The notes under the pieces: generated by a model | Told to the model about the DNA's origin: nothing | The model's database searches: none | Seen by the model: the letters and a program-made list of their open reading frames with translations, nothing else | Shown here: one piece after another, positions 1-32,000 of the stretch | How the letters are laid out: the number at the start of each line of letters is the position of its first letter | Numbering within the stretch: position 1 is the stretch's first letter | Made by a program: the position numbers and the translations under genes | Assembly: GCF_002021565.1 (NCBI RefSeq) | Contig: NZ_MSZX01000002.1 | Coordinates: forward strand, 334,554-366,553 | Length of the DNA stretch: 32,000 bases | Origin: Paenibacillus selenitireducens | GTDB lineage: Bacteria > Bacillota > Bacilli > Paenibacillales > Paenibacillaceae | Reading direction: 5' to 3'

Positions 1-261
1 CAGCCCACTACCTCAACCGGTATTATCTGTGCTGATTCCATAGATTCATCTGATCACAGGTGATGAAATCCTGCGAATGAGTGAGTATATGTGAGATAAA
101 CCCTTAAAAACGAGGGAAGGGACACGTTAGCTCAATAATCAACTATAACGCGGCTGCCGGTACAAATCGGTAGCCGCGTTATGCTTACTGGCAGTATAGT
201 TCGATAACTCCAGGGATAAAAATCCATAAATGTGAGACAACCGAGTGATTAAGAAAATAGC

Positions 262-301
262 GCCACCCTCGATCGGGGCCCCCGCCCCGGCCGAGGGTGG
301 C
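262..301. other. GC-rich nested hairpin (terminator-like or REP-like)
   Basis: GCCACCCTCG (262-271) pairs with CGAGGGTGGC (292-301). An inner CGGGGC (274-279) pairs with GCCCCG (284-289). There is no adjacent T-run, so function is unclear. Confidence 0.3.
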
Positions 302-451
302 TAACTGGAAATAAAACTTTTTATTACATATCGTTTCTCTCGATAGTGATAACTGTTTAAAAAAGATACTTCATTCCTTACTAACCCCCAGATAAGATAT
401 CGCTGTTTTAAATAACAAACAGGGAGCATAAGGATAAATTAGACTGTCAGG

Positions 452-667
452 GTGGGGGGGATGGCAGAGAAGGTGAATGAGTATGCGGACATTGATAAGC
501 GTGTATCATTGTTCATTGAAGGCAAACACGGAAAGATCGGCATCATTATCCCTGATCATGCACCAACTTATGAAGAGTGGAAAGAATTTAGAGAATCATT
601 AGTTGAAATTGCTTTGAACATCGTTAGGAATAAGCAAATATCATTAAAAAAGGAAACCGCTGAGTAA
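452..667 (+). CDS. hypothetical small protein (68-71 aa)
   Basis: ORF from the track. A purine-rich GGTGGGGGGG run lies just upstream of the ATG at 461; 452 is a GTG alternative. A strong intrinsic terminator follows. No family recognised. Confidence 0.4.
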   Translation: MGGMAEKVNEYADIDKRVSLFIEGKHGKIGIIIPDHAPTYEEWKEFRESLVEIALNIVRNKQISLKKETAE

Positions 668-687
668 GCTGGTTTCCTTTATTTTTT
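649..687 (+). terminator. intrinsic terminator after the small ORF
   Basis: AAAGGAAACC (649-658) pairs with GGTTTCCTTT (671-680) and is followed by TTTTTT (682-687). Confidence 0.6.
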
Positions 688-731
688 GAAGAACCTCAAT
701 AATTAACTTTTGGCACAATCAATATGAGTAA

Positions 732-812
732 GACAAAACAACCCGGGATATTGCGGGACAATTGTTTATCAGTGAGAAAACCGTGCGCAATCACATTTCG
801 AACGTGATGTAG
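732..812 (+). pseudogene. gerE: upstream segment of a split gerE-type LuxR-family HTH regulator gene (equivalent to GerE residues ~26-51); ends in a junction-created TAG
   Basis: Frame-3 translation reads DKTTRDIAGQLFISEKTVRNHISNVM then a stop. This matches the GerE HTH core (DKTTKEIASELFISEKTVRNHISNAM, B. subtilis sequence from memory). An in-frame TAA at 729-731 and the absence of a start codon mean the N-terminal ~25 codons are missing here. Confidence 0.8.
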
Positions 813-829
813 TATGAAACACACCCTTG
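776..829 (+). other. putative attL (host B arm + AA crossover + element P-prime arm)
   Basis: CATTTCG-AA-CGTGATG is centred on 801-802. The CGAACGT core (799-805) is identical to 14819-14825. The P-prime arm 803-826 is an imperfect inverted copy of 14797-14820. Confidence 0.6.
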
Positions 830-961
830 ATAATACAAAAATGTGTCTTAGGTCCCTTGTTTTGGAGGGGGTAATACTCTCGAAAACAGGGATAAATATC
901 CATCATACGACATTTTTTACTAAATATTGGAATTTTGAATATTCCATATTTAAGGATTGTC

Positions 962-970
962 TGCTACAAT
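962..970 (+). promoter_or_regulatory. possible extended -10 element (TGcTACAAT) for the pilus operon
   Basis: TGCTACAAT lies in the AT-rich 215-bp leader, ~55 bp upstream of the first pilus gene. No good -35 box at 17-bp spacing. Confidence 0.2.
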
Positions 971-1024
971 TGCGATGAAATTGGAGAATATTGTATGAAA
1001 TAGATATAGGAATGAGGGTGAACG

Positions 1025-2107
1025 ATGATTAAGAACGAACGGGGATTTGCTCTCCCGATGGTGCTGATCTTAGTAACAGCTTTATCCATTTTAGGAATGG
1101 CCCTTCTTGGAGTAAGCGTAAGCCAAGCTGCCCGAACCGTTCATCAGGAGAAAAAAGAGCAGGCATTCTACATAGCGAAGTCTGGTGCAGATGCTGTTGC
1201 GTCATATATTATTGATCACTATAATCCTGTCTCGGTGAGTACCACTGATGAAATAAAGAACCTCAATAAGGGTTACTTAGAGCAGGACATATCGCTAGGA
1301 ACGGGCACTTTTCGGGCAAATGTTACGAGAGGCCCCGACGATACAATTGTTATTTCTTCCAAGGGAACCTTGGGGAAAGTTACGAACCAGGCTTCGTTGA
1401 CGTTAGGAATGGATGAACCTGTGGTGACGATAGATCACGCGATTCTTGCATCTAAGGATATTGTAAATACAGGGGAGACCATCGTGAACAACGGAGGTAA
1501 TATTGCTGCCGGTGGGAGCATCAGCGGGGATGAAATCAAATTAGATGGGGGGAGTGCAGAATCAAATTATTCAGGAGCTTTTCCTCCTGCAATCCCTTTT
1601 CCAGATATAACAGGTTGGATCACTAAAACATTAGTGATTAATGCCTCAATAAGTGAATCGGCTTATTACGGAAGTTATTTGTCTTCAGACGCTGTATTTG
1701 AAATCAACATGACGAATAACAAGGACATGCATATCGTTTTCAAGAAGTTTGAACCAGCTACGACTGTTATTAATGTGACAGGTACCGGCAACGGGATCAT
1801 TCATCTTTATATGGATAATATCAAAGTAGCTGCATCGTTTACGATTAACAATTTATTGAGTAAAAAGGTAATTCTTCATGTCAAAGATTCAATCGATCTC
1901 AATGGGTCTTTTAATTTGCACGGTGTCCTTTTGTATGCTCCCACGGCGGAATACACTTCTACGAATGGGTCGATAGATCTAAAAGGTGCAATGGTTACTA
2001 AAAAAGTGACATTACAAGGTAGTAATGTGATCAACTACGACGCCTCCATCGCCAATCTCATCAAAGAATCTCGCAAATTTGAACGCAAGAACTGGAGAAA
2101 TTCCTAG
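1025..2107 (+). CDS. PilX/PilK-like large minor pilin (pilus tip or initiation subunit)
   Basis: N-terminus ERG/FALPMVLILVTALSILGMALLG is a prepilin-like hydrophobic helix without Glu at +5. The C-terminal pattern LHGVLLYAP...GSIDLKGAMV...NYD is typical of PilX/TadG-like proteins. RBS GAGGGTG precedes the start. Confidence 0.7.
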   Translation: MIKNERGFALPMVLILVTALSILGMALLGVSVSQAARTVHQEKKEQAFYIAKSGADAVASYIIDHYNPVSVSTTDEIKNLNKGYLEQDISLGTGTFRANVTRGPDDTIVISSKGTLGKVTNQASLTLGMDEPVVTIDHAILASKDIVNTGETIVNNGGNIAAGGSISGDEIKLDGGSAESNYSGAFPPAIPFPDITGWITKTLVINASISESAYYGSYLSSDAVFEINMTNNKDMHIVFKKFEPATTVINVTGTGNGIIHLYMDNIKVAASFTINNLLSKKVILHVKDSIDLNGSFNLHGVLLYAPTAEYTSTNGSIDLKGAMVTKKVTLQGSNVINYDASIANLIKESRKFERKNWRNS

Positions 2108-2125
2108 CCAATCGGAGTGAATGAC

Positions 2126-2581
2126 ATGAACGTACGAAAACAAGAAGAAGGATTTACGTTAATCGAAGTTTTGGCGTCTTTTGTCCTCCTTGTGATCATG
2201 GCAACGGTGTTAGTGAGCCTATTCTCCAACGGATTTCGCTCCATTGACAAATTCGGTGAGCGAAGCGAGCAAATGCATTTAGCTCGGCAAGAAGTGGAAC
2301 AAGCTACAGCCGGCACAGGAAGTAACCTGACTATCCATCAAATTAAAGGTACCGGCCAACTGAAAATTGAAGGCGAGACGGTTGAGAAACAGATTAGCGG
2401 AACTTCGGGCAGCAAAATGATATTGTTCATTCCAACACCAACGCCATGGAAGACAGGTGTATCGTACACCTTAGATGACCAGGTTCGATATAACGGGAAA
2501 AACTATCGATGTGTCATCCCGCATACCTCGAATGCCAGCAACAAGCCAACCAGTACAAGTTCTCCATGGGTTACCATGTAA
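2126..2581 (+). CDS. minor pilin (prepilin-type N-terminus) fused to a C-terminal CBM5/12-type chitin-binding module
   Basis: The leader ends in G/FTLIEVL, giving Glu at +5. The C-terminus WKTGVSYTLDDQVRYNGKNYRCVIPHTSNASNKPTSTSSPW fits the W..Y..G..V.YNGK.Y.C..PHTS...P...W pattern of ChtBD3/CBM5-12. The track start 2117 is a GTG; the ATG at 2126 has GGAG at good spacing. Confidence 0.8.
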   Translation: MNVRKQEEGFTLIEVLASFVLLVIMATVLVSLFSNGFRSIDKFGERSEQMHLARQEVEQATAGTGSNLTIHQIKGTGQLKIEGETVEKQISGTSGSKMILFIPTPTPWKTGVSYTLDDQVRYNGKNYRCVIPHTSNASNKPTSTSSPWVTM

Positions 2582-2644
2582 CTTGTATCCTATATATACT
2601 TTACTCTTCACGGAGAATTCGGATCTAAGAATAGGGGATGGTAT

Positions 2645-3202
2645 ATGCGATACGTGAAGCTTGACCAGAAAGGCCTTACGATCATTGAACTGTTAGCCGC
2701 CATCGTACTGCTTACGATTGTTTTGTCTCTAGCTTTTTCATCCTATGCGTTTGGGGTCAAGTCCTTTCAACGCGCGAATGAGCAGAGCGAGCTTCAAGAT
2801 CAGGTACGAATTGTCTCTCATGTTATTACCAGCAAATTGCGATATGCCAGCGAAGTCGAACTTTTATCATCCTGTCCTACGAACCTTACTGAAGGATTTA
2901 ACTACATCTGTATGAATTCGAACAAAAAAACCATTGATCTACACACCTACGATAAAACAACATCCGCTCACAAGCTTCAAAGCCTAAATACCGCAAGCTC
3001 CAAACATCCAATCACCTACGACATCGCGTTCCAAAAAACAAATGACCATCTCTTATCCTACAGCCTGAAGAGCATGGCTGATCAACAAAAATTTGACGTA
3101 CAATCTGAGATCTTGTTATTGAATTTGGATTTGAATGCAGTATCCATAAAAATAACGGGAAGCACACCTTATCAAGGCATTGCTTTCAAAGAAAACGCTT
3201 GA
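2645..3202 (+). CDS. minor pilin (prepilin-type N-terminal cleavage/methylation domain)
   Basis: QKG/LTIIELLAAIVLLTIVLSLAF has Glu at +5. RBS GGGGA is upstream. The gene sits between the other pilin genes and pilB. Confidence 0.75.
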   Translation: MRYVKLDQKGLTIIELLAAIVLLTIVLSLAFSSYAFGVKSFQRANEQSELQDQVRIVSHVITSKLRYASEVELLSSCPTNLTEGFNYICMNSNKKTIDLHTYDKTTSAHKLQSLNTASSKHPITYDIAFQKTNDHLLSYSLKSMADQQKFDVQSEILLLNLDLNAVSIKITGSTPYQGIAFKENA

Positions 3203-3227
3203 ACTTTTTGGACGATAAATCCAAGGG

Positions 3228-4904
3228 ATGAGAGGTGAAAACGTGAATAAACCTCGGAAACGCATGGGGGATCTACTCGTTGAGTCCGGACTCCTTACGA
3301 ATGAACAGCTGCAAATTGCCCTGAATGAAAAGAAACCAACACAAAAGCTAGGGGAAACGTTATTGCAGCTCGGGTTCATCACGGAGCAAAGACTTATTGA
3401 GGTTCTAGAGTTTCAATTAGGTATTCCTTATGTCAGCTTATTCAAATACCCGATAGATACCAAGCTGTTAAGCATCGTGTCCAAAGAAACCGCCGAACGT
3501 AACAAGCTAATCCCTCTGAAAAGAGAAAGCAATAAGCTATTTGTCGCCATGGCTGACCCAATGGATTTTTATGCGATTGATGATTTGCGGCTCTCGACGG
3601 GTTTTCAGATCGAAGTGTCCATTGCGACGAAGGAAGACATTCATAAAGCCATCAGCAAATATTACAGCCTAGTGGATAACATGGAAGACCTGTTAGGCGC
3701 AGACCTCAAGTTTAAAGAGAAGGATGAAGATACGGTTACCGATGAAGACTCTCCGGTCGTCAAATTGGTCAACCAAATGATTCTTGCAGCCTATCAGCAA
3801 AAAGCGAGTGATATTCACATCGATCCGCAAGAGTCAGATGTTGTGATTCGATATCGGGTTGACGGGATCCTGAGGACAGAACGGAAATTTGCGAAACAAA
3901 TGCTGAGCATGATCGTGGCAAGGATCAAAATTTTATCCAATCTGAACATTACCGAATTCAGAATTCCGCAAGACGGTCGGATCAAAATTAATCTGGATTC
4001 CAATGCGATAGATCTTCGGGTTTCCACACTGCCAACAGTCTATGGCGAAAAGGTCGTCATGCGAATTCTCGACATCGGAAGTTCAGCTATAGATTTGAAA
4101 AGAATGAATTTTCATCCCACGAATTATGAACGTTTTGTGCGCATGATCGAAAAGCCGACAGGCATTGTGCTGATTACCGGTCCTACGGGTTCTGGCAAAT
4201 CTTCTACACTCTATTCCGCTTTGGGACAATTAAATTCGCCGGATGTCAACATTATTACCGTGGAAGATCCGGTGGAGTATCGGCTGGAAGGGGTTAATCA
4301 GGTTCAAGTCAATGTGAGTACCGGGATGACATTCTCGAAGGGATTGCGTGCGATTTTGCGTCAGGATCCGAACATCGTTATGGTCGGTGAAATTCGGGAT
4401 ACAGAGACAGCGGAGATTGCAGTTCGTGCTTCGTTAACAGGGCACTTAGTCTTGAGCACGATCCACACGAATGACGCGATCAGCACGATTACGAGATTAA
4501 TAGACATGGGAATTGAGCCTTTTCTCGTAGCTGCCTCGTTGTCTGGCGTCGTATCACAGAGGCTTGTCCGGCGCATTTGTCAGGAGTGTAAGACGCTGCA
4601 GCTTCCTTCGCAGCGGGAGACTGAAATTTTCGAAAAGCGAGGATTACAGATTGAGGCTGTCGCGAGAGGAAAAGGCTGCGGCGCTTGCAATATGACAGGC
4701 TACAAAGGAAGGATCGCTATTCATGAATTATTGGTGATCGATGATGAAATTCGCCGAATGATCATGAACAATCGTTCCATGGAACAGATCAAGGAGATCG
4801 CGGTGATGAAAGGAACCATTTTTTTAATTGATGATGGCTTAATTAAAGTAAAAGAAGGCTATACAACCACAGAAGAAGTCCTGCGCGTAGCCATCAGTGA
4901 GTAA
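3228..4904 (+). CDS. pilB: type IV pilus assembly ATPase PilB (GspE family) with N-terminal MshEN-type domain
   Basis: Walker A GPTGSGKSS, the tetracysteine motif CQEC...CGAC, and GspE-type N-terminal domains are present. An alternative GTG start at 3243 has a better RBS. Confidence 0.93.
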   Translation: MRGENVNKPRKRMGDLLVESGLLTNEQLQIALNEKKPTQKLGETLLQLGFITEQRLIEVLEFQLGIPYVSLFKYPIDTKLLSIVSKETAERNKLIPLKRESNKLFVAMADPMDFYAIDDLRLSTGFQIEVSIATKEDIHKAISKYYSLVDNMEDLLGADLKFKEKDEDTVTDEDSPVVKLVNQMILAAYQQKASDIHIDPQESDVVIRYRVDGILRTERKFAKQMLSMIVARIKILSNLNITEFRIPQDGRIKINLDSNAIDLRVSTLPTVYGEKVVMRILDIGSSAIDLKRMNFHPTNYERFVRMIEKPTGIVLITGPTGSGKSSTLYSALGQLNSPDVNIITVEDPVEYRLEGVNQVQVNVSTGMTFSKGLRAILRQDPNIVMVGEIRDTETAEIAVRASLTGHLVLSTIHTNDAISTITRLIDMGIEPFLVAASLSGVVSQRLVRRICQECKTLQLPSQRETEIFEKRGLQIEAVARGKGCGACNMTGYKGRIAIHELLVIDDEIRRMIMNNRSMEQIKEIAVMKGTIFLIDDGLIKVKEGYTTTEEVLRVAISE

Positions 4905-5952
4905 TGGGAAGGGGAAGCTGGAGCAATTGGAGCAATTATTACGAATGGCTTTTGAACAAAAAGCATCGGACTTGCACCTTACGGTAGGTGTACCACCCAT
5001 GATCCGAATCAATGGGGATCTCAAGCAATATGGCGAAGATAATTTGAAGCCCGAAGACACGATCAAGATGGCGAAGAGCATTATGACTCGAGATCAATGG
5101 GAGGTTTTGCAGGAAAAGAGAGAGCTGGATTTTTCCTTTGGGATTAAGGATATGACTCGATTCCGTGTGAATGTGTACCATCAACGTTCTCAAATAGGTA
5201 TCGCGCTCCGCCTTATACCAACAACCATCCCGGCATTGGATACTTTGCATGTACCGGAAGTTTTGCGTCAGCTAAGCACCAAAGCGCAAGGATTGATTCT
5301 CGTCACAGGCCCGACGGGAAGCGGCAAATCAACGACGCTCGCTTCGATGATCGATGACATGAACAAGAGAATGCGCAAACATGTTATTACGTTAGAGGAT
5401 CCGATTGAGTACTTGCACCGCAACCAATATTCCGTCATTAATCAACGGGAAATCGGACATGATTCGCATAGCTTTTCGAACGGACTGCGGGCCGCGCTAC
5501 GGCAAGATCCCGATGTCATCCTGGTTGGAGAGTTACGAGATCTAGAGACGATATCCATTGCCATTACAGCGGCAGAGACGGGGCACTTGGTGCTTGGAAC
5601 CTTACATACGCCGAACGCGCCTGCAACGATTGATCGTATTTTGGACGTGTTTCCAGCCAATCAGCAAGGTCAAATTCGGATTCAACTTGCATCTGTTTTG
5701 ATCGCAATTCTATCACAACGGCTTTTCCCGACCATCGACAATCGAAGCAGGCGCGTGGCAACGGAATTGTTAATTAATAATCATGCTGTTGCCAACTTGA
5801 TTCGGAATGAGAAAGTCCACCAAATCTATAACTTCATGCAGACGGGGAAATCCTTTGGCATGCATACCCTGGAAATGTCCATGAACGATTTGATCGAGAA
5901 AAAGGTGATTACTCGAGAGGTCGCAGCACCATATTTTAGGGAGATGAGTTAA
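4897..5952 (+). CDS. pilT: type IV pilus retraction ATPase PilT
   Basis: 351 aa with ASDLHL near the N-terminus, Walker A GPTGSGKST, and LVGELRD / GHLVLGTLHT motifs. The GTG start overlaps the pilB stop by 8 nt. Confidence 0.92.
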   Translation: MSNGKGKLEQLEQLLRMAFEQKASDLHLTVGVPPMIRINGDLKQYGEDNLKPEDTIKMAKSIMTRDQWEVLQEKRELDFSFGIKDMTRFRVNVYHQRSQIGIALRLIPTTIPALDTLHVPEVLRQLSTKAQGLILVTGPTGSGKSTTLASMIDDMNKRMRKHVITLEDPIEYLHRNQYSVINQREIGHDSHSFSNGLRAALRQDPDVILVGELRDLETISIAITAAETGHLVLGTLHTPNAPATIDRILDVFPANQQGQIRIQLASVLIAILSQRLFPTIDNRSRRVATELLINNHAVANLIRNEKVHQIYNFMQTGKSFGMHTLEMSMNDLIEKKVITREVAAPYFREMS

Positions 5953-7160
5953 TGGCTCAGTTTGCATATATCGGTCGTGATCGTGCCGGCAAGTCGCGTA
6001 AAGGGAAAGTTTCTGGTTCAACCCGGAAAGAAGTTGTCATGGAACTTCGCGAGAAAGGGATTGCCATTTCCGAGATCGTCGAGCTGGAAGCAAATGTGTT
6101 CAATACGGATATTACCATTGGCAACCCAGTTAAGACGCAAGATTTCGTGATTTACCTCCGTCAGTTTGCAACGTTAATCGTGGCCGGCGTGTCGGTTGCG
6201 GAAGCTACGAAGATATTGGCGGAACAGACCGCAAGTAAAGCTTTGCGAAAGGCACTAATCAATGTAGAGGAAGAATTACGATCTGGTAAACCGTTGTCAC
6301 TTGCTGCAGCCCTTCATCCAAAAATCTTTCCACCCATGTTCATTAATTTGGTACAAGCCGGGGAAGCCACGGGGAACTTGGATGAGACGCTGGAACGATT
6401 AGCTTCTTTTTTTGAGAAACAGCACTATACCGTCCAAAAGGTGAAGTCCGCACTAACTTATCCAATTGCCATCACGATTGTCGCCATTGGGGTCGTTATC
6501 TTCCTGCTTACCAAAATCGTGCCCACGTTTGCCTCGATGTTTATGCAATTCGATGCAGAATTACCGTGGATTACGAAGACCGTCTTGGCGATCAGTGACT
6601 GGATGCAGCGTTTTTGGTGGCTCATTATCTTGCTGATTGTAGGGATCGTGGTTGGCATCACAGTGGCGATGAGAAATCCATCCAGTAAATATTATCTTGA
6701 TCATGCCATTCTCAAAATCCCGATCTTTGGGAAGTTAGTGCAGAAATCCGTCATTGCCAGATTTACAAGAACATTAAGCTCGTTGTTTAAAAGCTCGGTT
6801 CCGATTCTGGATGCGCTAAGTATCGTAGACAAAGTCGTCATGAATGAAGTCATGAGTAGGGTGTTGAAGGAGTCTAGGGTCTCGCTCCAAGGAGGGAAAT
6901 CGCTGTCTGCTCCAATGAAGCAGCATTGGATATTTCCGCCGCTCGTAACACAGATGATCGCCATTGGGGAACAATCTGGTTCTCTCGATTTCATGTTGGA
7001 AAAGGTCGCGGATTTCTATGAGAAAGAAGTCGATGCGACGGCGGATGCGCTGAAAGGCTTAATCGAGCCGATCATGATCATCATGCTGGCAGGTATTGTT
7101 GGATTTATTGTGTTGTCAATTATCGTGCCGATGTTCGATATTTTCAACCATGTCAAATAG
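5952..7160 (+). CDS. pilC: type IV pilus platform protein PilC (GspF family)
   Basis: 402 aa polytopic protein with the duplicated GspF-type architecture. The ATG overlaps the pilT stop (TAATG). Confidence 0.92.
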   Translation: MAQFAYIGRDRAGKSRKGKVSGSTRKEVVMELREKGIAISEIVELEANVFNTDITIGNPVKTQDFVIYLRQFATLIVAGVSVAEATKILAEQTASKALRKALINVEEELRSGKPLSLAAALHPKIFPPMFINLVQAGEATGNLDETLERLASFFEKQHYTVQKVKSALTYPIAITIVAIGVVIFLLTKIVPTFASMFMQFDAELPWITKTVLAISDWMQRFWWLIILLIVGIVVGITVAMRNPSSKYYLDHAILKIPIFGKLVQKSVIARFTRTLSSLFKSSVPILDALSIVDKVVMNEVMSRVLKESRVSLQGGKSLSAPMKQHWIFPPLVTQMIAIGEQSGSLDFMLEKVADFYEKEVDATADALKGLIEPIMIIMLAGIVGFIVLSIIVPMFDIFNHVK

Positions 7161-7211
7161 GTTATAGTGGCAACATTATAATAGATTACTAATTTTATAG
7201 GAGGAATAAGT

Positions 7212-7745
7212 ATGTTACAAATGGCAATGAAAAGGGTCAAAAATGAGAAAGGGTTAACGCTGATTGAGTTACTGGCAGTGGTTGTTATTTTGGGGATCGT
7301 CGCGGCTATTGCGATACCTGCGATTGGGGGATTGATTGACAGAACGAAAAAAGACGCACATGTTGCGAATGCAATTCAAATGATAGCAGCTGCAAAAATG
7401 GCTGTTGTGGGTGATGAGAGAGCAAGACCTACCGCTACAACAATTACAAAATATATATCTTTAGACTGGTTAGTTGTAAATGGATATCTTGATCCAGTGA
7501 AGGATCCCGATGGTACAACGAATGGTTACTCAGTTGGTACTGCTGCTGCCACACCTCCACCTAGTACTGTAGCTACAGCAGGTTCCCATGTTTTAGCAAC
7601 ATTAACCACATCAACTGGTGCAATTTCTTATAGCGTATTTCTAAAAAATGATACACGCGGAGTACGAGAAACTGCAACTAGTACAGGTACTGCAGCTACT
7701 GACTACGTGAAAGAATCAACCGTGAACCGTGACGCAGTTAAATAG
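7212..7745 (+). CDS. pilA: major type IV pilin PilA
   Basis: NEKG/LTLIELLAVVVILGIVAAIAIPA is a canonical class III signal with Glu at +5. A strong AGGAGG RBS precedes the start. The C-terminal half is rich in Thr/Ser/Ala. A hairpin follows the gene. Confidence 0.88.
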   Translation: MLQMAMKRVKNEKGLTLIELLAVVVILGIVAAIAIPAIGGLIDRTKKDAHVANAIQMIAAAKMAVVGDERARPTATTITKYISLDWLVVNGYLDPVKDPDGTTNGYSVGTAAATPPPSTVATAGSHVLATLTTSTGAISYSVFLKNDTRGVRETATSTGTAATDYVKESTVNRDAVK

Positions 7746-7810
7746 GTCAACTCCATAGTCACTTGTGGCCTAGAAGTTAATCTTGTTACAATCAGACATC
7801 TATAACTAAT

Positions 7811-7833
7811 CACGCCCTCGTTAGGGGGGCGTG
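7811..7833 (+). terminator. hairpin after pilA (probable leaky terminator or attenuator)
   Basis: CACGCCC (7811-7817) pairs with GGGCGTG (7827-7833), followed only by a weak TT-rich tract. It lies between the major pilin gene and pilD. Confidence 0.4.
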
Positions 7834-7862
7834 TTATCCATTGTCCTAACTGGAGGCAAACC

Positions 7863-8615
7863 ATGACCGCGTTTTATTCCATTTATGCTGCGATTGCAGG
7901 TTTATTGTTAGGCTCCTTTTATAATGTGGTAGGTTTACGGGTTCCCTTAGGCGAATCGATCATTCGACCACGCTCGCATTGCACGACATGCCAACGTACA
8001 CTGGGAGCCAGCGAGCTGGTCCCTTTTTTTTCTTATCTTTTCTTAAGGGGTGCCTGCCGGGGATGCGGTACGAAAATATCATTCCTTTATCCGCTAACCG
8101 AAATGGGGACTGCGCTGTTATTTGTTAGCATGCCATGGTTCATCGGCTGGTCGCCGGAATTATTCGTCGCATGGGCGTTAATCTCCCTGTTGATTATCAT
8201 TTGTATTTCAGATCTTCGGTATATGTTAATTCCGAACAAAGTGTTGCTGGTCTTTTCGGTTATTTTTCTCGGATTGCGTCTCCTCCTTCCAGTAGATCCT
8301 TGGTGGGATATGTTCCTGGGTGCCGGTGTTGGCTTTGCGTTGCTGTTACTTATCGCGATCGTGAGCAAGAACGGCATGGGCGGAGGAGATATTAAATTGT
8401 TTGCCGTCCTCGGCATGGTCTTAGGATGGAAAGGTGTATTACTTGCTTTCCTGTTATCTTGCTGCTATGGCACACTCATCGGCATCGTTGGAATGCTTCT
8501 CGGGAAAGTACGAAGAGGGAAGCCAATGCCGTTCGGACCTGCCATTGCATTAGGCACATTAACTGCATATTTGTGGGGAGAAGCACTTCTTACATGGTAT
8601 TACCAGTTTCTATGA
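7863..8615 (+). CDS. pilD: prepilin peptidase / N-methyltransferase PilD (A24 family)
   Basis: N-terminal Cys pairs CTTC...CRGC are present. The catalytic Asp motifs are ISDLRYMLIPN and GGGDIKLF. The protein is polytopic. Confidence 0.92.
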   Translation: MTAFYSIYAAIAGLLLGSFYNVVGLRVPLGESIIRPRSHCTTCQRTLGASELVPFFSYLFLRGACRGCGTKISFLYPLTEMGTALLFVSMPWFIGWSPELFVAWALISLLIIICISDLRYMLIPNKVLLVFSVIFLGLRLLLPVDPWWDMFLGAGVGFALLLLIAIVSKNGMGGGDIKLFAVLGMVLGWKGVLLAFLLSCCYGTLIGIVGMLLGKVRRGKPMPFGPAIALGTLTAYLWGEALLTWYYQFL

Positions 8616-8633
8616 TGTAGTGGAGGAGAAAAG

Positions 8634-9698
8634 ATGAGAGCAAGTCGGACAACGCGTGTAAATCAAGAACATCATACCCATGTAGCAAACATTGTGAACA
8701 GAAAGCAGCCGAAAAAGAAAATGGTCAGCTTGATGATCAAAGACCATGTCATTCGATATATGGATGCCAAGCGACCGAATTTGCGGGGAGCAACCGCCTT
8801 CGGGGAATATGATTTGCCTTCAGGCATCATTCATGAAGGCAGGATTGCAGAGCCGGATCGGTTGCGTACCATTCTGAAGGATTGCATTCAAAAGTGGAAA
8901 CTCAAAGACCGAGAAGTGCAGTTTATTGTCCCGGATTCTGTCGTGATCGTACGGAAGATTGAGATTTCGGCGGAGATCGAGGAGGAGGAGATCAAGGGAC
9001 ATCTATATTTGGAATTAGGAACGAACATCCATCTTCCCTTTGAGGATCCGATATTTGATATTGATTTTCTAGGACGCTCCGATGAGAAACAAGAAATTCT
9101 ATTATTTGCCGCACCGGAGCAGATTGTTAACGAATACGCACAGATCTTGACCAGCGCAGGTCTGAAGCCTGTTGCAGCCGATGTGTCTTCGCTGGCCATC
9201 TATCGTTTATTTTATAAAGTGAATGATGAATTGGAATTGGACATTGTCTCGGAAGCACCGGTTCTATCCGTTCAATTCGACCTGCAGACGGTAACGGTAG
9301 GCGTCATTCATAAGCATAAATTAATGCTTCTTCGTCAATTTCGGATGAATCTATCCATCGATAACTGGGAACGGCAAACGAACAAAAGAGATGTCAATAC
9401 ACCGGTGTGGATCGGCGATGAGAGCTACTTAACCTATGAAATTAATGTAATGATCGGAGAGATTCAGCGCGTCATCAGCTTCTATCGTTCCGTTACGAAT
9501 CATCATGAAGATGAGATTGAAACGATAATATTAACGGGAGATTATCCGTATTTAGAGGATATCGCAACCAATCTGCATCAACATTTTGAAAAAATGCCTT
9601 TTACGTTCTCAAAAGAATTGTTCGAGACGCAATCGAAGGAACTCGTTCCACCGAAATATTATTTGCCGCTAGGATTAGCCCTAAAGGGGGGCGTCTAA
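8634..9698 (+). CDS. pilM: type IV pilus assembly protein PilM (actin-like ATPase fold)
   Basis: 354 aa, GGAGGAG RBS, position directly upstream of pilN with an overlapping stop/start, and PilM-like sequence organisation. Confidence 0.8.
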   Translation: MRASRTTRVNQEHHTHVANIVNRKQPKKKMVSLMIKDHVIRYMDAKRPNLRGATAFGEYDLPSGIIHEGRIAEPDRLRTILKDCIQKWKLKDREVQFIVPDSVVIVRKIEISAEIEEEEIKGHLYLELGTNIHLPFEDPIFDIDFLGRSDEKQEILLFAAPEQIVNEYAQILTSAGLKPVAADVSSLAIYRLFYKVNDELELDIVSEAPVLSVQFDLQTVTVGVIHKHKLMLLRQFRMNLSIDNWERQTNKRDVNTPVWIGDESYLTYEINVMIGEIQRVISFYRSVTNHHEDEIETIILTGDYPYLEDIATNLHQHFEKMPFTFSKELFETQSKELVPPKYYLPLGLALKGGV

Positions 9699-10264
9699 TG
9701 CTGAGTGAGATTAACTTGCTCCCCCAACGGGAGCAGCGAAGCATTTTTTTTGTCATTGGGATCACGGTCATATTGGCTTTCGGTTTGCTTAGCACTGGCG
9801 TTCTCTTCTTCCAATATCAGTCCCTGAAGACGGATCAAGATCGACAACAGGCGGAAGCGAAGACGGTCGAGAAAATGATTGAAATCGAATCGCAAAAACT
9901 CCTGCAAGGCGCGAGTACCTCGGAAGTAGGTCAATATGAACAGATTGTTCACACGATCGAGCAACTGCCGGTGGATACGATCCGAATTCTTGACCAATTA
10001 TCTGCGGCCTTGCCTCAGAGCGGCTTCTTTACTTCCTATTCTTATCAGGATCCTGGAACGGTGTCGGTGATTGCGGATTTCGGGACATCAGAGGATGCTG
10101 CGCAATATCTTTATCATTTAACATATGCGGATTGGGTACGCAAAATCGAGATCAGCTCTCTAGTAAAACAAGATAGTGGGATAAAGGTCCTTTACAAAGC
10201 GACGTATACGCTCGAATTGAAACGGGATGTATTCGCTGAAGTGAAAGGAGCGGGTACAGAATGA
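9698..10264 (+). CDS. pilN: type IV pilus assembly protein PilN
   Basis: The N-terminal EINLLPQRE signature is followed by a single TM helix. The gene is translationally coupled to pilM and pilO. Confidence 0.85.
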   Translation: MLSEINLLPQREQRSIFFVIGITVILAFGLLSTGVLFFQYQSLKTDQDRQQAEAKTVEKMIEIESQKLLQGASTSEVGQYEQIVHTIEQLPVDTIRILDQLSAALPQSGFFTSYSYQDPGTVSVIADFGTSEDAAQYLYHLTYADWVRKIEISSLVKQDSGIKVLYKATYTLELKRDVFAEVKGAGTE

Positions 10265-11037
10265 ACGCGAAACAGGTAAGAATATTAACCTTGGCTGTCT
10301 CGTGTATTCTCATCCTTTCCGGGTTGCTATTGTTTTATTTCAATCGTATCCAGCCTACACAAAGCCAAGTGAAGACGTTGAAAAGTAAAATTGCAACAGA
10401 TAAAAAGGTGCTGGAAAAGCTGCAATCGCAGGCCCATGAACAGCAGCAGAGTAAGGCGGATCTTCTGGAGTTGCAGCGTAAGGTTCCTGTCGAAGCCTTT
10501 GTGGACCAGATGATTCTCGATCTACGGAAGGATGAACAACAATCCAAGAGTAAGATTCGTAATATGGGGTTGAGCTATACGAATACATCATTAAATGAAT
10601 TGAGTCAAGTGATAGGTATTCCTAACCTACAATCACCGAACGCGACAGTTTCGCAGCCTGTCAATACAGCAGCATCAAATGAAGGAACTTCAACGGTGCC
10701 AGCTGATACGAGTGCCAATCCAGCACCATCAAGCGAAAATCCCGCAGTGCAGCTGGAAGTTTACAAAATAGGCCTCACCTTAAGCGTTGAATCACCGACC
10801 TATAACGATTTCAAAACCTTTGTACTTGGGATCCAACAACTAGACCGCGTTATTCAAATTGATGCCATATCATTCACGGATACCGCCAACACCTATAACC
10901 TCACGGTATCCGCATTCTATGCGCCGCAATTCCAAGGATTTGAGGAACGGCTTCCACGGGCCTCGTTCCCGGCACCAAGCGGCAAGACTGTACCGATTCA
11001 AGTGACGAATCCCGTAACAGAACCTGCAGGAACTTAA
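10261..11037 (+). CDS. pilO: type IV pilus assembly protein PilO-like
   Basis: An N-terminal TM helix and coiled-coil segment precede a conserved C-terminal domain. There is an internal Ser/Thr/Pro/Asn-rich insert. The start overlaps the pilN stop (ATGA). Confidence 0.7.
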   Translation: MNAKQVRILTLAVSCILILSGLLLFYFNRIQPTQSQVKTLKSKIATDKKVLEKLQSQAHEQQQSKADLLELQRKVPVEAFVDQMILDLRKDEQQSKSKIRNMGLSYTNTSLNELSQVIGIPNLQSPNATVSQPVNTAASNEGTSTVPADTSANPAPSSENPAVQLEVYKIGLTLSVESPTYNDFKTFVLGIQQLDRVIQIDAISFTDTANTYNLTVSAFYAPQFQGFEERLPRASFPAPSGKTVPIQVTNPVTEPAGT

Positions 11038-11056
11038 GAAAGAGGGTGAACGTACG

Positions 11057-12499
11057 ATGTCCATTCGTGTTCTCATTGTTGATGATACGAAATTTCTACG
11101 CCTGATGTTAACGGATATATTAACAAAATCCGGGTATGAGGTTGTAGGTCAAGCAGAGAACGGTGTTATTGCCGTCGACAAGTTCAGAGAATTGCGGCCC
11201 GATCTGGTGATTATGGATATTACGATGCCAGAGATGGACGGAATTACGGCGTTAAAGGAGATTAGGGCCATCGAGCCGCAGTCTGTCATCTTAATCTGCT
11301 CTGCGATGAGTCAGCGAGATCTCATTTCCAAGGCATTAAAGGCAGGCGCGAACAATTATGTGATGAAGCCGTTCGAACCTGAGCGCGTCAAGGAGATCAT
11401 TCTTGAAGTTATGCCACTAATGGAGAACAACAAAAAAGAAAAAGCATCCATAAAAGCTCCGATTGAGCCGGAACCTGTGCAAGAATCCGTGGTGACGGAA
11501 GACCAGGCAACTAAATTGCGCAAATCGTTTGCTGAACAGACCAGTGAACAGTATATCTTATCTGAAGCAGCCGTAGCGCCGATAGAAGACTCGTTTCCAG
11601 AACCAGAACTAGAATCACCAATAGAACCTCGCCTTGAAGTGAAGGAAGCACTTGTCTCGGAAACGCCCGACTTGGTGGAACAGGTAGAACCCATGTTGGA
11701 AGCAAGAATATCTTCCGAAGCGGAAGAAGAGTTCGGCACATTACTCGAAGGCATTGAAAATCCAACCCCAACAGGGATCACTGCGGATCATGAACGAAGC
11801 AACCCTGGCGTATTGGAAGAAATAACAGCTGCATCTGCGGAAGCTGCAGTTTCGGTTACCGCTGTCAACGAGATAAATATCTCCGCGGAATCCCTCCCGG
11901 GTGATTTTACGCATCTGTCCAAACGTCTGGAGGCTGAGCTCAAGCATACCCCTGAGGAGCCTATCTCTAATACATCAGAAGAGCAGCAAGCTAGCGCAGA
12001 GGAAGTATCTTTAGACGAGAACAACGAAGAACAGACTGGAACGAATCATCTTGATGAGAATGAACTTGATGAACAAGAAGGATCACCTTCCCGTTCATCG
12101 AATCCTGCCGTCTGGTTCGAACAATTGATTTTTTCCAATTCCAATAAAACGGGGGATGCTGAGATGGCAAGAAATCCGCAAATGATAGATGCTGAGGTCA
12201 GACAGGAACATCATGTGGCAACAATCGATCAAGGTAGCAGTTCAAGCATGCTGCCAGAACTGAAACGCAAAAATATGCGGAACTTCGCAAGCAGTATCAT
12301 GTGCAAATTTTCAGAACAGGTCGATGGGAAGGAAATGGACTATTTCGTTGTCTACAACGAATTTGACAAGTCGATTCGGATCGATATGATCTCTCCCGAT
12401 GAGAAGCGCAACAGCATTCAATTATCGCTCGACGGGTTCACTTTTATTATGGAATGGCTCGAACAGAAGGGCGTACGCATCGATAAAGTCTTAGATTAA
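11057..12499 (+). CDS. CheY-like response regulator receiver fused to a ~230-aa acidic low-complexity linker and an uncharacterised C-terminal domain
   Basis: Residues 1-120 align closely with Bacillus CheY as I remember it (ILIVDD, PDLV.MDITMPEMDGITALKEI, CSAM, VMKPF). The rest is Glu/Pro/Ser-rich, followed by a ~100-aa globular-looking tail. RBS AGAGGGTG precedes the start. Confidence 0.85.
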   Translation: MSIRVLIVDDTKFLRLMLTDILTKSGYEVVGQAENGVIAVDKFRELRPDLVIMDITMPEMDGITALKEIRAIEPQSVILICSAMSQRDLISKALKAGANNYVMKPFEPERVKEIILEVMPLMENNKKEKASIKAPIEPEPVQESVVTEDQATKLRKSFAEQTSEQYILSEAAVAPIEDSFPEPELESPIEPRLEVKEALVSETPDLVEQVEPMLEARISSEAEEEFGTLLEGIENPTPTGITADHERSNPGVLEEITAASAEAAVSVTAVNEINISAESLPGDFTHLSKRLEAELKHTPEEPISNTSEEQQASAEEVSLDENNEEQTGTNHLDENELDEQEGSPSRSSNPAVWFEQLIFSNSNKTGDAEMARNPQMIDAEVRQEHHVATIDQGSSSSMLPELKRKNMRNFASSIMCKFSEQVDGKEMDYFVVYNEFDKSIRIDMISPDEKRNSIQLSLDGFTFIMEWLEQKGVRIDKVLD

Positions 12500-12529
12500 T
12501 AGAAGCCATCAAAGTTAAGGAGGACAATC

Positions 12530-12817
12530 ATGAAGAACAAGCAAATCAGTCAATTAACTTTGTGCGATTCTTATAACCATTCTCAGATCATACCGATCGC
12601 CAATGCGAGGCAAATCTTTGACAAAATCGTTAAGGTCTACGTCAGCCGTGAAGATATCTATAATCACTCGAAGACGCCGAGGGAGTTCCAAGCCTATCAA
12701 AACATTGATAGCGAAACCTTGCTTATTGTCGTGAGTATCCGCAGTGATTGGTGGACGCCATGGAAAGGCATGGTGACGGAAGACGTTTATTTTTATCGAG
12801 AACCTTTTGCGCAATGA
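12530..12817 (+). CDS. hypothetical protein (95 aa); candidate accessory or directionality factor
   Basis: A strong AAGGAGG RBS lies 7 nt upstream of the ATG. No family recognised. The gene sits between the pilus/regulator block and the recombinase gene. Confidence 0.5.
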   Translation: MKNKQISQLTLCDSYNHSQIIPIANARQIFDKIVKVYVSREDIYNHSKTPREFQAYQNIDSETLLIVVSIRSDWWTPWKGMVTEDVYFYREPFAQ

Positions 12818-12908
12818 GGTACAGAAGTGAATGAAGAAGCGGGCAACTCCAATCAGGGAGAGGCTCGTTTCTTTTTTTTGTTCTATAAAGGCGCGGAAAG
12901 GAGCGGTT

Positions 12909-13061
12909 ATGGTACAAGACGGCAGGTTCATAGACATAATTATCACAAGCGGAGAGGAGCGGACCGAATGCCTAAAGACGCCAAACCATCGTATCGAATA
13001 CATGTACATCCCGGAAAGGAGAATAGAGAACACATCATGGATGAGCTTGCCAAGCAAGTGA
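12909..13061 (+). CDS. possible small ORF (~50 aa)
   Basis: This is an internal ATG of the 12831 ORF, preceded by AAAGGAG at 6-nt spacing. No family recognised. The competing overlapping frames look compositionally implausible. Confidence 0.2.
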   Translation: MVQDGRFIDIIITSGEERTECLKTPNHRIEYMYIPERRIENTSWMSLPSK

Positions 13062-13199
13062 TTCAGCGCAATGTAGTGGATTTTCACATGCAAAACGAAA
13101 GGGTAAAAAAAATCCCCCTACCAGGACGAGCAGGCTGAACCAATAAAGGAAGCAGACATTTTCTAATGATGAAAATGAATCGTCATGGGGGAGGCGATA

Positions 13200-14762
13200 A
13201 TGAGAGCAGCCATTTATGTACGTGTTAGTACGACCAAAGACAGTCAGAAGGATAGCCCGGAACATCAAATTGCAGCTTGTAAATATTTTGCGGAGGACAT
13301 GGGGTGGGAGACAGCGGAAGACATGATATATGAAGACCGCGAATCTGGGACGAATATTACCGATAGGCTAGCGATTCAGCAAGCGTTAAAGGATGCACAT
13401 CAGGGCGCATTCCAAGTGATTATTTTCGCCGCATTATCGCGGTTCGCACGTGATATTGGGGATTCGATCAATCTCAAGCGTAAGCTGGTGAATGCCCTTC
13501 GGATTCGCCTCATCTCCATCGACGACCATTATGATTCCGACCGAGATGATGAGATGTTATTCTCGATTATCTCGAGTATTAATCAGTCCTTGAGCGAGCA
13601 GATCAGCCGAAGTACACGTCGGGGGAAGCGGGAATCCGCGTTAAAAGGGAATTTTACAGGAAATCGGCCACCGTATGGATATGACAAAGAAACGAGAAAT
13701 GGCTTAAAGACATTGGTACCCAATGAGAACCAGAAGATGGTTGTTGAGACGATTTTCCAACTGTATACAGCCAATCATTTCGGGGAGAAATCTATCGCTG
13801 CTTATTTGAATGATCAAGGAATCCCCTCCCCGAAGGATGGAAAATGGGGTATTACCACGATACAACGCATCTTGCAAAACGAAGCCTATGTCGGGAAAAA
13901 TCGTTCCTCGAAATTTGAAATTCGAAAAGTGTATACCAATGTCGATGATATGACAGAACGTAAAAAAGTATTAGTTCAAAAGCCAAAACGCGAATGGCGT
14001 TACGCGCATAACAGCTGGACGCATCAAGGCATTATTGATGAAGCAACGTTCCGGCTTGCTGAGAATCTTCGCTTGCAACGCGGCGGTGGACAACGTGGCG
14101 GGCCTCGCCAAAAGGTTAATGTTTTCGCGGGAATGATGAAATGCGCACATTGCGGTTCCTCCATGGTCAGCATGAAATCCACACGTCGAATTCGAGAGCA
14201 ATCGAGACGAGATTACCGATACCTCATTTGTTCCAGAAGAAGAAGGCAAGGAGAGTCAGGCTGCTGCAACAATTATTGGCTGCCGTATGATCCCTTTCAC
14301 GAAGATCTCATCCAATGCATATCACAAATATTACGCAGTACATTTTCGCCAGAGGAGCTGTTGGAGAAACATAAGCGTCTTGTCCAAGTCACGCACACGG
14401 ATCTCGAATCCGAAATGAAAAAACGCAAAAAGTGGATTATCGAAAATCGTAAATGTCTGATGGAGCTTCGCAAAGAACGACTCAAAGGGCATGTGTTGGA
14501 TGAACATCAATATGAATTAGAAAAAAGTCATTATGAGCGGGAAATCGTGCAGCATGAGAGCAGACTCATTCAACTTCAGCAGGAATGGCAGCGTAAAACG
14601 GATATGACGGATTTATACGAGAAGACGATGGAACGGTTAAATGATCTGTTGAATGTATCCTTCGAAACCTTTGATGATAGCCAACTTACATTGAAAAAAC
14701 TCATCTCTCGTATAGAAGCGGATCGTCAGGGAAATGTACATGTGTTCATGACATTTGATTAG
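13200..14762 (+). CDS. large serine recombinase (resolvase catalytic domain + recombinase domain + zinc ribbon + coiled coil), SpoIVCA/SprA-like
   Basis: The sequence shows MRAAIYVRVST with catalytic Ser10, ALSRFARD, GNRPPYGYDKE, the Cys cluster CAHCGS...CSRRRRQGESGCC, and a C-terminal heptad-rich region. The ATG at 13200 has a GGGGAGG RBS; the track start is 13185. Confidence 0.9.
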   Translation: MRAAIYVRVSTTKDSQKDSPEHQIAACKYFAEDMGWETAEDMIYEDRESGTNITDRLAIQQALKDAHQGAFQVIIFAALSRFARDIGDSINLKRKLVNALRIRLISIDDHYDSDRDDEMLFSIISSINQSLSEQISRSTRRGKRESALKGNFTGNRPPYGYDKETRNGLKTLVPNENQKMVVETIFQLYTANHFGEKSIAAYLNDQGIPSPKDGKWGITTIQRILQNEAYVGKNRSSKFEIRKVYTNVDDMTERKKVLVQKPKREWRYAHNSWTHQGIIDEATFRLAENLRLQRGGGQRGGPRQKVNVFAGMMKCAHCGSSMVSMKSTRRIREQSRRDYRYLICSRRRRQGESGCCNNYWLPYDPFHEDLIQCISQILRSTFSPEELLEKHKRLVQVTHTDLESEMKKRKKWIIENRKCLMELRKERLKGHVLDEHQYELEKSHYEREIVQHESRLIQLQQEWQRKTDMTDLYEKTMERLNDLLNVSFETFDDSQLTLKKLISRIEADRQGNVHVFMTFD

Positions 14763-14795
14763 CTTGCTGTTCTTGCGGATACGCTCCTCTATATT

Positions 14796-14848
14796 CATGT
14801 GTGCTTCAAACCCCATCACGAACGTAATGCAGAAACTGAATGTAAAGG
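14796..14848 (+). other. putative attR (element P arm + AA crossover + host B-prime arm)
   Basis: CATCACG-AA-CGTAATG is centred on 14821-14822. By hand alignment, the P arm 14797-14820 matches the reverse complement of 803-826 at 18 of 24 positions. Confidence 0.6.
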
Positions 14849-14901
14849 GTCGTTCGCAAGCGGTTGTCGAGTTGATCAAGCTTGGGGAGCTAAAAATCTA
14901 A
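14821..14901 (+). pseudogene. gerE: downstream segment of the split gerE-type gene (equivalent to GerE residues ~49-74, with stop)
   Basis: The translation NVMQKLNVKGRSQAVVELIKLGELKI-stop matches the GerE C-terminus (NAMQKLGVKGRSQAVVELLRMGELEL, from memory). There is no start codon or RBS of its own. Confidence 0.8.
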
Positions 14902-14980
14902 TCTGCTTGTCACTCTAATTGACCTTCTTTACCTTTGTTTCCTATGGAAGCAGGGGTGAGGGAGGTTCTTTGATTTCCGC

Positions 14981-17284
14981 TCAAATCGCCAACTGTACGT
15001 ATTCATCCGGTTTAATCCCCTCGTACCGAGTAAAGGCACGTTTGAAGGAGTATACATTTTCGTAACCGACCCGATGAGCGATATCATCGATTCTGCATTT
15101 TTTCTCGCGAAGTAATTCTTTGGCCATTTCCATTCGTAACCGGCATAAATAATCGTAAAAATTGATGCCTGTCACTTCTTTGAAAAGCTTGGAAACGCTA
15201 GAAGCCGACATTTGAAACAATTCCCCTAGGTTTTTTAACGATACGTCGGCGCTAGTATAGTTCTCATTGACGTAGAGCAGCAATTTGCTGCCAACCTCCA
15301 TCGTGGACGATGTATTGGAATACCGATTTCGTTCGCATAGTAAAGTCCCTACTTCAAACACATAGCTCCACATGGCCGTGGTGTTCCCTGCGCTTACCAT
15401 ACTGGCGAATTGTTTGGCGTATATGCCCGTATCGAGATTCACCTCGTGAAGCACGCGGAGCATCGTCTCCATTAATAGCGAGACTAGACGAACCGTACTG
15501 TGCTTCGATAGTTGGCGTTTCTCATTCTCGCTGCTTATTTCTTGAAGAATATGCATCGACGTGTCAAGGTTTCCGATCTTCAGGTTGTTAATGAGCTGAA
15601 CTTCCCAGTCGGTAGGATAATAAAAATCGACTTCATGTTGGATTGTTTCTTCTTGTATCGTGCGTATATGTCCGCGTGAAAATAACATATACTGCAAACG
15701 TTCATGGGCTACATAATAGGATTTGCTAATACCTACAAGACCTTGTTCCACCGTGCCATGCAAGACGTCCAGATGAAACCCGCAGTTCTGTTCCATTTCA
15801 GCCGCAACTTCGGAAGCGATCTGTTCGATCACCCCATCATCTCCAAAAGGATTTTTCGAGGATACGATCAGCGCTTTGTCTGCGTTTGTGATCTCGAACA
15901 GTTCATAGTCCAGGTGATACCGTTGCATGGTTTTCTCGACGACCAGCATCGTGATCATCTCGATTTTTCGAATTTTAGCCATATCGGAAAGATCGTGAAT
16001 GGCGTGAAAGCTGACCAGCATCGTGCAATAATGCATATCGTCCGTATAAGGGATGCCGAATTTTTTCAACCCGTTCATGTGCTGATCCTCTGGAAAATAA
16101 CCTTTGAGCAAGCGAAGAAACATATTTGATCTCGCAGCGCTTTCAAATGCTTGCATGGATTGTTGAAGCTCTTGGTTCTCATGCAGCAAGCGGTCGATAG
16201 ACTTCGCAATGTAGTTGTATTCGGAACCGGCCCCATTCCTCACATCGTCGTACCGAATGGCAACCGAGAGCTTGTTCAGCAGGGCGTGAAGCGGGCGATA
16301 GGTGATGCGAGTCAACACAAAGGCAGAACAGGTGCCAACGGCGATCGATATAAGAATGGCCAGCAAGGAGCTGAACAGATTATGGATCCATACCCCGCTG
16401 CTGTCGGTATAGGTGACGGCATACTGCCATTCGCTCGCTTGGGATGGCAATGCAATCGTATAAGCTTTATCACTCGTACTTTGGTTATCTTGTGCGTTCT
16501 TTGTTTGCTGATAAATGCTCGATTGATGTGAGGTTATCGAAATATCCTTAAACTCGTTGCCTGCGAAACGATGCATATAATCCGAAAAGTAAGCGCTATC
16601 AATAAAAAGAACCAAAACAGCACGCGGCTGGTTTACGACCTCTAAGCTTTGAAGGACAGGAATGACGCGTTTTTTGATATCCCATAGCCCCAAATCGACA
16701 GGCTGCATAATTTTGAAATCGGTAATGGAACTTTGCATCGTGTGCTGTGTGGCTGGGTCGAATACGGCGACATGCGAGAAGAAATCGTCTGCCTGGAAGT
16801 TGCCAATGGAAGACAGGATCCATTGTTTCTCAGGGAAATAAATCATGCCGAAGGAGAGAATGCCCATGGAATTCACATCATTGTCCAGGTCTTTCCGAAG
16901 CTCAATCATTTTCAATAAATCGAATTCCTGATCATACACGTTCGTATTTTGCATGAGTTTTCTAACCCATGTTTTGCTGCTCATCGTTTTGCCGAATTGT
17001 TTGAGTTCATTTAATTTGTTGTCTACCATATCCGCGATCCGCTTGGCATCCGACGTATGCTTATCATATTGCTGTCGCTGCTCCTCCAGGATGTTCCGGT
17101 GTACGTTTAAGCTGCTAAAGATGATGATGGGAATAATCAGAATGGCGGTATAGGACATAAATATTTTTCGAAACGTGCGGTTTCCGAATTGGTTCTTATA
17201 CAAATGCGTCCCTCCTTCGGCATCGAATCCATCAAAATCTATGAAAGAAAATGGCAGTCCATCATGTCGTATGAGGTCTGCCAT
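14981..17284 (-). CDS. membrane-anchored AraC-family transcriptional regulator with extracytoplasmic sensor region
   Basis: The C-terminal dual HTH_AraC region (YDYLCRLRMEMAKELL...VGYENVYSFKRAFTRYEGIKPDEY) is present. There are two TM segments near the N-terminus and mid-protein. The probable true start is the TTG at 17203, preceded by GAAGGAGG. Confidence 0.8.
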   Translation of the reverse strand: MADLIRHDGLPFSFIDFDGFDAEGGTHLYKNQFGNRTFRKIFMSYTAILIIPIIIFSSLNVHRNILEEQRQQYDKHTSDAKRIADMVDNKLNELKQFGKTMSSKTWVRKLMQNTNVYDQEFDLLKMIELRKDLDNDVNSMGILSFGMIYFPEKQWILSSIGNFQADDFFSHVAVFDPATQHTMQSSITDFKIMQPVDLGLWDIKKRVIPVLQSLEVVNQPRAVLVLFIDSAYFSDYMHRFAGNEFKDISITSHQSSIYQQTKNAQDNQSTSDKAYTIALPSQASEWQYAVTYTDSSGVWIHNLFSSLLAILISIAVGTCSAFVLTRITYRPLHALLNKLSVAIRYDDVRNGAGSEYNYIAKSIDRLLHENQELQQSMQAFESAARSNMFLRLLKGYFPEDQHMNGLKKFGIPYTDDMHYCTMLVSFHAIHDLSDMAKIRKIEMITMLVVEKTMQRYHLDYELFEITNADKALIVSSKNPFGDDGVIEQIASEVAAEMEQNCGFHLDVLHGTVEQGLVGISKSYYVAHERLQYMLFSRGHIRTIQEETIQHEVDFYYPTDWEVQLINNLKIGNLDTSMHILQEISSENEKRQLSKHSTVRLVSLLMETMLRVLHEVNLDTGIYAKQFASMVSAGNTTAMWSYVFEVGTLLCERNRYSNTSSTMEVGSKLLLYVNENYTSADVSLKNLGELFQMSASSVSKLFKEVTGINFYDYLCRLRMEMAKELLREKKCRIDDIAHRVGYENVYSFKRAFTRYEGIKPDEYVQLAI

Positions 17285-17303
17285 TTCCCTATTTTTTCAA
17301 ACC

Positions 17304-18959
17304 TTACTGGATGCTATTGTACCTGTCAAGCAATTGTTGATCGATTTCAATCAATTGGTCGAGGCCAAGCTTCTTCAATTCAGCGATATATTGATCCCAG
17401 TCATCAAGCGATTTTTGACCTAACGCCAGCTTGGTTGCAAGCTCTGTGGAGTAAGTGTTCAGGTTCGTTAATATTTTGGTCTTTGTCTCCAATTGCTTAT
17501 CATCCGGGATCGCTAAGAAGTTATTATTCATGTTGACAAAATACGGTTTGTAATTTAGTACTTGCAGTTCGTTGTCTGCTTTATATTTAGGCGCACTGGA
17601 AAGCTCGAACTCCAGGTTGGAGAATTGTACGCGCGGGAAGACCGTATCTCCCATCAGCATGTTGCCCGTCACTTGCTTCGTTTTTGCCAGTTCCTCGGCC
17701 GGTCCGTTGTTGAGATATATTTTTGCGCCGTTGCTTTCCACTTTATAGGTCTGCCCTTCAATGCCCCAGAACATGAGATCTGCGTATTTGTCCGAGTATA
17801 CCATATCGAAAAATTTAATGGCTGCTTCAATGTCTTTACAATCTTTTGTAATGGCATATTTATTGAAAATAAGGAAATGAGGCTCCTGCTGTACGGCAGG
17901 GGTGATGCCTTCAACCGCTTTGAGCGGCATGAGCGGCAGGAATTCGCCTCCGCCACGGATTGTGGGTTCTACATAGTTTTCCAGATTGTAATCATGCAAG
18001 GATGCCACCTGGTTGTCTGTTATTTTTTGTTGATTTTGCTCCCCTGTTGCTTCGATGAGACTCGTGTCAAGCACGCCTTCCTTCACTAATCGCTGCATGT
18101 AACGGAAGTAATCCTTGACGCCTTCCTGATACCATGGAGACACGACTTTTTTGTTCTCGACATCAACCGCTGTAACGCCTGTTCCGAGTCCGAACCATTG
18201 CGCAATGGCGCCAGTGAACTGGCCAGGATAATTGTATACAAGCACTTCGTCTTTCTTGCCGTTGCCATTGGCGTCGAGTTCTCTGAATTTCTTCAGCGTT
18301 TCCAAATATTCATCCGCTGTTGTTGGAACCGGAAGATGTAGCTTATCCAGCCAGTCTTTGCGAATGAGCATGGTAAGGGAGACGGGTGCGGGATCTTTGC
18401 CTTGGTATGTTTTCTTGTGAAGATTGCTGAACCAGTACATTTTGCCGTCGGGAGAGGTTGTTGATTTTTTGGCATAAGGGAACTCGACGTCATACATTTT
18501 TTTGATGTTGCCGTTGCTGTATTTCTCGATCAATGGGTTCAGATCTAGAAGTACGCCTTGCTTCGCTAAATTCAGAACGGTCGTATTATCAAGCTTCGAT
18601 ATGTTCACGATGTCCGGAAGGTTGGACCCTGATGCCATTCTTGTCTTGAGGACCACTTCATATTGTTCTGCAGGGACCATTTCGTTGTCCAGCTCTAGTC
18701 CGTTGTTTTTCAGCAGCTTGTCAATCTCTGCCCATACCGGATATTTATCTCGATCATCGAATTTAATATATTTGTTGATGCCGGCTGGGCCAAGCATTTT
18801 TAGTTTCGTAACCTTTTGTTCGGAAGAAGTGGTGCTGCCGCTGCCTTCCTGCTTCGTGCCGCTCGAACCGTTATCGGTTTTGCTGCTGCAAGCAGTGATT
18901 GATCCGACGAGCAGAACTGCCGCCATACTGGATACGAATGTTTTTTTCCAAAGCTTCAT
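17304..18959 (-). CDS. extracellular solute-binding lipoprotein of a carbohydrate ABC transporter (LplA-like)
   Basis: The lipoprotein signal MKLWKKTFVSSMAAVLLVGSITAC has a lipobox. The protein is ~550 aa, and the gene is adjacent to two sugar ABC permease genes. Confidence 0.85.
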   Translation of the reverse strand: MKLWKKTFVSSMAAVLLVGSITACSSKTDNGSSGTKQEGSGSTTSSEQKVTKLKMLGPAGINKYIKFDDRDKYPVWAEIDKLLKNNGLELDNEMVPAEQYEVVLKTRMASGSNLPDIVNISKLDNTTVLNLAKQGVLLDLNPLIEKYSNGNIKKMYDVEFPYAKKSTTSPDGKMYWFSNLHKKTYQGKDPAPVSLTMLIRKDWLDKLHLPVPTTADEYLETLKKFRELDANGNGKKDEVLVYNYPGQFTGAIAQWFGLGTGVTAVDVENKKVVSPWYQEGVKDYFRYMQRLVKEGVLDTSLIEATGEQNQQKITDNQVASLHDYNLENYVEPTIRGGGEFLPLMPLKAVEGITPAVQQEPHFLIFNKYAITKDCKDIEAAIKFFDMVYSDKYADLMFWGIEGQTYKVESNGAKIYLNNGPAEELAKTKQVTGNMLMGDTVFPRVQFSNLEFELSSAPKYKADNELQVLNYKPYFVNMNNNFLAIPDDKQLETKTKILTNLNTYSTELATKLALGQKSLDDWDQYIAELKKLGLDQLIEIDQQLLDRYNSIQ

Positions 18960-18992
18960 GGACGAATTCCCCCTAAAATCATTTTTTGAGTC

Positions 18993-19904
18993 TTATTCTT
19001 TTAATGAGCCAAGAAGCGCACCCTTGATGAAATACTTCTGAAAGAACGGATAGGTAAAGATAACGGGTAATGTTGTAAAGACGATGATCGCATACTTCAA
19101 TTGAATGTTCGACAGCATGTTCTCAACGGCATTGCGGGTATCCTGAAGCGATAGCGTTTTCAAATCGACCGATTGCTGCACGACGACACGGTACAAATAC
19201 ATCTGCAGTGGATGCAGCTTCTCATTCGGCAGATATACGAGTGCATCGAACCAACTGTTCCAGATGGCGACGATCGAATAGATGGCAATGACTGCGATAA
19301 TCGGTTTGGAAATCGGCAAGATGACTTTGAACAGCAGCTGCCAGTGGGAGGCTCCGTCAATAAATGCGGATTCCTTCAATCCTTCCGGGATTGTCGTAAA
19401 GAACGTTCGAACGAGAATGATGTTCCAGATGCTGACCATGCCGGGAATGATGACGGCGAACATGGTGTTGTATAAACCGAGCTGGTTCACCAGCAGGTAG
19501 GATGGAATCAATCCGCCTGCGAAATACATCGGGATCAGGATGAAGGCAACCACCCATTTGCGCCCCATGAGACTGCGTACGGTTAGCGGATAGGCGCCCA
19601 ATATGGCCATCAGGCAATTCAGAAACGCCCCGGCAGAAACGTATATCAGCGTATTCGAGTAAGCCCACCACATTTTGGTATCGCGGATAATGAGTTCGTA
19701 GGAGCCGAGAAAGAACCCTTTGGGAAACCAGAACACGTTCATGGCTGCTACTTCTTGAGGCGAGCTGATGGACATGATGATAACGAAGTAGAAAGGATAC
19801 AGTGTAATGAAACAAATGATGAGTGCGATCAAGAGAAAAGCAATATCGATTAAGATTGAACCTTGCCTGATCACGTTCGGATTTCTCCGGAGCGAGGTGA
19901 TCAT
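18993..19904 (-). CDS. carbohydrate ABC transporter permease (LplC-like)
   Basis: Polytopic protein with an EAA-like loop (ESAFIDGASHWQLLFKVILP). The ATG at 19904 is preceded by AAGGGGGA; the track start 19922 overlaps the upstream gene. Confidence 0.85.
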   Translation of the reverse strand: MITSLRRNPNVIRQGSILIDIAFLLIALIICFITLYPFYFVIIMSISSPQEVAAMNVFWFPKGFFLGSYELIIRDTKMWWAYSNTLIYVSAGAFLNCLMAILGAYPLTVRSLMGRKWVVAFILIPMYFAGGLIPSYLLVNQLGLYNTMFAVIIPGMVSIWNIILVRTFFTTIPEGLKESAFIDGASHWQLLFKVILPISKPIIAVIAIYSIVAIWNSWFDALVYLPNEKLHPLQMYLYRVVVQQSVDLKTLSLQDTRNAVENMLSNIQLKYAIIVFTTLPVIFTYPFFQKYFIKGALLGSLKE

Positions 19905-19915
19905 CGAATTCCCCC

Positions 19916-20851
19916 TTACCATAAGGCGTAATCAGAGTATTTGCGGCTTAGTGTATTAGCAATGTACAGCAGAGAGAAATTGATGAGCGATATGAACAGT
20001 CCGACTGCCGTACCTGAGCTGAAATTGCCGCCAAGCAGACCGTCACGGTACAAGTAGGTGCCAATGACATCTGCCGTTTCATAGACCATCGGATTATAAA
20101 TAAGTAGAATAAATTCGCTGTTCGCTGACAATAAATTACCAATCGCAAAGATCAGCAGAATGAAAATCGTTGGACGAATGGAAGGCAATGTTATATGAAG
20201 CATTTGCTTGAACCGATTCGCGCCGTCCATTTTGGCCGCTTCATACATGTGCGGGTCGACGTTGGACATCGATGCGAGATACAGAATGCTGCTCCAGCCG
20301 AAAGACTTCCATATATTCGTAATCGTATAGATGACGGGGAAATACCCTGGCTCTGTATTCAAAGCCACTGTTGTTTCACCGCCGAACAGATGGACCAGTG
20401 CATTAATGATGCCGTCCGCATTGATAAAGGATAACACCATGCCGGCAACGACGACGTTGGAAATAAAGTGAGGCAAGTAGCTTGCCGTCTGCACGAATTT
20501 TTTGAAAATGCCGCTCTTCAGCTCGTTAAGCAGAAGTGCAAACAAGATCGGCACCCAAAAGCCGAATACAAGCGTGTAAAAGCTGAGTAAAAACGTGTTA
20601 CGCATCAGCCTACCGAAATAAGGGCCGTTAAAAAAATCAATAAAGTGCTGCAGACCAACCCAGTTAGCGCTTTCAAATGAGAAGAAAGGTTTTCCCGGGT
20701 AATAATTCTGGAATGCGATTACGATCCCGTACATCGGTATATAGCTGAAAATAAAAATATGCAGCAGGACTGGAAGCATAATCAAATACAGCTGCATATT
20801 CTCACGTAAGCGAAAAGAGACACGCTTACCCGACTGACTCGTTGCTCTCAT
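19916..20851 (-). CDS. carbohydrate ABC transporter permease (LplB-like)
   Basis: Polytopic protein with the EAA loop YEAAKMDGANRFKQMLHITLP. RBS AAAGGGGAAGG precedes the start. Confidence 0.85.
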   Translation of the reverse strand: MRATSQSGKRVSFRLRENMQLYLIMLPVLLHIFIFSYIPMYGIVIAFQNYYPGKPFFSFESANWVGLQHFIDFFNGPYFGRLMRNTFLLSFYTLVFGFWVPILFALLLNELKSGIFKKFVQTASYLPHFISNVVVAGMVLSFINADGIINALVHLFGGETTVALNTEPGYFPVIYTITNIWKSFGWSSILYLASMSNVDPHMYEAAKMDGANRFKQMLHITLPSIRPTIFILLIFAIGNLLSANSEFILLIYNPMVYETADVIGTYLYRDGLLGGNFSSGTAVGLFISLINFSLLYIANTLSRKYSDYALW

Positions 20852-21077
20852 AACCTTCCCCTTTCACCGATCGATTGCGGCATTACCGGGCCCGTTCTTC
20901 CGCATGGATTCATAATAAAGGGGAGCTTCTAATGAAGGCAAGCAACATAATTTGATGCGCTGCGCAATATTTGCGCACTATTTTTTCTACTAATACAATC
21001 TTTAAAAGTGAATAAATGTATATCCATGTAAATAAAAGTATATTGAAATTACCAACTTCGCCCAACATACTAACCCT

Positions 21078-22425
21078 GTGACCGTACCTGAATCGGAACC
21101 ATTCAGCTTCACATGGGAAGCGCTAGATCCTGATAGCGGAATCGCTGATGTTAAGGCTGTATTTGACCGCGGAACCTATCAACAGGGGACAACTATCGAT
21201 CTAACAGGAAAGCCCGGCAAGCACCAACTGGAAATTACGGCAATAGATATGGTAGGCAACACGACGAAAAAATCCTTTATGATTGAAGTGACAACGAGTG
21301 CCAACGAAATGATCAAGCTAGTCACTCGTTTAGAAGAAGCGGGAGAATTTTCGAATCATGGGAACGCTCGCGCCCTACAAGCTCATTTGGAAACCGTGAA
21401 GAAATTTCAAGAAAAAGGCGAGACGAAGGGGATCGACACGGTCGTCATCGATTGGGAAGCAGCGCGTGCCAAAACATTTAAAATACTCGTAGGAAGCGAT
21501 AAAGAACAATGGACAAATGTGATAGACAATGACGGTATAATCGAAGGAATAGACGGAAAACAAACCATTCGATTCAATCCAACGACGGCCAGATACGTGA
21601 AATTCCAGGGCATACAAAGAGCGACGGTGTATGGGTATTCCTTCTACGAATTTGAGGTACACAAAAGATTCTAATCGTTAATCATGATCATGATCGTTCG
21701 TGCGAGCGGCGAAGGGTGCAGCGAACGGAGCTTGTAATGAACGGACACAGGAGACCTTAATTATGCCAAAAACACTCAAAATGCAGGGCGAACGGACACA
21801 GCAGCTCTTATCATGCTAAACATAAGCTATATACTCATGATTCGAATGGAATAAGGGCATCTAGGTCCGAAAAACGGCTAATCAATGAGCATAGCAGACA
21901 ATAAGGTCTCTCATGTCCGTTATACACAAAGAGCTTATTTCATTAGATACGATGAGAAGACACTGCAATGGAAAATGAGGTGGACAATACCAAGATGGAC
22001 GTGTGACAATTCATACTAATTAAGTGGGGATGTTTGCGGTTCTATCTGTAGAACAGGAACAAGCTGAGGGTTTCGCAGATATGCGTAAGCATTGGGCGGC
22101 GAATGCAGTTCAGGAAGCGACTCGACTCGGTTTTGTTTTGACTGGCTACGGAGATCATAACTTCCATGCAAATCAACAAATTTCGCGTGAAGAAATGGCA
22201 GTGATCATCATACGTGCTAACGGTTAATCGATAGATGCGAATGCCGCATTATCGTTCAAAGATACGAATCTTATTGCCAACTGGGCGAAACCTTTTGCTG
22301 CAGCGGCGGTTCAGTCTGGGTTGATTCAAGGGAAAGGCGACGGCACTTTCGTACCGGCAGACTGAGCCACTCGCGCCGAAGCAGTAACGATGATCCTCTC
22401 ATTGTTAAAGCATTTGGACAAATAA
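21078..22425 (+). pseudogene. decayed cell-surface protein gene (Ig-like segment + partial F5/8 type C/discoidin domain + SLH repeats broken by stops)
   Basis: 21078-21674 has no credible start and contains only the C-terminal half of a discoidin-type domain (ARYVKFQG...YGYSFYEFEV). 22024-22425 reads as SLH repeats (FADMRKHWAANAV..., FKDTNLIANWAKPFAAAAVQSGLIQGKGDGTFVPAD) interrupted by in-frame TAA (22225-22227) and TGA (~22362) codons. A non-coding repeat block separates the two parts. Confidence 0.65.
21690..21925. repeat. cluster of short structured repeats (MITE/REP-like) inside the pseudogene
   Basis: The AACGGACACAG..AG..CTTA..ATGC module occurs directly at 21740-21767 and 21791-21816. 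It occurs inverted at 21889-21921 (GCATAGCAGACAATAAGGTCTCTCATGTCCGTT). A partial copy, GCGAACGGAG, is at 21721. Confidence 0.5.
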
Positions 22426-22449
22426 TTTATTTATGTACAAAATAAAAAA

Positions 22450-22470
22450 GCCCGATTCCAAGAATCGGGC
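22450..22470. terminator. bidirectional intrinsic terminator (serves deoD on the minus strand)
   Basis: GCCCGATTC (22450-22458) pairs with GAATCGGGC (22462-22470). An A-run lies on the left (a T-run for the minus strand) and a T-rich tract on the right. Confidence 0.7.
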
Positions 22471-22489
22471 TCTTCCTTATAAGACAGCA

Positions 22490-23206
22490 TTATCCTTGAC
22501 GGATCGCTGTTTCCAATGCCACTTCAATCATGTCGTTGAACGTCAATTGACGCTCTTCGGAGGTCGTAGCTTCACCCGTAAGGATATGGTCACTTACCGT
22601 GAACATGGCTAGACCGTTGATTTGATGCTTCGCGGCTAAGGTGTACAATGCGGCTGTCTCCATTTCAACGGCCAACACGCCGTATGCGCCAAGCTTCAAC
22701 ATGGTTTCTTTATTGTAGTCCTCTGTATAGAAGATGTCAGAAGACAAGATGTTCCCAACGCGAAGGTTTAATTTCTTCTCAACACCGATATCATAAGCTG
22801 TTTTGATCAGATCAAAGTTAGCGATCGGAGCGAATGTATATCCAGGGAAACGGTTCGTATTGATGGAAGAATCCGTACATACCGCTTGAGCAATCAGAAC
22901 GTCGCGCAGTTGCACATCATGTTGAATCGCACCGCATGTTCCGATACGGATAATTGTCTTCACATCATAATCTTGAATTAATTCTGTTGCGTAGATCGCG
23001 AAGGAGGGAACCCCCATACCGGACCCTTGAATGGATACAGGTTTACCTTTGTAAGTCCCTGTGTAGCCAAGCATACCGCGTACTTGGTTATGACATTTCG
23101 CATTTTCCAAGAATGTTTCAGCAATATATTTCGCGCGTAGCGGATCTCCAGGCATTAATGCTACCGGTGCTATTTCACCTTTTTTTGCTTCTAAATGTAC
23201 ACTCAT
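22490..23206 (-). CDS. deoD: purine nucleoside phosphorylase, DeoD type
   Basis: Close match to E. coli DeoD from memory ([53 protein letters not shown]). The ATG at 23206 is preceded by GAGGAGG; the track start is 23224. Confidence 0.93.
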
Positions 23207-23349
23207 TGAATCGTACCTCCTCACAAATTTTCAACCTTTTGAATTATGAAAACGTTTTACTCCTATACCCTAACATACCCGTTGTGAAAAATCCGTAATA
23301 CAAGCCATCGGTTTTCTGTGAAGTAGATTACAAAAAAACAGTGTAGCGT

Positions 23350-24123
23350 TTAACTGAACTTCTTGCCAAGACCATCTATAATCGAGTTGTTCCCAGCAGT
23401 TGAGTACCACGTTCGCTGACTCGGCGAAATATAGCTGACACCATCGCAAATGGTGCGAAGTTGGGGTAGGTCGAGAATTTTGATGGTTTTGTGTTCAATC
23501 GAGATGATGCCTTCATCTTGAAAATCTTTAAGTACTTTAGAGACAGACTCTCGGGTCACGCCAACCATGTTGGCAATGACATGATGTGTCAATTTGTAGT
23601 TGATAATGTAAGCGGATTCAGATTCCAACTTCTGCCCAAGGTTACAATACATGTCATAAACGAGATTTGCCGTCTTCAAGCGCGTGTCAAGAAAGGAGAT
23701 ATATTGGGCTTTACGGTTGAGAATCCGCATGCTCTCCACGAGCAGCCAGTAGGAGCGTCGCAACACGCTTGGATACTCTTCCACGATGGCTAAGAAATCT
23801 TTTTTCTTCAAATACCAAGTGTGTACGGCTTCCATCGCGGCAATGGAGGCAATGCGGTAATCATCATAATGGATGGCCTCAATCTCCCCGACGACATGGC
23901 CTGGGAAGGCGACACCATATATGATTTCCTTGTCTTCTAATAAACTATACACTTTGATCGATCCCGATCGAATAATGAAGACATCGCCGCTGCGATCTCC
24001 TTCGTAGATGATGACTTGATTTTTGCGGAATTGCCGTTTTCTCAGCATGGGCATGATGCGTTCAACCGCTTCATCCGAAAGGTCTTGAAAAATTGAAATA
24101 TTTCTTATATCCGTAATCATCAT
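23350..24123 (-). CDS. Crp/Fnr-family transcriptional regulator (cNMP-binding-like domain + C-terminal HTH)
   Basis: The MMITDIRNISIFQDLSDEAVERI...YEGDRSGDVFIIRSGSIKVY beta-roll is followed by the HTH THHVIANMVGVTRESVSKVLKDF. The internal ATG at 24123 has a GTGAGGA RBS. The longer track ORF would run across the deoB start on the opposite strand and looks spurious. Confidence 0.8.
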   Translation of the reverse strand: MMITDIRNISIFQDLSDEAVERIMPMLRKRQFRKNQVIIYEGDRSGDVFIIRSGSIKVYSLLEDKEIIYGVAFPGHVVGEIEAIHYDDYRIASIAAMEAVHTWYLKKKDFLAIVEEYPSVLRRSYWLLVESMRILNRKAQYISFLDTRLKTANLVYDMYCNLGQKLESESAYIINYKLTHHVIANMVGVTRESVSKVLKDFQDEGIISIEHKTIKILDLPQLRTICDGVSYISPSQRTWYSTAGNNSIIDGLGKKFS

Positions 24124-24228
24124 AGATGTCCTCACTTTCAAATTTTCATGGCATTGCAGAATAATTGCGAAGCCTAACATTTTTCCATGAAATATAGGCA
24201 AATATAAACACAGGAGTAGTGATGAAAT

Positions 24229-25395
24229 ATGACTTTCAAACGAATTTGCACCATTGTGCTCGACAGCGTAGGCATTGGCGAATTGCCTGATGCGAATAAA
24301 TTCGGTGATACAGGTTCCCACACCCTCGGACATATTGCGGAGCGTGTGCCGACCATGAAGTTGCCGCATATGCAGCAGCTAGGTTTAGGGAATATCGCGC
24401 CGATCTCTACCGTTCCACCGGTTCAAGAGCCGCAGGCTATGTACGGTAAGATGGCTGAAACATCGGTCGGTAAAGACACGATGACAGGTCATTGGGAGCT
24501 GATGGGCTTGAACGTGACGATTCCTTTTGATGTCTATCCCAATGGGTTCCCAGCAGATTTTATTCAAGAATTCGAAGCTAAGACAGGTCGTAAAGTGCTT
24601 GGTAACAAACCGGCATCCGGGACAGATATTCTAGATGAGTACGGTGAAGAGCAAATGCGCACGGGTGCTTGGATTGTCTATACATCAGGGGATAGCGTAT
24701 TCCAACTTGCAGCGCATGAAGAAATCATTCCACTAGAGGAATTGTATCGCGCTTGTAAGATTGCTCGTGAAATGACCTTGGAAGAGCCGGTTGCCGTAGG
24801 TCGTGTCATTGCTCGACCATATGTAGGCACGCCTGGAAGCTTCAAGAGAACGCCGAACCGTCACGACTATGCACTAGCTCCATCCGGACGGACCGTGTTG
24901 AATGCGTTGAAGGATGGCGGATATGATGTGATCGCCGTTGGGAAAATCAATGATATTTTCTCAGGTGAAGGGATCACAGAAGCGACACCAACCAAAAGCA
25001 ATGAAGACGGCATTCTCAAAACCATCGAATATTTAAAAACGGATTTTAACGGCATGTTATTTACAAACCTCGTTGATTTTGATTCCTTGTATGGGCATCG
25101 TCGGGATCCTGAAGGGTATGCTGCTTGTTTGGAAGAGTTTGATCGGTATGTACCTGAGCTGCTTGCTACGCTCGGCGAAGAGGATCTCTTAATTATTACA
25201 GCTGATCACGGCAATGATCCTATACATGCAGGAACCGACCATACCCGCGAATATGTTCCTGTGTTAGCCTACAGTCCGAAGTTTCAAGGGAAAACAGCGT
25301 CCATCGGCGTTCGCAGCACATTTGCAGATTTGGCAGCCACAATCTCTGATAATTTTAAGGTTGATTTTAAGGGTCATGGGACAAGCTTTCTGTAA
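24229..25395 (+). CDS. deoB: phosphopentomutase
   Basis: [36 protein letters not shown], the TADHGNDP metal-binding motif, and a ~390-aa length are all present. Confidence 0.93.
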
Positions 25396-25506
25396 GTAAC
25401 TACTGTTCATTATGACCGTGATGCGGCTGAAATTCAAGGTTGAACCATGTTCGTCGCGGTTAATGAAAATATATTTACACAAAAATATATGTTGGAGGGT
25501 CAACAG

Positions 25507-26535
25507 ATGAAGAAAAAAATGAATCTTGTGCTCGTATTCGTATTGATGGTAACCATGGCGTTAACGGCATGCGGCGCGAAAAGTTCCAAAGGCGAAGGTG
25601 GCACTGCACCAGAAACTGGCGGCAAAAAGCTAAAAGTTGGTATGGTTACGGACTTAGGCAGTGTTAACGATAAATCCTTTAACCAAAATGCTTGGGAAGG
25701 ATTGCAGAAGTTAAAAGCCGATATGGGCTATGACGTAAAATATTTGGAGCCAAAACAAGACGCTGACGTTATTCCAAGCTTGAACCAATTCGTAAAAGGC
25801 GGCTATGATCTGACGTGGGCAACTGCATTTACGCTTGATGATGCTGTAACAACGATCGCGAAAGAAAATCCAAATGCAAAGCTTGGTATCATTGATTCCT
25901 CAATTGAAGTACCAAACGTTGCAGCCGTATCCTTCAAAGAACAAGAGGGTGCTTACTTGGTAGGGGTTATCGCTGGATTGATGACGAAGACCAATAAAGT
26001 GGGCTTTGTCGGCGGGATGGAAATTCCTCCAATCCAACGTTTTGCAGCTGGTTTCCGTGAAGGTATCAAAGCGGTAAATCCGGATGCGAAATTAATCGTG
26101 AACTACACAGGACAATTTACACGTGTGGATATGGGTAAATCCGCAGCAGCTACGATGTACAATGATGGCGTAGATATTATTTTCCACGCTTCCGGTTTGA
26201 CAGGTAACGGTGTATTTAACGAAGCTAAAGAGCGCGTAGCTAAAGGTCAAAAAGTATGGGTTATCGGTGTAGATAAAGACCAATCCTTAACTTTTGGCGA
26301 TGAAGTAACACTTACGTCCATGATCAAAAAAGTAGACGTTGCTGTCTATGAAATTTCCAAACAATTAGCGGAAGGCAACTTCCCAGGCGGTAAAGTAACA
26401 AACATGGGACTTAAAGAGAACGGTGTAGACATTGCGCCAACATCCTCCAAAAACGTTCCAGCAGATGTCTTGAAGAAAGTAGAAGAATACCGTACGAAAA
26501 TCATTAACGGTGAAATTACAATTCCAACCAAGTAG
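25507..26535 (+). CDS. BMP-family (basic membrane protein) nucleoside-binding lipoprotein of an ABC transporter (NupN/PnrA-like)
   Basis: The lipoprotein signal MKKKMNLVLVFVLMVTMALTAC and the BMP-family core (VTDLGSVNDKSFNQNAWEG, VGFVGGMEIP) are present. The ATG at 25507 is preceded by GGAGGG. Confidence 0.85.
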   Translation: MKKKMNLVLVFVLMVTMALTACGAKSSKGEGGTAPETGGKKLKVGMVTDLGSVNDKSFNQNAWEGLQKLKADMGYDVKYLEPKQDADVIPSLNQFVKGGYDLTWATAFTLDDAVTTIAKENPNAKLGIIDSSIEVPNVAAVSFKEQEGAYLVGVIAGLMTKTNKVGFVGGMEIPPIQRFAAGFREGIKAVNPDAKLIVNYTGQFTRVDMGKSAAATMYNDGVDIIFHASGLTGNGVFNEAKERVAKGQKVWVIGVDKDQSLTFGDEVTLTSMIKKVDVAVYEISKQLAEGNFPGGKVTNMGLKENGVDIAPTSSKNVPADVLKKVEEYRTKIINGEITIPTK

Positions 26536-26624
26536 AAGATCGAACTGAACTGATTGAACCAAGAAGCTCCCCTCGCCTCTAATCTGCGGGGGGACGTTTC
26601 TGAAGCAGGAAGGAGAAAAGTCTA

Positions 26625-28157
26625 ATGGCGCAACCTGAAACGGTATTGGAGCTTAAAGGAATCACAAAGCGTTTTGGTGAAGTGGTCGCGAATGAAGACA
26701 TCAGCTTTGCCTTGAAGAAGGGCGAAATTCATGCATTACTGGGTGAGAATGGTGCCGGCAAATCGACATTAATGAATATCGTATTCGGATTGTATCAACC
26801 AACGGAAGGTTCTATTTGGGTCAACGGACAAGAAGTTCTTATGGATACCCCGAACCGGGCTATTGATCTCGGGATTGGGATGGTCCATCAACATTTTAAG
26901 CTAGTACAGCCTTTTACCGTAACAGAAAATATTATTCTCGGCATGGAACCGAAATCCGGCCTGAGAACAGACTTGAAAAGCGCTTCATCCAAAATACGCC
27001 AATTATCGGAGCAGTATGGCTTGAACGTGGATCCTTCTGCAAAGATTGAGAATATTTCAGTAGGGATGCAGCAACGGGTAGAAATCTTGAAAACGTTATA
27101 CCGCGGCGCAGATATCGTGATTCTGGATGAGCCGACAGCTGTGCTGACACCCCAAGAGATTACCGAGTTGCTCGCAATTATGAAACGGCTTGCAAGTGAA
27201 GGAAAGTCTATTATTATTATCACGCACAAGCTGAAGGAAATTATGGAGGTTGCGGATACCTGTACGATCATTCGTCGAGGTCGCGTGATCGACTCCGTCG
27301 TTGTTAAGGATTCGAGTCCTCGAGAATTAGCAGAAAAAATGGTGGGCCGTGAAGTTCGGTTTAAGACCGATAAATCTGCAGCGGATCCGAAGCAACCGAT
27401 TCTGTCCGTGAAGGACTTAAAAGTTCGTGGAGACAATGGTCAGATGGCGGTAGACGGTCTATCCTTCCAAGTTCGCGCAGGCGAGATTGTTGGTGTTGCC
27501 GGGGTTGACGGGAACGGTCAAGCCGAGTTAATCGAAGCTTTAACCGGCATGCGGCGCGTTGAAGAGGGTGAGATTGACTTGGACGGCGTAAATGTCGTGA
27601 ACAAGACACCTCGTGTCGTGGGTCAATCAGGCATGTCGCATATTCCACAGGATCGGCATAAGCACGGTCTCGTGTTGGATTTTACGGTTCCTGAGAATGC
27701 GATCTTACAGACATATTACAAGCCAGAATTAACAAAAGGCGGTCTGATGGACCACAATGCAGCGGTATCGCTAGCTGAGAAGTACGTAAAATCCTTCGAT
27801 ATCCGTATTCCTGGTCTTGATGTTCCTGTACGCGCGATGTCCGGTGGTAATCAGCAGAAGTTGATTATTGCGCGGGAAATCGATCGTCGTCCGAAAGTAT
27901 TGATTGCCGCACAACCAACTCGCGGCTTGGACGTTGGGGCCATAGAGTTCGTTCATAAGGAGCTTATTGCAGAACGAAATAATGGTAAAGGGGTACTTCT
28001 CGTATCCTTTGAATTAGAAGAAATTATGAACGTAGCCGATCGAATTATCGTGCTCTTCAACGGTCAAATCGTAGGGGAAACCTATCCAGATCAGACCAAT
28101 GATCAAGAGCTCGGGTTGATGATGGCGGGTAGACGACAAGGAGGCGATTCCAATTGA
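26625..28157 (+). CDS. ABC transporter ATP-binding protein with duplicated ATPase domains (NupO-like)
   Basis: Walker A GENGAGKST, two signature-like motifs (ISVGMQQR, MSGGNQQK), and a 510-aa tandem ATPase typical of the CUT2/BMP systems. Confidence 0.9.
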   Translation: MAQPETVLELKGITKRFGEVVANEDISFALKKGEIHALLGENGAGKSTLMNIVFGLYQPTEGSIWVNGQEVLMDTPNRAIDLGIGMVHQHFKLVQPFTVTENIILGMEPKSGLRTDLKSASSKIRQLSEQYGLNVDPSAKIENISVGMQQRVEILKTLYRGADIVILDEPTAVLTPQEITELLAIMKRLASEGKSIIIITHKLKEIMEVADTCTIIRRGRVIDSVVVKDSSPRELAEKMVGREVRFKTDKSAADPKQPILSVKDLKVRGDNGQMAVDGLSFQVRAGEIVGVAGVDGNGQAELIEALTGMRRVEEGEIDLDGVNVVNKTPRVVGQSGMSHIPQDRHKHGLVLDFTVPENAILQTYYKPELTKGGLMDHNAAVSLAEKYVKSFDIRIPGLDVPVRAMSGGNQQKLIIAREIDRRPKVLIAAQPTRGLDVGAIEFVHKELIAERNNGKGVLLVSFELEEIMNVADRIIVLFNGQIVGETYPDQTNDQELGLMMAGRRQGGDSN

Positions 28158-29227
28158 ATAATTTGAAAAGACTCCTGCGTCAAGAATCGGTCTGGATTCC
28201 GATCATTTCGATTGTGATTGGGATTGTGATTGGAGCGATCGTCATGCTCATCGGTGGGTATGATCCATTGCTTGCGTATTCATCGTTGGTACAGAAGATT
28301 TTCGGCAGTGTCTATGATGTCGGCGAAACGCTGCGTCAAATTGTGCCGTTGATCCTTGCGGGTCTTGCTGTTGCCATTGCCTTCCGCGGTGGGATGTTCA
28401 ACATCGGGGTTGAGGGACAGATCGTGATGGGATCTCTCGGGGCTTTGATGGTGGGGAACATGATTGATTTGCCGCCTATCATCCATGGGATTGTCGCAAT
28501 TATCGTCGGCGCTTTGTTCGGCGGGATCTGGGGCGCGCTCGTCGCTATATTTAAGGTGAAGCGGGGACTGAATGAAGTTATCTCCTGTATTATGTTGAAC
28601 TGGATTGCCTTATATATCAGTCATATTACGATTAAAGCGTTCATGGCTGAAGCGGGCACTTCACGTTCGCAAATGATCCATGACTCCGCTAGCATCCAGA
28701 TTCAGTGGTTATCAGATCTATTTAACGGCGCACGGATCCACTGGGGATTCTTCATCGTGATCTTTATTCTTATCGGTTATTACTATTACATGAATCGCAC
28801 GAAGTGGGGCTATGAGTTGCGTGCGGTTGGTTACAATAAGCATGCAGCGGAATATGCAGGGATGAACGTATCCAGCATTGCGATCCGTACGTTCTTCATC
28901 TCCGGTGCGATTGGCGGTTTAATTGGTACATTCGAAGTACTCGGTGTATTTAAGTACATGGCGATTGCAGCCAATACTTCAGGAACCGGATTCGACGGTA
29001 TCGCGGTAGCCTTGCTCGGTATGAACAGCGCGTTAGGCGTATTCTTATCCTCAACACTATTCGGTGCATTATATTATGGTGCACAAGGGATGAGCTTTGG
29101 TGCCGATGTACCGCCGGAAGTTATTAAGATGGTTATCAGTATCATCATCTTCTTCGCGGCTGCGCCAGGTGCTATCCGGATGTTCATCAAGATGTTCAAA
29201 CGCAAATCGAAGCGAGAGGAGGGGTAA
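28154..29227 (+). CDS. ABC transporter permease (NupP-like)
   Basis: Polytopic membrane protein. The start overlaps the ATPase stop, and the gene is part of the BMP-type transporter operon. Confidence 0.85.
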   Translation: MNNLKRLLRQESVWIPIISIVIGIVIGAIVMLIGGYDPLLAYSSLVQKIFGSVYDVGETLRQIVPLILAGLAVAIAFRGGMFNIGVEGQIVMGSLGALMVGNMIDLPPIIHGIVAIIVGALFGGIWGALVAIFKVKRGLNEVISCIMLNWIALYISHITIKAFMAEAGTSRSQMIHDSASIQIQWLSDLFNGARIHWGFFIVIFILIGYYYYMNRTKWGYELRAVGYNKHAAEYAGMNVSSIAIRTFFISGAIGGLIGTFEVLGVFKYMAIAANTSGTGFDGIAVALLGMNSALGVFLSSTLFGALYYGAQGMSFGADVPPEVIKMVISIIIFFAAAPGAIRMFIKMFKRKSKREEG

Positions 29228-29230
29228 CAC

Positions 29231-30184
29231 ATGGATATTCTAGCAAATCTACTGAATGGAACATTCGTGTTTGCCACGGCATTGATCTTTGCCTCACTCG
29301 GCGGGGTCATCGTCGAACGGACAGGTGTCATTAACTTGGGACTTGAAGGATTTATGGTCTCGGGAGCCTTCTCTGCAGCGATAACGACGCATTATGCAGA
29401 AAGTGCAGGGCTTGGCGGTGCATCGCCTTGGCTGGGTCTGCTCGGCGCGATGATCTTCACCCTTATCTTCTCCGGCATTCACGCACTCGCTTCGATCAAA
29501 TTTAAAGCGAATCAAGTCATAAGCGGGATTGTCGTCAACTTGCTTGCGGCAAGCTCCACCTTCTTCATGGTAAAGCTGTTGTTCGAAGGTGCAGCGGAAA
29601 CACCGATCATTGATCATGTATTTCATAAATGGTCTATCCCATTCTTAAGTGACATTCCGTTCCTTGGGAATGCGTTCTTCACAGCCTATCCAACGACCTT
29701 TATCGCCTATATCTTCGTCTTCGTGGTATGGTTCGTGATGTACAAGACGCCGCTTGGCTTACGGATGCGCGCGGTTGGGGAACACCCAGGAGCCGCGGAT
29801 ACAGCAGGTGTGAAGGTAAACCGTCTTCGTACATTATCCATCCTCGTTGGGGGATCGGTGGCTGCATTAGGTGGGGCTACAGTGGCCTTAACAGCGAATA
29901 GCAGCTTCGCGCAGAACACGATTTCAGGCCAAGGCTTTATCGCGCTTGCCGCGGTAATTTTCGGGAAGTGGAATCCGGTAGGTGCATTCGGGGCTGCGAT
30001 CTTCTTCGGATTTGCGCAAGCACTGAAGGACCAGGTCGTCATCTATGATTGGGCCAGTAACATTCCGACGGAAGTATTCTACATGCTTCCATACTTGTTA
30101 ACCTTGCTGGTCTTGCTCTTCGCCGTTGGACGTTCCAGCGGACCAAGCGCCCTTGGAGAACCGTACGACCCTGGGAAAAGGTAA
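29231..30184 (+). CDS. ABC transporter permease (NupQ-like)
   Basis: Polytopic membrane protein and the second permease of the same operon. Confidence 0.85.
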   Translation: MDILANLLNGTFVFATALIFASLGGVIVERTGVINLGLEGFMVSGAFSAAITTHYAESAGLGGASPWLGLLGAMIFTLIFSGIHALASIKFKANQVISGIVVNLLAASSTFFMVKLLFEGAAETPIIDHVFHKWSIPFLSDIPFLGNAFFTAYPTTFIAYIFVFVVWFVMYKTPLGLRMRAVGEHPGAADTAGVKVNRLRTLSILVGGSVAALGGATVALTANSSFAQNTISGQGFIALAAVIFGKWNPVGAFGAAIFFGFAQALKDQVVIYDWASNIPTEVFYMLPYLLTLLVLLFAVGRSSGPSALGEPYDPGKR

Positions 30185-30271
30185 TTTATTCGTCCGTTTT
30201 TATGGATGTTCAAGGAATATTCAGGACTGTCCGTCATATGTTGATAATACAAGTTCATTATGATGGCAAAG

Positions 30272-30328
30272 ACGCCAAGAATCATGAATCTCTCTGCAGA
30301 AGAGGTTCATGAAGCTTGGCGTTTTTTT
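30272..30328 (+). terminator. long-stem intrinsic terminator after the nucleoside transporter operon
   Basis: ACGCCAAG...TCATGAA pairs with TTCATGA...CTTGGCGT (30272-30322), followed by TTTTTTT (30322-30328). Confidence 0.7.
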
Positions 30329-30364
30329 ATTACAACTAAATCAAGAGATTGGAGTTGAGGATTC

Positions 30365-31045
30365 GTGATCGGTCAACCCATTCGAGCCATACCTTTAGCG
30401 GTGCGTATGATCCCTAATGTAGATGCGGGATTGGCGCGTCATCTTCCGCTAGATACTTCAATTCGCAGCTTAGGCTTGATCACTTCCAGCATAGACGATG
30501 TCGGTTATACCGCGATTGATGAAGCGACGAAACGTGCAGCCGTAGATGTCGTGTATGCAAAGTCCTTTTATGCAGGTTCGGGTCATGCATCGGGACCGCT
30601 GTCTGGTGAGTTCATCGGCATCATCGGAGGGGCAACGCCTGCCGAAGTGGAGAGTGGGCTCGCGGCTGCCATGGAAGTGATGGAGCATGGCGCGTGTTTC
30701 TATGCGCTGAATGAGGAAGGTACCCATGCGTATTATGCACACGTCATTTCGCGATCAGGCCGTTATTTATCCGGGGTTGCGGGAATTCCTGAAGGGGATC
30801 CGATTGCGTATCTCATAGCTCCGCCGCTCGAAGCCATGGTCGGACTGGATGCCGCCTTGAAGGCTGCGGATGTGAAGCTCCAGACATTTTACGGACCACC
30901 GACGGAGACGAACTTTGCCGGTGGATTACTAACAGGGAGCCAGTCGGCCTGCATGGCTGCGGCGCAAGCTTTTCAGTCTGCGGTAAAAGAGGTTGTCTTG
31001 ACCCCGCATGGTATCACGCTGGGGTCAGGAGGAGGTCATCGATGA
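30365..31045 (+). CDS. eutL: bacterial microcompartment shell protein, tandem-BMC trimer type (EutL)
   Basis: Matches E. coli EutL along its length from memory (IRSLGLI...DDV.Y.A.DEATK.A.V.VVY..S.YAG, YLSS/GVAGI..GDP.AYL.APPLEA..G.DAALK.ADV.L, FLTGSQ.AC.AA..AF). GTG start, with GGAG upstream. Confidence 0.85.
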   Translation: MIGQPIRAIPLAVRMIPNVDAGLARHLPLDTSIRSLGLITSSIDDVGYTAIDEATKRAAVDVVYAKSFYAGSGHASGPLSGEFIGIIGGATPAEVESGLAAAMEVMEHGACFYALNEEGTHAYYAHVISRSGRYLSGVAGIPEGDPIAYLIAPPLEAMVGLDAALKAADVKLQTFYGPPTETNFAGGLLTGSQSACMAAAQAFQSAVKEVVLTPHGITLGSGGGHR

Positions 31046-31329
31046 GCAGTAAACAGGAAGCATTGGGGATGATTGAGACTTGGGGGATTCCAGCCTTGAT
31101 TGCAGCTGCGGACGCAGCGACGAAGGCAGCAGATGTGCGCGTCATGACCTATGAGATGGTGGATGCGGGGATCGTAACGCTGTATCTCGTAGGAGATGTA
31201 TCCTCTGTGCAAGCTGCGGTGGATGCGGGACGTAGTGCGGCAGAACGTGTAGGCAAGCTGCTGCACACCCATGTCATCGCAAGACCTGATTCACAGCTGC
31301 GAGCCCGGCTGTTAGGTGATTCCGATTAG
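31042..31329 (+). CDS. eutM: bacterial microcompartment shell protein, BMC-H hexamer type (EutM/PduA family)
   Basis: EALGMIETWGIPALIAAADAATKAADV...VGDVSSVQAAVDAG...HVIARP is the canonical BMC-domain pattern. The start overlaps the eutL stop. Confidence 0.75.
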   Translation: MSSKQEALGMIETWGIPALIAAADAATKAADVRVMTYEMVDAGIVTLYLVGDVSSVQAAVDAGRSAAERVGKLLHTHVIARPDSQLRARLLGDSD

Positions 31330-31346
31330 GGGGTGCCCACGACGAG

Positions 31347-32000
31347 ATGAAGGAGATCGACACGGATTTATTATCGATTCAAGAAGTTCGCGACGCGCTG
31401 CAACGTGCCAAGGAAGCTCAATCCCTCATCGCGGAGATGAATCAGGAGCAAATCGATGCGATTGTGGGAGAAATGGCACAAGAGGCGCGAAAATCTGCCG
31501 CTGATCTAGCCGAATTGGCGGTAGAAGAGACGGGGTTCGGGAATGTCCCGGATAAGACCATGAAAAATTTGTTCGTGGCAGACCATATCTACCCGGCGAT
31601 TCAACCGATGAGAACGGTCGGCATGATTCATCGGGATGAGGAGCTGAAGGTATGGGAGATTGCCCAACCTGTTGGCATCGTGGCGGGAATCGTACCTTCG
31701 ACGAACCCGACGTCCACCGTCATGTTCAAAGCCATGATCGCATTAAAAGCTCGTAATGCCATCGTATTTAGCCCTCACCCGGGAGCGAAGCGATGTTCCT
31801 TGGAAGCCGCGCAGCGCATGCAGAAGGCAGTGGAGCGCGCCGGAGCCCCGGCATTCAGTATCCAATGTCTGAGAATTCCCACATTGGACGCGAGCAGAGA
31901 GTTGATGACGCATCGTTCCACGGATGTCATCCTTGCCACCGGCGGGACGGCGATGGTCAAGGCGGCTTATAGCTCCGGGAAGCCGGCTTATGGCGTAGGG
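31347..32000 (+). CDS. eutE: CoA-acylating aldehyde dehydrogenase of the EutE/PduP family (5-prime part; continues beyond the window)
   Basis: The frame is open from the ATG at 31347 to the window end and is not in the track because it has no stop. The translation reads MKEIDTDLLSIQEVRDALQRAKEAQ...PVGIVAGIVPSTNPTSTVMFKAMIALKARNAIVFSPHP...ILATGG.AMVKAAYSSGKPAYGVG, typical of BMC-associated aldehyde dehydrogenases. Confidence 0.75.
   Translation, partial: MKEIDTDLLSIQEVRDALQRAKEAQSLIAEMNQEQIDAIVGEMAQEARKSAADLAELAVEETGFGNVPDKTMKNLFVADHIYPAIQPMRTVGMIHRDEELKVWEIAQPVGIVAGIVPSTNPTSTVMFKAMIALKARNAIVFSPHPGAKRCSLEAAQRMQKAVERAGAPAFSIQCLRIPTLDASRELMTHRSTDVILATGGTAMVKAAYSSGKPAYGVG

Follow-up and report, generated by a model that had tools for sequence, protein, structure and literature searches.

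Multiple interruption of gerE, with displacement of its 5′-end and promoter, in Paenibacillus selenitireducens

The gerE gene of Paenibacillus selenitireducens was found to be multiply interrupted; the sequence makes it near certain that its 5′-end has been displaced by a second element and its promoter by two more. Four elements with a total length of 52,792 bp, present at three sites, divide the 225 bp gene into five fragments. GerE is a 74-aa late mother-cell regulator of the LuxR/FixJ type. The window is the whole stretch of 32,000 nucleotides that was analysed; it belongs to an 806 kb contig (C12) of this genome (G000), and C12 positions of the gerE pieces are given on the plus strand. 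The features of the locus, in order, were as follows.

C12:296434–296448 (core), plus strand: F0, the first fragment in order, with the putative sigma-K-type promoter, the leader, the ribosome-binding site (RBS) and TTGAAGGGTAG
C12, between the core copies at 296434 and 318666: element 0a, 22,232 bp, with the tyrosine integrase IntA
C12:318666–318691, plus strand: 26 bp copy of gerE codons 1–7, between elements 0a and 0b
C12, between the core copies at 318666 and 326630: element 0b, 7,964 bp, with the tyrosine integrase IntB
C12:326634–326718, plus strand: gerE codons 1–29, between elements 0b and 1
C12:326719–335284 (approximate): element 1, 8,576 bp, with its left end ~7.83 kb before the window start and its final 729 bp at window 1–729
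C12:326723–328396, minus strand: LSR1, a large serine recombinase with an intact frame of 557 aa
Window 452–667, plus strand: 71-aa ORF (68 aa if the start is ATG 461, behind GGGTGGGGGGG)
Window 646–687, plus strand: terminator-like hairpin and U-run closing the 71-aa ORF, from folding
Window 708–721, plus strand: element-side inverted-repeat arm of attR1, TTTTGGCACAATCA, 14 bp
Window 730–739, plus strand: attR1 core, AAGACAAAAC, with an identical attL1 copy at C12:326707–326716
Window 732–809, plus strand: middle gerE fragment (codons 26–51), bounded by TAA 729–731 and TAG 810–812
Window 799–805, plus strand: attL2 core, CGAACGT, at the left end of the 14 kb element 2
Window 806–14818, plus strand: element 2, 14,020 bp, at the gin site, carrying LSR2
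Window 13185–14762, plus strand: LSR2, large serine recombinase carried by element 2
Window 14819–14901, plus strand: attR2 core (14819–14825) and 3′ gerE fragment (codons 49–74, TAA 14899–14901)

The coding fragments of gerE

The whole genome was searched with Bacillus subtilis GerE, and the relationship was later confirmed against PDB 1FSE. This revealed three short collinear pieces, all on the plus strand of C12.

C12:326637–326723, plus strand: match to GerE residues 2–30
Window 729–812, plus strand: match to GerE residues 25–52
Window 14803–14895, plus strand: match to GerE residues 43–73

No second gerE paralog was found in the genome; all other GerE matches were response regulators of at least 200 aa. 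An earlier note, made from the window alone, had offered a functional gerE elsewhere as one explanation of the incomplete gene, which does not hold for a genome with no second small gerE.

In the window, the frame of the middle gerE fragment opens abruptly at GAC (732–734), right behind an in-frame TAA (729–731), as that note had described and translation confirmed. The sequence from 721 reads ...aatATGagTAAGACAAAACAACCCGGG..., and 732–809 translates as DKTTRDIAGQLFISEKTVRNHISNVM before ending at TAG 810–812. The alignment of this fragment with residues 25–52 of B. subtilis GerE showed 75% identity. All three forward frames upstream of 732 were translated and none of them encoded the first GerE helix (LT.RE.EVF.LLVQ), in agreement with the earlier reading. 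The ATG at 724 does lie in a different frame from the gerE piece and yields MSKTKQPGILRDNCLSVRKPCAITFRT, so that the window holds nothing usable for gerE upstream of 732.

The first ~25 codons, described in the earlier note as lost, are displaced. Codons 1–29 were found at C12:326634–326718, 8,576 bp upstream of the middle piece and on the same strand, beginning TTG AAG GGT AGC and encoding MKGSDHKTKFLLTNREREVFELLVQDKTT, after which the frame runs through PY to a stop. The earlier supposition of a further interrupting element to the left of the window was correct in this respect; its count of three pieces was too low, since two tyrosine-integrase elements also part the promoter and RBS from the start codon and gerE is thus in five fragments.

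In-silico joining of the three coding pieces at their shared cores gave 74 codons with no stop and no frameshift. The joined protein matched Pfam PF00196 over the full domain (residues 12–64, E = 1.9e-23), and its best PDB match was 1FSE, B. subtilis GerE, which aligned ungapped from 1–73 to 1–73 (E = 7.9e-31). It was 89–97% identical to the intact GerE of ~30 relatives. Like GerE it is a stand-alone protein of 74 aa consisting of the GerE/LuxR helix-turn-helix domain alone, and orthology is indicated by the single small gerE copy, by the F0 promoter, which is conserved in 27 relatives, and by flanking genes common to the sister species G001.

Element 1 and its candidate directionality factor

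LSR1 has the full domain set of a large serine recombinase in Pfam (Resolvase, Recombinase and Zn_ribbon_recom). An alignment with SprA (yokA) of SPbeta showed 42% identity over 542 aligned columns, covering LSR1 residues 13–549 of 557 (E = 3e-155), with conservation of the catalytic motif YLR(K/R)SRQD (YLRKSRQD in LSR1 aligned with YLRRSRQD in SprA). LSR1 and LSR2 were 26% identical. The two ends of element 1, attL1 and attR1, share a 10 bp common core and a perfect 14 bp inverted repeat; the perfect complement of the attR1 arm is TGATTGTGCCAAAA, at C12:326727–326740 within the last LSR1 codons, and 6 bp separate the attL1 core from the stop codon of LSR1. Crossover at the core would join ...VQDKT to TRDIA..., and this joint was in frame in silico. 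The predicted rejoined host junction is ...GTGCAAGACAAAACAACCCGG..., also written ...CTGCTGGTGCAAGACAAAACAACCCGGGATATT..., and that of the circular element (attP1) is ...ATATGAGTAAGACAAAACTACGCCTTACTG.... As in intervening elements of the skin, SPbeta and gin class, element 1 lies within the coding sequence of a mother-cell sporulation gene (codons 29|26 of gerE), with its own recombinase at the junction. The missing 5′-end of gerE, a second recombinase and an att pair, which the earlier note had suggested might be found by looking left of the window, were all recovered as codons 1–29, LSR1 and attL1/attR1.

Recombinases related to LSR1 (45–55% identical) were found in nine other genomes among 401 sampled from the family; a locus search of the genome-contig collection with LSR1 returned a single match, which was actinobacterial and unrelated. 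In two of the nine genomes, G060 and G079, the recombinase lies beside a gerE fragment broken at the same codons. The gerE piece of G060 comprises residues 1–30 and that of G079 residues 27–74, and the junction codons Asp26-Lys27-Thr28 are the same in both. The site-1 element of G079 is ~41 kb long and in the opposite orientation. The site-1 break is found in two other genera. These data bear on the suggestion, also made in the earlier note, that the 5′-end of gerE disappeared through a deletion or rearrangement, or else through an error of assembly. The one point in its favour is the lack of the N-terminus within the window. Against it, codons 1–29 are found 8.6 kb upstream in the same 806 kb contig, in frame and in collinear order, the break bears a duplicated core and inverted repeats beside a recombinase gene, and the same break recurs in the two other genera. 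An origin by deletion or error is on this evidence extremely improbable.

Left of the window, element 1 carries IS3 and IS110 transposase fragments, a TetR regulator and a 999-aa ABC-2/YhgE-like membrane protein; domain annotation of its ORFs recognised no phage or transfer genes. It has shrunk to 8.6 kb, against 38–61 kb for its relatives, yet both end genes and both att sites are intact. From its sequence, element 1 resembles an SPbeta-type prophage that has eroded down to the parts needed for excision. Its only intact cargo is the TetR gene and the gene of the 999-aa protein (C12:329583–333236; L021 7583–11236). In the latter protein a long, coiled-coil-like middle part is combined with a C-terminal domain of the ABC-2/YhgE type, an architecture that resembles that of proteins annotated as phage infection protein.

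At the other end of element 1 is the 71-aa ORF, which the earlier note had called unrelated and had described as followed by a strong terminator. Folding bore out the terminator, a hairpin and U-run at 646–687 with a free energy of −19.7 kcal/mol (z = −4.45; 0 of 200 shuffles folded as well), which a simple terminator scan missed because the stem is bulged. The ORF itself is most likely the directionality factor of element 1, given its SprB-like position and its pairing with the LSR1 family. SprB (yotN, 58 aa) is encoded by the last gene of SPbeta, which faces outward, is followed by a terminator, and lies ~40 bp from att at the end opposite to sprA; in position, orientation and terminator the 71-aa ORF agrees with this arrangement, and it is of similar size.

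An exhaustive HMMER search with the 71-aa ORF revealed a family of 21 small proteins that share the motif DIxxRVxxxIxGKHGRIGIIxPDxxPTxEEW. One homologue is at the same spot in the site-1 element of G060, and exactly one homologue per recombinase copy was found in eight of the ten LSR1-family genomes, G000 included. Outside G000 this pairing comprised eight copies in seven genomes (G079, G116, G316, G347, G384 with two copies, G196 and G060). For seven of these copies, in six genomes, the homologue lies at the far end of a 38–61 kb element; in G000, 6.6 kb separate LSR1 from the 71-aa ORF, which occupies the opposite end of the 8.6 kb element. In G196 (C1:907246–909176; L105) the homologue is directly beside the recombinase gene, 141 bp upstream of it, an arrangement that an attP site, or a minimal element, would be expected to show. 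In G384 (C11:678076–753902) two identical ~38 kb elements were found in tandem; both encode a recombinase of the LSR1 family, 55% identical to LSR1 itself, together with a homologue of the 71-aa ORF.

Comparison of a 23-sequence family alignment with SprB by hhalign gave a weak, collinear alignment of 48 columns (P = 0.009, probability 4%). BLASTP did not align SprB with the 71-aa ORF, tblastn of the ORF against a phage collection gave no match, PHROGs returned nothing for it, and a homologous-protein search that preceded the exhaustive HMMER search recovered only the ORF itself. The AF2 model of the ORF is a beta-hairpin followed by a long helix (pLDDT 83), for which a Foldseek search of BFVD, uninformative for a protein of this shape, gave no match below E = 0.1. 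As position and co-occurrence, and not proven homology, are the basis of the assignment, the 71-aa ORF is termed a candidate directionality factor and the positional equivalent of SprB.

The displaced promoter and the re-use of insertion sites

The 130 bases upstream of the TTG start were strongly conserved among 27 relatives with an intact gerE. The conserved features were gCACCA-N17-CATAnnnTA, a leader beginning TTGACTGTATCCCTTAACCTTGT, and GCAAGGAGGGGTGAC just before TTG. The first of these agrees with the consensus AC-N17-CATAnnnTA and suggests that the gerE promoter is of the sigma-K type. In G000, G001 and G020 the promoter, leader and RBS were absent beside the start codon. In G000 the leader was present at C12:296378–296400 on the same strand, 30.2 kb upstream; a sigma-K-type promoter, which the earlier note had expected to the left of the window, was thus found at this further distance from codons 1–29. 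The promoter, leader, RBS and TTGAAGGGTAG of F0 run into a terminator-like hairpin, which is followed by a tyrosine integrase gene.

The core AC(T/C)ATTGAAGGGTAG was present in three copies, at 296434, 318666 and 326630, and the middle copy continues as CGACCATAAAA, which corresponds to gerE codons 4–7. As there are three core copies, the middle one with gerE codons, the intervening DNA consists of two tandem elements, 0a and 0b. Element 0a encodes IntA, nagA/nagB/RpiR-type proteins, a radical-SAM protein, and phage tail-terminator, sheath, baseplate, holin and amidase proteins. Element 0b encodes IntB, an AraC/dCache regulator and a sugar ABC transporter, with a 63-aa HTH_17/excisionase-like gene at its right end. 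IntA and IntB were 46% identical and both have the Pfam domains Arm-DNA-bind_4, Phage_int_SAM and Phage_integrase. Arm-type-like repeats were found near both ends of each element (TTGGCGGCA in 0a and TGGTG(C/T)TA in 0b). Both elements therefore have the integrase domains, direct-repeat core and arm-type repeats of integrative elements that use a tyrosine integrase. G001 and G020 have homologous integrases (46–55% identical) at the corresponding left junction. Site 0 is occupied in G000, G001 and G020; in G060, G079, G007 and G015 the leader is directly upstream of gerE.

A strong terminator-like hairpin follows right after the core in all three of the site-0 genomes (L115 1560–1620, and the left junctions of L114 and L116), and transcripts from the gerE promoter should consequently stop on entering the element. 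The ~60-nt leader (C12:296378–296433) was almost invariant in 27 genomes belonging to many genera and several families (L022–L051). Conservation of this degree greatly exceeds what would be expected of an ordinary untranslated leader, and the leader may therefore act as a regulatory RNA or contain an operator. A mini-ORF of six codons, ATGTACAACCTTGACTATTGA, with its own Shine-Dalgarno sequence, AAGGAAGG, is present where element 0b ends on the right (C12:326590–326640; L021 4590–4640), and the TGA of this mini-ORF overlaps the gerE TTG start. Translational coupling could occur here if gerE were transcribed from within 0b without excision.

The inferred attP2 of element 2 contains the palindrome CATCACG-AA-CGTGATG. 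The site of this element overlaps the gin site of Bacillus cereus at Ile47-Ser-Asn49, with a predicted crossover at AA. In a family-wide DNA search two candidates were scored per genome and suspects were checked one by one; because of the two-candidate scoring, this search could not count multi-piece genes. Interruption at site 2, the gin position, appeared to be common, with ~40 of the 401 family genomes looking split on the basis of weak two-piece DNA matches, and explicit cases were G001, G007, G015, G042, G055, G060, G143, G161, G223, G250 and G304. Site 1 was occupied in G000, G060 and G079. The gerE of G060 is in three pieces (sites 1 and 2) and that of G001 has been hit at sites 0 and 2, with G000 being the extreme. 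A perfect 9 bp tandem repeat, which reads PRAPRAPRA... or GTKGTKGTK..., was found within the site-2 element of G060 (C10:54406–54662; L100 4406–4662).

Fate of the split gene and comparison with known systems

Excision of all four elements in the mother cell, which would rebuild gerE, is the best-supported mechanism, and we infer that it probably operates. Each element would be excised in late sporulation by its own recombinase and directionality factor, element 1 by LSR1 with the 71-aa protein, and once all excisions were complete the 225 bp gene would stand behind its own promoter. A point against this mechanism is that it requires four separate excisions, none of which may fail, within a single cell.

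Alignment of the joined gerE of G000 with that of the sister species G001 showed differences at 19 of 225 bases, all of them silent and one in the stop codon. The two joined proteins were identical at 74 of 74 positions (pS = 0.38, pN = 0). The site-2 recombinases of the two genomes were 46% identical, against 87% DNA identity in the flanks, and a site-2 insertion older than the split of G000 and G001 was rejected on that account. As the site-2 elements differ between the two genomes, the signal cannot demonstrate selection on an already split allele; it spans the whole time since the two genomes split, and the insertions could be more recent.

An alternative is that gerE is a dead relic of successive insertions and is not expressed, its fragments being intact only because the insertions are recent, and that the strain sporulates without GerE or poorly. 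The demanding restoration of one small gene from four elements would fit such a relic. So would the distribution of the gene in the same family: at the DNA level gerE was undetected in 22 of 24 genomes of one genus (g8: G009, G043, G070 and others), so that loss of gerE is possible, and it was absent at the protein level from G009, the one genome checked. The upstream motif search also fits, as a properly spaced −35 (sigma-E/K) was found before none of LSR1, the 71-aa ORF, the integrases and the excisionase-like gene, and no convincing sporulation promoter was thus found for the excision genes; CATA-type −10 motifs without a properly spaced −35 were present upstream in four of eight cases (the 71-aa ORF and its homologues). 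Against a relic are the exclusively silent differences between G000 and G001, for which we estimate a chance of ~1e-11 for 18 of 18 silent coding changes (assuming that ~3/4 of random changes alter the protein), together with fragments that are free of stops and frameshifts and the lack of a further gerE copy that could compensate. Around an intact recombinase, 71-aa ORF, core and inverted repeats, element 1 is heavily decayed, a pattern that is expected only if excision is selected and that argues that it still is. A dead gene is on balance unlikely.

Loss of gerE in the sister genome G002 was considered and rejected, as the flanks of the locus sit at both ends of a 6.9 Mb contig. In this nearly closed assembly (C1) the flanks were located at 2550–4862 and 6903031–6903315, at opposite contig ends, with gerE missing. 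The assembly break might be of the kind caused by a mixture of excised and integrated forms.

It is also conceivable, though we rate it as distinctly unlikely, that the four are ordinary mobile elements that act as an on/off switch, with excision at low frequency or under stress giving a working gerE in a subpopulation and heterogeneity among spores. The phage tail, holin and amidase genes of element 0a, the classical integrase, arm-site and excisionase features of 0a and 0b, and the re-use of the sites by different elements across genomes, which indicates active mobility, are what such a switch would predict. The strong purifying selection on the gerE fragments nevertheless argues for regular use of the rebuilt gene, and mobility alone does not readily account for an element 1 that has kept a recombinase and a candidate factor but has no recognisable genes for transfer or phage functions.

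A wider reading of the locus, less probable than excision as such and rather unlikely, is that three mechanistically different recombination systems, all firing in the mother cell, put the 225 bp gerE together from its five fragments, which are spread over 53 kb. These would be the two related tyrosine integrases at the start codon, the SprA-type serine recombinase at codons 26–29 and the gin-site serine recombinase at codons 47–50. Among spore-formers, no earlier case of developmental gene reconstitution would then have involved several elements or depended on a tyrosine integrase, and gerE would be a preferred landing pad for unrelated mobile elements in the Paenibacillaceae. In the literature searched, no gene of a spore-former was interrupted by more than one element, the single cases being skin, SPbeta, vfbin, gin and yin; serine recombinases only, and no tyrosine integrase, were involved in the reconstitution of developmental genes in spore-formers; and multiple elements in one gene were described for cyanobacterial nif genes only.

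If this reading is true, GerE is made only when every excision succeeds. The rebuilding of genes by excision is a known tie of late sporulation genes to terminal differentiation, and here the last regulator of the mother-cell cascade bears four elements at three sites, each of which recurs in other genera. A rebuilt gerE would raise the questions of how unrelated excision systems are synchronised, whether the order of excision matters, whether tyrosine integrases can join the sporulation programme, and why a gene of 225 bp draws so many elements. The locus also forms a natural set of orthogonal recombinase/att pairs within 225 bp.

The closest known system is gin of B. cereus ATCC 10987, an element unlike a phage, which splits the 225 bp gerE and encodes the large serine recombinase GirC and GirX (Abe et al. 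2017, PMC5595907). Experiments demonstrated that gin is excised in mid-sporulation, rebuilding gerE (PMC5595907). The host gene is the same in G000, and element 2 is essentially at the gin site (Ile47-Ser-Asn49). Element 1 differs in its position at codons 26–29 (Asp26-Thr29), a site not described in PMC5595907, and in its recombinase, LSR1 being of the SprA type and not of the GirC type. In addition, gin encodes three serine recombinases (girA, girB and girC) and girX, whereas element 1 encodes one, and gin is a single interruption whereas the gerE of G000 has four elements at three sites.

SPbeta in spsM of B. subtilis uses a SprA/SprB unit, and its excision rebuilds spsM (Abe et al. 2014, PMC4191935). 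Element 1 resembles it in having its recombinase, which is 42% identical to SprA, at one end and, at the opposite end, a small gene that faces outward and is closed by a terminator; an att arm overlaps the end of the recombinase gene in both. As a remnant it also parallels the defective SPbeta relatives, which keep the excision genes (PMC5499854). The target is different, being gerE codons 26–29 in place of spsM. Any relationship of the 71-aa protein to SprB is very remote, element 1 is without phage genes, and excision, which has been demonstrated for SPbeta, is predicted for element 1.

The skin element in sigK (SpoIVCA; B. subtilis and Clostridioides difficile) is likewise a degenerate prophage in a late mother-cell regulatory gene that is removed by its own serine recombinase with a directionality factor. 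It differs from the elements of G000 in its gene and recombinase lineage, and in that there is one element per gene.

For multiplicity, the comparison is with heterocyst-forming cyanobacteria, in which nif genes are multiply interrupted (Hilton et al. 2016, PMC4874684) and nifBHDK of Calothrix NIES-4101 is in 13 parts (PMC11249958). The phylum, cell type and genes are different from those of G000. The likeness is that one gene or operon is cut by more than one element, that the elements are independent and bring recombinases of their own, and that restoration takes place in a terminally differentiated cell.

Follow-up and report, generated by a model that had tools for sequence, protein, structure and literature searches.

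To our knowledge, the gene-intervening elements described in spore formers comprise prophages, their relics and, in the Bacillus cereus group, the gin island. In B. subtilis, SPbeta (SprA/SprB) splits spsM and skin (SpoIVCA) splits sigK; each interrupts a mother-cell gene, which is rejoined by the large serine recombinase of the element. The fdxN element of Anabaena heterocysts is likewise excised during development: a large serine recombinase (XisF) removes it in a cell that is terminally differentiated, although in another phylum and with a different target gene and different accessory proteins (XisH/XisI). The gin island comprises 31 genes, among them three for serine recombinases (girA, girB and girC), recJ and a restriction-modification system, with girX located far from girC. 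It is excised at T3 to T5 of sporulation, with GirC as the recombinase and the 42-aa GirX as a factor (PMC5595907; Abe et al. 2017). Its excision is sporulation specific, mitomycin C failing to induce it, and the cut is predicted at the AA of CATCTCAAA (PMC5595907).

In a 32,000-nucleotide stretch of the Paenibacillus selenitireducens genome, referred to here as the window, an element of 14,020 bp (801 to 14820) was found between two pieces of gerE. The original prediction for this locus had named a gerE element in B. cereus ATCC 10987; that element is real (gin; PMC5595907), and the same codon is used. Like gin, the P. selenitireducens element is non-phage, lies inside the gerE coding region and encodes a large serine recombinase and a candidate for a very small accessory protein, a likeness to GirC and GirX judged from the published description. 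In both elements the His-Ile-Ser-Asn codons contain the overlap, with the predicted cut at the AA of Asn; here that AA (801-802 and 14821-14822) is the symmetry centre of attP, matching the described site of gin, whose attP is an imperfect inverted repeat. The element differs from gin in having one recombinase and no recJ, in the position of the small ORF immediately upstream of the recombinase, in its type IV pilus cargo, in its host family and in a gerE that lacks the 5' third. SPbeta and skin, in contrast, are prophages or remnants of 48 to 134 kb with other target genes and only distant sequence similarity, although the nearest solved structure to the recombinase was SPbeta SprA (E=6e-14). 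The NCBIfam XisF model matched the recombinase with E=3e-21, below the model cut-off.

The gerE pieces and their join

Window positions 732-809 and 14821-14901 had been proposed to carry co-oriented pieces of one gerE gene, and this was borne out. Both lie on the + strand and translate as claimed, the first to DKTTRDIAGQLFISEKTVRNHISNVM followed by a TAG at 810-812, and the second (14821-14898) to NVMQKLNVKGRSQAVVELIKLGELKI followed by a TAA at 14899-14901, and the string CGAACGT is common to both junctions (799-805 and 14819-14825). The element interrupts a mother-cell gene within its coding sequence and leaves the pieces co-oriented and in order. Joining the pieces in silico gave the expected single open frame of 49 aa, which was colinear without gaps with residues 26-73 of B. 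subtilis GerE (PDB 1FSE, E=8.8e-21) and matched Pfam PF00196 (E=7e-16), while a tblastn search of the window with GerE returned one match per piece (E=2e-11 and E=4e-11). Among the matches listed, the exact joined 49 aa were contained in 19 of 120 Paenibacillaceae GerE proteins, mostly 74 to 84 aa long. An uninterrupted gerE, the comparison suggested in the original prediction, was found in a close relative (locus L020), with 92.6% and 92.9% nucleotide identity to the two pieces; the core is covered by both matches, which overlap there, and the two loci have the downstream flank in common. The right flank, with an AraC regulator and ABC-transporter genes, is syntenic with P. terrigena at 87% nucleotide identity. 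Judged by these comparisons, the gerE pieces sit at the native chromosomal position common to relatives. The AraC-family regulator and, within the element, PilC are each 100% identical to a P. selenitireducens protein.

Codons 1-25 of gerE, the ribosome-binding site and the promoter are absent at the locus, and a TAA stands in frame at 729-731, where the homology to other gerE genes starts. The restriction of the match to residues 26-74 had been recorded correctly, but the absence of residues 1-25 had gone unmentioned. No gerE 5' piece was detected anywhere in the 32 kb, where searches by tblastn (three GerE N-termini) and by blastn (the 5' region of L020) returned noise only. Because residues 26-74 match without gaps while residues 1-25 are absent, the locus is, from its sequence, gerE-derived DNA and not an intact gene. 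Restoration of the gene by simple excision, as had been expected, was therefore not supported: with the 5' third missing, the product would consist of codons 26-74 only, without promoter, ribosome-binding site or start codon, and excision would bring no obvious benefit to sporulation.

The recombination module and its pilus cargo

Features of the locus are listed in Table 1. The intact recombinase ORF of 525 aa adjoins attR and the gerE 3' piece and contains Resolvase, Recombinase and Zn_ribbon_recom domains; its true start is likely the ATG at 13200, behind GGGGGAGG. The small ORF was kept across all related modules, that of a P. larvae phage included, and its product is a candidate recombination directionality factor. 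An assignment of the promoter-like block to sigma-E, sigma-K or sigma-G was tried and dropped, as the spacing misfits all three consensus sequences. The reconstructed attP is nearly palindromic about the AA in the Asn49 codon, with 18 of the 22 innermost positions symmetric, unlike attB, which has no symmetry about the AA. Searches of the ORFs for known families revealed no genes for phage structure, conjugation or replication in the element. Its GC content equals that of the flanks, which points to a long-term resident. With an intact serine recombinase, the expected att architecture, a recurrent split and an uninterrupted allele in a relative, assignment to the gerE-intervening elements of the skin/SPbeta/gin type was upheld.

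Table 1. Features of the split gerE locus, in window coordinates
Feature	Position	Strand	Basis or remark
gerE middle fragment (codons 26-51) and TAG made by the insertion	729..812	+	tblastn, PDB match of joined pieces
attL: gerE-side half-site, AA (801-802, predicted crossover), element-side arm CGTGATGTAGTATGAAACACAC	771..832	+	Arm also in relatives
Type IV pilus island, from own promoter region to terminator after orf95	866..12890	+	
PilX-like minor pilin/tip protein (PilX_N, DUF7305)	1025..2107	+	Pfam
Minor pilin with C-terminal CBM_5_12 carbohydrate-binding module	2117..2581	+	Pfam
Minor pilin with N-methylation motif	2645..3202	+	
PilB assembly ATPase (T2SSE, MshEN)	3228..4904	+	Pfam
PilT retraction ATPase	4897..5952	+	Pfam
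PilC platform protein	5952..7160	+	Pfam
Major pilin candidate	7212..7745	+	
PilD prepilin peptidase (A24)	7863..8615	+	Pfam
PilM (8634-9698), PilN (9698-10264), PilO (10261-11037)	8634..11037	+	Pfam
CheY-like receiver protein with long acidic tail	11057..12499	+	Last large pilus-operon gene in relatives too
orf95, small, family-less, end of pilus island	12530..12817	+	96% identical in P. uliginis
Promoter-like block (GGTTATGGTACAAGA-N9-CATA) preceding small ORF	12905..12940	+	Conserved
Small ORF, 56 aa, good ribosome-binding site	12968..13138	+	Conserved; immediately precedes each related recombinase
Large serine recombinase (Resolvase, Recombinase and Zn-ribbon domains)	13185..14762	+	Pfam; intact
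attR: element-side arm GTGTGCTTCAAACCCCATCACG, AA (14821-14822), gerE-side half-site	14791..14852	+	Arms compared with relatives
gerE 3' fragment (codons 49-74 and TAA)	14821..14901	+	Translation, tblastn; downstream flank native

Some 12 kb of the element is taken up by a complete type IV pilus operon, a cargo that the original prediction had not identified. In it, PilB, PilT, PilC, the prepilin peptidase, PilMNO and the major and minor pilins are all encoded by intact ORFs, which have the same lengths as the P. aquistagni and P. uliginis orthologues. The operon is apparently functional. The island is homologous from end to end to a pilus locus of P. uliginis, which is located elsewhere in that genome, outside gerE, and is without recombinase or gerE pieces. 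A two-gene cassette targeting gerE may perhaps have captured a whole pilus operon, which it moves or maintains among Paenibacillus species, although this suggestion is tentative and falls somewhat short of an even chance.

Taken as a whole, the locus probably arose by invasion of a native gerE by an integrative element with a small ORF, a serine recombinase and pilus cargo, and by a separate loss of the 5' part of the gene. The core of the 14,020-bp element would be the two-gene recombination module, with the 56-aa ORF preceding the recombinase. The recombinase, predicted to be catalytically active, would bind attL and attR and, with the small protein as directionality factor, make its cut at the Asn49 AA. 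Excision would release a circle bearing the palindromic attP and reseal gerE as attB (...CACATTTCG-AA-CGTAATGCAG...). On the precedent of gin, skin and SPbeta, this step may be timed to sporulation and specific to the terminally differentiated mother cell, in which case the spore would keep the element. The pilus operon, as cargo, would then be inherited as part of the element; it would be lost from the mother-cell chromosome and passed on only through the spore. A separate event would have replaced everything to the left of gerE codon 26, leaving the resealed product a promoter-less remnant of 49 codons. With such a product, the element would either be newly orphaned from host gene function or excise for its own purposes.

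Related elements in Paenibacillaceae

In 14 further Paenibacillaceae assemblies, gerE was broken at the same AA, with a related recombinase adjoining in 13 of them. A genome scan with the recombinase returned nine loci, at which the recombinase was 56 to 80% identical and gerE pieces lay at the same site in all but one (8/9). P. aquistagni and two related assemblies had the order gerE 5' piece, pilus operon, small ORF, recombinase and gerE 3' piece. P. terrigena gerE was likewise interrupted at this AA, by a minimal element of 2.55 kb, the recombinase of which was 46% identical. Together with its relatives, the locus shows one gerE dinucleotide targeted across Paenibacillaceae by a compact module of small ORF and serine recombinase, of which no report was found in the searchable literature. 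Forms of the module ranged from a bare cassette of 2.5 kb through islands of 15 kb to temperate phages. As seen in P. selenitireducens, such a module can carry a complete housekeeping-like machine, the type IV pilus operon, and the recombinases with their att pairs are candidate orthogonal tools.

Decay was also observed: the recombinase was truncated at one of the related loci (L007) and frameshifted at another (L009), so such elements do become fixed relics. The P. selenitireducens element could itself be one, with gerE a dead pseudogene, an element that no longer excises, a pilus operon that is plain chromosomal DNA and GerE function, if kept, supplied by another genomic copy. The 5' truncation of gerE with its in-frame stop would fit this, as would the frameshifted recombinase of P. 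cisolokensis and the comparable end state in P. lemnae, where an intact gerE is followed, at a distance of 12.5 kb, by a truncated recombinase and a gerE 3' relic. However, P. selenitireducens retains an undamaged recombinase ORF (525 aa), small ORF and pair of att arms. In addition, no second, intact GerE labelled as P. selenitireducens occurred among the 120 best GerE matches or the cluster members, a search that was not exhaustive, since multi-species entries hide organism names. A fixed relic is accordingly rated as rather unlikely. The states sampled at the gerE locus (intact, split, split alongside a decayed recombinase, restored through duplication of the 3' end, and 5'-truncated) make Paenibacillus gerE a good system for asking whether such an element is a domesticated regulator or a selfish passenger.

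Among the closest known systems were the temperate Fernvirus phages of P. larvae (Likha, Xenia, Shelly, PBL1c and Fitz), in which a serine integrase 43.7% identical over 99% of the recombinase is preceded by a homologous small ORF, as in P. selenitireducens. Directly downstream of the integrase, the phage attP (GTATTTCAAACCACATCTCC-AA-TATAACATGTTTTGAAACAC) has the same palindrome, AA centre and a gerE-like arm, and from this sequence these phages are predicted to integrate into P. larvae gerE. They are complete phage genomes, unlike the P. selenitireducens element. Since related recombinases also serve temperate phages, excision need not be developmental, and the element might be an ordinary module for horizontal transfer or for phage-like integration and excision, to which gerE is only the preferred attB. 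The 44% full-length identity to the phage integrases, the shared attP architecture with its gerE-like half-site and the presence of different elements at the gerE site in closely related species, which indicates turnover, are all consistent with such a role. Yet the element lacks phage structural, conjugation and replication genes, its composition equals that of the host, and gin, the one studied case, is excised specifically in sporulation and not by mitomycin C (PMC5595907), so a purely mobile function was considered unlikely.

The 5' side of gerE

Seven further gerE genes (L001, L002, L005, L009, L013, L018 and L020) are homologous from about 729 onward, and the DNA to the left of this sharp breakpoint is unrelated. 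The left flank (1-728) had no homologue among the relatives, phages and metagenomes searched: phage DNA gave no match, and neither a protein query nor the exact junction sequence hit any viral or metagenome contig. It contained no terminal repeats, Rfam family or tRNA, and its 68-aa ORF matched no Pfam, PHROG or NCBIfam family.

Besides the separate 5' loss assumed in the favoured reading, gerE could be a gene in three pieces, with its promoter and codons 1-25 located beyond the left edge of the window, on the far side of another, unrelated insertion that has its right end at 729. Two independent developmental excisions would then be needed to rebuild one 225-bp gene. The sharp breakpoint and the left flank, as devoid of homologues as imported DNA would be, agree with this arrangement. 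So do the closest relatives, in which the 5' side of gerE is also foreign and the start codon is directly adjoined by genes for a phage holin, an amidase and an ArpU-like protein. In P. terrigena, a canonical gerE promoter was sought beyond the phage remnant and was not found. Against it, the available 728 bp contain no recombinase, att-like repeat or phage gene, and a simple deletion accounts for the same facts, which makes a second intervening element distinctly improbable. Finally, virtually no weight was left for a chance resemblance to gerE or for an origin of the pieces from two different LuxR-type paralogues. Favoured only by the shortness of the pieces, these readings are refuted by exact colinearity with the uninterrupted gerE of L020 at 93% nucleotide identity on both sides, by the downstream flank shared with L020 and by the 19 full-length GerE proteins identical to the join.

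The split gerE gene and its empty site

The translations on which the original prediction was based were reproduced: positions 732-809 (+) encode DKTTRDIAGQLFISEKTVRNHISNVM, followed by a TAG at 810-812, and positions 14821-14901 (+) encode NVMQKLNVKGRSQAVVELIKLGELKI plus a stop. The string CGAACGT was present at both junctions (799-805 and 14819-14825), and joining the two pieces in silico gave an open frame of 49 codons. This joined frame aligned without gaps to residues 26-73 of the B. subtilis GerE structure (PDB 1FSE, E=8.8e-21), matched Pfam PF00196 (E=7e-16), and was found exactly in 19 GerE proteins among the 120 Paenibacillaceae matches listed. The likeness of the pieces to gerE is far beyond chance, and the split gerE is a real finding.

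PilC and the AraC-family regulator of the window share 100% identity with P. selenitireducens proteins. The closest retrievable genome was that of P. terrigena DSM 21567, whose DNA shows 87% identity to window 14980-21078. There, a 2.55-kb element interrupts gerE at the same position; it carries a DUF1360 gene, two small ORFs, and a recombinase with 46% identity to that of the window, and the gerE 5' piece is complete (residues 1-51). An uninterrupted gerE in a relative, as expected from the original prediction, was found in L020, a small assembly from a strain resembling P. terrigena. Window 732-812 matched L020 3154-3234 at 92.6%, and window 14809-14976 matched L020 3211-3376 at 92.9%; in L020 they share the core sequence, and the second extends into the common downstream flank. 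The two pieces therefore represent the native gerE in this lineage.

Attachment sites and the recombination module

The element ends in gerE, attL and attR, share an AA dinucleotide (801-802 and 14821-14822), and exchange of the arms there reconstructs both attP, the circle junction (...GTGTGCTTCAAACCCCATCACG-AA-CGTGATGTAGTATGAAACACAC...), and attB, the resealed gerE. The attP is symmetric at 18/22 of the innermost positions on each side, with a perfect CATCACG/CGTGATG pair, and the attB has no symmetry. Large serine integrases are characterised by an attP that is palindromic about a central dinucleotide (summarised also in PMC5595907). Excision at the AA is predicted to remove exactly 14,020 bp. 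In the other loci, wherever the junction was read, the AA is likewise flanked by the arms GTGT(N)TTCAAAC...GTTTGAAACAC.

Features of the element in window coordinates
Feature	Position	Description
Element-side arm		roughly 60 bp, just right of attL
Pilus island	about 866 to about 12890	PilX-like protein; two minor pilins; PilB, PilT, PilC; a pilin; PilD peptidase; PilM, PilN, PilO; CheY-like protein with acidic tail; 95-aa ORF
Minor pilin	2117-2581	carries the CBM_5_12 module
CheY-like protein	11057-12499	closes the pilus operon
Promoter-like block	12905-12940	GGTTATGGTACAAGA-N9-CATA
Small ORF	12968-13138	56 aa, strong ribosome-binding site
Large serine recombinase	13185 or 13200 to 14762	Resolvase, Recombinase and Zn-ribbon domains
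attR		right end of element

In B. cereus ATCC 10987, gerE is interrupted by the gin element; the overlap, CATCTCAAA, covers the His-Ile-Ser-Asn codons, and cleavage is predicted at its terminal AA dinucleotide. At T3-T5 of sporulation, the recombinase GirC and the 42-aa accessory factor GirX excise gin; mitomycin C does not induce this excision, and the truncated 5' GerE of the split gene is inactive (PMC5595907). From this description, the AA dinucleotide and the enzyme class of gin are the same as those of the present element. However, gin has three recombinases and recJ, which the present element lacks, and the cargo differs; in the present element the small ORF adjoins the recombinase. The proposed analogy with gene-intervening elements was sound with respect to mechanism, given the attP palindrome, the intact recombinase, and the same AA in gin. 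By sequence, the parts for a precise attL x attR recombination are all intact. The element can likely excise, and by analogy with gin this may take place in the mother cell.

The insert was found to have no phage genes other than the integrase and no conjugation or replication genes; its GC content equals that of the flanks. The promoter-like block was conserved in eight elements (window, L001, L002, L004, and L006-L009), about 30-65 nt upstream of the small ORF. Its CATA motif is of the kind seen in mother-cell promoters; the spacing of the block fits none of the consensus sequences considered, those of sigma-E, sigma-K, and sigma-G. All modules, among them those of P. terrigena and P. aquistagni (46-47% identical) and that of a P. 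larvae phage, have a small ORF that could be aligned through a core similar to RIHxxxGxGxLxExIDELARQVV. Because its position is constant and it co-varies with the recombinase, we infer that it is a candidate directionality factor, the functional counterpart of GirX.

Among annotated proteins, the recombinase was nearest to the integrases of temperate phages of P. larvae, with 43.7% identity across 99% of its length. Directly downstream of the serine integrase of one of these phages, Likha, is an attP-like palindrome, GTATTTCAAACCACATCTCC-AA-TATAACATGTTTTGAAACAC (L021 4380-4425; MG727702.1 about 37031-37076). Its architecture is the same as that of the element's attP, and its left arm spells the gerE codons Asn-His-Ile-Ser-Asn, which suggests that Fernvirus-type P. 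larvae phages may integrate into gerE at the same AA; no report of such integration was found. Phages and non-phage islands therefore have this module in common.

A recombinase scan with one genome per species returned ten loci, nine with a recombinase 56-80% identical and one with a distant relative at 27%. Both gerE pieces were present in four loci, and in a further four the 3' piece adjoined the recombinase with the 5' piece beyond the fetched flank; in one, the contig ended first. Element sizes ranged from 3.3 to about 15 kb with varying cargoes, and only the small ORF and the recombinase were common to all. The recombinase of P. cisolokensis is frameshifted. In P. lemnae (JABBPN010000003.1) it is truncated (267 aa) and accompanied by a relic attR and gerE 3' piece (L007 10010-11273), and an intact 77-aa gerE (L017 10001-10234) lies 12.5 kb upstream. 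A 172-nt stretch (gerE 3' end and terminator) is duplicated at both ends with 97.7% identity; either duplication repaired the gene, or a replacement 3' end came with the element. No report of gerE-intervening elements in Paenibacillus, or of a pilus operon in such an element, was found in the searchable literature.

The 5' side of gerE

The further claim that excision rebuilds the gene fails for the locus as sequenced. The codon preceding Asp26 of the window gerE is a TAA (729-731), and residues 1-25 are absent at the locus; gerE homology begins at ~729, both in comparisons with the uninterrupted gene and in an alignment that includes five split ones. The canonical upstream block, TTGACTGTATCCCTTGACC...AAGGAGGGGTGAC, of which ...AAGGAGGGGTGAC-N4-TTG is the ribosome-binding-site part, is also absent, leaving no promoter, and no gerE 5' piece was found across the whole 32-kb window. 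The excision product in this strain would be a promoter-less gerE fragment. This leaves three explanations: gerE was killed by a recent deletion or replacement, which orphaned an element that is itself still intact; the 5' third is set apart by a second insertion, so that the gene is in three pieces; or another gerE copy lies elsewhere in the P. selenitireducens genome.

The promoter/ribosome-binding-site block of other Paenibacillus species was also missing in P. terrigena and L020, and in the P. terrigena group it was not found beyond the phage remnant either. In P. terrigena this remnant lies between a NagA-NagB-RpiR stretch and gerE. In this clade, instability on the 5' side of gerE is evident. 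In both genomes, phage holin, (amidase), and ArpU-like genes reach the gerE start codon (P. terrigena L018 15597-16942, minus strand; L020 1190-3079).

For the left flank (1-728), no homologue was found in the collections searched. It contains a 68-aa ORF (461-667) that matched no Pfam, PHROG, or NCBIfam family, and three strong hairpins at about 137-180, 268-300, and 648-676. A 57-nt non-coding stretch at 66-122 aligned with P. fonticola L004 16728-16784 (82% identity, E=4e-10), where the copy sits about 2.4 kb downstream of gerE. This stretch matched no Rfam family and may be a small dispersed repeat or a regulatory RNA.

The pilus cargo

What mainly sets the locus apart is its pilus cargo, together with a compact module that phages also have and the variety of evolutionary states found at one small gene. 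The same design was observed in P. aquistagni and two related assemblies, in the order YhcN/YlaJ gene, gerE 5' piece (1-51), pilus operon, response regulator, orf99, 48-aa ORF, recombinase (47% identical), and gerE 3' piece. A homologous operon is located elsewhere in P. uliginis, strain FJAT-18019, and P. montanisoli, with no gerE pieces or recombinase in about 4-6 kb of either flank. Homology of window 864-12884 to the P. uliginis locus (89% identity at the left end, 83% at the right) ended sharply about 55 nt inside attL and just past the orf95 terminator. Therefore, the element corresponds to a minimal P. terrigena-like cassette with a whole operon inserted between the left arm and the recombination module.

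A single old capture of the pilus genes would be compatible with the sequences, because the less conserved pilus proteins of P. selenitireducens and P. aquistagni (42-56% identity) are as diverged as the recombinases (47%). The distribution may reflect one ancient capture followed by loss, or the operon may have been captured repeatedly.

One minor pilin combines an N-methylation motif with a C-terminal CBM_5_12 carbohydrate/chitin-binding module, a fusion kept in P. aquistagni, P. uliginis, and FJAT-18019, which hints that the pilus might bind chitin or cellulose. In the CheY-like receiver protein, which matched no output-domain family, a long tail is acidic and of low complexity, and roughly 100 aa at the C-terminus are conserved; among relatives, the length ranges from 480 to 685 aa.

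Follow-up and report, generated by a model that had tools for sequence, protein, structure and literature searches.

In skin (sigK) and SPbeta (spsM) of B. subtilis and in skinCd of C. difficile, excision in the mother cell restores the interrupted gene, and the element is kept in the spore. A non-prophage gerE-intervening element, gin, has been shown experimentally in B. cereus (Abe 2017; PMC5595907), where its excision during sporulation, the recombinase GirC and the 42-aa GirX were demonstrated. Fernvirus phages of P. larvae (Likha, Xenia, Shelly and others) have been observed experimentally to integrate into gerE (PMC12453123). The type IV pilus (T4P) operon of P. thiaminolyticus Mbale is a strain-variable insertion of 12-14 kb and a virulence factor (PMC9765702).

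The window considered here (the whole 32,000-nt stretch of P. selenitireducens DNA that was analysed) contains a 14,020-bp element, which is located between two gerE fragments (positions 803-14822) and is bounded by the att ends of a recombinase (Table 1). The element comprises an intact Gram-positive T4P operon, a conserved 56-aa ORF and a large serine recombinase; all listed genes are on the + strand, and their lengths equal those of homologues, as indicated by Pfam searches and homologue comparison. We consider it probable that the region is a gin-type gerE-intervening element, in which a phage-derived recombination unit carries a 12-kb T4P operon as cargo and which would be excised according to the scheme proposed below. 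Profile searches against Pfam and PHROGs confirmed the claim of an earlier note on this DNA that a complete T4P machine, without phage modules, lies between the gerE junctions; its reading of a recombinase-bounded element inserted in gerE also held, the gerE fragments being real.

Table 1. Features of the gerE locus (positions in the window).
Feature	Position	Strand	Basis or remark
gerE 5' remnant	728-809	+	codons ~25-50 (DKTT...ISNVM); translated 732-809 = DKTTRDIAGQLFISEKTVRNHISNVM
attL	775-830	+	gerE arm, core TCGAACGT (798-805; central AA 801-802), then element arm GATGTAGTATGAAACACACCC
T4P block	864-12884	+	free-standing homologous operons exist in other Paenibacillus
Conserved T4P leader, 160-bp	864-1024	+	
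PilX_N/DUF7305 minor-pilin-like protein	1025-2107	+	Pfam, homologues
Minor pilin, N_methyl and C-terminal CBM5/12 carbohydrate(chitin)-binding module	2117-2581	+	Pfam
Minor pilin (N_methyl)	2645-3202	+	Pfam
PilB assembly ATPase (MshEN+T2SSE)	3228-4904	+	Pfam
PilT retraction ATPase	4897-5952	+	Pfam
PilC platform protein	5952-7160	+	Pfam
PilA major pilin	7212-7745	+	Pfam, PHROGs
PilD prepilin peptidase	7863-8615	+	Pfam
PilM alignment protein	8634-9698	+	Pfam
PilN alignment protein	9698-10264	+	Pfam
PilO alignment protein	10261-11037	+	Pfam
REC-domain (CheY-like) protein, long acidic tail	11057-12499	+	Pfam
95-aa ORF, last gene of T4P block	12530-12817	+	87-96% identical in free-standing operons
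Promoter-like box GGTTATGGTACAAGA ... CATAGACAT	12905-12937	+	upstream of 56-aa ORF; columns nearly invariant across 10 loci
Conserved 56-aa ORF (MPKDAKPSYRIHVH...DELAKQVIQR)	12968-13138	+	directly upstream of recombinase
Large serine recombinase	13185-14762	+	Pfam Resolvase+Recombinase+Zn_ribbon_recom
attR	14795-14850	+	element arm GTGTGCTTCAAACCCCATCAC, core ACGAACGT (14818-14825; central AA 14821-14822), then gerE arm
gerE 3' fragment	14823-14901	+	codons ~50-74 plus stop; translated 14824-14901 = VMQKLNVKGRSQAVVELIKLGELKI*
Terminator-like hairpin	14923-14965		after gerE 3' fragment

By gene content, the Gram-positive T4P set is complete and includes PilB, PilT, PilC, PilD, PilM/N/O, and the major and minor pilins with the class III signal (N_methyl). 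The lengths of the T4P genes agree with those of homologues in six other genomes, and the REC-domain protein belongs to the T4P operon in every genome seen; the operon is intact and presumably expressed in vegetative cells. A comparison by component set (PilB with MshEN, PilT, PilC, pilins, PilD and PilM/N/O) indicated a likeness to the Mbale operon and to the Gram-positive T4P of Clostridium, which also share the size of about 12 kb and a presence and position varying between strains or species, but the Mbale operon was not reported to be connected with gerE or a recombinase (PMC9765702). Pfam and PHROGs searches of the element ORFs revealed no capsid, tail, portal, terminase, lysis or phage replication genes, and PHROGs matches were restricted to integrase, pilin and REC-domain families; prophage identity was rejected, since no phage structural match was found. 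No ORF of 803-14822 had a Pfam match for a relaxase, coupling protein, T4SS or oriT. Rfam and tRNA scans found no RNA genes, so the element is not a tRNA-targeting island. In a sigma-70 scan, neither the T4P leader nor the recombinase module had a convincing promoter. Two further ORFs, a minus-strand 179-aa ORF (12554-13093) and ORF 814-978, were rejected as genes, having no family matches; the latter is probably non-coding, because it falls within the conserved leader of the T4P block and is matched in locus L082 by stretches that are broken across frames.

The element resembles gin of B. cereus ATCC 10987 and B. toyonensis in its insertion at the Ile-Ser-Asn codons of the 225-bp gerE, in its layout of a large serine recombinase plus a very small partner ORF (GirC and GirX in gin), in the imperfect inverted repeat flanking a short common core, and in the absence of phage structural genes. 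It differs from gin in residing in Paenibacillus, in its length (14 kb versus 28.6 kb), in having one recombinase instead of three and no R-M system or recJ, in its cargo, a complete T4P operon, and in the truncation of its 5' gerE fragment; excision, demonstrated for gin, is predicted for the window element. The earlier note was aware of no described case, but the non-prophage gin, with GirC and GirX, had already been shown in B. cereus (PMC5595907). Since non-prophage gin elements were published earlier, the T4P-bearing element is not a new class; the kind of element is already described, and what is new here is the T4P operon as cargo. In the Fernvirus phages of P. larvae, the integrase gene (44% identity of the protein across 99% of its length) stands between a small ORF, directly upstream, and the same palindromic attP containing the gerE core, directly downstream; these are complete 40-kb temperate phages, however, and the element is without their structural, lysis and replication genes. 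A split sporulation gene and a large serine recombinase are also shared with skin, SPbeta and skinCd; these, however, are prophages or remnants in other target genes, in contrast to the cellular cargo and gerE target of the window element.

The boundaries proposed previously, 803 and 14822, are positioned exactly on the common core TCGAACGT / ACGAACGT of attL and attR. The two att arms of the window form a palindrome in which 17 of 21 positions agree; the attL/attR sequences of 14 elements have a common gerE-CAYATYTCSAAYGT, and their arms rebuild a palindromic attP, GTTTCAAACCACAT...ATGTGGTTTGAAAC. The crossover maps to the gerE codons Ile-Ser-Asn 47-49, as in gin of B. cereus, and the core position is that of the gin CATCTCAAA site (PMC5595907). 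The conservation of the att arms in 14 elements and the location of the T4P operon elsewhere in five genomes make it most improbable that the pilus operon is native here and that the gerE-like fragments represent chance similarity or what remains of an unrelated LuxR-type gene, an explanation favoured by nothing except the shortness of the fragments. The palindromic arms already argue against the fragments having arisen from a duplication of an intact gerE. A survey of relatives did not find the same pilus locus beside an uninterrupted gerE: in P. terrigena, the closest relative, gerE is interrupted at this position by an element of 2.6 kb that lacks T4P, and in other Paenibacillus the T4P locus is positioned elsewhere, with no gerE fragment or recombinase beside it. 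Both results agree with the earlier note, and a native T4P locus with an intact gerE in relatives was rejected on these grounds.

The recombinase is full length and possesses every family-invariant residue; its annotated start is probably at 13200, which gives 520 aa, equal to P0001. The 56-aa ORF is a candidate recombination directionality factor, GirX-like by position, and a motif (F/Y)xI..V/F......L.ELAK is found in the small ORF before the recombinase in divergent modules and in phage. The small ORF is preceded by a conserved box, GGTACAAG...CATA, and this promoter-like sequence resembles a SpoIIID box with a -10 element of a mother-cell sigma factor; its spacing is outside the sigma-K consensus, and the fit to sigma-E is loose only. 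The hairpin between the small ORF and the recombinase, known from other type-A modules, is missing in this element.

A genome scan revealed more than 40 loci of Paenibacillaceae, Bacillaceae and Alicyclobacillaceae in which the recombination unit occupies this codon of gerE, with a palindromic attP and varied cellular cargo. The gerE 3' fragment is located downstream of a homologous recombinase in nearly all of the loci L001-L046, directly adjacent to it in about half, while in the remainder it is 1-7 kb off or on the other strand; a gerE 5' fragment was also seen in 20 of the scanned loci. The family ranges from true phages down to 2.5-kb minimal units. Cellular cargo is the norm among the 13 complete Paenibacillaceae and Alicyclobacillaceae elements surveyed.

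Comparison with other genomes indicates that the element is a composite of the T4P block and a minimal recombination unit. The latter covers about 12900-14822 together with 54 bp on the left side of the element, and consists of the two att arms, the promoter-like box, the 56-aa putative directionality factor and the large serine recombinase. The T4P block is free-standing in five other Paenibacillus genomes, without gerE fragments or recombinase, and is 93-98% identical between genomes with different flanks. Paenibacillus sp. 1001270B_150601_E10 contains a second example, with a complete gerE5' and the order gerE5' - T4P - small ORF - recombinase - gerE3'. The recombinases of the two T4P-bearing elements are 46% identical and their PilB/T/C proteins 84-88% identical, which implies that the T4P genes and the recombination unit differ in history. 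The P. terrigena recombinase is likewise 46% identical to that of the window, which is nearer (66-70% identical) to the recombinases of Cohnella, Fontibacillus and other Paenibacillus. This distribution, together with the different recombinase and lack of T4P at the same site in P. terrigena, the similarity of T4P blocks despite different flanks, and the strain variability of the operon in P. thiaminolyticus (PMC9765702), would suit a horizontally mobile pilus island using gerE as attB, with sporulation-linked excision incidental or absent. We regard such an island as rather doubtful, however, because the element is without conjugation, replication and packaging genes, the free-standing T4P blocks have no recombinase, meaning that the block moves by another route, and the T4P genes and recombination unit have different histories. 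Developmental excision and a mobilised island, presented earlier as an either/or, are not exclusive.

As for the split of gerE, both fragments are real, as had been claimed, but the 5' fragment is not a full half-gene, a truncation that had been overlooked. The gerE homology begins at 728, with an in-frame TAA directly before the translated part (729-731); 26 codons remain, and the window contains neither the promoter nor the ~24 initial codons. These initial codons are present in all 20 other loci having gerE5', and a six-frame search of the whole window found neither the gerE N-terminal motif nor another LuxR-type HTH. The 3' fragment is whole, with its junction in register; a full gerE ORF was obtained in the sister example (L081+L025). 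Since codons 1-24 and the promoter are missing, joining the visible pieces by excision could not restore a functional gerE, which undermines programmed reconstitution for this particular copy: either the rebuilding of gerE is lost here, or the missing piece is past the window, behind a second insertion.

To the left of the break at codon 24/25, there is unrelated DNA with a terminator and a 71-aa ORF without family matches. When the window was searched for repeats that might mark a duplicated junction or IS ends around 727/728, only chance-level ones emerged, and a BLAST comparison of window 1-735 with all loci produced a sole match, 57 nt long, in L006. Synteny with P. terrigena ends at exactly the truncation point; the gene order upstream of gerE is not conserved across species and is therefore uninformative on a deletion. 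The remaining 78 nt of gerE5' differ from those of other species by 13-19 nt but by 0-2 aa, nearly all changes being synonymous, which means that any truncation is recent or the fragment is still in use.

It is possible, though not likely, that the element is a fossil with no useful excision, gerE having become a pseudogene through a deletion or illegitimate join at nt 727/728 and the operon residing in a dead island. The loss of codons 1-24 and the promoter, the upstream in-frame TAA and the end of P. terrigena synteny at the break are consistent with this, as are the decayed recombinases of the family members L044 and L031, which make inactivity of this element realistic; the intact recombinase, small ORF, attL and attR and the almost exclusively synonymous variation of gerE5' argue against it. 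A three-way split of gerE, in which the 26-codon middle piece is separated by a second element from codons 1-24 and the promoter, these lying upstream of the window, and both elements must excise, is unlikely. The clean break next to unrelated DNA and a middle piece that still looks to be under coding selection would fit it, but att-like symmetry at 727/728 is limited to a 6-bp inverted repeat (sequence read by eye), there is no recombinase within window 1-730, and the 20 loci with a gerE5' fragment offer no precedent.

For the preferred reading, a gin-type element, the following scheme is proposed by analogy with gin of B. cereus, skin and SPbeta. The recombinase and the small factor would be made in the sporulating mother cell and would together bring about recombination between attL and attR, with the crossover at the AA in the centre of TCGAACGT; the 14,020-bp element would be excised as a circle and the gerE pieces joined, while the forespore would retain the element, and the pilus genes would thus be inherited. 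More tentatively, gerE of Paenibacillaceae might be a general docking site for interchangeable phage-derived units (recombinase, small factor and palindromic attP) with whole cellular operons, such as those for pili, sugar transporters and two-component systems. If so, P. selenitireducens and strain 1001270B_150601_E10 would lose an entire surface-organelle machine from the mother-cell chromosome at each sporulation and inherit it through the spore only; in P. selenitireducens, gerE might even be in three pieces, split by two elements. The CBM5/12 minor pilin and PilT would allow for a chitin-binding, retractile pilus, which could aid DNA uptake and hence the spread of the element.

The concept of gin, non-viral DNA developmentally excised from a sporulation gene, is widened here beyond the B. 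cereus group to take in a large family. Its cargo slot can hold a complete, intact T4P operon, as seen in two species whose recombinases share only 46% identity. The family offers a system for asking how such elements capture cellular operons and about the neutrality of cargo to mother-cell excision, and it may help explain the movement between genomes of the T4P operon of Paenibacillus, which has been proven to act as a virulence factor in P. thiaminolyticus. The many natural sets of large serine integrase, attP and candidate directionality factor, with one conserved 40-bp target, are useful for integrase engineering.

Pfam searches confirmed each of the type IV pilus (T4P) genes that the earlier note had listed inside the element splitting the sporulation gene gerE (803-14822), including the completeness of the set; every gene of the element lies on the + strand, as had been stated, and the gene lengths equal those of homologues in six other genomes. 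A profile check of the claimed absence of phage functions revealed PHROGs matches only to integrase, pilin and REC-type families; no capsid, portal, terminase, tail, lysis or replication families were found in the element, and Rfam and tRNA scans of the window revealed no RNA genes. The main inference, that the element carries a pilus machine instead of phage genes, holds, and the finding is real. The recombinase (13185-14762) shares 100% identity with an NCBI protein of P. selenitireducens, and the PilX-like and REC-domain proteins likewise have identical matches in this species. The CBM5/12 module of one minor pilin suggests a pilus binding chitin or another polysaccharide. All related T4P operons seen (loci L081-L084, L086 and L087) have a minor pilin annotated with this architecture.

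Features of the gerE-intervening element and its immediate surroundings (window positions)
Feature	Position	Strand	Source
71-aa ORF	452-667		
Terminator	~640-690		
gerE5' remnant, encoding DKTTRDIAGQLFISEKTVRNHISNVM	732-809		
Left junction core, TCGAACGT	798-805		
PilX_N/DUF7305 protein	1025-2107	+	Pfam
Minor pilin with C-terminal CBM5/12 (chitin/carbohydrate-binding) module	2117-2581	+	Pfam
Minor pilin	2645-3202	+	Pfam
PilB with MshEN domain	3228-4904	+	Pfam
PilT	4897-5952	+	Pfam
PilC	5952-7160	+	Pfam
PilA	7212-7745	+	Pfam
PilD	7863-8615	+	Pfam
PilM, PilN, PilO	8634-11037	+	Pfam
REC-domain protein, long acidic tail	11057-12499	+	Pfam
95-aa ORF	12530-12817	+	
Conserved box, GGTTATGGTACAAGA...CATA	12905-12937		11-locus alignment
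Small ORF, 56 aa	12968-13138		
Large serine recombinase, Resolvase + Recombinase + Zn-ribbon domains	13185-14762	+	Pfam
Right junction core, ACGAACGT	14818-14825		
gerE3' fragment, encoding VMQKLNVKGRSQAVVELIKLGELKI-stop	14824-14901		
AraC/HTH_18 regulator, 767 aa	14981-17284	-	

The gerE fragments on either side of the element are real, and its ends, 803 and 14822, fall on a core common to both junctions, where the earlier note had placed them. An alignment of attL and attR from 14 elements contained a conserved gerE arm, CAYATYTCSAAYGT, and the element arms reconstitute a palindromic attP, GTTTCAAACCACAT-core-ATGTGGTTTGAAAC, the centre of which is the AA of TCGAACGT; the attL and attR arms of the window agree at 17/21 positions. 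The same centre is the predicted cleavage position of gin, the gerE-intervening element of B. cereus, and the 9-bp core of gin, CATCTCAAA, encodes Ile-Ser-Asn 47-49, the same residues as the window core (PMC5595907).

Searching an alignment of recombinase homologues against 185,579 species genomes revealed loci in Paenibacillus, Cohnella, Fontibacillus, Gorillibacterium, Aneurinibacillus and Brevibacillus-like genomes, as well as in Mesobacillus, Niallia, Neobacillus, Peribacillus and Alicyclobacillaceae. A gerE3' fragment was found downstream of the recombinase in nearly all of loci L001-L046, adjoining it in about half; in the others, the distance is 1-7 kb, or the two lie on opposite strands (some Alicyclobacillaceae loci); 13 elements were complete within the fetched DNA, with sizes of 2.5-15.4 kb. 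The recombinases of the family are old and diverse, with 40-53% identity between lineages; the window enzyme shares 69-70% identity with its counterparts in P. allorhizosphaerae and Fontibacillus and only 46% with that of the close relative P. terrigena. In L036, L038 and L039 (Sulfoacidibacillus, Ferroacidibacillus and a Bacillota MAG), the recombinase strand is opposite to gerE, unlike in the Paenibacillus layout. Two elements are apparently decayed, with gerE still split: in P. cisolokensis (L044, 5907-9401), the recombinase reading frame is split among several short ORFs, and in P. lemnae (L031, 10001-11272), it stops at about residue 247.

An alignment of the 400 nt preceding the recombinase in 11 loci indicated the conservation of a small ORF, a ribosome-binding site and the box listed in the table. 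By resemblance to the B. subtilis consensus sequences, the box may correspond to a SpoIIID site (GGACAAG) beside a mother-cell-type -10 element (CATA); its spacing fits sigma-K poorly. In position and size, the small ORF is a putative counterpart of the directionality factor of gin, the 42-aa GirX. Its motif recurs in small ORFs upstream of the recombinases in the divergent modules L025 and L018 and in phage Likha, where a 93-aa ORF lies just upstream of the integrase gene. Elsewhere, in type-A modules (the recombinase-module group including that of the window), a GC-rich hairpin, TCCCTTTGG...CCAGAGGGATTTGCTTTT, is conserved between the small ORF and the recombinase gene; it is missing in the window (~13139-13184, compared with columns 480-533 of alignment A3).

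Over 99% of its length, the window recombinase shares 43.7% identity with integrases of Fernvirus phages of P. larvae (Likha, Xenia, Shelly etc.). Directly 3' of the serine integrase gene of phage Likha (MG727702.1, ~4578-4620) lies GTATTTCAAACCACATCTCCAATATAACATGTTTTGAAACAC, the same palindromic attP as that of the elements, with a gerE-like core, and the integration of a Xenia-type phage into P. larvae gerE has been observed experimentally (PMC12453123). Near the recombinase, the closest type-A elements (L001, L002, L005, L006 and L008) retain genes that the phage also has there, for a DNA methylase, a RuvC-like resolvase and an AEP primase; toxin-antitoxin genes are present in them as well. 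The family therefore spans true phages, remnants and minimal units.

In the window, the pilus genes form a separate block. Nucleotide homology to the T4P operons of other Paenibacillus extends from 864 to 12884 and then ends; on the left, the block and the crossover are only 54 bp apart (the attL arm), and on the right, the recombination unit (~12900-14822) begins within ~20 bp. An operon of identical extent, leader to 95-aa ORF inclusive, is free-standing in Paenibacillus sp. N3/727 (L082), P. faecalis (L083, joined by the 98%-identical L087), P. uliginis (L084) and a MAG (L086), and neither a gerE fragment nor a recombinase was found beside it within the DNA seen. At the nucleotide level, these blocks share 93-98% identity with one another despite unlike flanking genes; a homologous FAD-oxidoreductase gene precedes the block in L082 (8269-9455) and follows it in L087 (11995-13180). 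The block therefore seems to move between genomes by a route not needing the window recombinase, in agreement with the reported strain-variable 12-14-kb T4P insertion of P. thiaminolyticus (PMC9765702). The gerE element of P. terrigena is only 2.6 kb long, with no T4P genes within 9 kb of it, and no P. terrigena protein was found among the homologues of PilX or the REC-domain protein.

A second example is present in Paenibacillus sp. 1001270B_150601_E10 (contig JADMOL010000002.1, overlapping loci L081 and L025), where an entire gerE5', predicted as a 66-aa ORF of the GerE family, is followed by a 193-bp spacer, the same T4P operon, a terminator, a small ORF, a recombinase and gerE3', the element being ~14.4 kb overall; the window arrangement is therefore no one-off accident. 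PilB, PilT and PilC of this strain are 84-88% identical to those of the window, whereas the recombinases share only 46% identity, so either the recombination unit would have been swapped or the operon captured twice. A scan of 74 ORFs from the 13 complete elements gave matches to permeases and binding proteins of ABC sugar transport, histidine kinases and AraC-type response regulators, as well as to DNA methylases, sigma-54 activators, asparagine synthase and dehydrogenases for aldehydes and alcohols. Among the 25 most frequent families listed per scan, none was a phage structural family. Cellular cargo is thus usual for these elements, the pilus operon being one instance.

The earlier note knew of no described case of pilus genes deleted by programme, or mobilised by a recombinase, at a sporulation gene; non-prophage gerE-intervening elements were published in 2017, gerE-targeting phage integrases of the family are known, and the window element is no new class. 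New are the complete type IV pilus machine as cargo, in two species, the architecture, which combines a minimal unit with a cargo slot, and the broad family with cellular cargo in Paenibacillaceae; a literature search found no paper on any of the three.

The comparisons show the anatomy of the element, its att architecture, its family membership, its composite origin and the second example. When and in which cell type excision takes place, what the small ORF does and whether the cells are piliated are inferred; the most likely mechanism follows, by homology, gin and the skin and SPbeta elements of B. subtilis. The mother cell would express the small ORF and the recombinase, which would cross attL over with attR at their central AA, releasing the 14,020-bp element as a circle and joining the gerE pieces. 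The forespore genome would stay untouched, keeping the pilus genes in the lineage and available to vegetative cells, which could then be piliated; their loss in the terminal mother cell should be cost-free, which would explain why the cargo slot can accommodate nearly any operon.

The earlier note missed that gerE5' is truncated and no half-gene. In the window, gerE homology begins only at nt 728; the gene is cut at codon 24/25 (727-731), and the junction creates an in-frame TAA, whereas in 20/20 other loci with a gerE5' fragment the sequence continues from ...KFLLTNREREVFELLVQ into DKTT...ISNVM. Three readings of this copy follow from the truncation. The surviving 78 nt differ from those of other species by 13-19 nt and only 0-2 aa, which suggests either that the truncation is recent or that the piece is still in use. 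The copy might, tentatively, be a recent fossil at a locus where gerE is dead; alternatively, the element may still excise, yielding a non-functional product. According to the third reading, which is unlikely, a second insertion hides the N-terminal part of gerE, which would be located still further to the left. Synteny with P. terrigena spans gerE3' and 90 nt of gerE5'/attL and ends there, and the terminator and 71-aa ORF to the left have no relatives in any fetched locus; neither a gerE N-terminal piece nor another LuxR-type HTH is present across the 32 kb of the window. On the right, the AraC/HTH_18 regulator and the genes to ~21000 are collinear with P. terrigena (86.7% nucleotide identity), and this flank is therefore ancestral chromosome. 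Near the left end of the window, 57 nt (66-122), with no Rfam match at gathering thresholds, are 82% identical to P. fonticola (L006, 16728-16784), located there ~2.4 kb downstream of gerE3'. The stretch 30500-32000, which is not rRNA (no Rfam match), has a GC content reaching ~0.56 at the window end.

What the first reader, a model, noticed from the sequence alone, without database searches (positions are those of the whole stretch)
2447..2578. A minor pilin is fused to a CBM5/12-type chitin-binding module
The 151-154-aa protein has a canonical prepilin leader and Glu+5 helix (G/FTLIEVL). It ends in PWKTGVSYTLDDQVRYNGKNYRCVIPHTSNASNKPTSTSSPW. This reproduces the aromatic and Gly pattern of chitinase chitin-binding domains such as B. 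circulans ChiA1 (AWQVNTAYTAGQLVTYNGKTYKCLQPHTSLAGWEPSNVPALW, from memory). A lectin-like module on a pilin that sits beside a PilX/PilK-like tip subunit suggests a pilus that presents a polysaccharide adhesin, for attachment to or twitching on chitin or cellulose-like surfaces. Chitin-linked T4P are known in Vibrio, but there the adhesion is not provided by a CBM-pilin fusion of this kind. I do not know of a Gram-positive example.
Basis: partly seen in the sequence, partly recalled or inferred. Interest (0 to 1): 0.72.

Follow-up and report, generated by a model that had tools for sequence, protein, structure and literature searches.

The report
Pilus subunit carrying a chitin-binding-type module
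A soil Paenibacillus encodes a small type IV pilus subunit fused to a carbohydrate-binding module of the chitinase type. It is a real but already catalogued kind of "modular pilin", and its sugar target is uncertain because the key chitin-binding tryptophan is missing.

Summary
ORF 2126-2581 (+) of this Paenibacillus selenitireducens window encodes a 151-aa prepilin (MNVRKQEEG|FTLIEVL). A Pro/Thr linker joins it to a CBM5/12 module (Pfam E=2e-12; predicted fold matches solved CBM12/CBM5 domains).

It is the middle of three minor-pilin genes at the head of a complete retractile type IV pilus operon (PilB/T/C, major pilin, PilD, PilMNO). The fusion is conserved, in the same gene order and under purifying selection, in eight named Paenibacillus genomes. 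It has decayed in the P. ihumii/P. lentus lineage.

The surface Trp687 that dominates chitin binding in ChiA1 is an invariant Asn here, and the CBM5 aromatic pair is also absent. A pilus-displayed glycan adhesin is the best reading, but chitin specificity is unproven.

Lectin-bearing modular pilins are already known in Gram-positives (Streptococcus sanguinis PilC). This exact architecture appears once in the supplementary catalogue of Raynaud et al. 2021. It is a new member of a known kind.

In passing, I found at least 147 Opitutaceae PilX-like proteins carrying several CBM5/12 modules.

The parts
1025..2107 (+). PilX/GspK-like minor pilin (360 aa), first of three minor-pilin genes
   Evidence: Pfam PilX_N 26.9 bits and DUF7305 33.6 bits, both above cut-off. 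There is a weak GspK hit. The gene is conserved upstream of the CBM-pilin in all related loci.
2126..2152 (+). Class III signal peptide leader MNVRKQEEG, ending in the Gly before the predicted PilD cleavage site
   Evidence: Read from the sequence. Pfam N_methyl hit. G9-F10-T11-L12 and E14 are conserved in the family.
2153..2431 (+). Short pilin module (F10-I102): long alpha-1 helix plus a three-stranded sheet
   Evidence: AlphaFold2 run with the family alignment gives helix 12-59 and strands 64-71, 78-89 and 97-103, mean pLDDT 85. There are weak ComGE/ComGF/GspI-type hits below cut-off.
2432..2446 (+). Pro/Thr linker PTPTP
   Evidence: Family consensus is FIPTPPxW. The CBM-less orthologues end at or just after FIP.
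2447..2581 (+). CBM5/12-fold module W108-M151 plus stop codon. Asn139 (2540-2542) sits where ChiA1 has Trp687.
   Evidence: Pfam CBM_5_12 E=2.1e-12. Alignment to 1ED7. Foldseek matches to CBM12/CBM5 domains at rmsd 1.4-2.1 A. pLDDT is above 90.
2645..3202 (+). Third minor pilin (185 aa), possibly GspJ-like
   Evidence: Pfam N_methyl 24.9 bits. Weak T2SS protein J hit, E=1.6e-4, far below cut-off. Its position is conserved.
3228..4904 (+). PilB extension ATPase with MshEN domain
   Evidence: Pfam T2SSE E=3.5e-136 and MshEN E=9e-23.
4897..5952 (+). PilT-type retraction ATPase
   Evidence: Pfam T2SSE E=7.7e-50, 351 aa.
5952..7160 (+). PilC platform protein
   Evidence: Pfam T2SSF E=1.1e-62, two copies.
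7212..7745 (+). Probable major pilin (177 aa)
   Evidence: Pfam N_methyl 31.4 bits. The best weak NCBIfam hits are to GspG and PilA.
7863..8615 (+). PilD prepilin peptidase
   Evidence: Pfam A24_N_bact E=8e-30 and Peptidase_A24 E=1.4e-23.
8634..11037 (+). PilM, PilN and PilO assembly proteins (8634-9698, 9698-10264, 10261-11037)
   Evidence: Pfam PilM_2 E=8e-22. The PilN hit (E=3e-4) is weak and the PilO hit (E=9e-6) is modest.
11057..12499 (+). Response regulator that closes the cluster in every related genome
   Evidence: Pfam Response_reg E=1.2e-30. Same position in P. pini and P. aquistagni.

Best explanation
The gene encodes a modular minor type IV pilin. The steps below are marked as shown or inferred.

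1. **Processing (inferred).** PilD, encoded 5 kb downstream, is expected to remove the 9-residue leader.
2. **Assembly (inferred from gene order and size).** The short pilin module (alpha-1 helix plus a three-stranded sheet) probably joins the PilX-like and third minor pilins of the same operon. Together they would form the priming or tip complex of a retractile pilus built by PilB, PilT, PilC and PilMNO.
3. **Display (architecture shown, location inferred).** A 5-residue Pro/Thr linker holds a 44-residue CBM5/12-fold module. It would sit on the outside of that complex, at about one copy per pilus.
4. **Function (inferred).** The module most likely binds a glycan polymer, and PilT-driven retraction would then pull the cell onto it.
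5. **Ligand (open).** By family precedent the ligand would be a GlcNAc-type polymer such as chitin. However, the canonical stacking tryptophan is replaced by an invariant Asn. Binding is therefore probably weaker or of a different specificity than in chitinase CBMs.
For: **Domain calls above curated cut-offs.** N_methyl and CBM_5_12 both pass.

**Structure.** AlphaFold2 with 15 family sequences gives mean pLDDT 85, a pilin fold, and a CBM with pLDDT above 90. Foldseek places the CBM on:
- Vibrio deacetylase CBM12: rmsd 1.6 A, 33-39% identity.
- S. griseus ChiC ChBD: target TM-score (TMt) 0.71.
- 1ED7: TMt 0.77.

**Operon.** It is complete and includes PilD and PilT.

**Conserved gene order.** The order PilX-like, CBM-pilin, minor pilin, PilB and onward holds in P. 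pini, P. aquistagni and strain FJAT-18019. The same CBM-pilin follows the PilX-like gene in P. solani, P. faecalis, sp. MSJ-34 and sp. 1001270B.

**Selection.** dN/dS is about 0.2 in both modules. These are short segments, so the estimate is rough.

**Conserved non-core residues in the CBM.** T115, L116, D118, P132, H133, N139 and P141 are conserved, which argues for a constrained surface.

**Precedent.** Modular pilins display adhesive modules. S. sanguinis PilC is a lectin, and it is modelled in a tip complex with the GspI-like PilA and PilB (PMC8179133, PMC9934059).

**Weak link to chitin.** P. pini has a GH18 chitinase 1.2 kb upstream of the PilX-like gene, with two small genes in between.
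Against: - Trp687 of ChiA1, the surface residue with the major role in ligand binding (PMC3701571), aligns with Asn139.
- No other conserved aromatic lies outside the core positions.
- The CBM5 aromatic pair is absent.
- A chitinase neighbour is seen only in P. pini among the loci fetched.
- The module has been lost in the P. ihumii/P. lentus lineage while the rest of the locus visible in the fetched stretches (PilX-like gene, truncated pilin, start of the next minor pilin) is kept. It is therefore not essential for the pilus.
- Assignment of the pilin module to the GspI/ComGE type rests on hits below cut-off and one weak fold match.
- Tip location is inferred, not shown.
- There is no expression or binding data.
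Confidence: 0.55

Rival explanations
1. The module is a true chitin adhesin. The pilus tip binds crystalline chitin (fungal hyphae, arthropod debris) and supports attachment and twitching on it, working with secreted chitinases.
For: - Family precedent: the solved CBM5/CBM12 modules compared in PMC8449059 all bind chitin.
- The closest solved relatives sit in chitin-active enzymes.
- P-H-T-S and Pro141, which flank the binding Trp in ChiA1, are kept.
- A GH18 chitinase with its own CBM5/12 lies 1.2 kb upstream of the PilX-like gene of the P. pini cluster.
Against: - Trp687 is replaced by an invariant Asn, and Gln679 by a variable residue.
- The chitinase CBM in the same P. pini genome keeps the Trp (LLGWEP). 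The pilin module is therefore a diverged type, not a recent copy.
- The chitinase linkage is not conserved.
Confidence: 0.25
2. The module binds a different polymer: the organism's own exopolysaccharide or cell-wall glycan, or the surface of other microbes. The pilus would then serve cell-cell cohesion or social surface motility rather than substrate capture.
For: - The aromatic platform typical of crystalline-surface binders is missing, while a polar residue is strictly conserved.
- In Myxococcus, type IV pili bind exopolysaccharide and also chitin or chitosan, and this drives retraction (PMC12691611).
- CBM5/12-like modules without the Trp are common in non-enzyme repeat proteins, including collagen-repeat proteins.
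- The species carrying the gene come from soil, lake water and faeces (record names), which gives no obvious common chitin niche.
Against: No ligand is known for any Asn-type CBM5/12. Nothing in the window points to an exopolysaccharide locus linked to the pilus genes.
Confidence: 0.2
3. The module has no lectin function. It would be a small stable cap that shapes or stabilises the minor-pilin complex through protein-protein contacts.
For: - The ligand-binding determinants are absent.
- The pTM of 0.55 leaves the orientation between the two domains undefined.
- The module can be lost while the visible part of the locus is kept.
Against: - Purifying selection acts on the module.
- The flexible Pro/Thr linker is typical of displayed modules.
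- CBM5/12 modules were independently added in multiple copies to PilX-like proteins in Opitutaceae. That fits avidity for an external ligand better than a structural cap.
Confidence: 0.1

Closest known systems
Modular type IV pilins as defined by Raynaud et al. 2021 (PMC8179133). Their Dataset S1 lists the architecture IPR012902-IPR003610 once.
   Same: An N-terminal prepilin motif and a short pilin module are joined by a short linker to a domain not specific to pilus biology. The gene lies in a type IV pilus locus. The very domain pair is in their catalogue.
   Different: The CBM5/12 case is not among the 15 most frequent architectures discussed in the main text. No paper in the searched library holds both 'pilin' and 'CBM_5_12'. 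Here it is shown to be a conserved Paenibacillus family with defined gene order, selection and a loss event.
Streptococcus sanguinis PilC, a modular minor pilin with a ConA-like lectin module (PMC9934059)
   Same: A Gram-positive type IV pilus and a minor pilin carrying a carbohydrate-binding module. PilC partners with a GspI-like minor pilin and is modelled at the pilus tip.
   Different: PilC is 52.8 kDa with an Ig-like module plus a ConA-type module, and it binds sialylated host glycans. Here a 44-residue CBM5/12 fold sits on a pilin of about 95 residues, in environmental bacteria, and the ligand is unknown.
Chitin-binding domain of Bacillus circulans chitinase A1 (CBM12, PDB 1ED7)
   Same: 39% identity over 44 aligned columns. 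The same core aromatics and Cys, and the same predicted fold.
   Different: Trp687 is replaced by Asn139 and Gln679 by Ile131. The module is attached to a pilin, not an enzyme.
Ruminococcus albus / R. flavefaciens type IV pilins (CbpC, GP25, Pil3) involved in cellulose adhesion (PMC3672088)
   Same: A Gram-positive type IV pilus used to attach to an insoluble polysaccharide.
   Different: There the binding is attributed to an abundant ordinary pilin (probably the major subunit) with no recognisable CBM. Here a dedicated module sits on a minor pilin.
GspI-GspJ-GspK / HIJK tip complex of type IV filaments (Korotkov and Hol 2008, as cited in PMC9934059)
   Same: Three adjacent minor-pilin genes: a large PilX/GspK-like one, a very small one, and a mid-sized one with a weak GspJ hit.
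   Different: Sequence similarity to GspI and GspJ is below every curated cut-off. No H-type subunit was identified. The complex is inferred, not modelled.

Membership tests
Type IV pilin (class III signal peptide, PF07963/IPR012902) | Short hydrophilic leader ending in Gly, then a hydrophobic stretch of about 20 residues with Glu at +5 | tested here: met
   The sequence reads MNVRKQEEG|FTLIEVLASFVLLVIMATVLV. N_methyl scores 24.9 bits against a cut-off of 21.2. The motif is conserved in the family.
Type IV pilin (class III signal peptide, PF07963/IPR012902) | Long N-terminal alpha helix packed on a beta sheet | tested here: met
   The AlphaFold2 model has helix 12-59 and three strands, with pLDDT 80-91 in this part. 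This is a prediction only.
Type IV pilin (class III signal peptide, PF07963/IPR012902) | Dedicated prepilin peptidase and assembly machinery encoded with it | tested here: met
   PilD, PilB, PilT, PilC and PilM/N/O lie in the same gene string.
Type IV pilin (class III signal peptide, PF07963/IPR012902) | Cleavage, N-methylation and incorporation into filaments | not testable with these tools
   This needs mass spectrometry of sheared pili or immunogold labelling.
CBM5/12 (PF02839) | Profile score above Pfam's gathering threshold | tested here: met
   47.3 bits against 26.2, E=2.1e-12, covering 42 of 44 profile positions.
CBM5/12 (PF02839) | Core residues of the fold (ChiA1 W656, Y662, V668, Y670, Y675, C677, W696) | tested here: met
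   They align with W108, Y114, V120, Y122, Y127, C129 and W148. The core list comes from PMC3701571.
CBM5/12 (PF02839) | Small beta-sandwich ('ski-boot') fold | tested here: met
   The predicted module superposes on 8YH4/4NY2 CBM12 (rmsd 1.6 A), 2D49 (rmsd 1.4 A, TMt 0.71) and 1ED7 (rmsd 2.1 A, TMt 0.77). Foldseek E-values are weak because the domain is tiny.
CBM5/12 (PF02839) | Exposed aromatic residue(s) that stack on the sugar: Trp687 in the CBM12 of ChiA1, or the Y-W/W-W pair in CBM5 | tested here: not met
   Trp687 aligns with Asn139, which is present in every member that carries the module. The CBM5 pair position reads Ile-Pro. The roles of these residues are from PMC3701571, PMC5461050 and PMC8449059.
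CBM5/12 (PF02839) | Binding to insoluble chitin or cellulose | not testable with these tools
   This needs pull-down or isotherm experiments.
Modular pilin (Raynaud et al. 2021) | Pilin module plus an extra, independently known domain joined by a short linker | tested here: met
   Two Pfam domains, the PTPTP linker, and a two-domain model. CBM-less orthologues end at the linker.
Modular pilin (Raynaud et al. 2021) | The extra module directly mediates a pilus function such as adhesion | not testable with these tools
   No functional data exist.
GspI/ComGE-type subunit of the minor-pilin tip complex | Sequence or structural similarity to GspI or ComGE | tested here: inconclusive
   - ComGE scores 31.3 bits (cut-off 49) and GspI 17.4 bits (cut-off 44).
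- A profile of the pilin module finds only alpha-1 helices in the PDB.
- There is one weak fold match to a 116-residue chain of the XcpGHIJK model, E=0.13.
GspI/ComGE-type subunit of the minor-pilin tip complex | Encoded with K-like and J-like partners | tested here: inconclusive
   The PilX_N/DUF7305 neighbour is above cut-off. The J-like assignment of the third pilin rests on E=1.6e-4, far below cut-off.

The most novel reading that the evidence does not exclude
CBM5/12-fold modules that keep the fold's core but lack the canonical binding tryptophan could be an unrecognised class of ligand-binding heads for type IV filament tips. They would have been grafted independently onto different tip subunits in two phyla: the small GspI-sized pilin in Paenibacillus, and the PilX/GspK-like DUF7305 protein, in several copies, in Opitutaceae. 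Their target would be a polymer other than crystalline chitin.
Probability: 0.25. Interest if true: 0.6.

Novelty: new member of a known kind. Interest (0 to 1): 0.4.

Why it matters
**What it would show.** It would give a concrete, genetically simple case of a soil Gram-positive arming its pilus tip with a module borrowed from polysaccharide-degrading enzymes. That would extend the modular-pilin idea from host-adapted streptococci to environmental bacteria.

**What makes it testable.** Natural CBM-plus and CBM-minus alleles exist in sister species. One residue (Asn139 versus Trp) is an obvious switch to test. The question of what the module binds, and whether it drives attachment, is therefore directly approachable.

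**Wider relevance.** The large Opitutaceae family suggests the theme is broader than one genus.

**Limits.** The concept is not new and no function has been shown.

Tried and rejected
**Attempts that gave nothing usable**
- Single-sequence AlphaFold2 gave an unusable model (pLDDT 52). It was replaced by a run with a 15-sequence family alignment.
- An exact look-up of the window protein's contig failed, so the DNA upstream of window position 1 could not be inspected.
- Sequence searches of the pilin module, the third minor pilin and the PilX-like profile against the PDB gave only alpha-1 helix matches or nothing. The I/J/K roles remain inferred.
- The promoter and terminator scan of 1-13200 did not exceed shuffles.
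- Literature searches for pilin plus CBM_5_12 and for DUF7305 found nothing.

**Ideas rejected or not tested**
- Rejected: a conserved chitinase next to the pilus operon. tblastn with the P. pini GH18 found it only in P. pini.
- Unlikely: a competence (ComG) pseudopilus. The ComGE/ComGF hits are below cut-off, and the operon has PilT, PilMNO and its own major pilin.
- Not tested: I did not check the pil region for atypical base composition. The only hint of mobility is the adjacent recombinase.

Full report
**What is there**

The window comes from Paenibacillus selenitireducens: the predicted protein is 100% identical to NCBI BVG16_05770. ORF 2126-2581 (+) encodes 151 aa. An upstream GTG at 2117 would give 154 aa, but a GGAG lies 8 nt before the ATG, and the database protein and its orthologues start at the ATG.

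The N-terminus is a textbook class III signal peptide, MNVRKQEEG|FTLIEVL. Pfam N_methyl scores 24.9 bits against a cut-off of 21.2. Residues 108-151, exactly the finding's coordinates 2447-2578, match Pfam CBM_5_12 at E=2.1e-12 (47.3 bits, cut-off 26.2). phmmer aligns this stretch without gaps to the ChiA1 chitin-binding domain 1ED7 (E=1.1e-6) and to the CBM12 modules of Vibrio chitin deacetylases.

**Structure**

A single-sequence AlphaFold2 run was useless (pLDDT 52). With 15 family sequences the model reached pLDDT 85. It has these parts:
- an alpha-1 helix (residues 12-59)
- three strands (64-71, 78-89, 97-103)
- a PTPTP linker
- a compact beta module with pLDDT above 90

The pTM of 0.55 means the relative orientation of the two modules is not defined.

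Foldseek against the PDB places the C-terminal module on CBM12 of Vibrio deacetylases (rmsd 1.6 A over 46 columns), on S. griseus ChiC ChBD (target TM-score, TMt, 0.71) and on 1ED7 (TMt 0.77). The pilin part gives one weak match to a 116-residue chain of the XcpGHIJK pseudopilus model.

**Context**

The gene is second in a co-directional string:
- PilX_N/DUF7305 protein, 1025-2107
- the CBM-pilin
- a 185-aa minor pilin, 2645-3202
- PilB with an MshEN domain
- PilT
- PilC
- a 177-aa probable major pilin
- PilD
- PilM, PilN and PilO
- a response regulator

This is a complete retractile type IV pilus system. The three leading genes look like the K-, I- and J-type minor pilins that prime and cap type IV filaments. 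Only the K-like assignment is above a curated cut-off. The I and J assignments rest on size, gene order and weak hits.

**Distribution and evolution**

An exhaustive HMMER scan of 1.84 billion cluster representatives found only four full-length relatives and one CBM-less relative. All other hits matched the CBM alone. A profile search of 5.8 billion proteins found 13 clusters with the CBM, plus one close CBM-less relative (P0161) and one distant pilin. P0003 adds one more CBM-carrying cluster. All of the named ones are Paenibacillus.

Gene order is conserved in P. pini, P. aquistagni and strain FJAT-18019. Scanning one genome per species with the PilX-like neighbour retrieved eight Paenibacillus species. 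The downstream pilin:
- carries the CBM in P. pini, P. solani, P. faecalis, P. aquistagni, sp. MSJ-34 and sp. 1001270B
- ends at or just after the FIP motif in P. ihumii, P. lentus and one Logan assembly

On a neighbour-joining tree of the PilX-like proteins, the CBM-less loci form one clade that is sister to CBM-bearing MSJ-34 (midpoint rooting, no outgroup).

In P. lentus and P. ihumii, the DNA right after the stop codon still reads ...TACATATTGAATGATC... This is the out-of-frame remnant of the YTLNDQV strand that opens the CBM. In P. lentus a 20-nt pattern around it is otherwise found, among 19 loci, only inside the CBM of P. solani and P. faecalis. The module was therefore ancestral in this group and later decayed in one lineage.

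Where pairs are close enough to measure, dN/dS is about 0.2 for both modules. These are short segments, so the estimate is rough.

**Does it bind chitin?**

The residues shared with ChiA1 are W108, Y114, V120, Y122, Y127, C129 and W148. These correspond to the residues that form the hydrophobic core of the ChiA1 domain. The sixth conserved aromatic, Trp687, is the surface residue with the major role in ligand binding (PMC3701571; also PMC5461050).

In the 1ED7 alignment Trp687 faces Asn139. That Asn is present in all 14 members that carry the module. The position of Gln679, which I recall from Hara et al. 2013 as a second determinant, is variable. That paper was not in the library. The Y-W/W-W pair that defines CBM5 binding (PMC8449059) is absent. 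No other aromatic is conserved outside the core.

P132, H133 and P141, which flank the binding Trp in ChiA1, are kept. The GH18 chitinase of P. pini carries a canonical CBM with the Trp (LLGWEP), so the pilin module is a diverged type.

I also examined the CBM5/12 domains most similar to this one, which is a biased sample. At this position 65% have an aromatic residue and 10% have Asn.

In short, membership of the fold family is met, and the defining ligand-binding feature is tested and not met. Glycan binding remains the most economical function for a conserved, linker-displayed CBM fold on a pilus subunit. Chitin specificity is a minority bet.

The only genomic hint is the GH18 chitinase 1.2 kb upstream of the PilX-like gene in P. 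pini, with two small genes in between. It is absent from the other fetched loci.

**Comparison with what is known**

Modular pilins were defined by Raynaud et al. 2021. They counted more than 1,200 such proteins and 264 architectures (PMC8179133). Their Dataset S1 lists IPR012902-IPR003610 once.

S. sanguinis PilC is a Gram-positive minor pilin with a lectin module. It binds glycans and is modelled at the tip together with a GspI-like partner (PMC9934059). Ruminococcus type IV pilins mediate cellulose adhesion (PMC3672088). Myxococcus pili bind exopolysaccharide and chitin-like polymers (PMC12691611). A type IV pilus operon in P. thiaminolyticus is a virulence factor on a mobile element (PMC9765702).

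No paper in the searched library links a pilin to CBM_5_12. The finding is thus a new, uncharacterised member of a known kind.

**An unexpected extension**

One CBM hit, P0069, is a 734-aa protein with a PilX-like N-terminus, several CBM5/12 modules and a C-terminal DUF7305. Searching with it returned at least 147 clusters. Nearly all have the CBM_5_12 plus DUF7305 architecture, and the named ones are Opitutaceae or other Verrucomicrobia.

In Opitutus sp. GAS368 the gene follows a prepilin gene and precedes a gene with a weak PilO hit. Here too the Trp687 position is mostly non-aromatic, although the alignment of that loop is less reliable. DUF7305 appears in no paper of the library.

CBM5/12 modules on tip-type minor pilins therefore recur in a second phylum, on a different subunit. 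This favours an outward-facing binding role over a structural accident.

**Verdict**

- The fusion is real and conserved: confidence about 0.95.
- A pilus-displayed glycan adhesin whose ligand is unresolved: 0.55.
- A specific chitin adhesin: about 0.25.
- Interest is moderate at 0.4. The concept and even the architecture are already catalogued, but the natural loss alleles, the Trp-to-Asn change and the Opitutaceae family make a tidy, testable system.

Noticed in passing
L019 8001-9791 (Opitutus sp. GAS368); proteins P0069 and P0163-P0280: A large family (at least 147 clusters at 90% identity) of Opitutaceae/Verrucomicrobia proteins combines a PilX-like N-terminus, several CBM5/12 modules and a C-terminal DUF7305. 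In GAS368 the gene follows a prepilin gene and precedes a gene with a weak PilO hit. A second DUF7305 gene without CBMs lies 5.5 kb downstream. No paper in the library mentions DUF7305.
   Followed up: partly
L010 5430-5460 and L007 5450-5480 (P. lentus, P. ihumii): The CBM-less pilin alleles are followed, just after their stop codon, by an out-of-frame remnant of the first CBM strand (YILNDQV). This shows the module was lost by decay rather than never acquired.
   Followed up: yes
window 724-812 (+): This is a remnant of a LuxR/GerE-type helix-turn-helix (…TTRDIAGQLFISEKTVRNHISNVM*) with an in-frame stop just upstream. P. aquistagni has an intact 83-aa GerE-family gene at the same place before its PilX-like gene (L003 8408-8659). 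A pilus regulator has probably been lost here.
   Followed up: partly
window 13185-14762 (+): A large serine recombinase (Resolvase, Recombinase and Zn-ribbon domains) lies just beyond the response regulator that closes the pil cluster. The type IV pilus operon of P. thiaminolyticus is reported to sit on a mobile element (PMC9765702), so this cluster may also be mobile.
   Followed up: no
L001 5880-7640 (P. pini): A GH18 chitinase with CBM5/12 and two fn3 domains lies 1.2 kb upstream of the PilX-like gene, with two small genes in between. Its CBM keeps the canonical Trp (LLGWEP). This neighbour was not seen in the other fetched species.
   Followed up: yes
window 11057-12499 (+), L001 19027-20451, L003 18836 onward: A response regulator with a long C-terminal region that has no Pfam match (474-685 aa) closes the pil cluster in every genome whose fetched locus reaches that far. 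Its output domain is unknown.
   Followed up: no
window 21078-21674 (+): A 198-aa ORF has FIMAH and F5/8 type C (discoidin) domains. It looks like a fragment of a larger glycan-binding surface protein and lies next to a sugar ABC transporter and an AraC-type regulator on the opposite strand.
   Followed up: no
proteins P0006, P0098, P0132 (hits): The CBM5/12 domains most similar to the pilin module sit in very large multi-repeat proteins (up to 23 matched stretches per protein), some with collagen triple-helix repeats. Their architecture is reminiscent of fibre proteins and unlike enzymes.
   Followed up: no

Follow-up and report, generated by a model that had tools for sequence, protein, structure and literature searches.

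The two recombination-site-like sequences that bound a 14,020-bp segment of the Paenibacillus selenitireducens genome are most likely (probability about 0.85) the attL and attR of an element that intervenes in the sporulation gene gerE. In this reading the sites were created, and are acted on, by the large serine recombinase that the element itself encodes, the element has captured a type IV pilus operon, and its excision alone cannot restore gerE. The DNA analyzed is a 32-kb window of a P. selenitireducens contig, and window coordinates are used throughout (Table 1). An earlier note on this DNA had described the sites as a serine-recombinase attL/attR pair, a description now confirmed by the two gerE halves, the symmetry of the att arms, empty sites in other genomes, homologous elements and the attP sites of phages. 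It missed the identity of the interrupted gene, which is a known hotspot for such elements, and the truncation of that gene at codon 26. The kind of element is itself already known, and what is new here is the pilus cargo, a 56-aa candidate directionality factor and a gerE gene without codons 1-25.

Table 1. Features of the gerE-intervening element and its flanks in the 32-kb window.
Feature	Position	Strand	Composition or basis
IS110-family element, 3' end	32-131		Sequence identity to IS110-associated DNA
Strong hairpins	145-182 and 262-301		15-bp and 18-bp stems in an ORF-free stretch
Orphan ORF BVG16_05755	452-667		68-71 aa; sole match among 5.8 billion proteins is itself
Intrinsic terminator of orphan ORF	640-695		Abuts truncated gerE
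gerE 5' fragment, truncated	732-809	+	Codons 26-51, then reads into an element TAG; tblastn with B. subtilis GerE
attL	779-826	+	gerE-side B arm 779-800, central AA 801-802, element-side P' arm 803-826
Type IV pilus operon, 13 genes	1025-12884	+	Genes end at 12817; Pfam and colinearity with L092 and L093
Promoter-like block (putative)	12905-12939	+	Upstream of the 56-aa gene
56-aa basic protein (candidate directionality factor)	12968-13138	+	pI 9.9; directly upstream of the recombinase
Large serine recombinase, 520 aa	13200-14762	+	ORF open from 13185; Resolvase, Recombinase and zinc-ribbon domains (Pfam)
attR	14799-14844	+	Element-side P arm 14799-14820, central AA 14821-14822, gerE-side B' arm 14823-14844
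gerE 3' fragment	14821-14901	+	Codons 49-74 plus stop

The product of gerE is a small LuxR-type regulator of late mother-cell gene expression. The left junction of the element lies in a 5' fragment of the gene (encoding DKTTRDIAGQLFISEKTVRNHISNVM) and the right junction in its 3' fragment (encoding NVMQKLNVKGRSQAVVELIKLGELKI and the stop), with the insertion point at the two bases that open the codon for Asn49 (nt 145-146). When the fragments are rejoined, the encoded protein is 100% identical to GerE residues 26-74 of five Paenibacillus species. A scan that took one genome for each species yielded 80 loci with uninterrupted gerE, and these empty-site alleles place the breakpoint where it had been predicted: of 72 alignments between the rejoined DNA and intact gerE, 65 cross it without a gap. 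All 74 intact alleles have the central AA unchanged, because it makes up the first two positions of the codon for Asn49. No synteny was found between the flanks of the window and the 80 intact-gerE loci, which we attribute to the lack of a close relative in the sample. The annotations of P. amylolyticus, Paenibacillus sp. GM1FR and two Marinicrinis species include truncated ‘GerE’ products of 51-65 aa; these are probably the 5' fragments of further split alleles, which suggests that such elements are common in the Paenibacillaceae.

The junction strings quoted in the earlier note all occur in the sequence, the right one (CATCACGAACGTAATG) at 14814-14829 as given and the left one (CATTTCGAACGTGATG) at 794-809 rather than 795-809. 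The core shared by the two junctions is identical only over cgAAcgt (798-804, 14819-14825). The non-palindromic AA is present at both junctions, and there is little other identity between the partner sites. The symmetry lies in the element-side arms, where 14797-14820 matches the reverse complement of 803-826 at 18 of 24 positions, the count reported before. Agreement of this extent has a frequency of about 1e-6 among random site pairs of the window, and none of its ~32,000 positions is the center of a site that reaches 18/24 (maximum 17). Since overlap with gerE could explain the inner 7 bp, the outer 17 bp of the arms were assessed separately; alone they match at 11 of 17 positions (background 8e-4; shuffle 4.4e-4), so that the arm similarity stands far above chance in both the shuffled and the background controls. 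The symmetry reaches 22 bp on each side of the central AA, ending at 824 in the P' arm of attL, and then stops; the predicted imperfectly palindromic attP would thus be a site of ~46 bp.

Both arms are also recognizable outside the window, being conserved in eight other elements or phages. The P arm of attR (GTGTGCTTCAAACCCCATCACG) fits the half-site consensus GTGtTTCAAACCACATCtCc, which is followed by the central AA and was derived from 13 half-sites (nine P arms and four P' arms). The P' arm of attL (GTGATGTAGTATGAAACACACCC) is conserved in a related element of Cand. Cohnella colombiensis (L005), with a looser match in another related element (L090) and in the attP of phage Lily. Beyond about 23 bp from the center, the sequences of the elements are unrelated. 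These results bear on the simplest alternative, in which two unrelated gene fragments happen to have a short core in common and no recombination unit exists. Such a coincidence could draw on the junctions having only 7 identical bases in common and on the gerE codons imposing part of the inner symmetry. It is contradicted by background frequencies of about 1e-6 (18/24) and 5e-4 (outer arms alone), by the conservation of the arms in eight elements or phages and by the 65 alignments that rejoin the fragments as an uninterrupted gerE. We regard chance resemblance as refuted by the arm statistics, the arm conservation and the gapless rejoined alignments, and its residual likelihood as negligible. 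The claim that 803-14822 is one recombination unit is upheld by the same three lines of evidence.

The near-palindromic attB that was proposed together with attP holds in its inner part only. In the P. selenitireducens genome 6 of the inner 7 bp are symmetric, and the outer positions are at background (9/20). In the consensus of the 74 intact gerE alleles the inner symmetry falls to 4/7, and most of this is explained by codons for His-Ile-Ser-Asn-Val-Met that fix the sequence. As judged from these alleles, attB is only weakly palindromic, with much of its symmetry codon-forced, and it is not truly pseudo-palindromic outside the P. selenitireducens genome. A GAAAC motif in the gerE-side right arm (14832-14836) is 4 bp nearer to the center than the GAAAC of the P' arm (816-820), and no equivalent of the shifted motif was seen in the left arm. 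A zinc-ribbon motif that is shifted between the attB and attP half-sites of serine integrases has been reported, and the GAAAC shift in the window recalls it.

The two sites are in direct orientation, with the AA on the same strand at both, the gerE-side arms outside and the element-side arms inside, which predicts excision rather than inversion. The idea of a switch in which the recombinase flips the 14-kb segment in the manner of Hin/Gin-type DNA invertases was considered, as the catalytic domain matches a ‘DNA invertase’ family (PHROG 125). The protein has the large C-terminal Recombinase and zinc-ribbon domains of integrases and its sites are directly oriented; on the latter ground we reject an invertase switch, which we judge very improbable.

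The position of the strand exchange can be narrowed by comparing junctions across the family. In L090, attL and attR are identical through the AA and diverge at the next base, and in the window the identity of the junctions starts 2 bp to the left of the AA; the 22-bp core shared by the junctions of L005 makes this element uninformative on the crossover. If the family shares one mechanism, the limits from L090 and the window together place the exchange in the AA or in the two base pairs on its left. Sequence identity cannot separate these two options, and it is the symmetry axis alone that would select the AA.

The recombinase carries all three Pfam domains above their cut-offs (PF00239, PF07508, PF13408), with the YVRVST serine motif in its N-terminus (MRAAIYVRVSTT). 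It is 100% identical to P. selenitireducens protein P0001, and the likely start at 13200 yields the same 520 aa. It also matches an integrase family (PHROG 95), and its nearest solved relative is SprA/YokA of SPbeta (E about 6e-14). Between 803 and 14822, Pfam searches detected this single recombinase and no recJ.

Directly upstream is the gene for the 56-aa basic protein, which matches no Pfam or PHROG family. Homologues (39-46% identity) occupy the same position in five other loci (L001, L004, L005, L090 and L091), and the gene is conserved upstream of the recombinase in every recovered member of the group whose recombinases are 66-70% identical to that of the window. This position makes the protein a candidate recombination directionality factor. 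Ahead of it, the motif GGTTATGGTACAAGAC-N8-CATAGACATAA is the sole conserved block when the otherwise diverged upstream regions of four elements are aligned. The block has a CATA-type -10 and an imperfect fit at -35. The -10 of sigma-E and sigma-K promoters is of the CATA type in the published consensus, so a mother-cell promoter of the sigma-E/K type is plausible here, and we tentatively label the block as a putative one. The two sigma factors have the same -10 sequence (PMC517825). A scan for sigma-70 promoters around the recombinase returned fewer sites than in shuffled sequences.

Homologous recombinases were found in elements that split gerE at the same codons as in the window and that have conserved arms, so that the att sites of the homologues agree with those described here; phages Lily and Xenia likewise carry the predicted attP. 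The gerE-splitting relatives, with recombinases 66-70% identical to that of the window, are those of Cand. Cohnella colombiensis (L005), P. amylolyticus (L004) and P. septentrionalis (L002), together with L090 and L091. All five resemble the window element in the small upstream gene, the promoter-like block, the arms and the insertion point, and differ from it in their cargo, which consists of a SIR2-domain protein, a toxin-antitoxin system, a methyltransferase or, in L090, next to nothing; pilus genes are present in none. The L005 element is about 11.4 kb long, with a recombinase 68% identical to that of the window and arms that match at 21/24 positions. L090 is a minimal element of 3.35 kb, with a recombinase 70% identical. 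These two are the relatives with a recovered left junction, and in both the gerE 5' fragment has its full length. We found no description of the five elements in the literature.

Several other features of these loci were observed. The only genes in the L090 segment 9391-12964 are the small gene, that of the recombinase, a retropepsin-like gene of 129 aa, one of 86 aa and a DUF6398 gene, and the attP of L090 is perfectly palindromic beside the AA (TCTCC-AA-GGAGA). In L005 (3834-15451) the recombinase adjoins a gene for a 1019-aa protein with a SIR2_2 domain, which may be a defense gene. Two further loci, from P. turicensis (L009 9926-12275) and a Cohnella MAG (L023 9926-11995), have an intact gerE, then 1.7-2 kb of remnant cargo that lacks a recombinase, and next an attR-type junction with a duplicated gerE 3' end and 55-93 bp of downstream DNA; the duplication begins 13 bp to the left of the AA. 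These loci look like products of decay, or of an alternative resolution, of such elements beside a restored gerE. A metagenome scan with a P' arm pattern (GTGATGTNNTNTGAAACACAC) gave 10 matches, none of them beside gerE and all attributable to chance.

For the element in the window, the established serine-integrase mechanism suggests the following course of events. Dimers of the recombinase would bind attL and attR and, together with a directionality factor (for which the 56-aa protein is the candidate), would bring the sites into synapsis and cut both with a 2-nt stagger at the AA. Serine integrases recombine attP with attB unaided and require such a factor for attL with attR. The subunits would then rotate by 180 degrees and religate the DNA, leaving a gerE-type attB on the chromosome and releasing a 14-kb circle that carries attP. 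As AA differs from its reverse complement, religation would occur only in the alignment that permits excision, and we propose this as the source of polarity. By analogy with gin, skin and SPbeta, excision would be timed to the mother cell during sporulation.

The outcome of such an excision would depart from the usual one at the 5' end of gerE. In the alignment to intact gerE, homology starts abruptly at 732 (Asp26) and is preceded by an in-frame TAA (729-731). A tblastn search with GerE located codons 1-25 nowhere in the window, and the RBS and promoter are missing as well. The excision product would hold only codons 26-74, with neither a start codon nor a promoter; excision alone thus cannot restore a functional gerE. 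This structure can be read in three ways: the element was stranded by a recent deletion, there was a second insertion, or another gerE copy exists elsewhere. When GerE protein clusters were consulted for a second copy, P. selenitireducens was not among the members listed.

The DNA to the left of position 732 has a GC content of 40.6%, versus about 45-46% for the modules of the element and the right flank. The orphan ORF matches no Pfam or PHROG family. The segment at 32-131 is 93% identical to plasmid DNA of P. rhizovicinus (L104 4001-4073), located ~320 bp downstream from the gene for an IS110 transposase, and 78% identical to a P. cellulosilyticus replicon, which has four match places, two of them within L105. 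The two hairpins match no Rfam family even at a permissive threshold, and an Rfam search of the whole window returned no family at gathering score, with sub-threshold noise only (at 1-1100). A group II intron or other structured RNA at the gerE truncation point was rejected, as Rfam gave no support and an ORF and terminator lie in between.

As an intact gerE is the usual gain of excision and is unattainable by this event alone, the element may be a stranded relic. The att sites would then be real by descent and the switch defunct, a later deletion or rearrangement having truncated gerE to a pseudogene, and the element would stay in place or excise without consequence. The replacement of gerE codons 1-25, RBS and promoter by the orphan ORF and its terminator, with an IS110-family end further left, fits this scenario, and recombinase-less remnants are known in other genomes (L009, L023). 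Against it, the full-length recombinase ORF can be aligned with its homologues from one end to the other, the two arms agree with the consensus of the family, and neither the small upstream gene nor its promoter-like block is disrupted. The remaining 49 codons of gerE are also undamaged and encode a protein 100% identical to that of relatives. We consider a stranded relic unlikely, if still credible, and prefer the reading in which the recombinase acts on the two sites.

A different reading of the left flank is that gerE has been interrupted twice, by the element and by a second insertion at codon 25/26 that extends to the left of the window, in which case two rearrangements would be needed. 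The sharp stop of gerE homology at 732 is what such an insertion would produce, and the DNA to its left looks foreign, with an orphan ORF, low GC (40.6%) and an IS110-family end. The 731 bp to the left of the gerE fragment hold no recombinase, att-like symmetry or gerE N-terminal coding sequence, which argues against a second element, and we know of no doubly interrupted sporulation gene. A double interruption is, in our view, quite improbable.

The cargo of the element is a complete pilus module. Its genes encode a PilX-like protein, two minor pilins (one with a CBM_5_12 domain), PilB, PilT, PilC, a pilin, the prepilin peptidase PilD, PilM/N/O, a 480-aa response regulator and a 95-aa ORF (12530-12817) that matches no Pfam or PHROG family. 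Two other Paenibacillus genomes (L092 1-11881 and L093 1-11857) have chromosomal operons that are orthologous to the module and colinear with it; amino acid identity to these operons is 86% for PilB and PilT and 96% for the 95-aa ORF. DNA homology to both stops at about 12884, just ahead of the recombination module, and on their right side the L092 and L093 operons have no recombinase, gerE fragment or att arm. Pilus genes were found within 10 kb of an intact gerE in none of 80 relatives. The element is thus a mosaic of three parts: a P' arm, an operon captured from a chromosome, and the recombination module of 1.9 kb. No phage genes were detected: by Pfam, all the larger ORFs of the element are pilus, regulator or recombinase genes or match no family, and PHROG searches with the two small ORFs (12530-12817 and 12968-13138) were likewise negative.

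A far-reaching version of this account would have the serine-recombinase module convert a complete type IV pilus operon to a 14-kb island that could be excised, potentially also transferred, and that the chromosome of the mother cell loses at sporulation, in a gerE gene perhaps interrupted twice and requiring two rearrangements to rebuild; we regard this combination as speculative and improbable. A literature search returned no paper that links gene-intervening elements to type IV pili, and we found no description of pilus cargo or of a doubly split sporulation gene for such elements.

With published precedent for the element itself, its interest lies mainly in the pilus cargo, the set of att sites, the candidate directionality factor and the truncated gerE. 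The locus widens the range of gerE-intervening elements beyond the Bacillus cereus group to the Paenibacillaceae, in a family that spans 45-kb phages of P. larvae and a 3.35-kb minimal element and uses one half-site (GTGTTTCAAACCACATCTCC, followed by AA) and one gerE dinucleotide. The comparative set should be of use for defining the att-site grammar of this recombinase clade and for testing the 56-aa candidate directionality factor, and it adds orthogonal serine integrases with a mapped attB/attP pair for genome engineering. The captured pilus operon suggests that such modules can mobilize large chromosomal operons, and the truncated gerE illustrates how a developmental switch may decay or grow more complex.

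Among known systems, the P. larvae phages encode related integrases. A scan of viral contigs with a strict full-attP pattern gave no match, and a scan with a looser P-arm pattern recovered a P-AA-P' site directly behind the gene for an integrase of 520 aa with 44% identity to the window recombinase. In the contig of phage Lily the P arm starts 10 bp past the integrase stop, and in phage Xenia the center of attP is 27 bp past it. For Xenia, integration into gerE has been observed experimentally, with a duplication of nine bases and the breakpoint in the phage at 38,418 (PMC12453123, 2025). In the Xenia genome we predict the central AA at 38,424-38,425, and the nine bases ending there are CATCTCCAA (38,417-38,425); the coincidence of this sequence with the reported duplication indicates that Xenia uses the same gerE core. 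The integrase is common to the temperate P. larvae phages Xenia (genus Fernvirus), Lily, Shelly, Likha and PBL1c. These phages resemble the window element in an integrase with 44% identity over its full length, an attP directly after the integrase stop and the half-site GTGTTTCAAACCACATCTCC-AA. They differ from it in being complete phages of 40-45 kb, whereas the window element is without phage genes, and their small upstream ORF has no clear relation to the 56-aa protein (hhalign probability of 9.7% between the 56-aa family and the phage ORF in the equivalent position, not significant). The integrase homologue and attP logic are common to both, but the absence of phage genes led us to reject a prophage of the Xenia/Lily group.

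The closest non-phage counterpart is gin of B. cereus ATCC 10987, which occupies nt 138-146 of gerE (CATCTCAAA, Ile47-Ser48-Asn49) (PMC5595907). Cleavage of gin is predicted at the terminal AA, and GirC plus GirX recombine the gin sites in vitro (PMC5595907); the AA of the window is the same gerE dinucleotide. The attB of gin lacks symmetry (PMC5595907), in agreement with the weak attB symmetry found here. Both elements are non-phage, sit at the same position in gerE, have att sites that form an imperfect inverted repeat around a short core, and encode a large serine recombinase and a small accessory protein, the latter being a candidate only in the window. At 28.6 kb, gin carries three serine recombinases (girA, girB and girC), recJ and restriction-modification genes, whereas the 14-kb window element has one recombinase and a pilus operon. 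GirX is a 42-aa protein encoded far from girC, while the candidate in the window is 56 aa long and encoded directly upstream of the recombinase. Excision of gin rebuilds a functional gerE, which excision of the window element alone cannot do. The three recombinases and recJ are conserved in all gin elements described (PMC5595907); with one recombinase, no recJ and different cargo, the window element is not gin in the strict sense, as compared by published description. The skin element (SpoIVCA, in sigK) and SPbeta (SprA/SprB, in spsM) of B. subtilis differ from the window element in target gene and att sequences, are distant from it in sequence and are prophages or prophage-like. Like the window element they depend on a large serine recombinase, with a small directionality factor as the counterpart of the 56-aa candidate, and both are excised developmentally from mother-cell sporulation genes.
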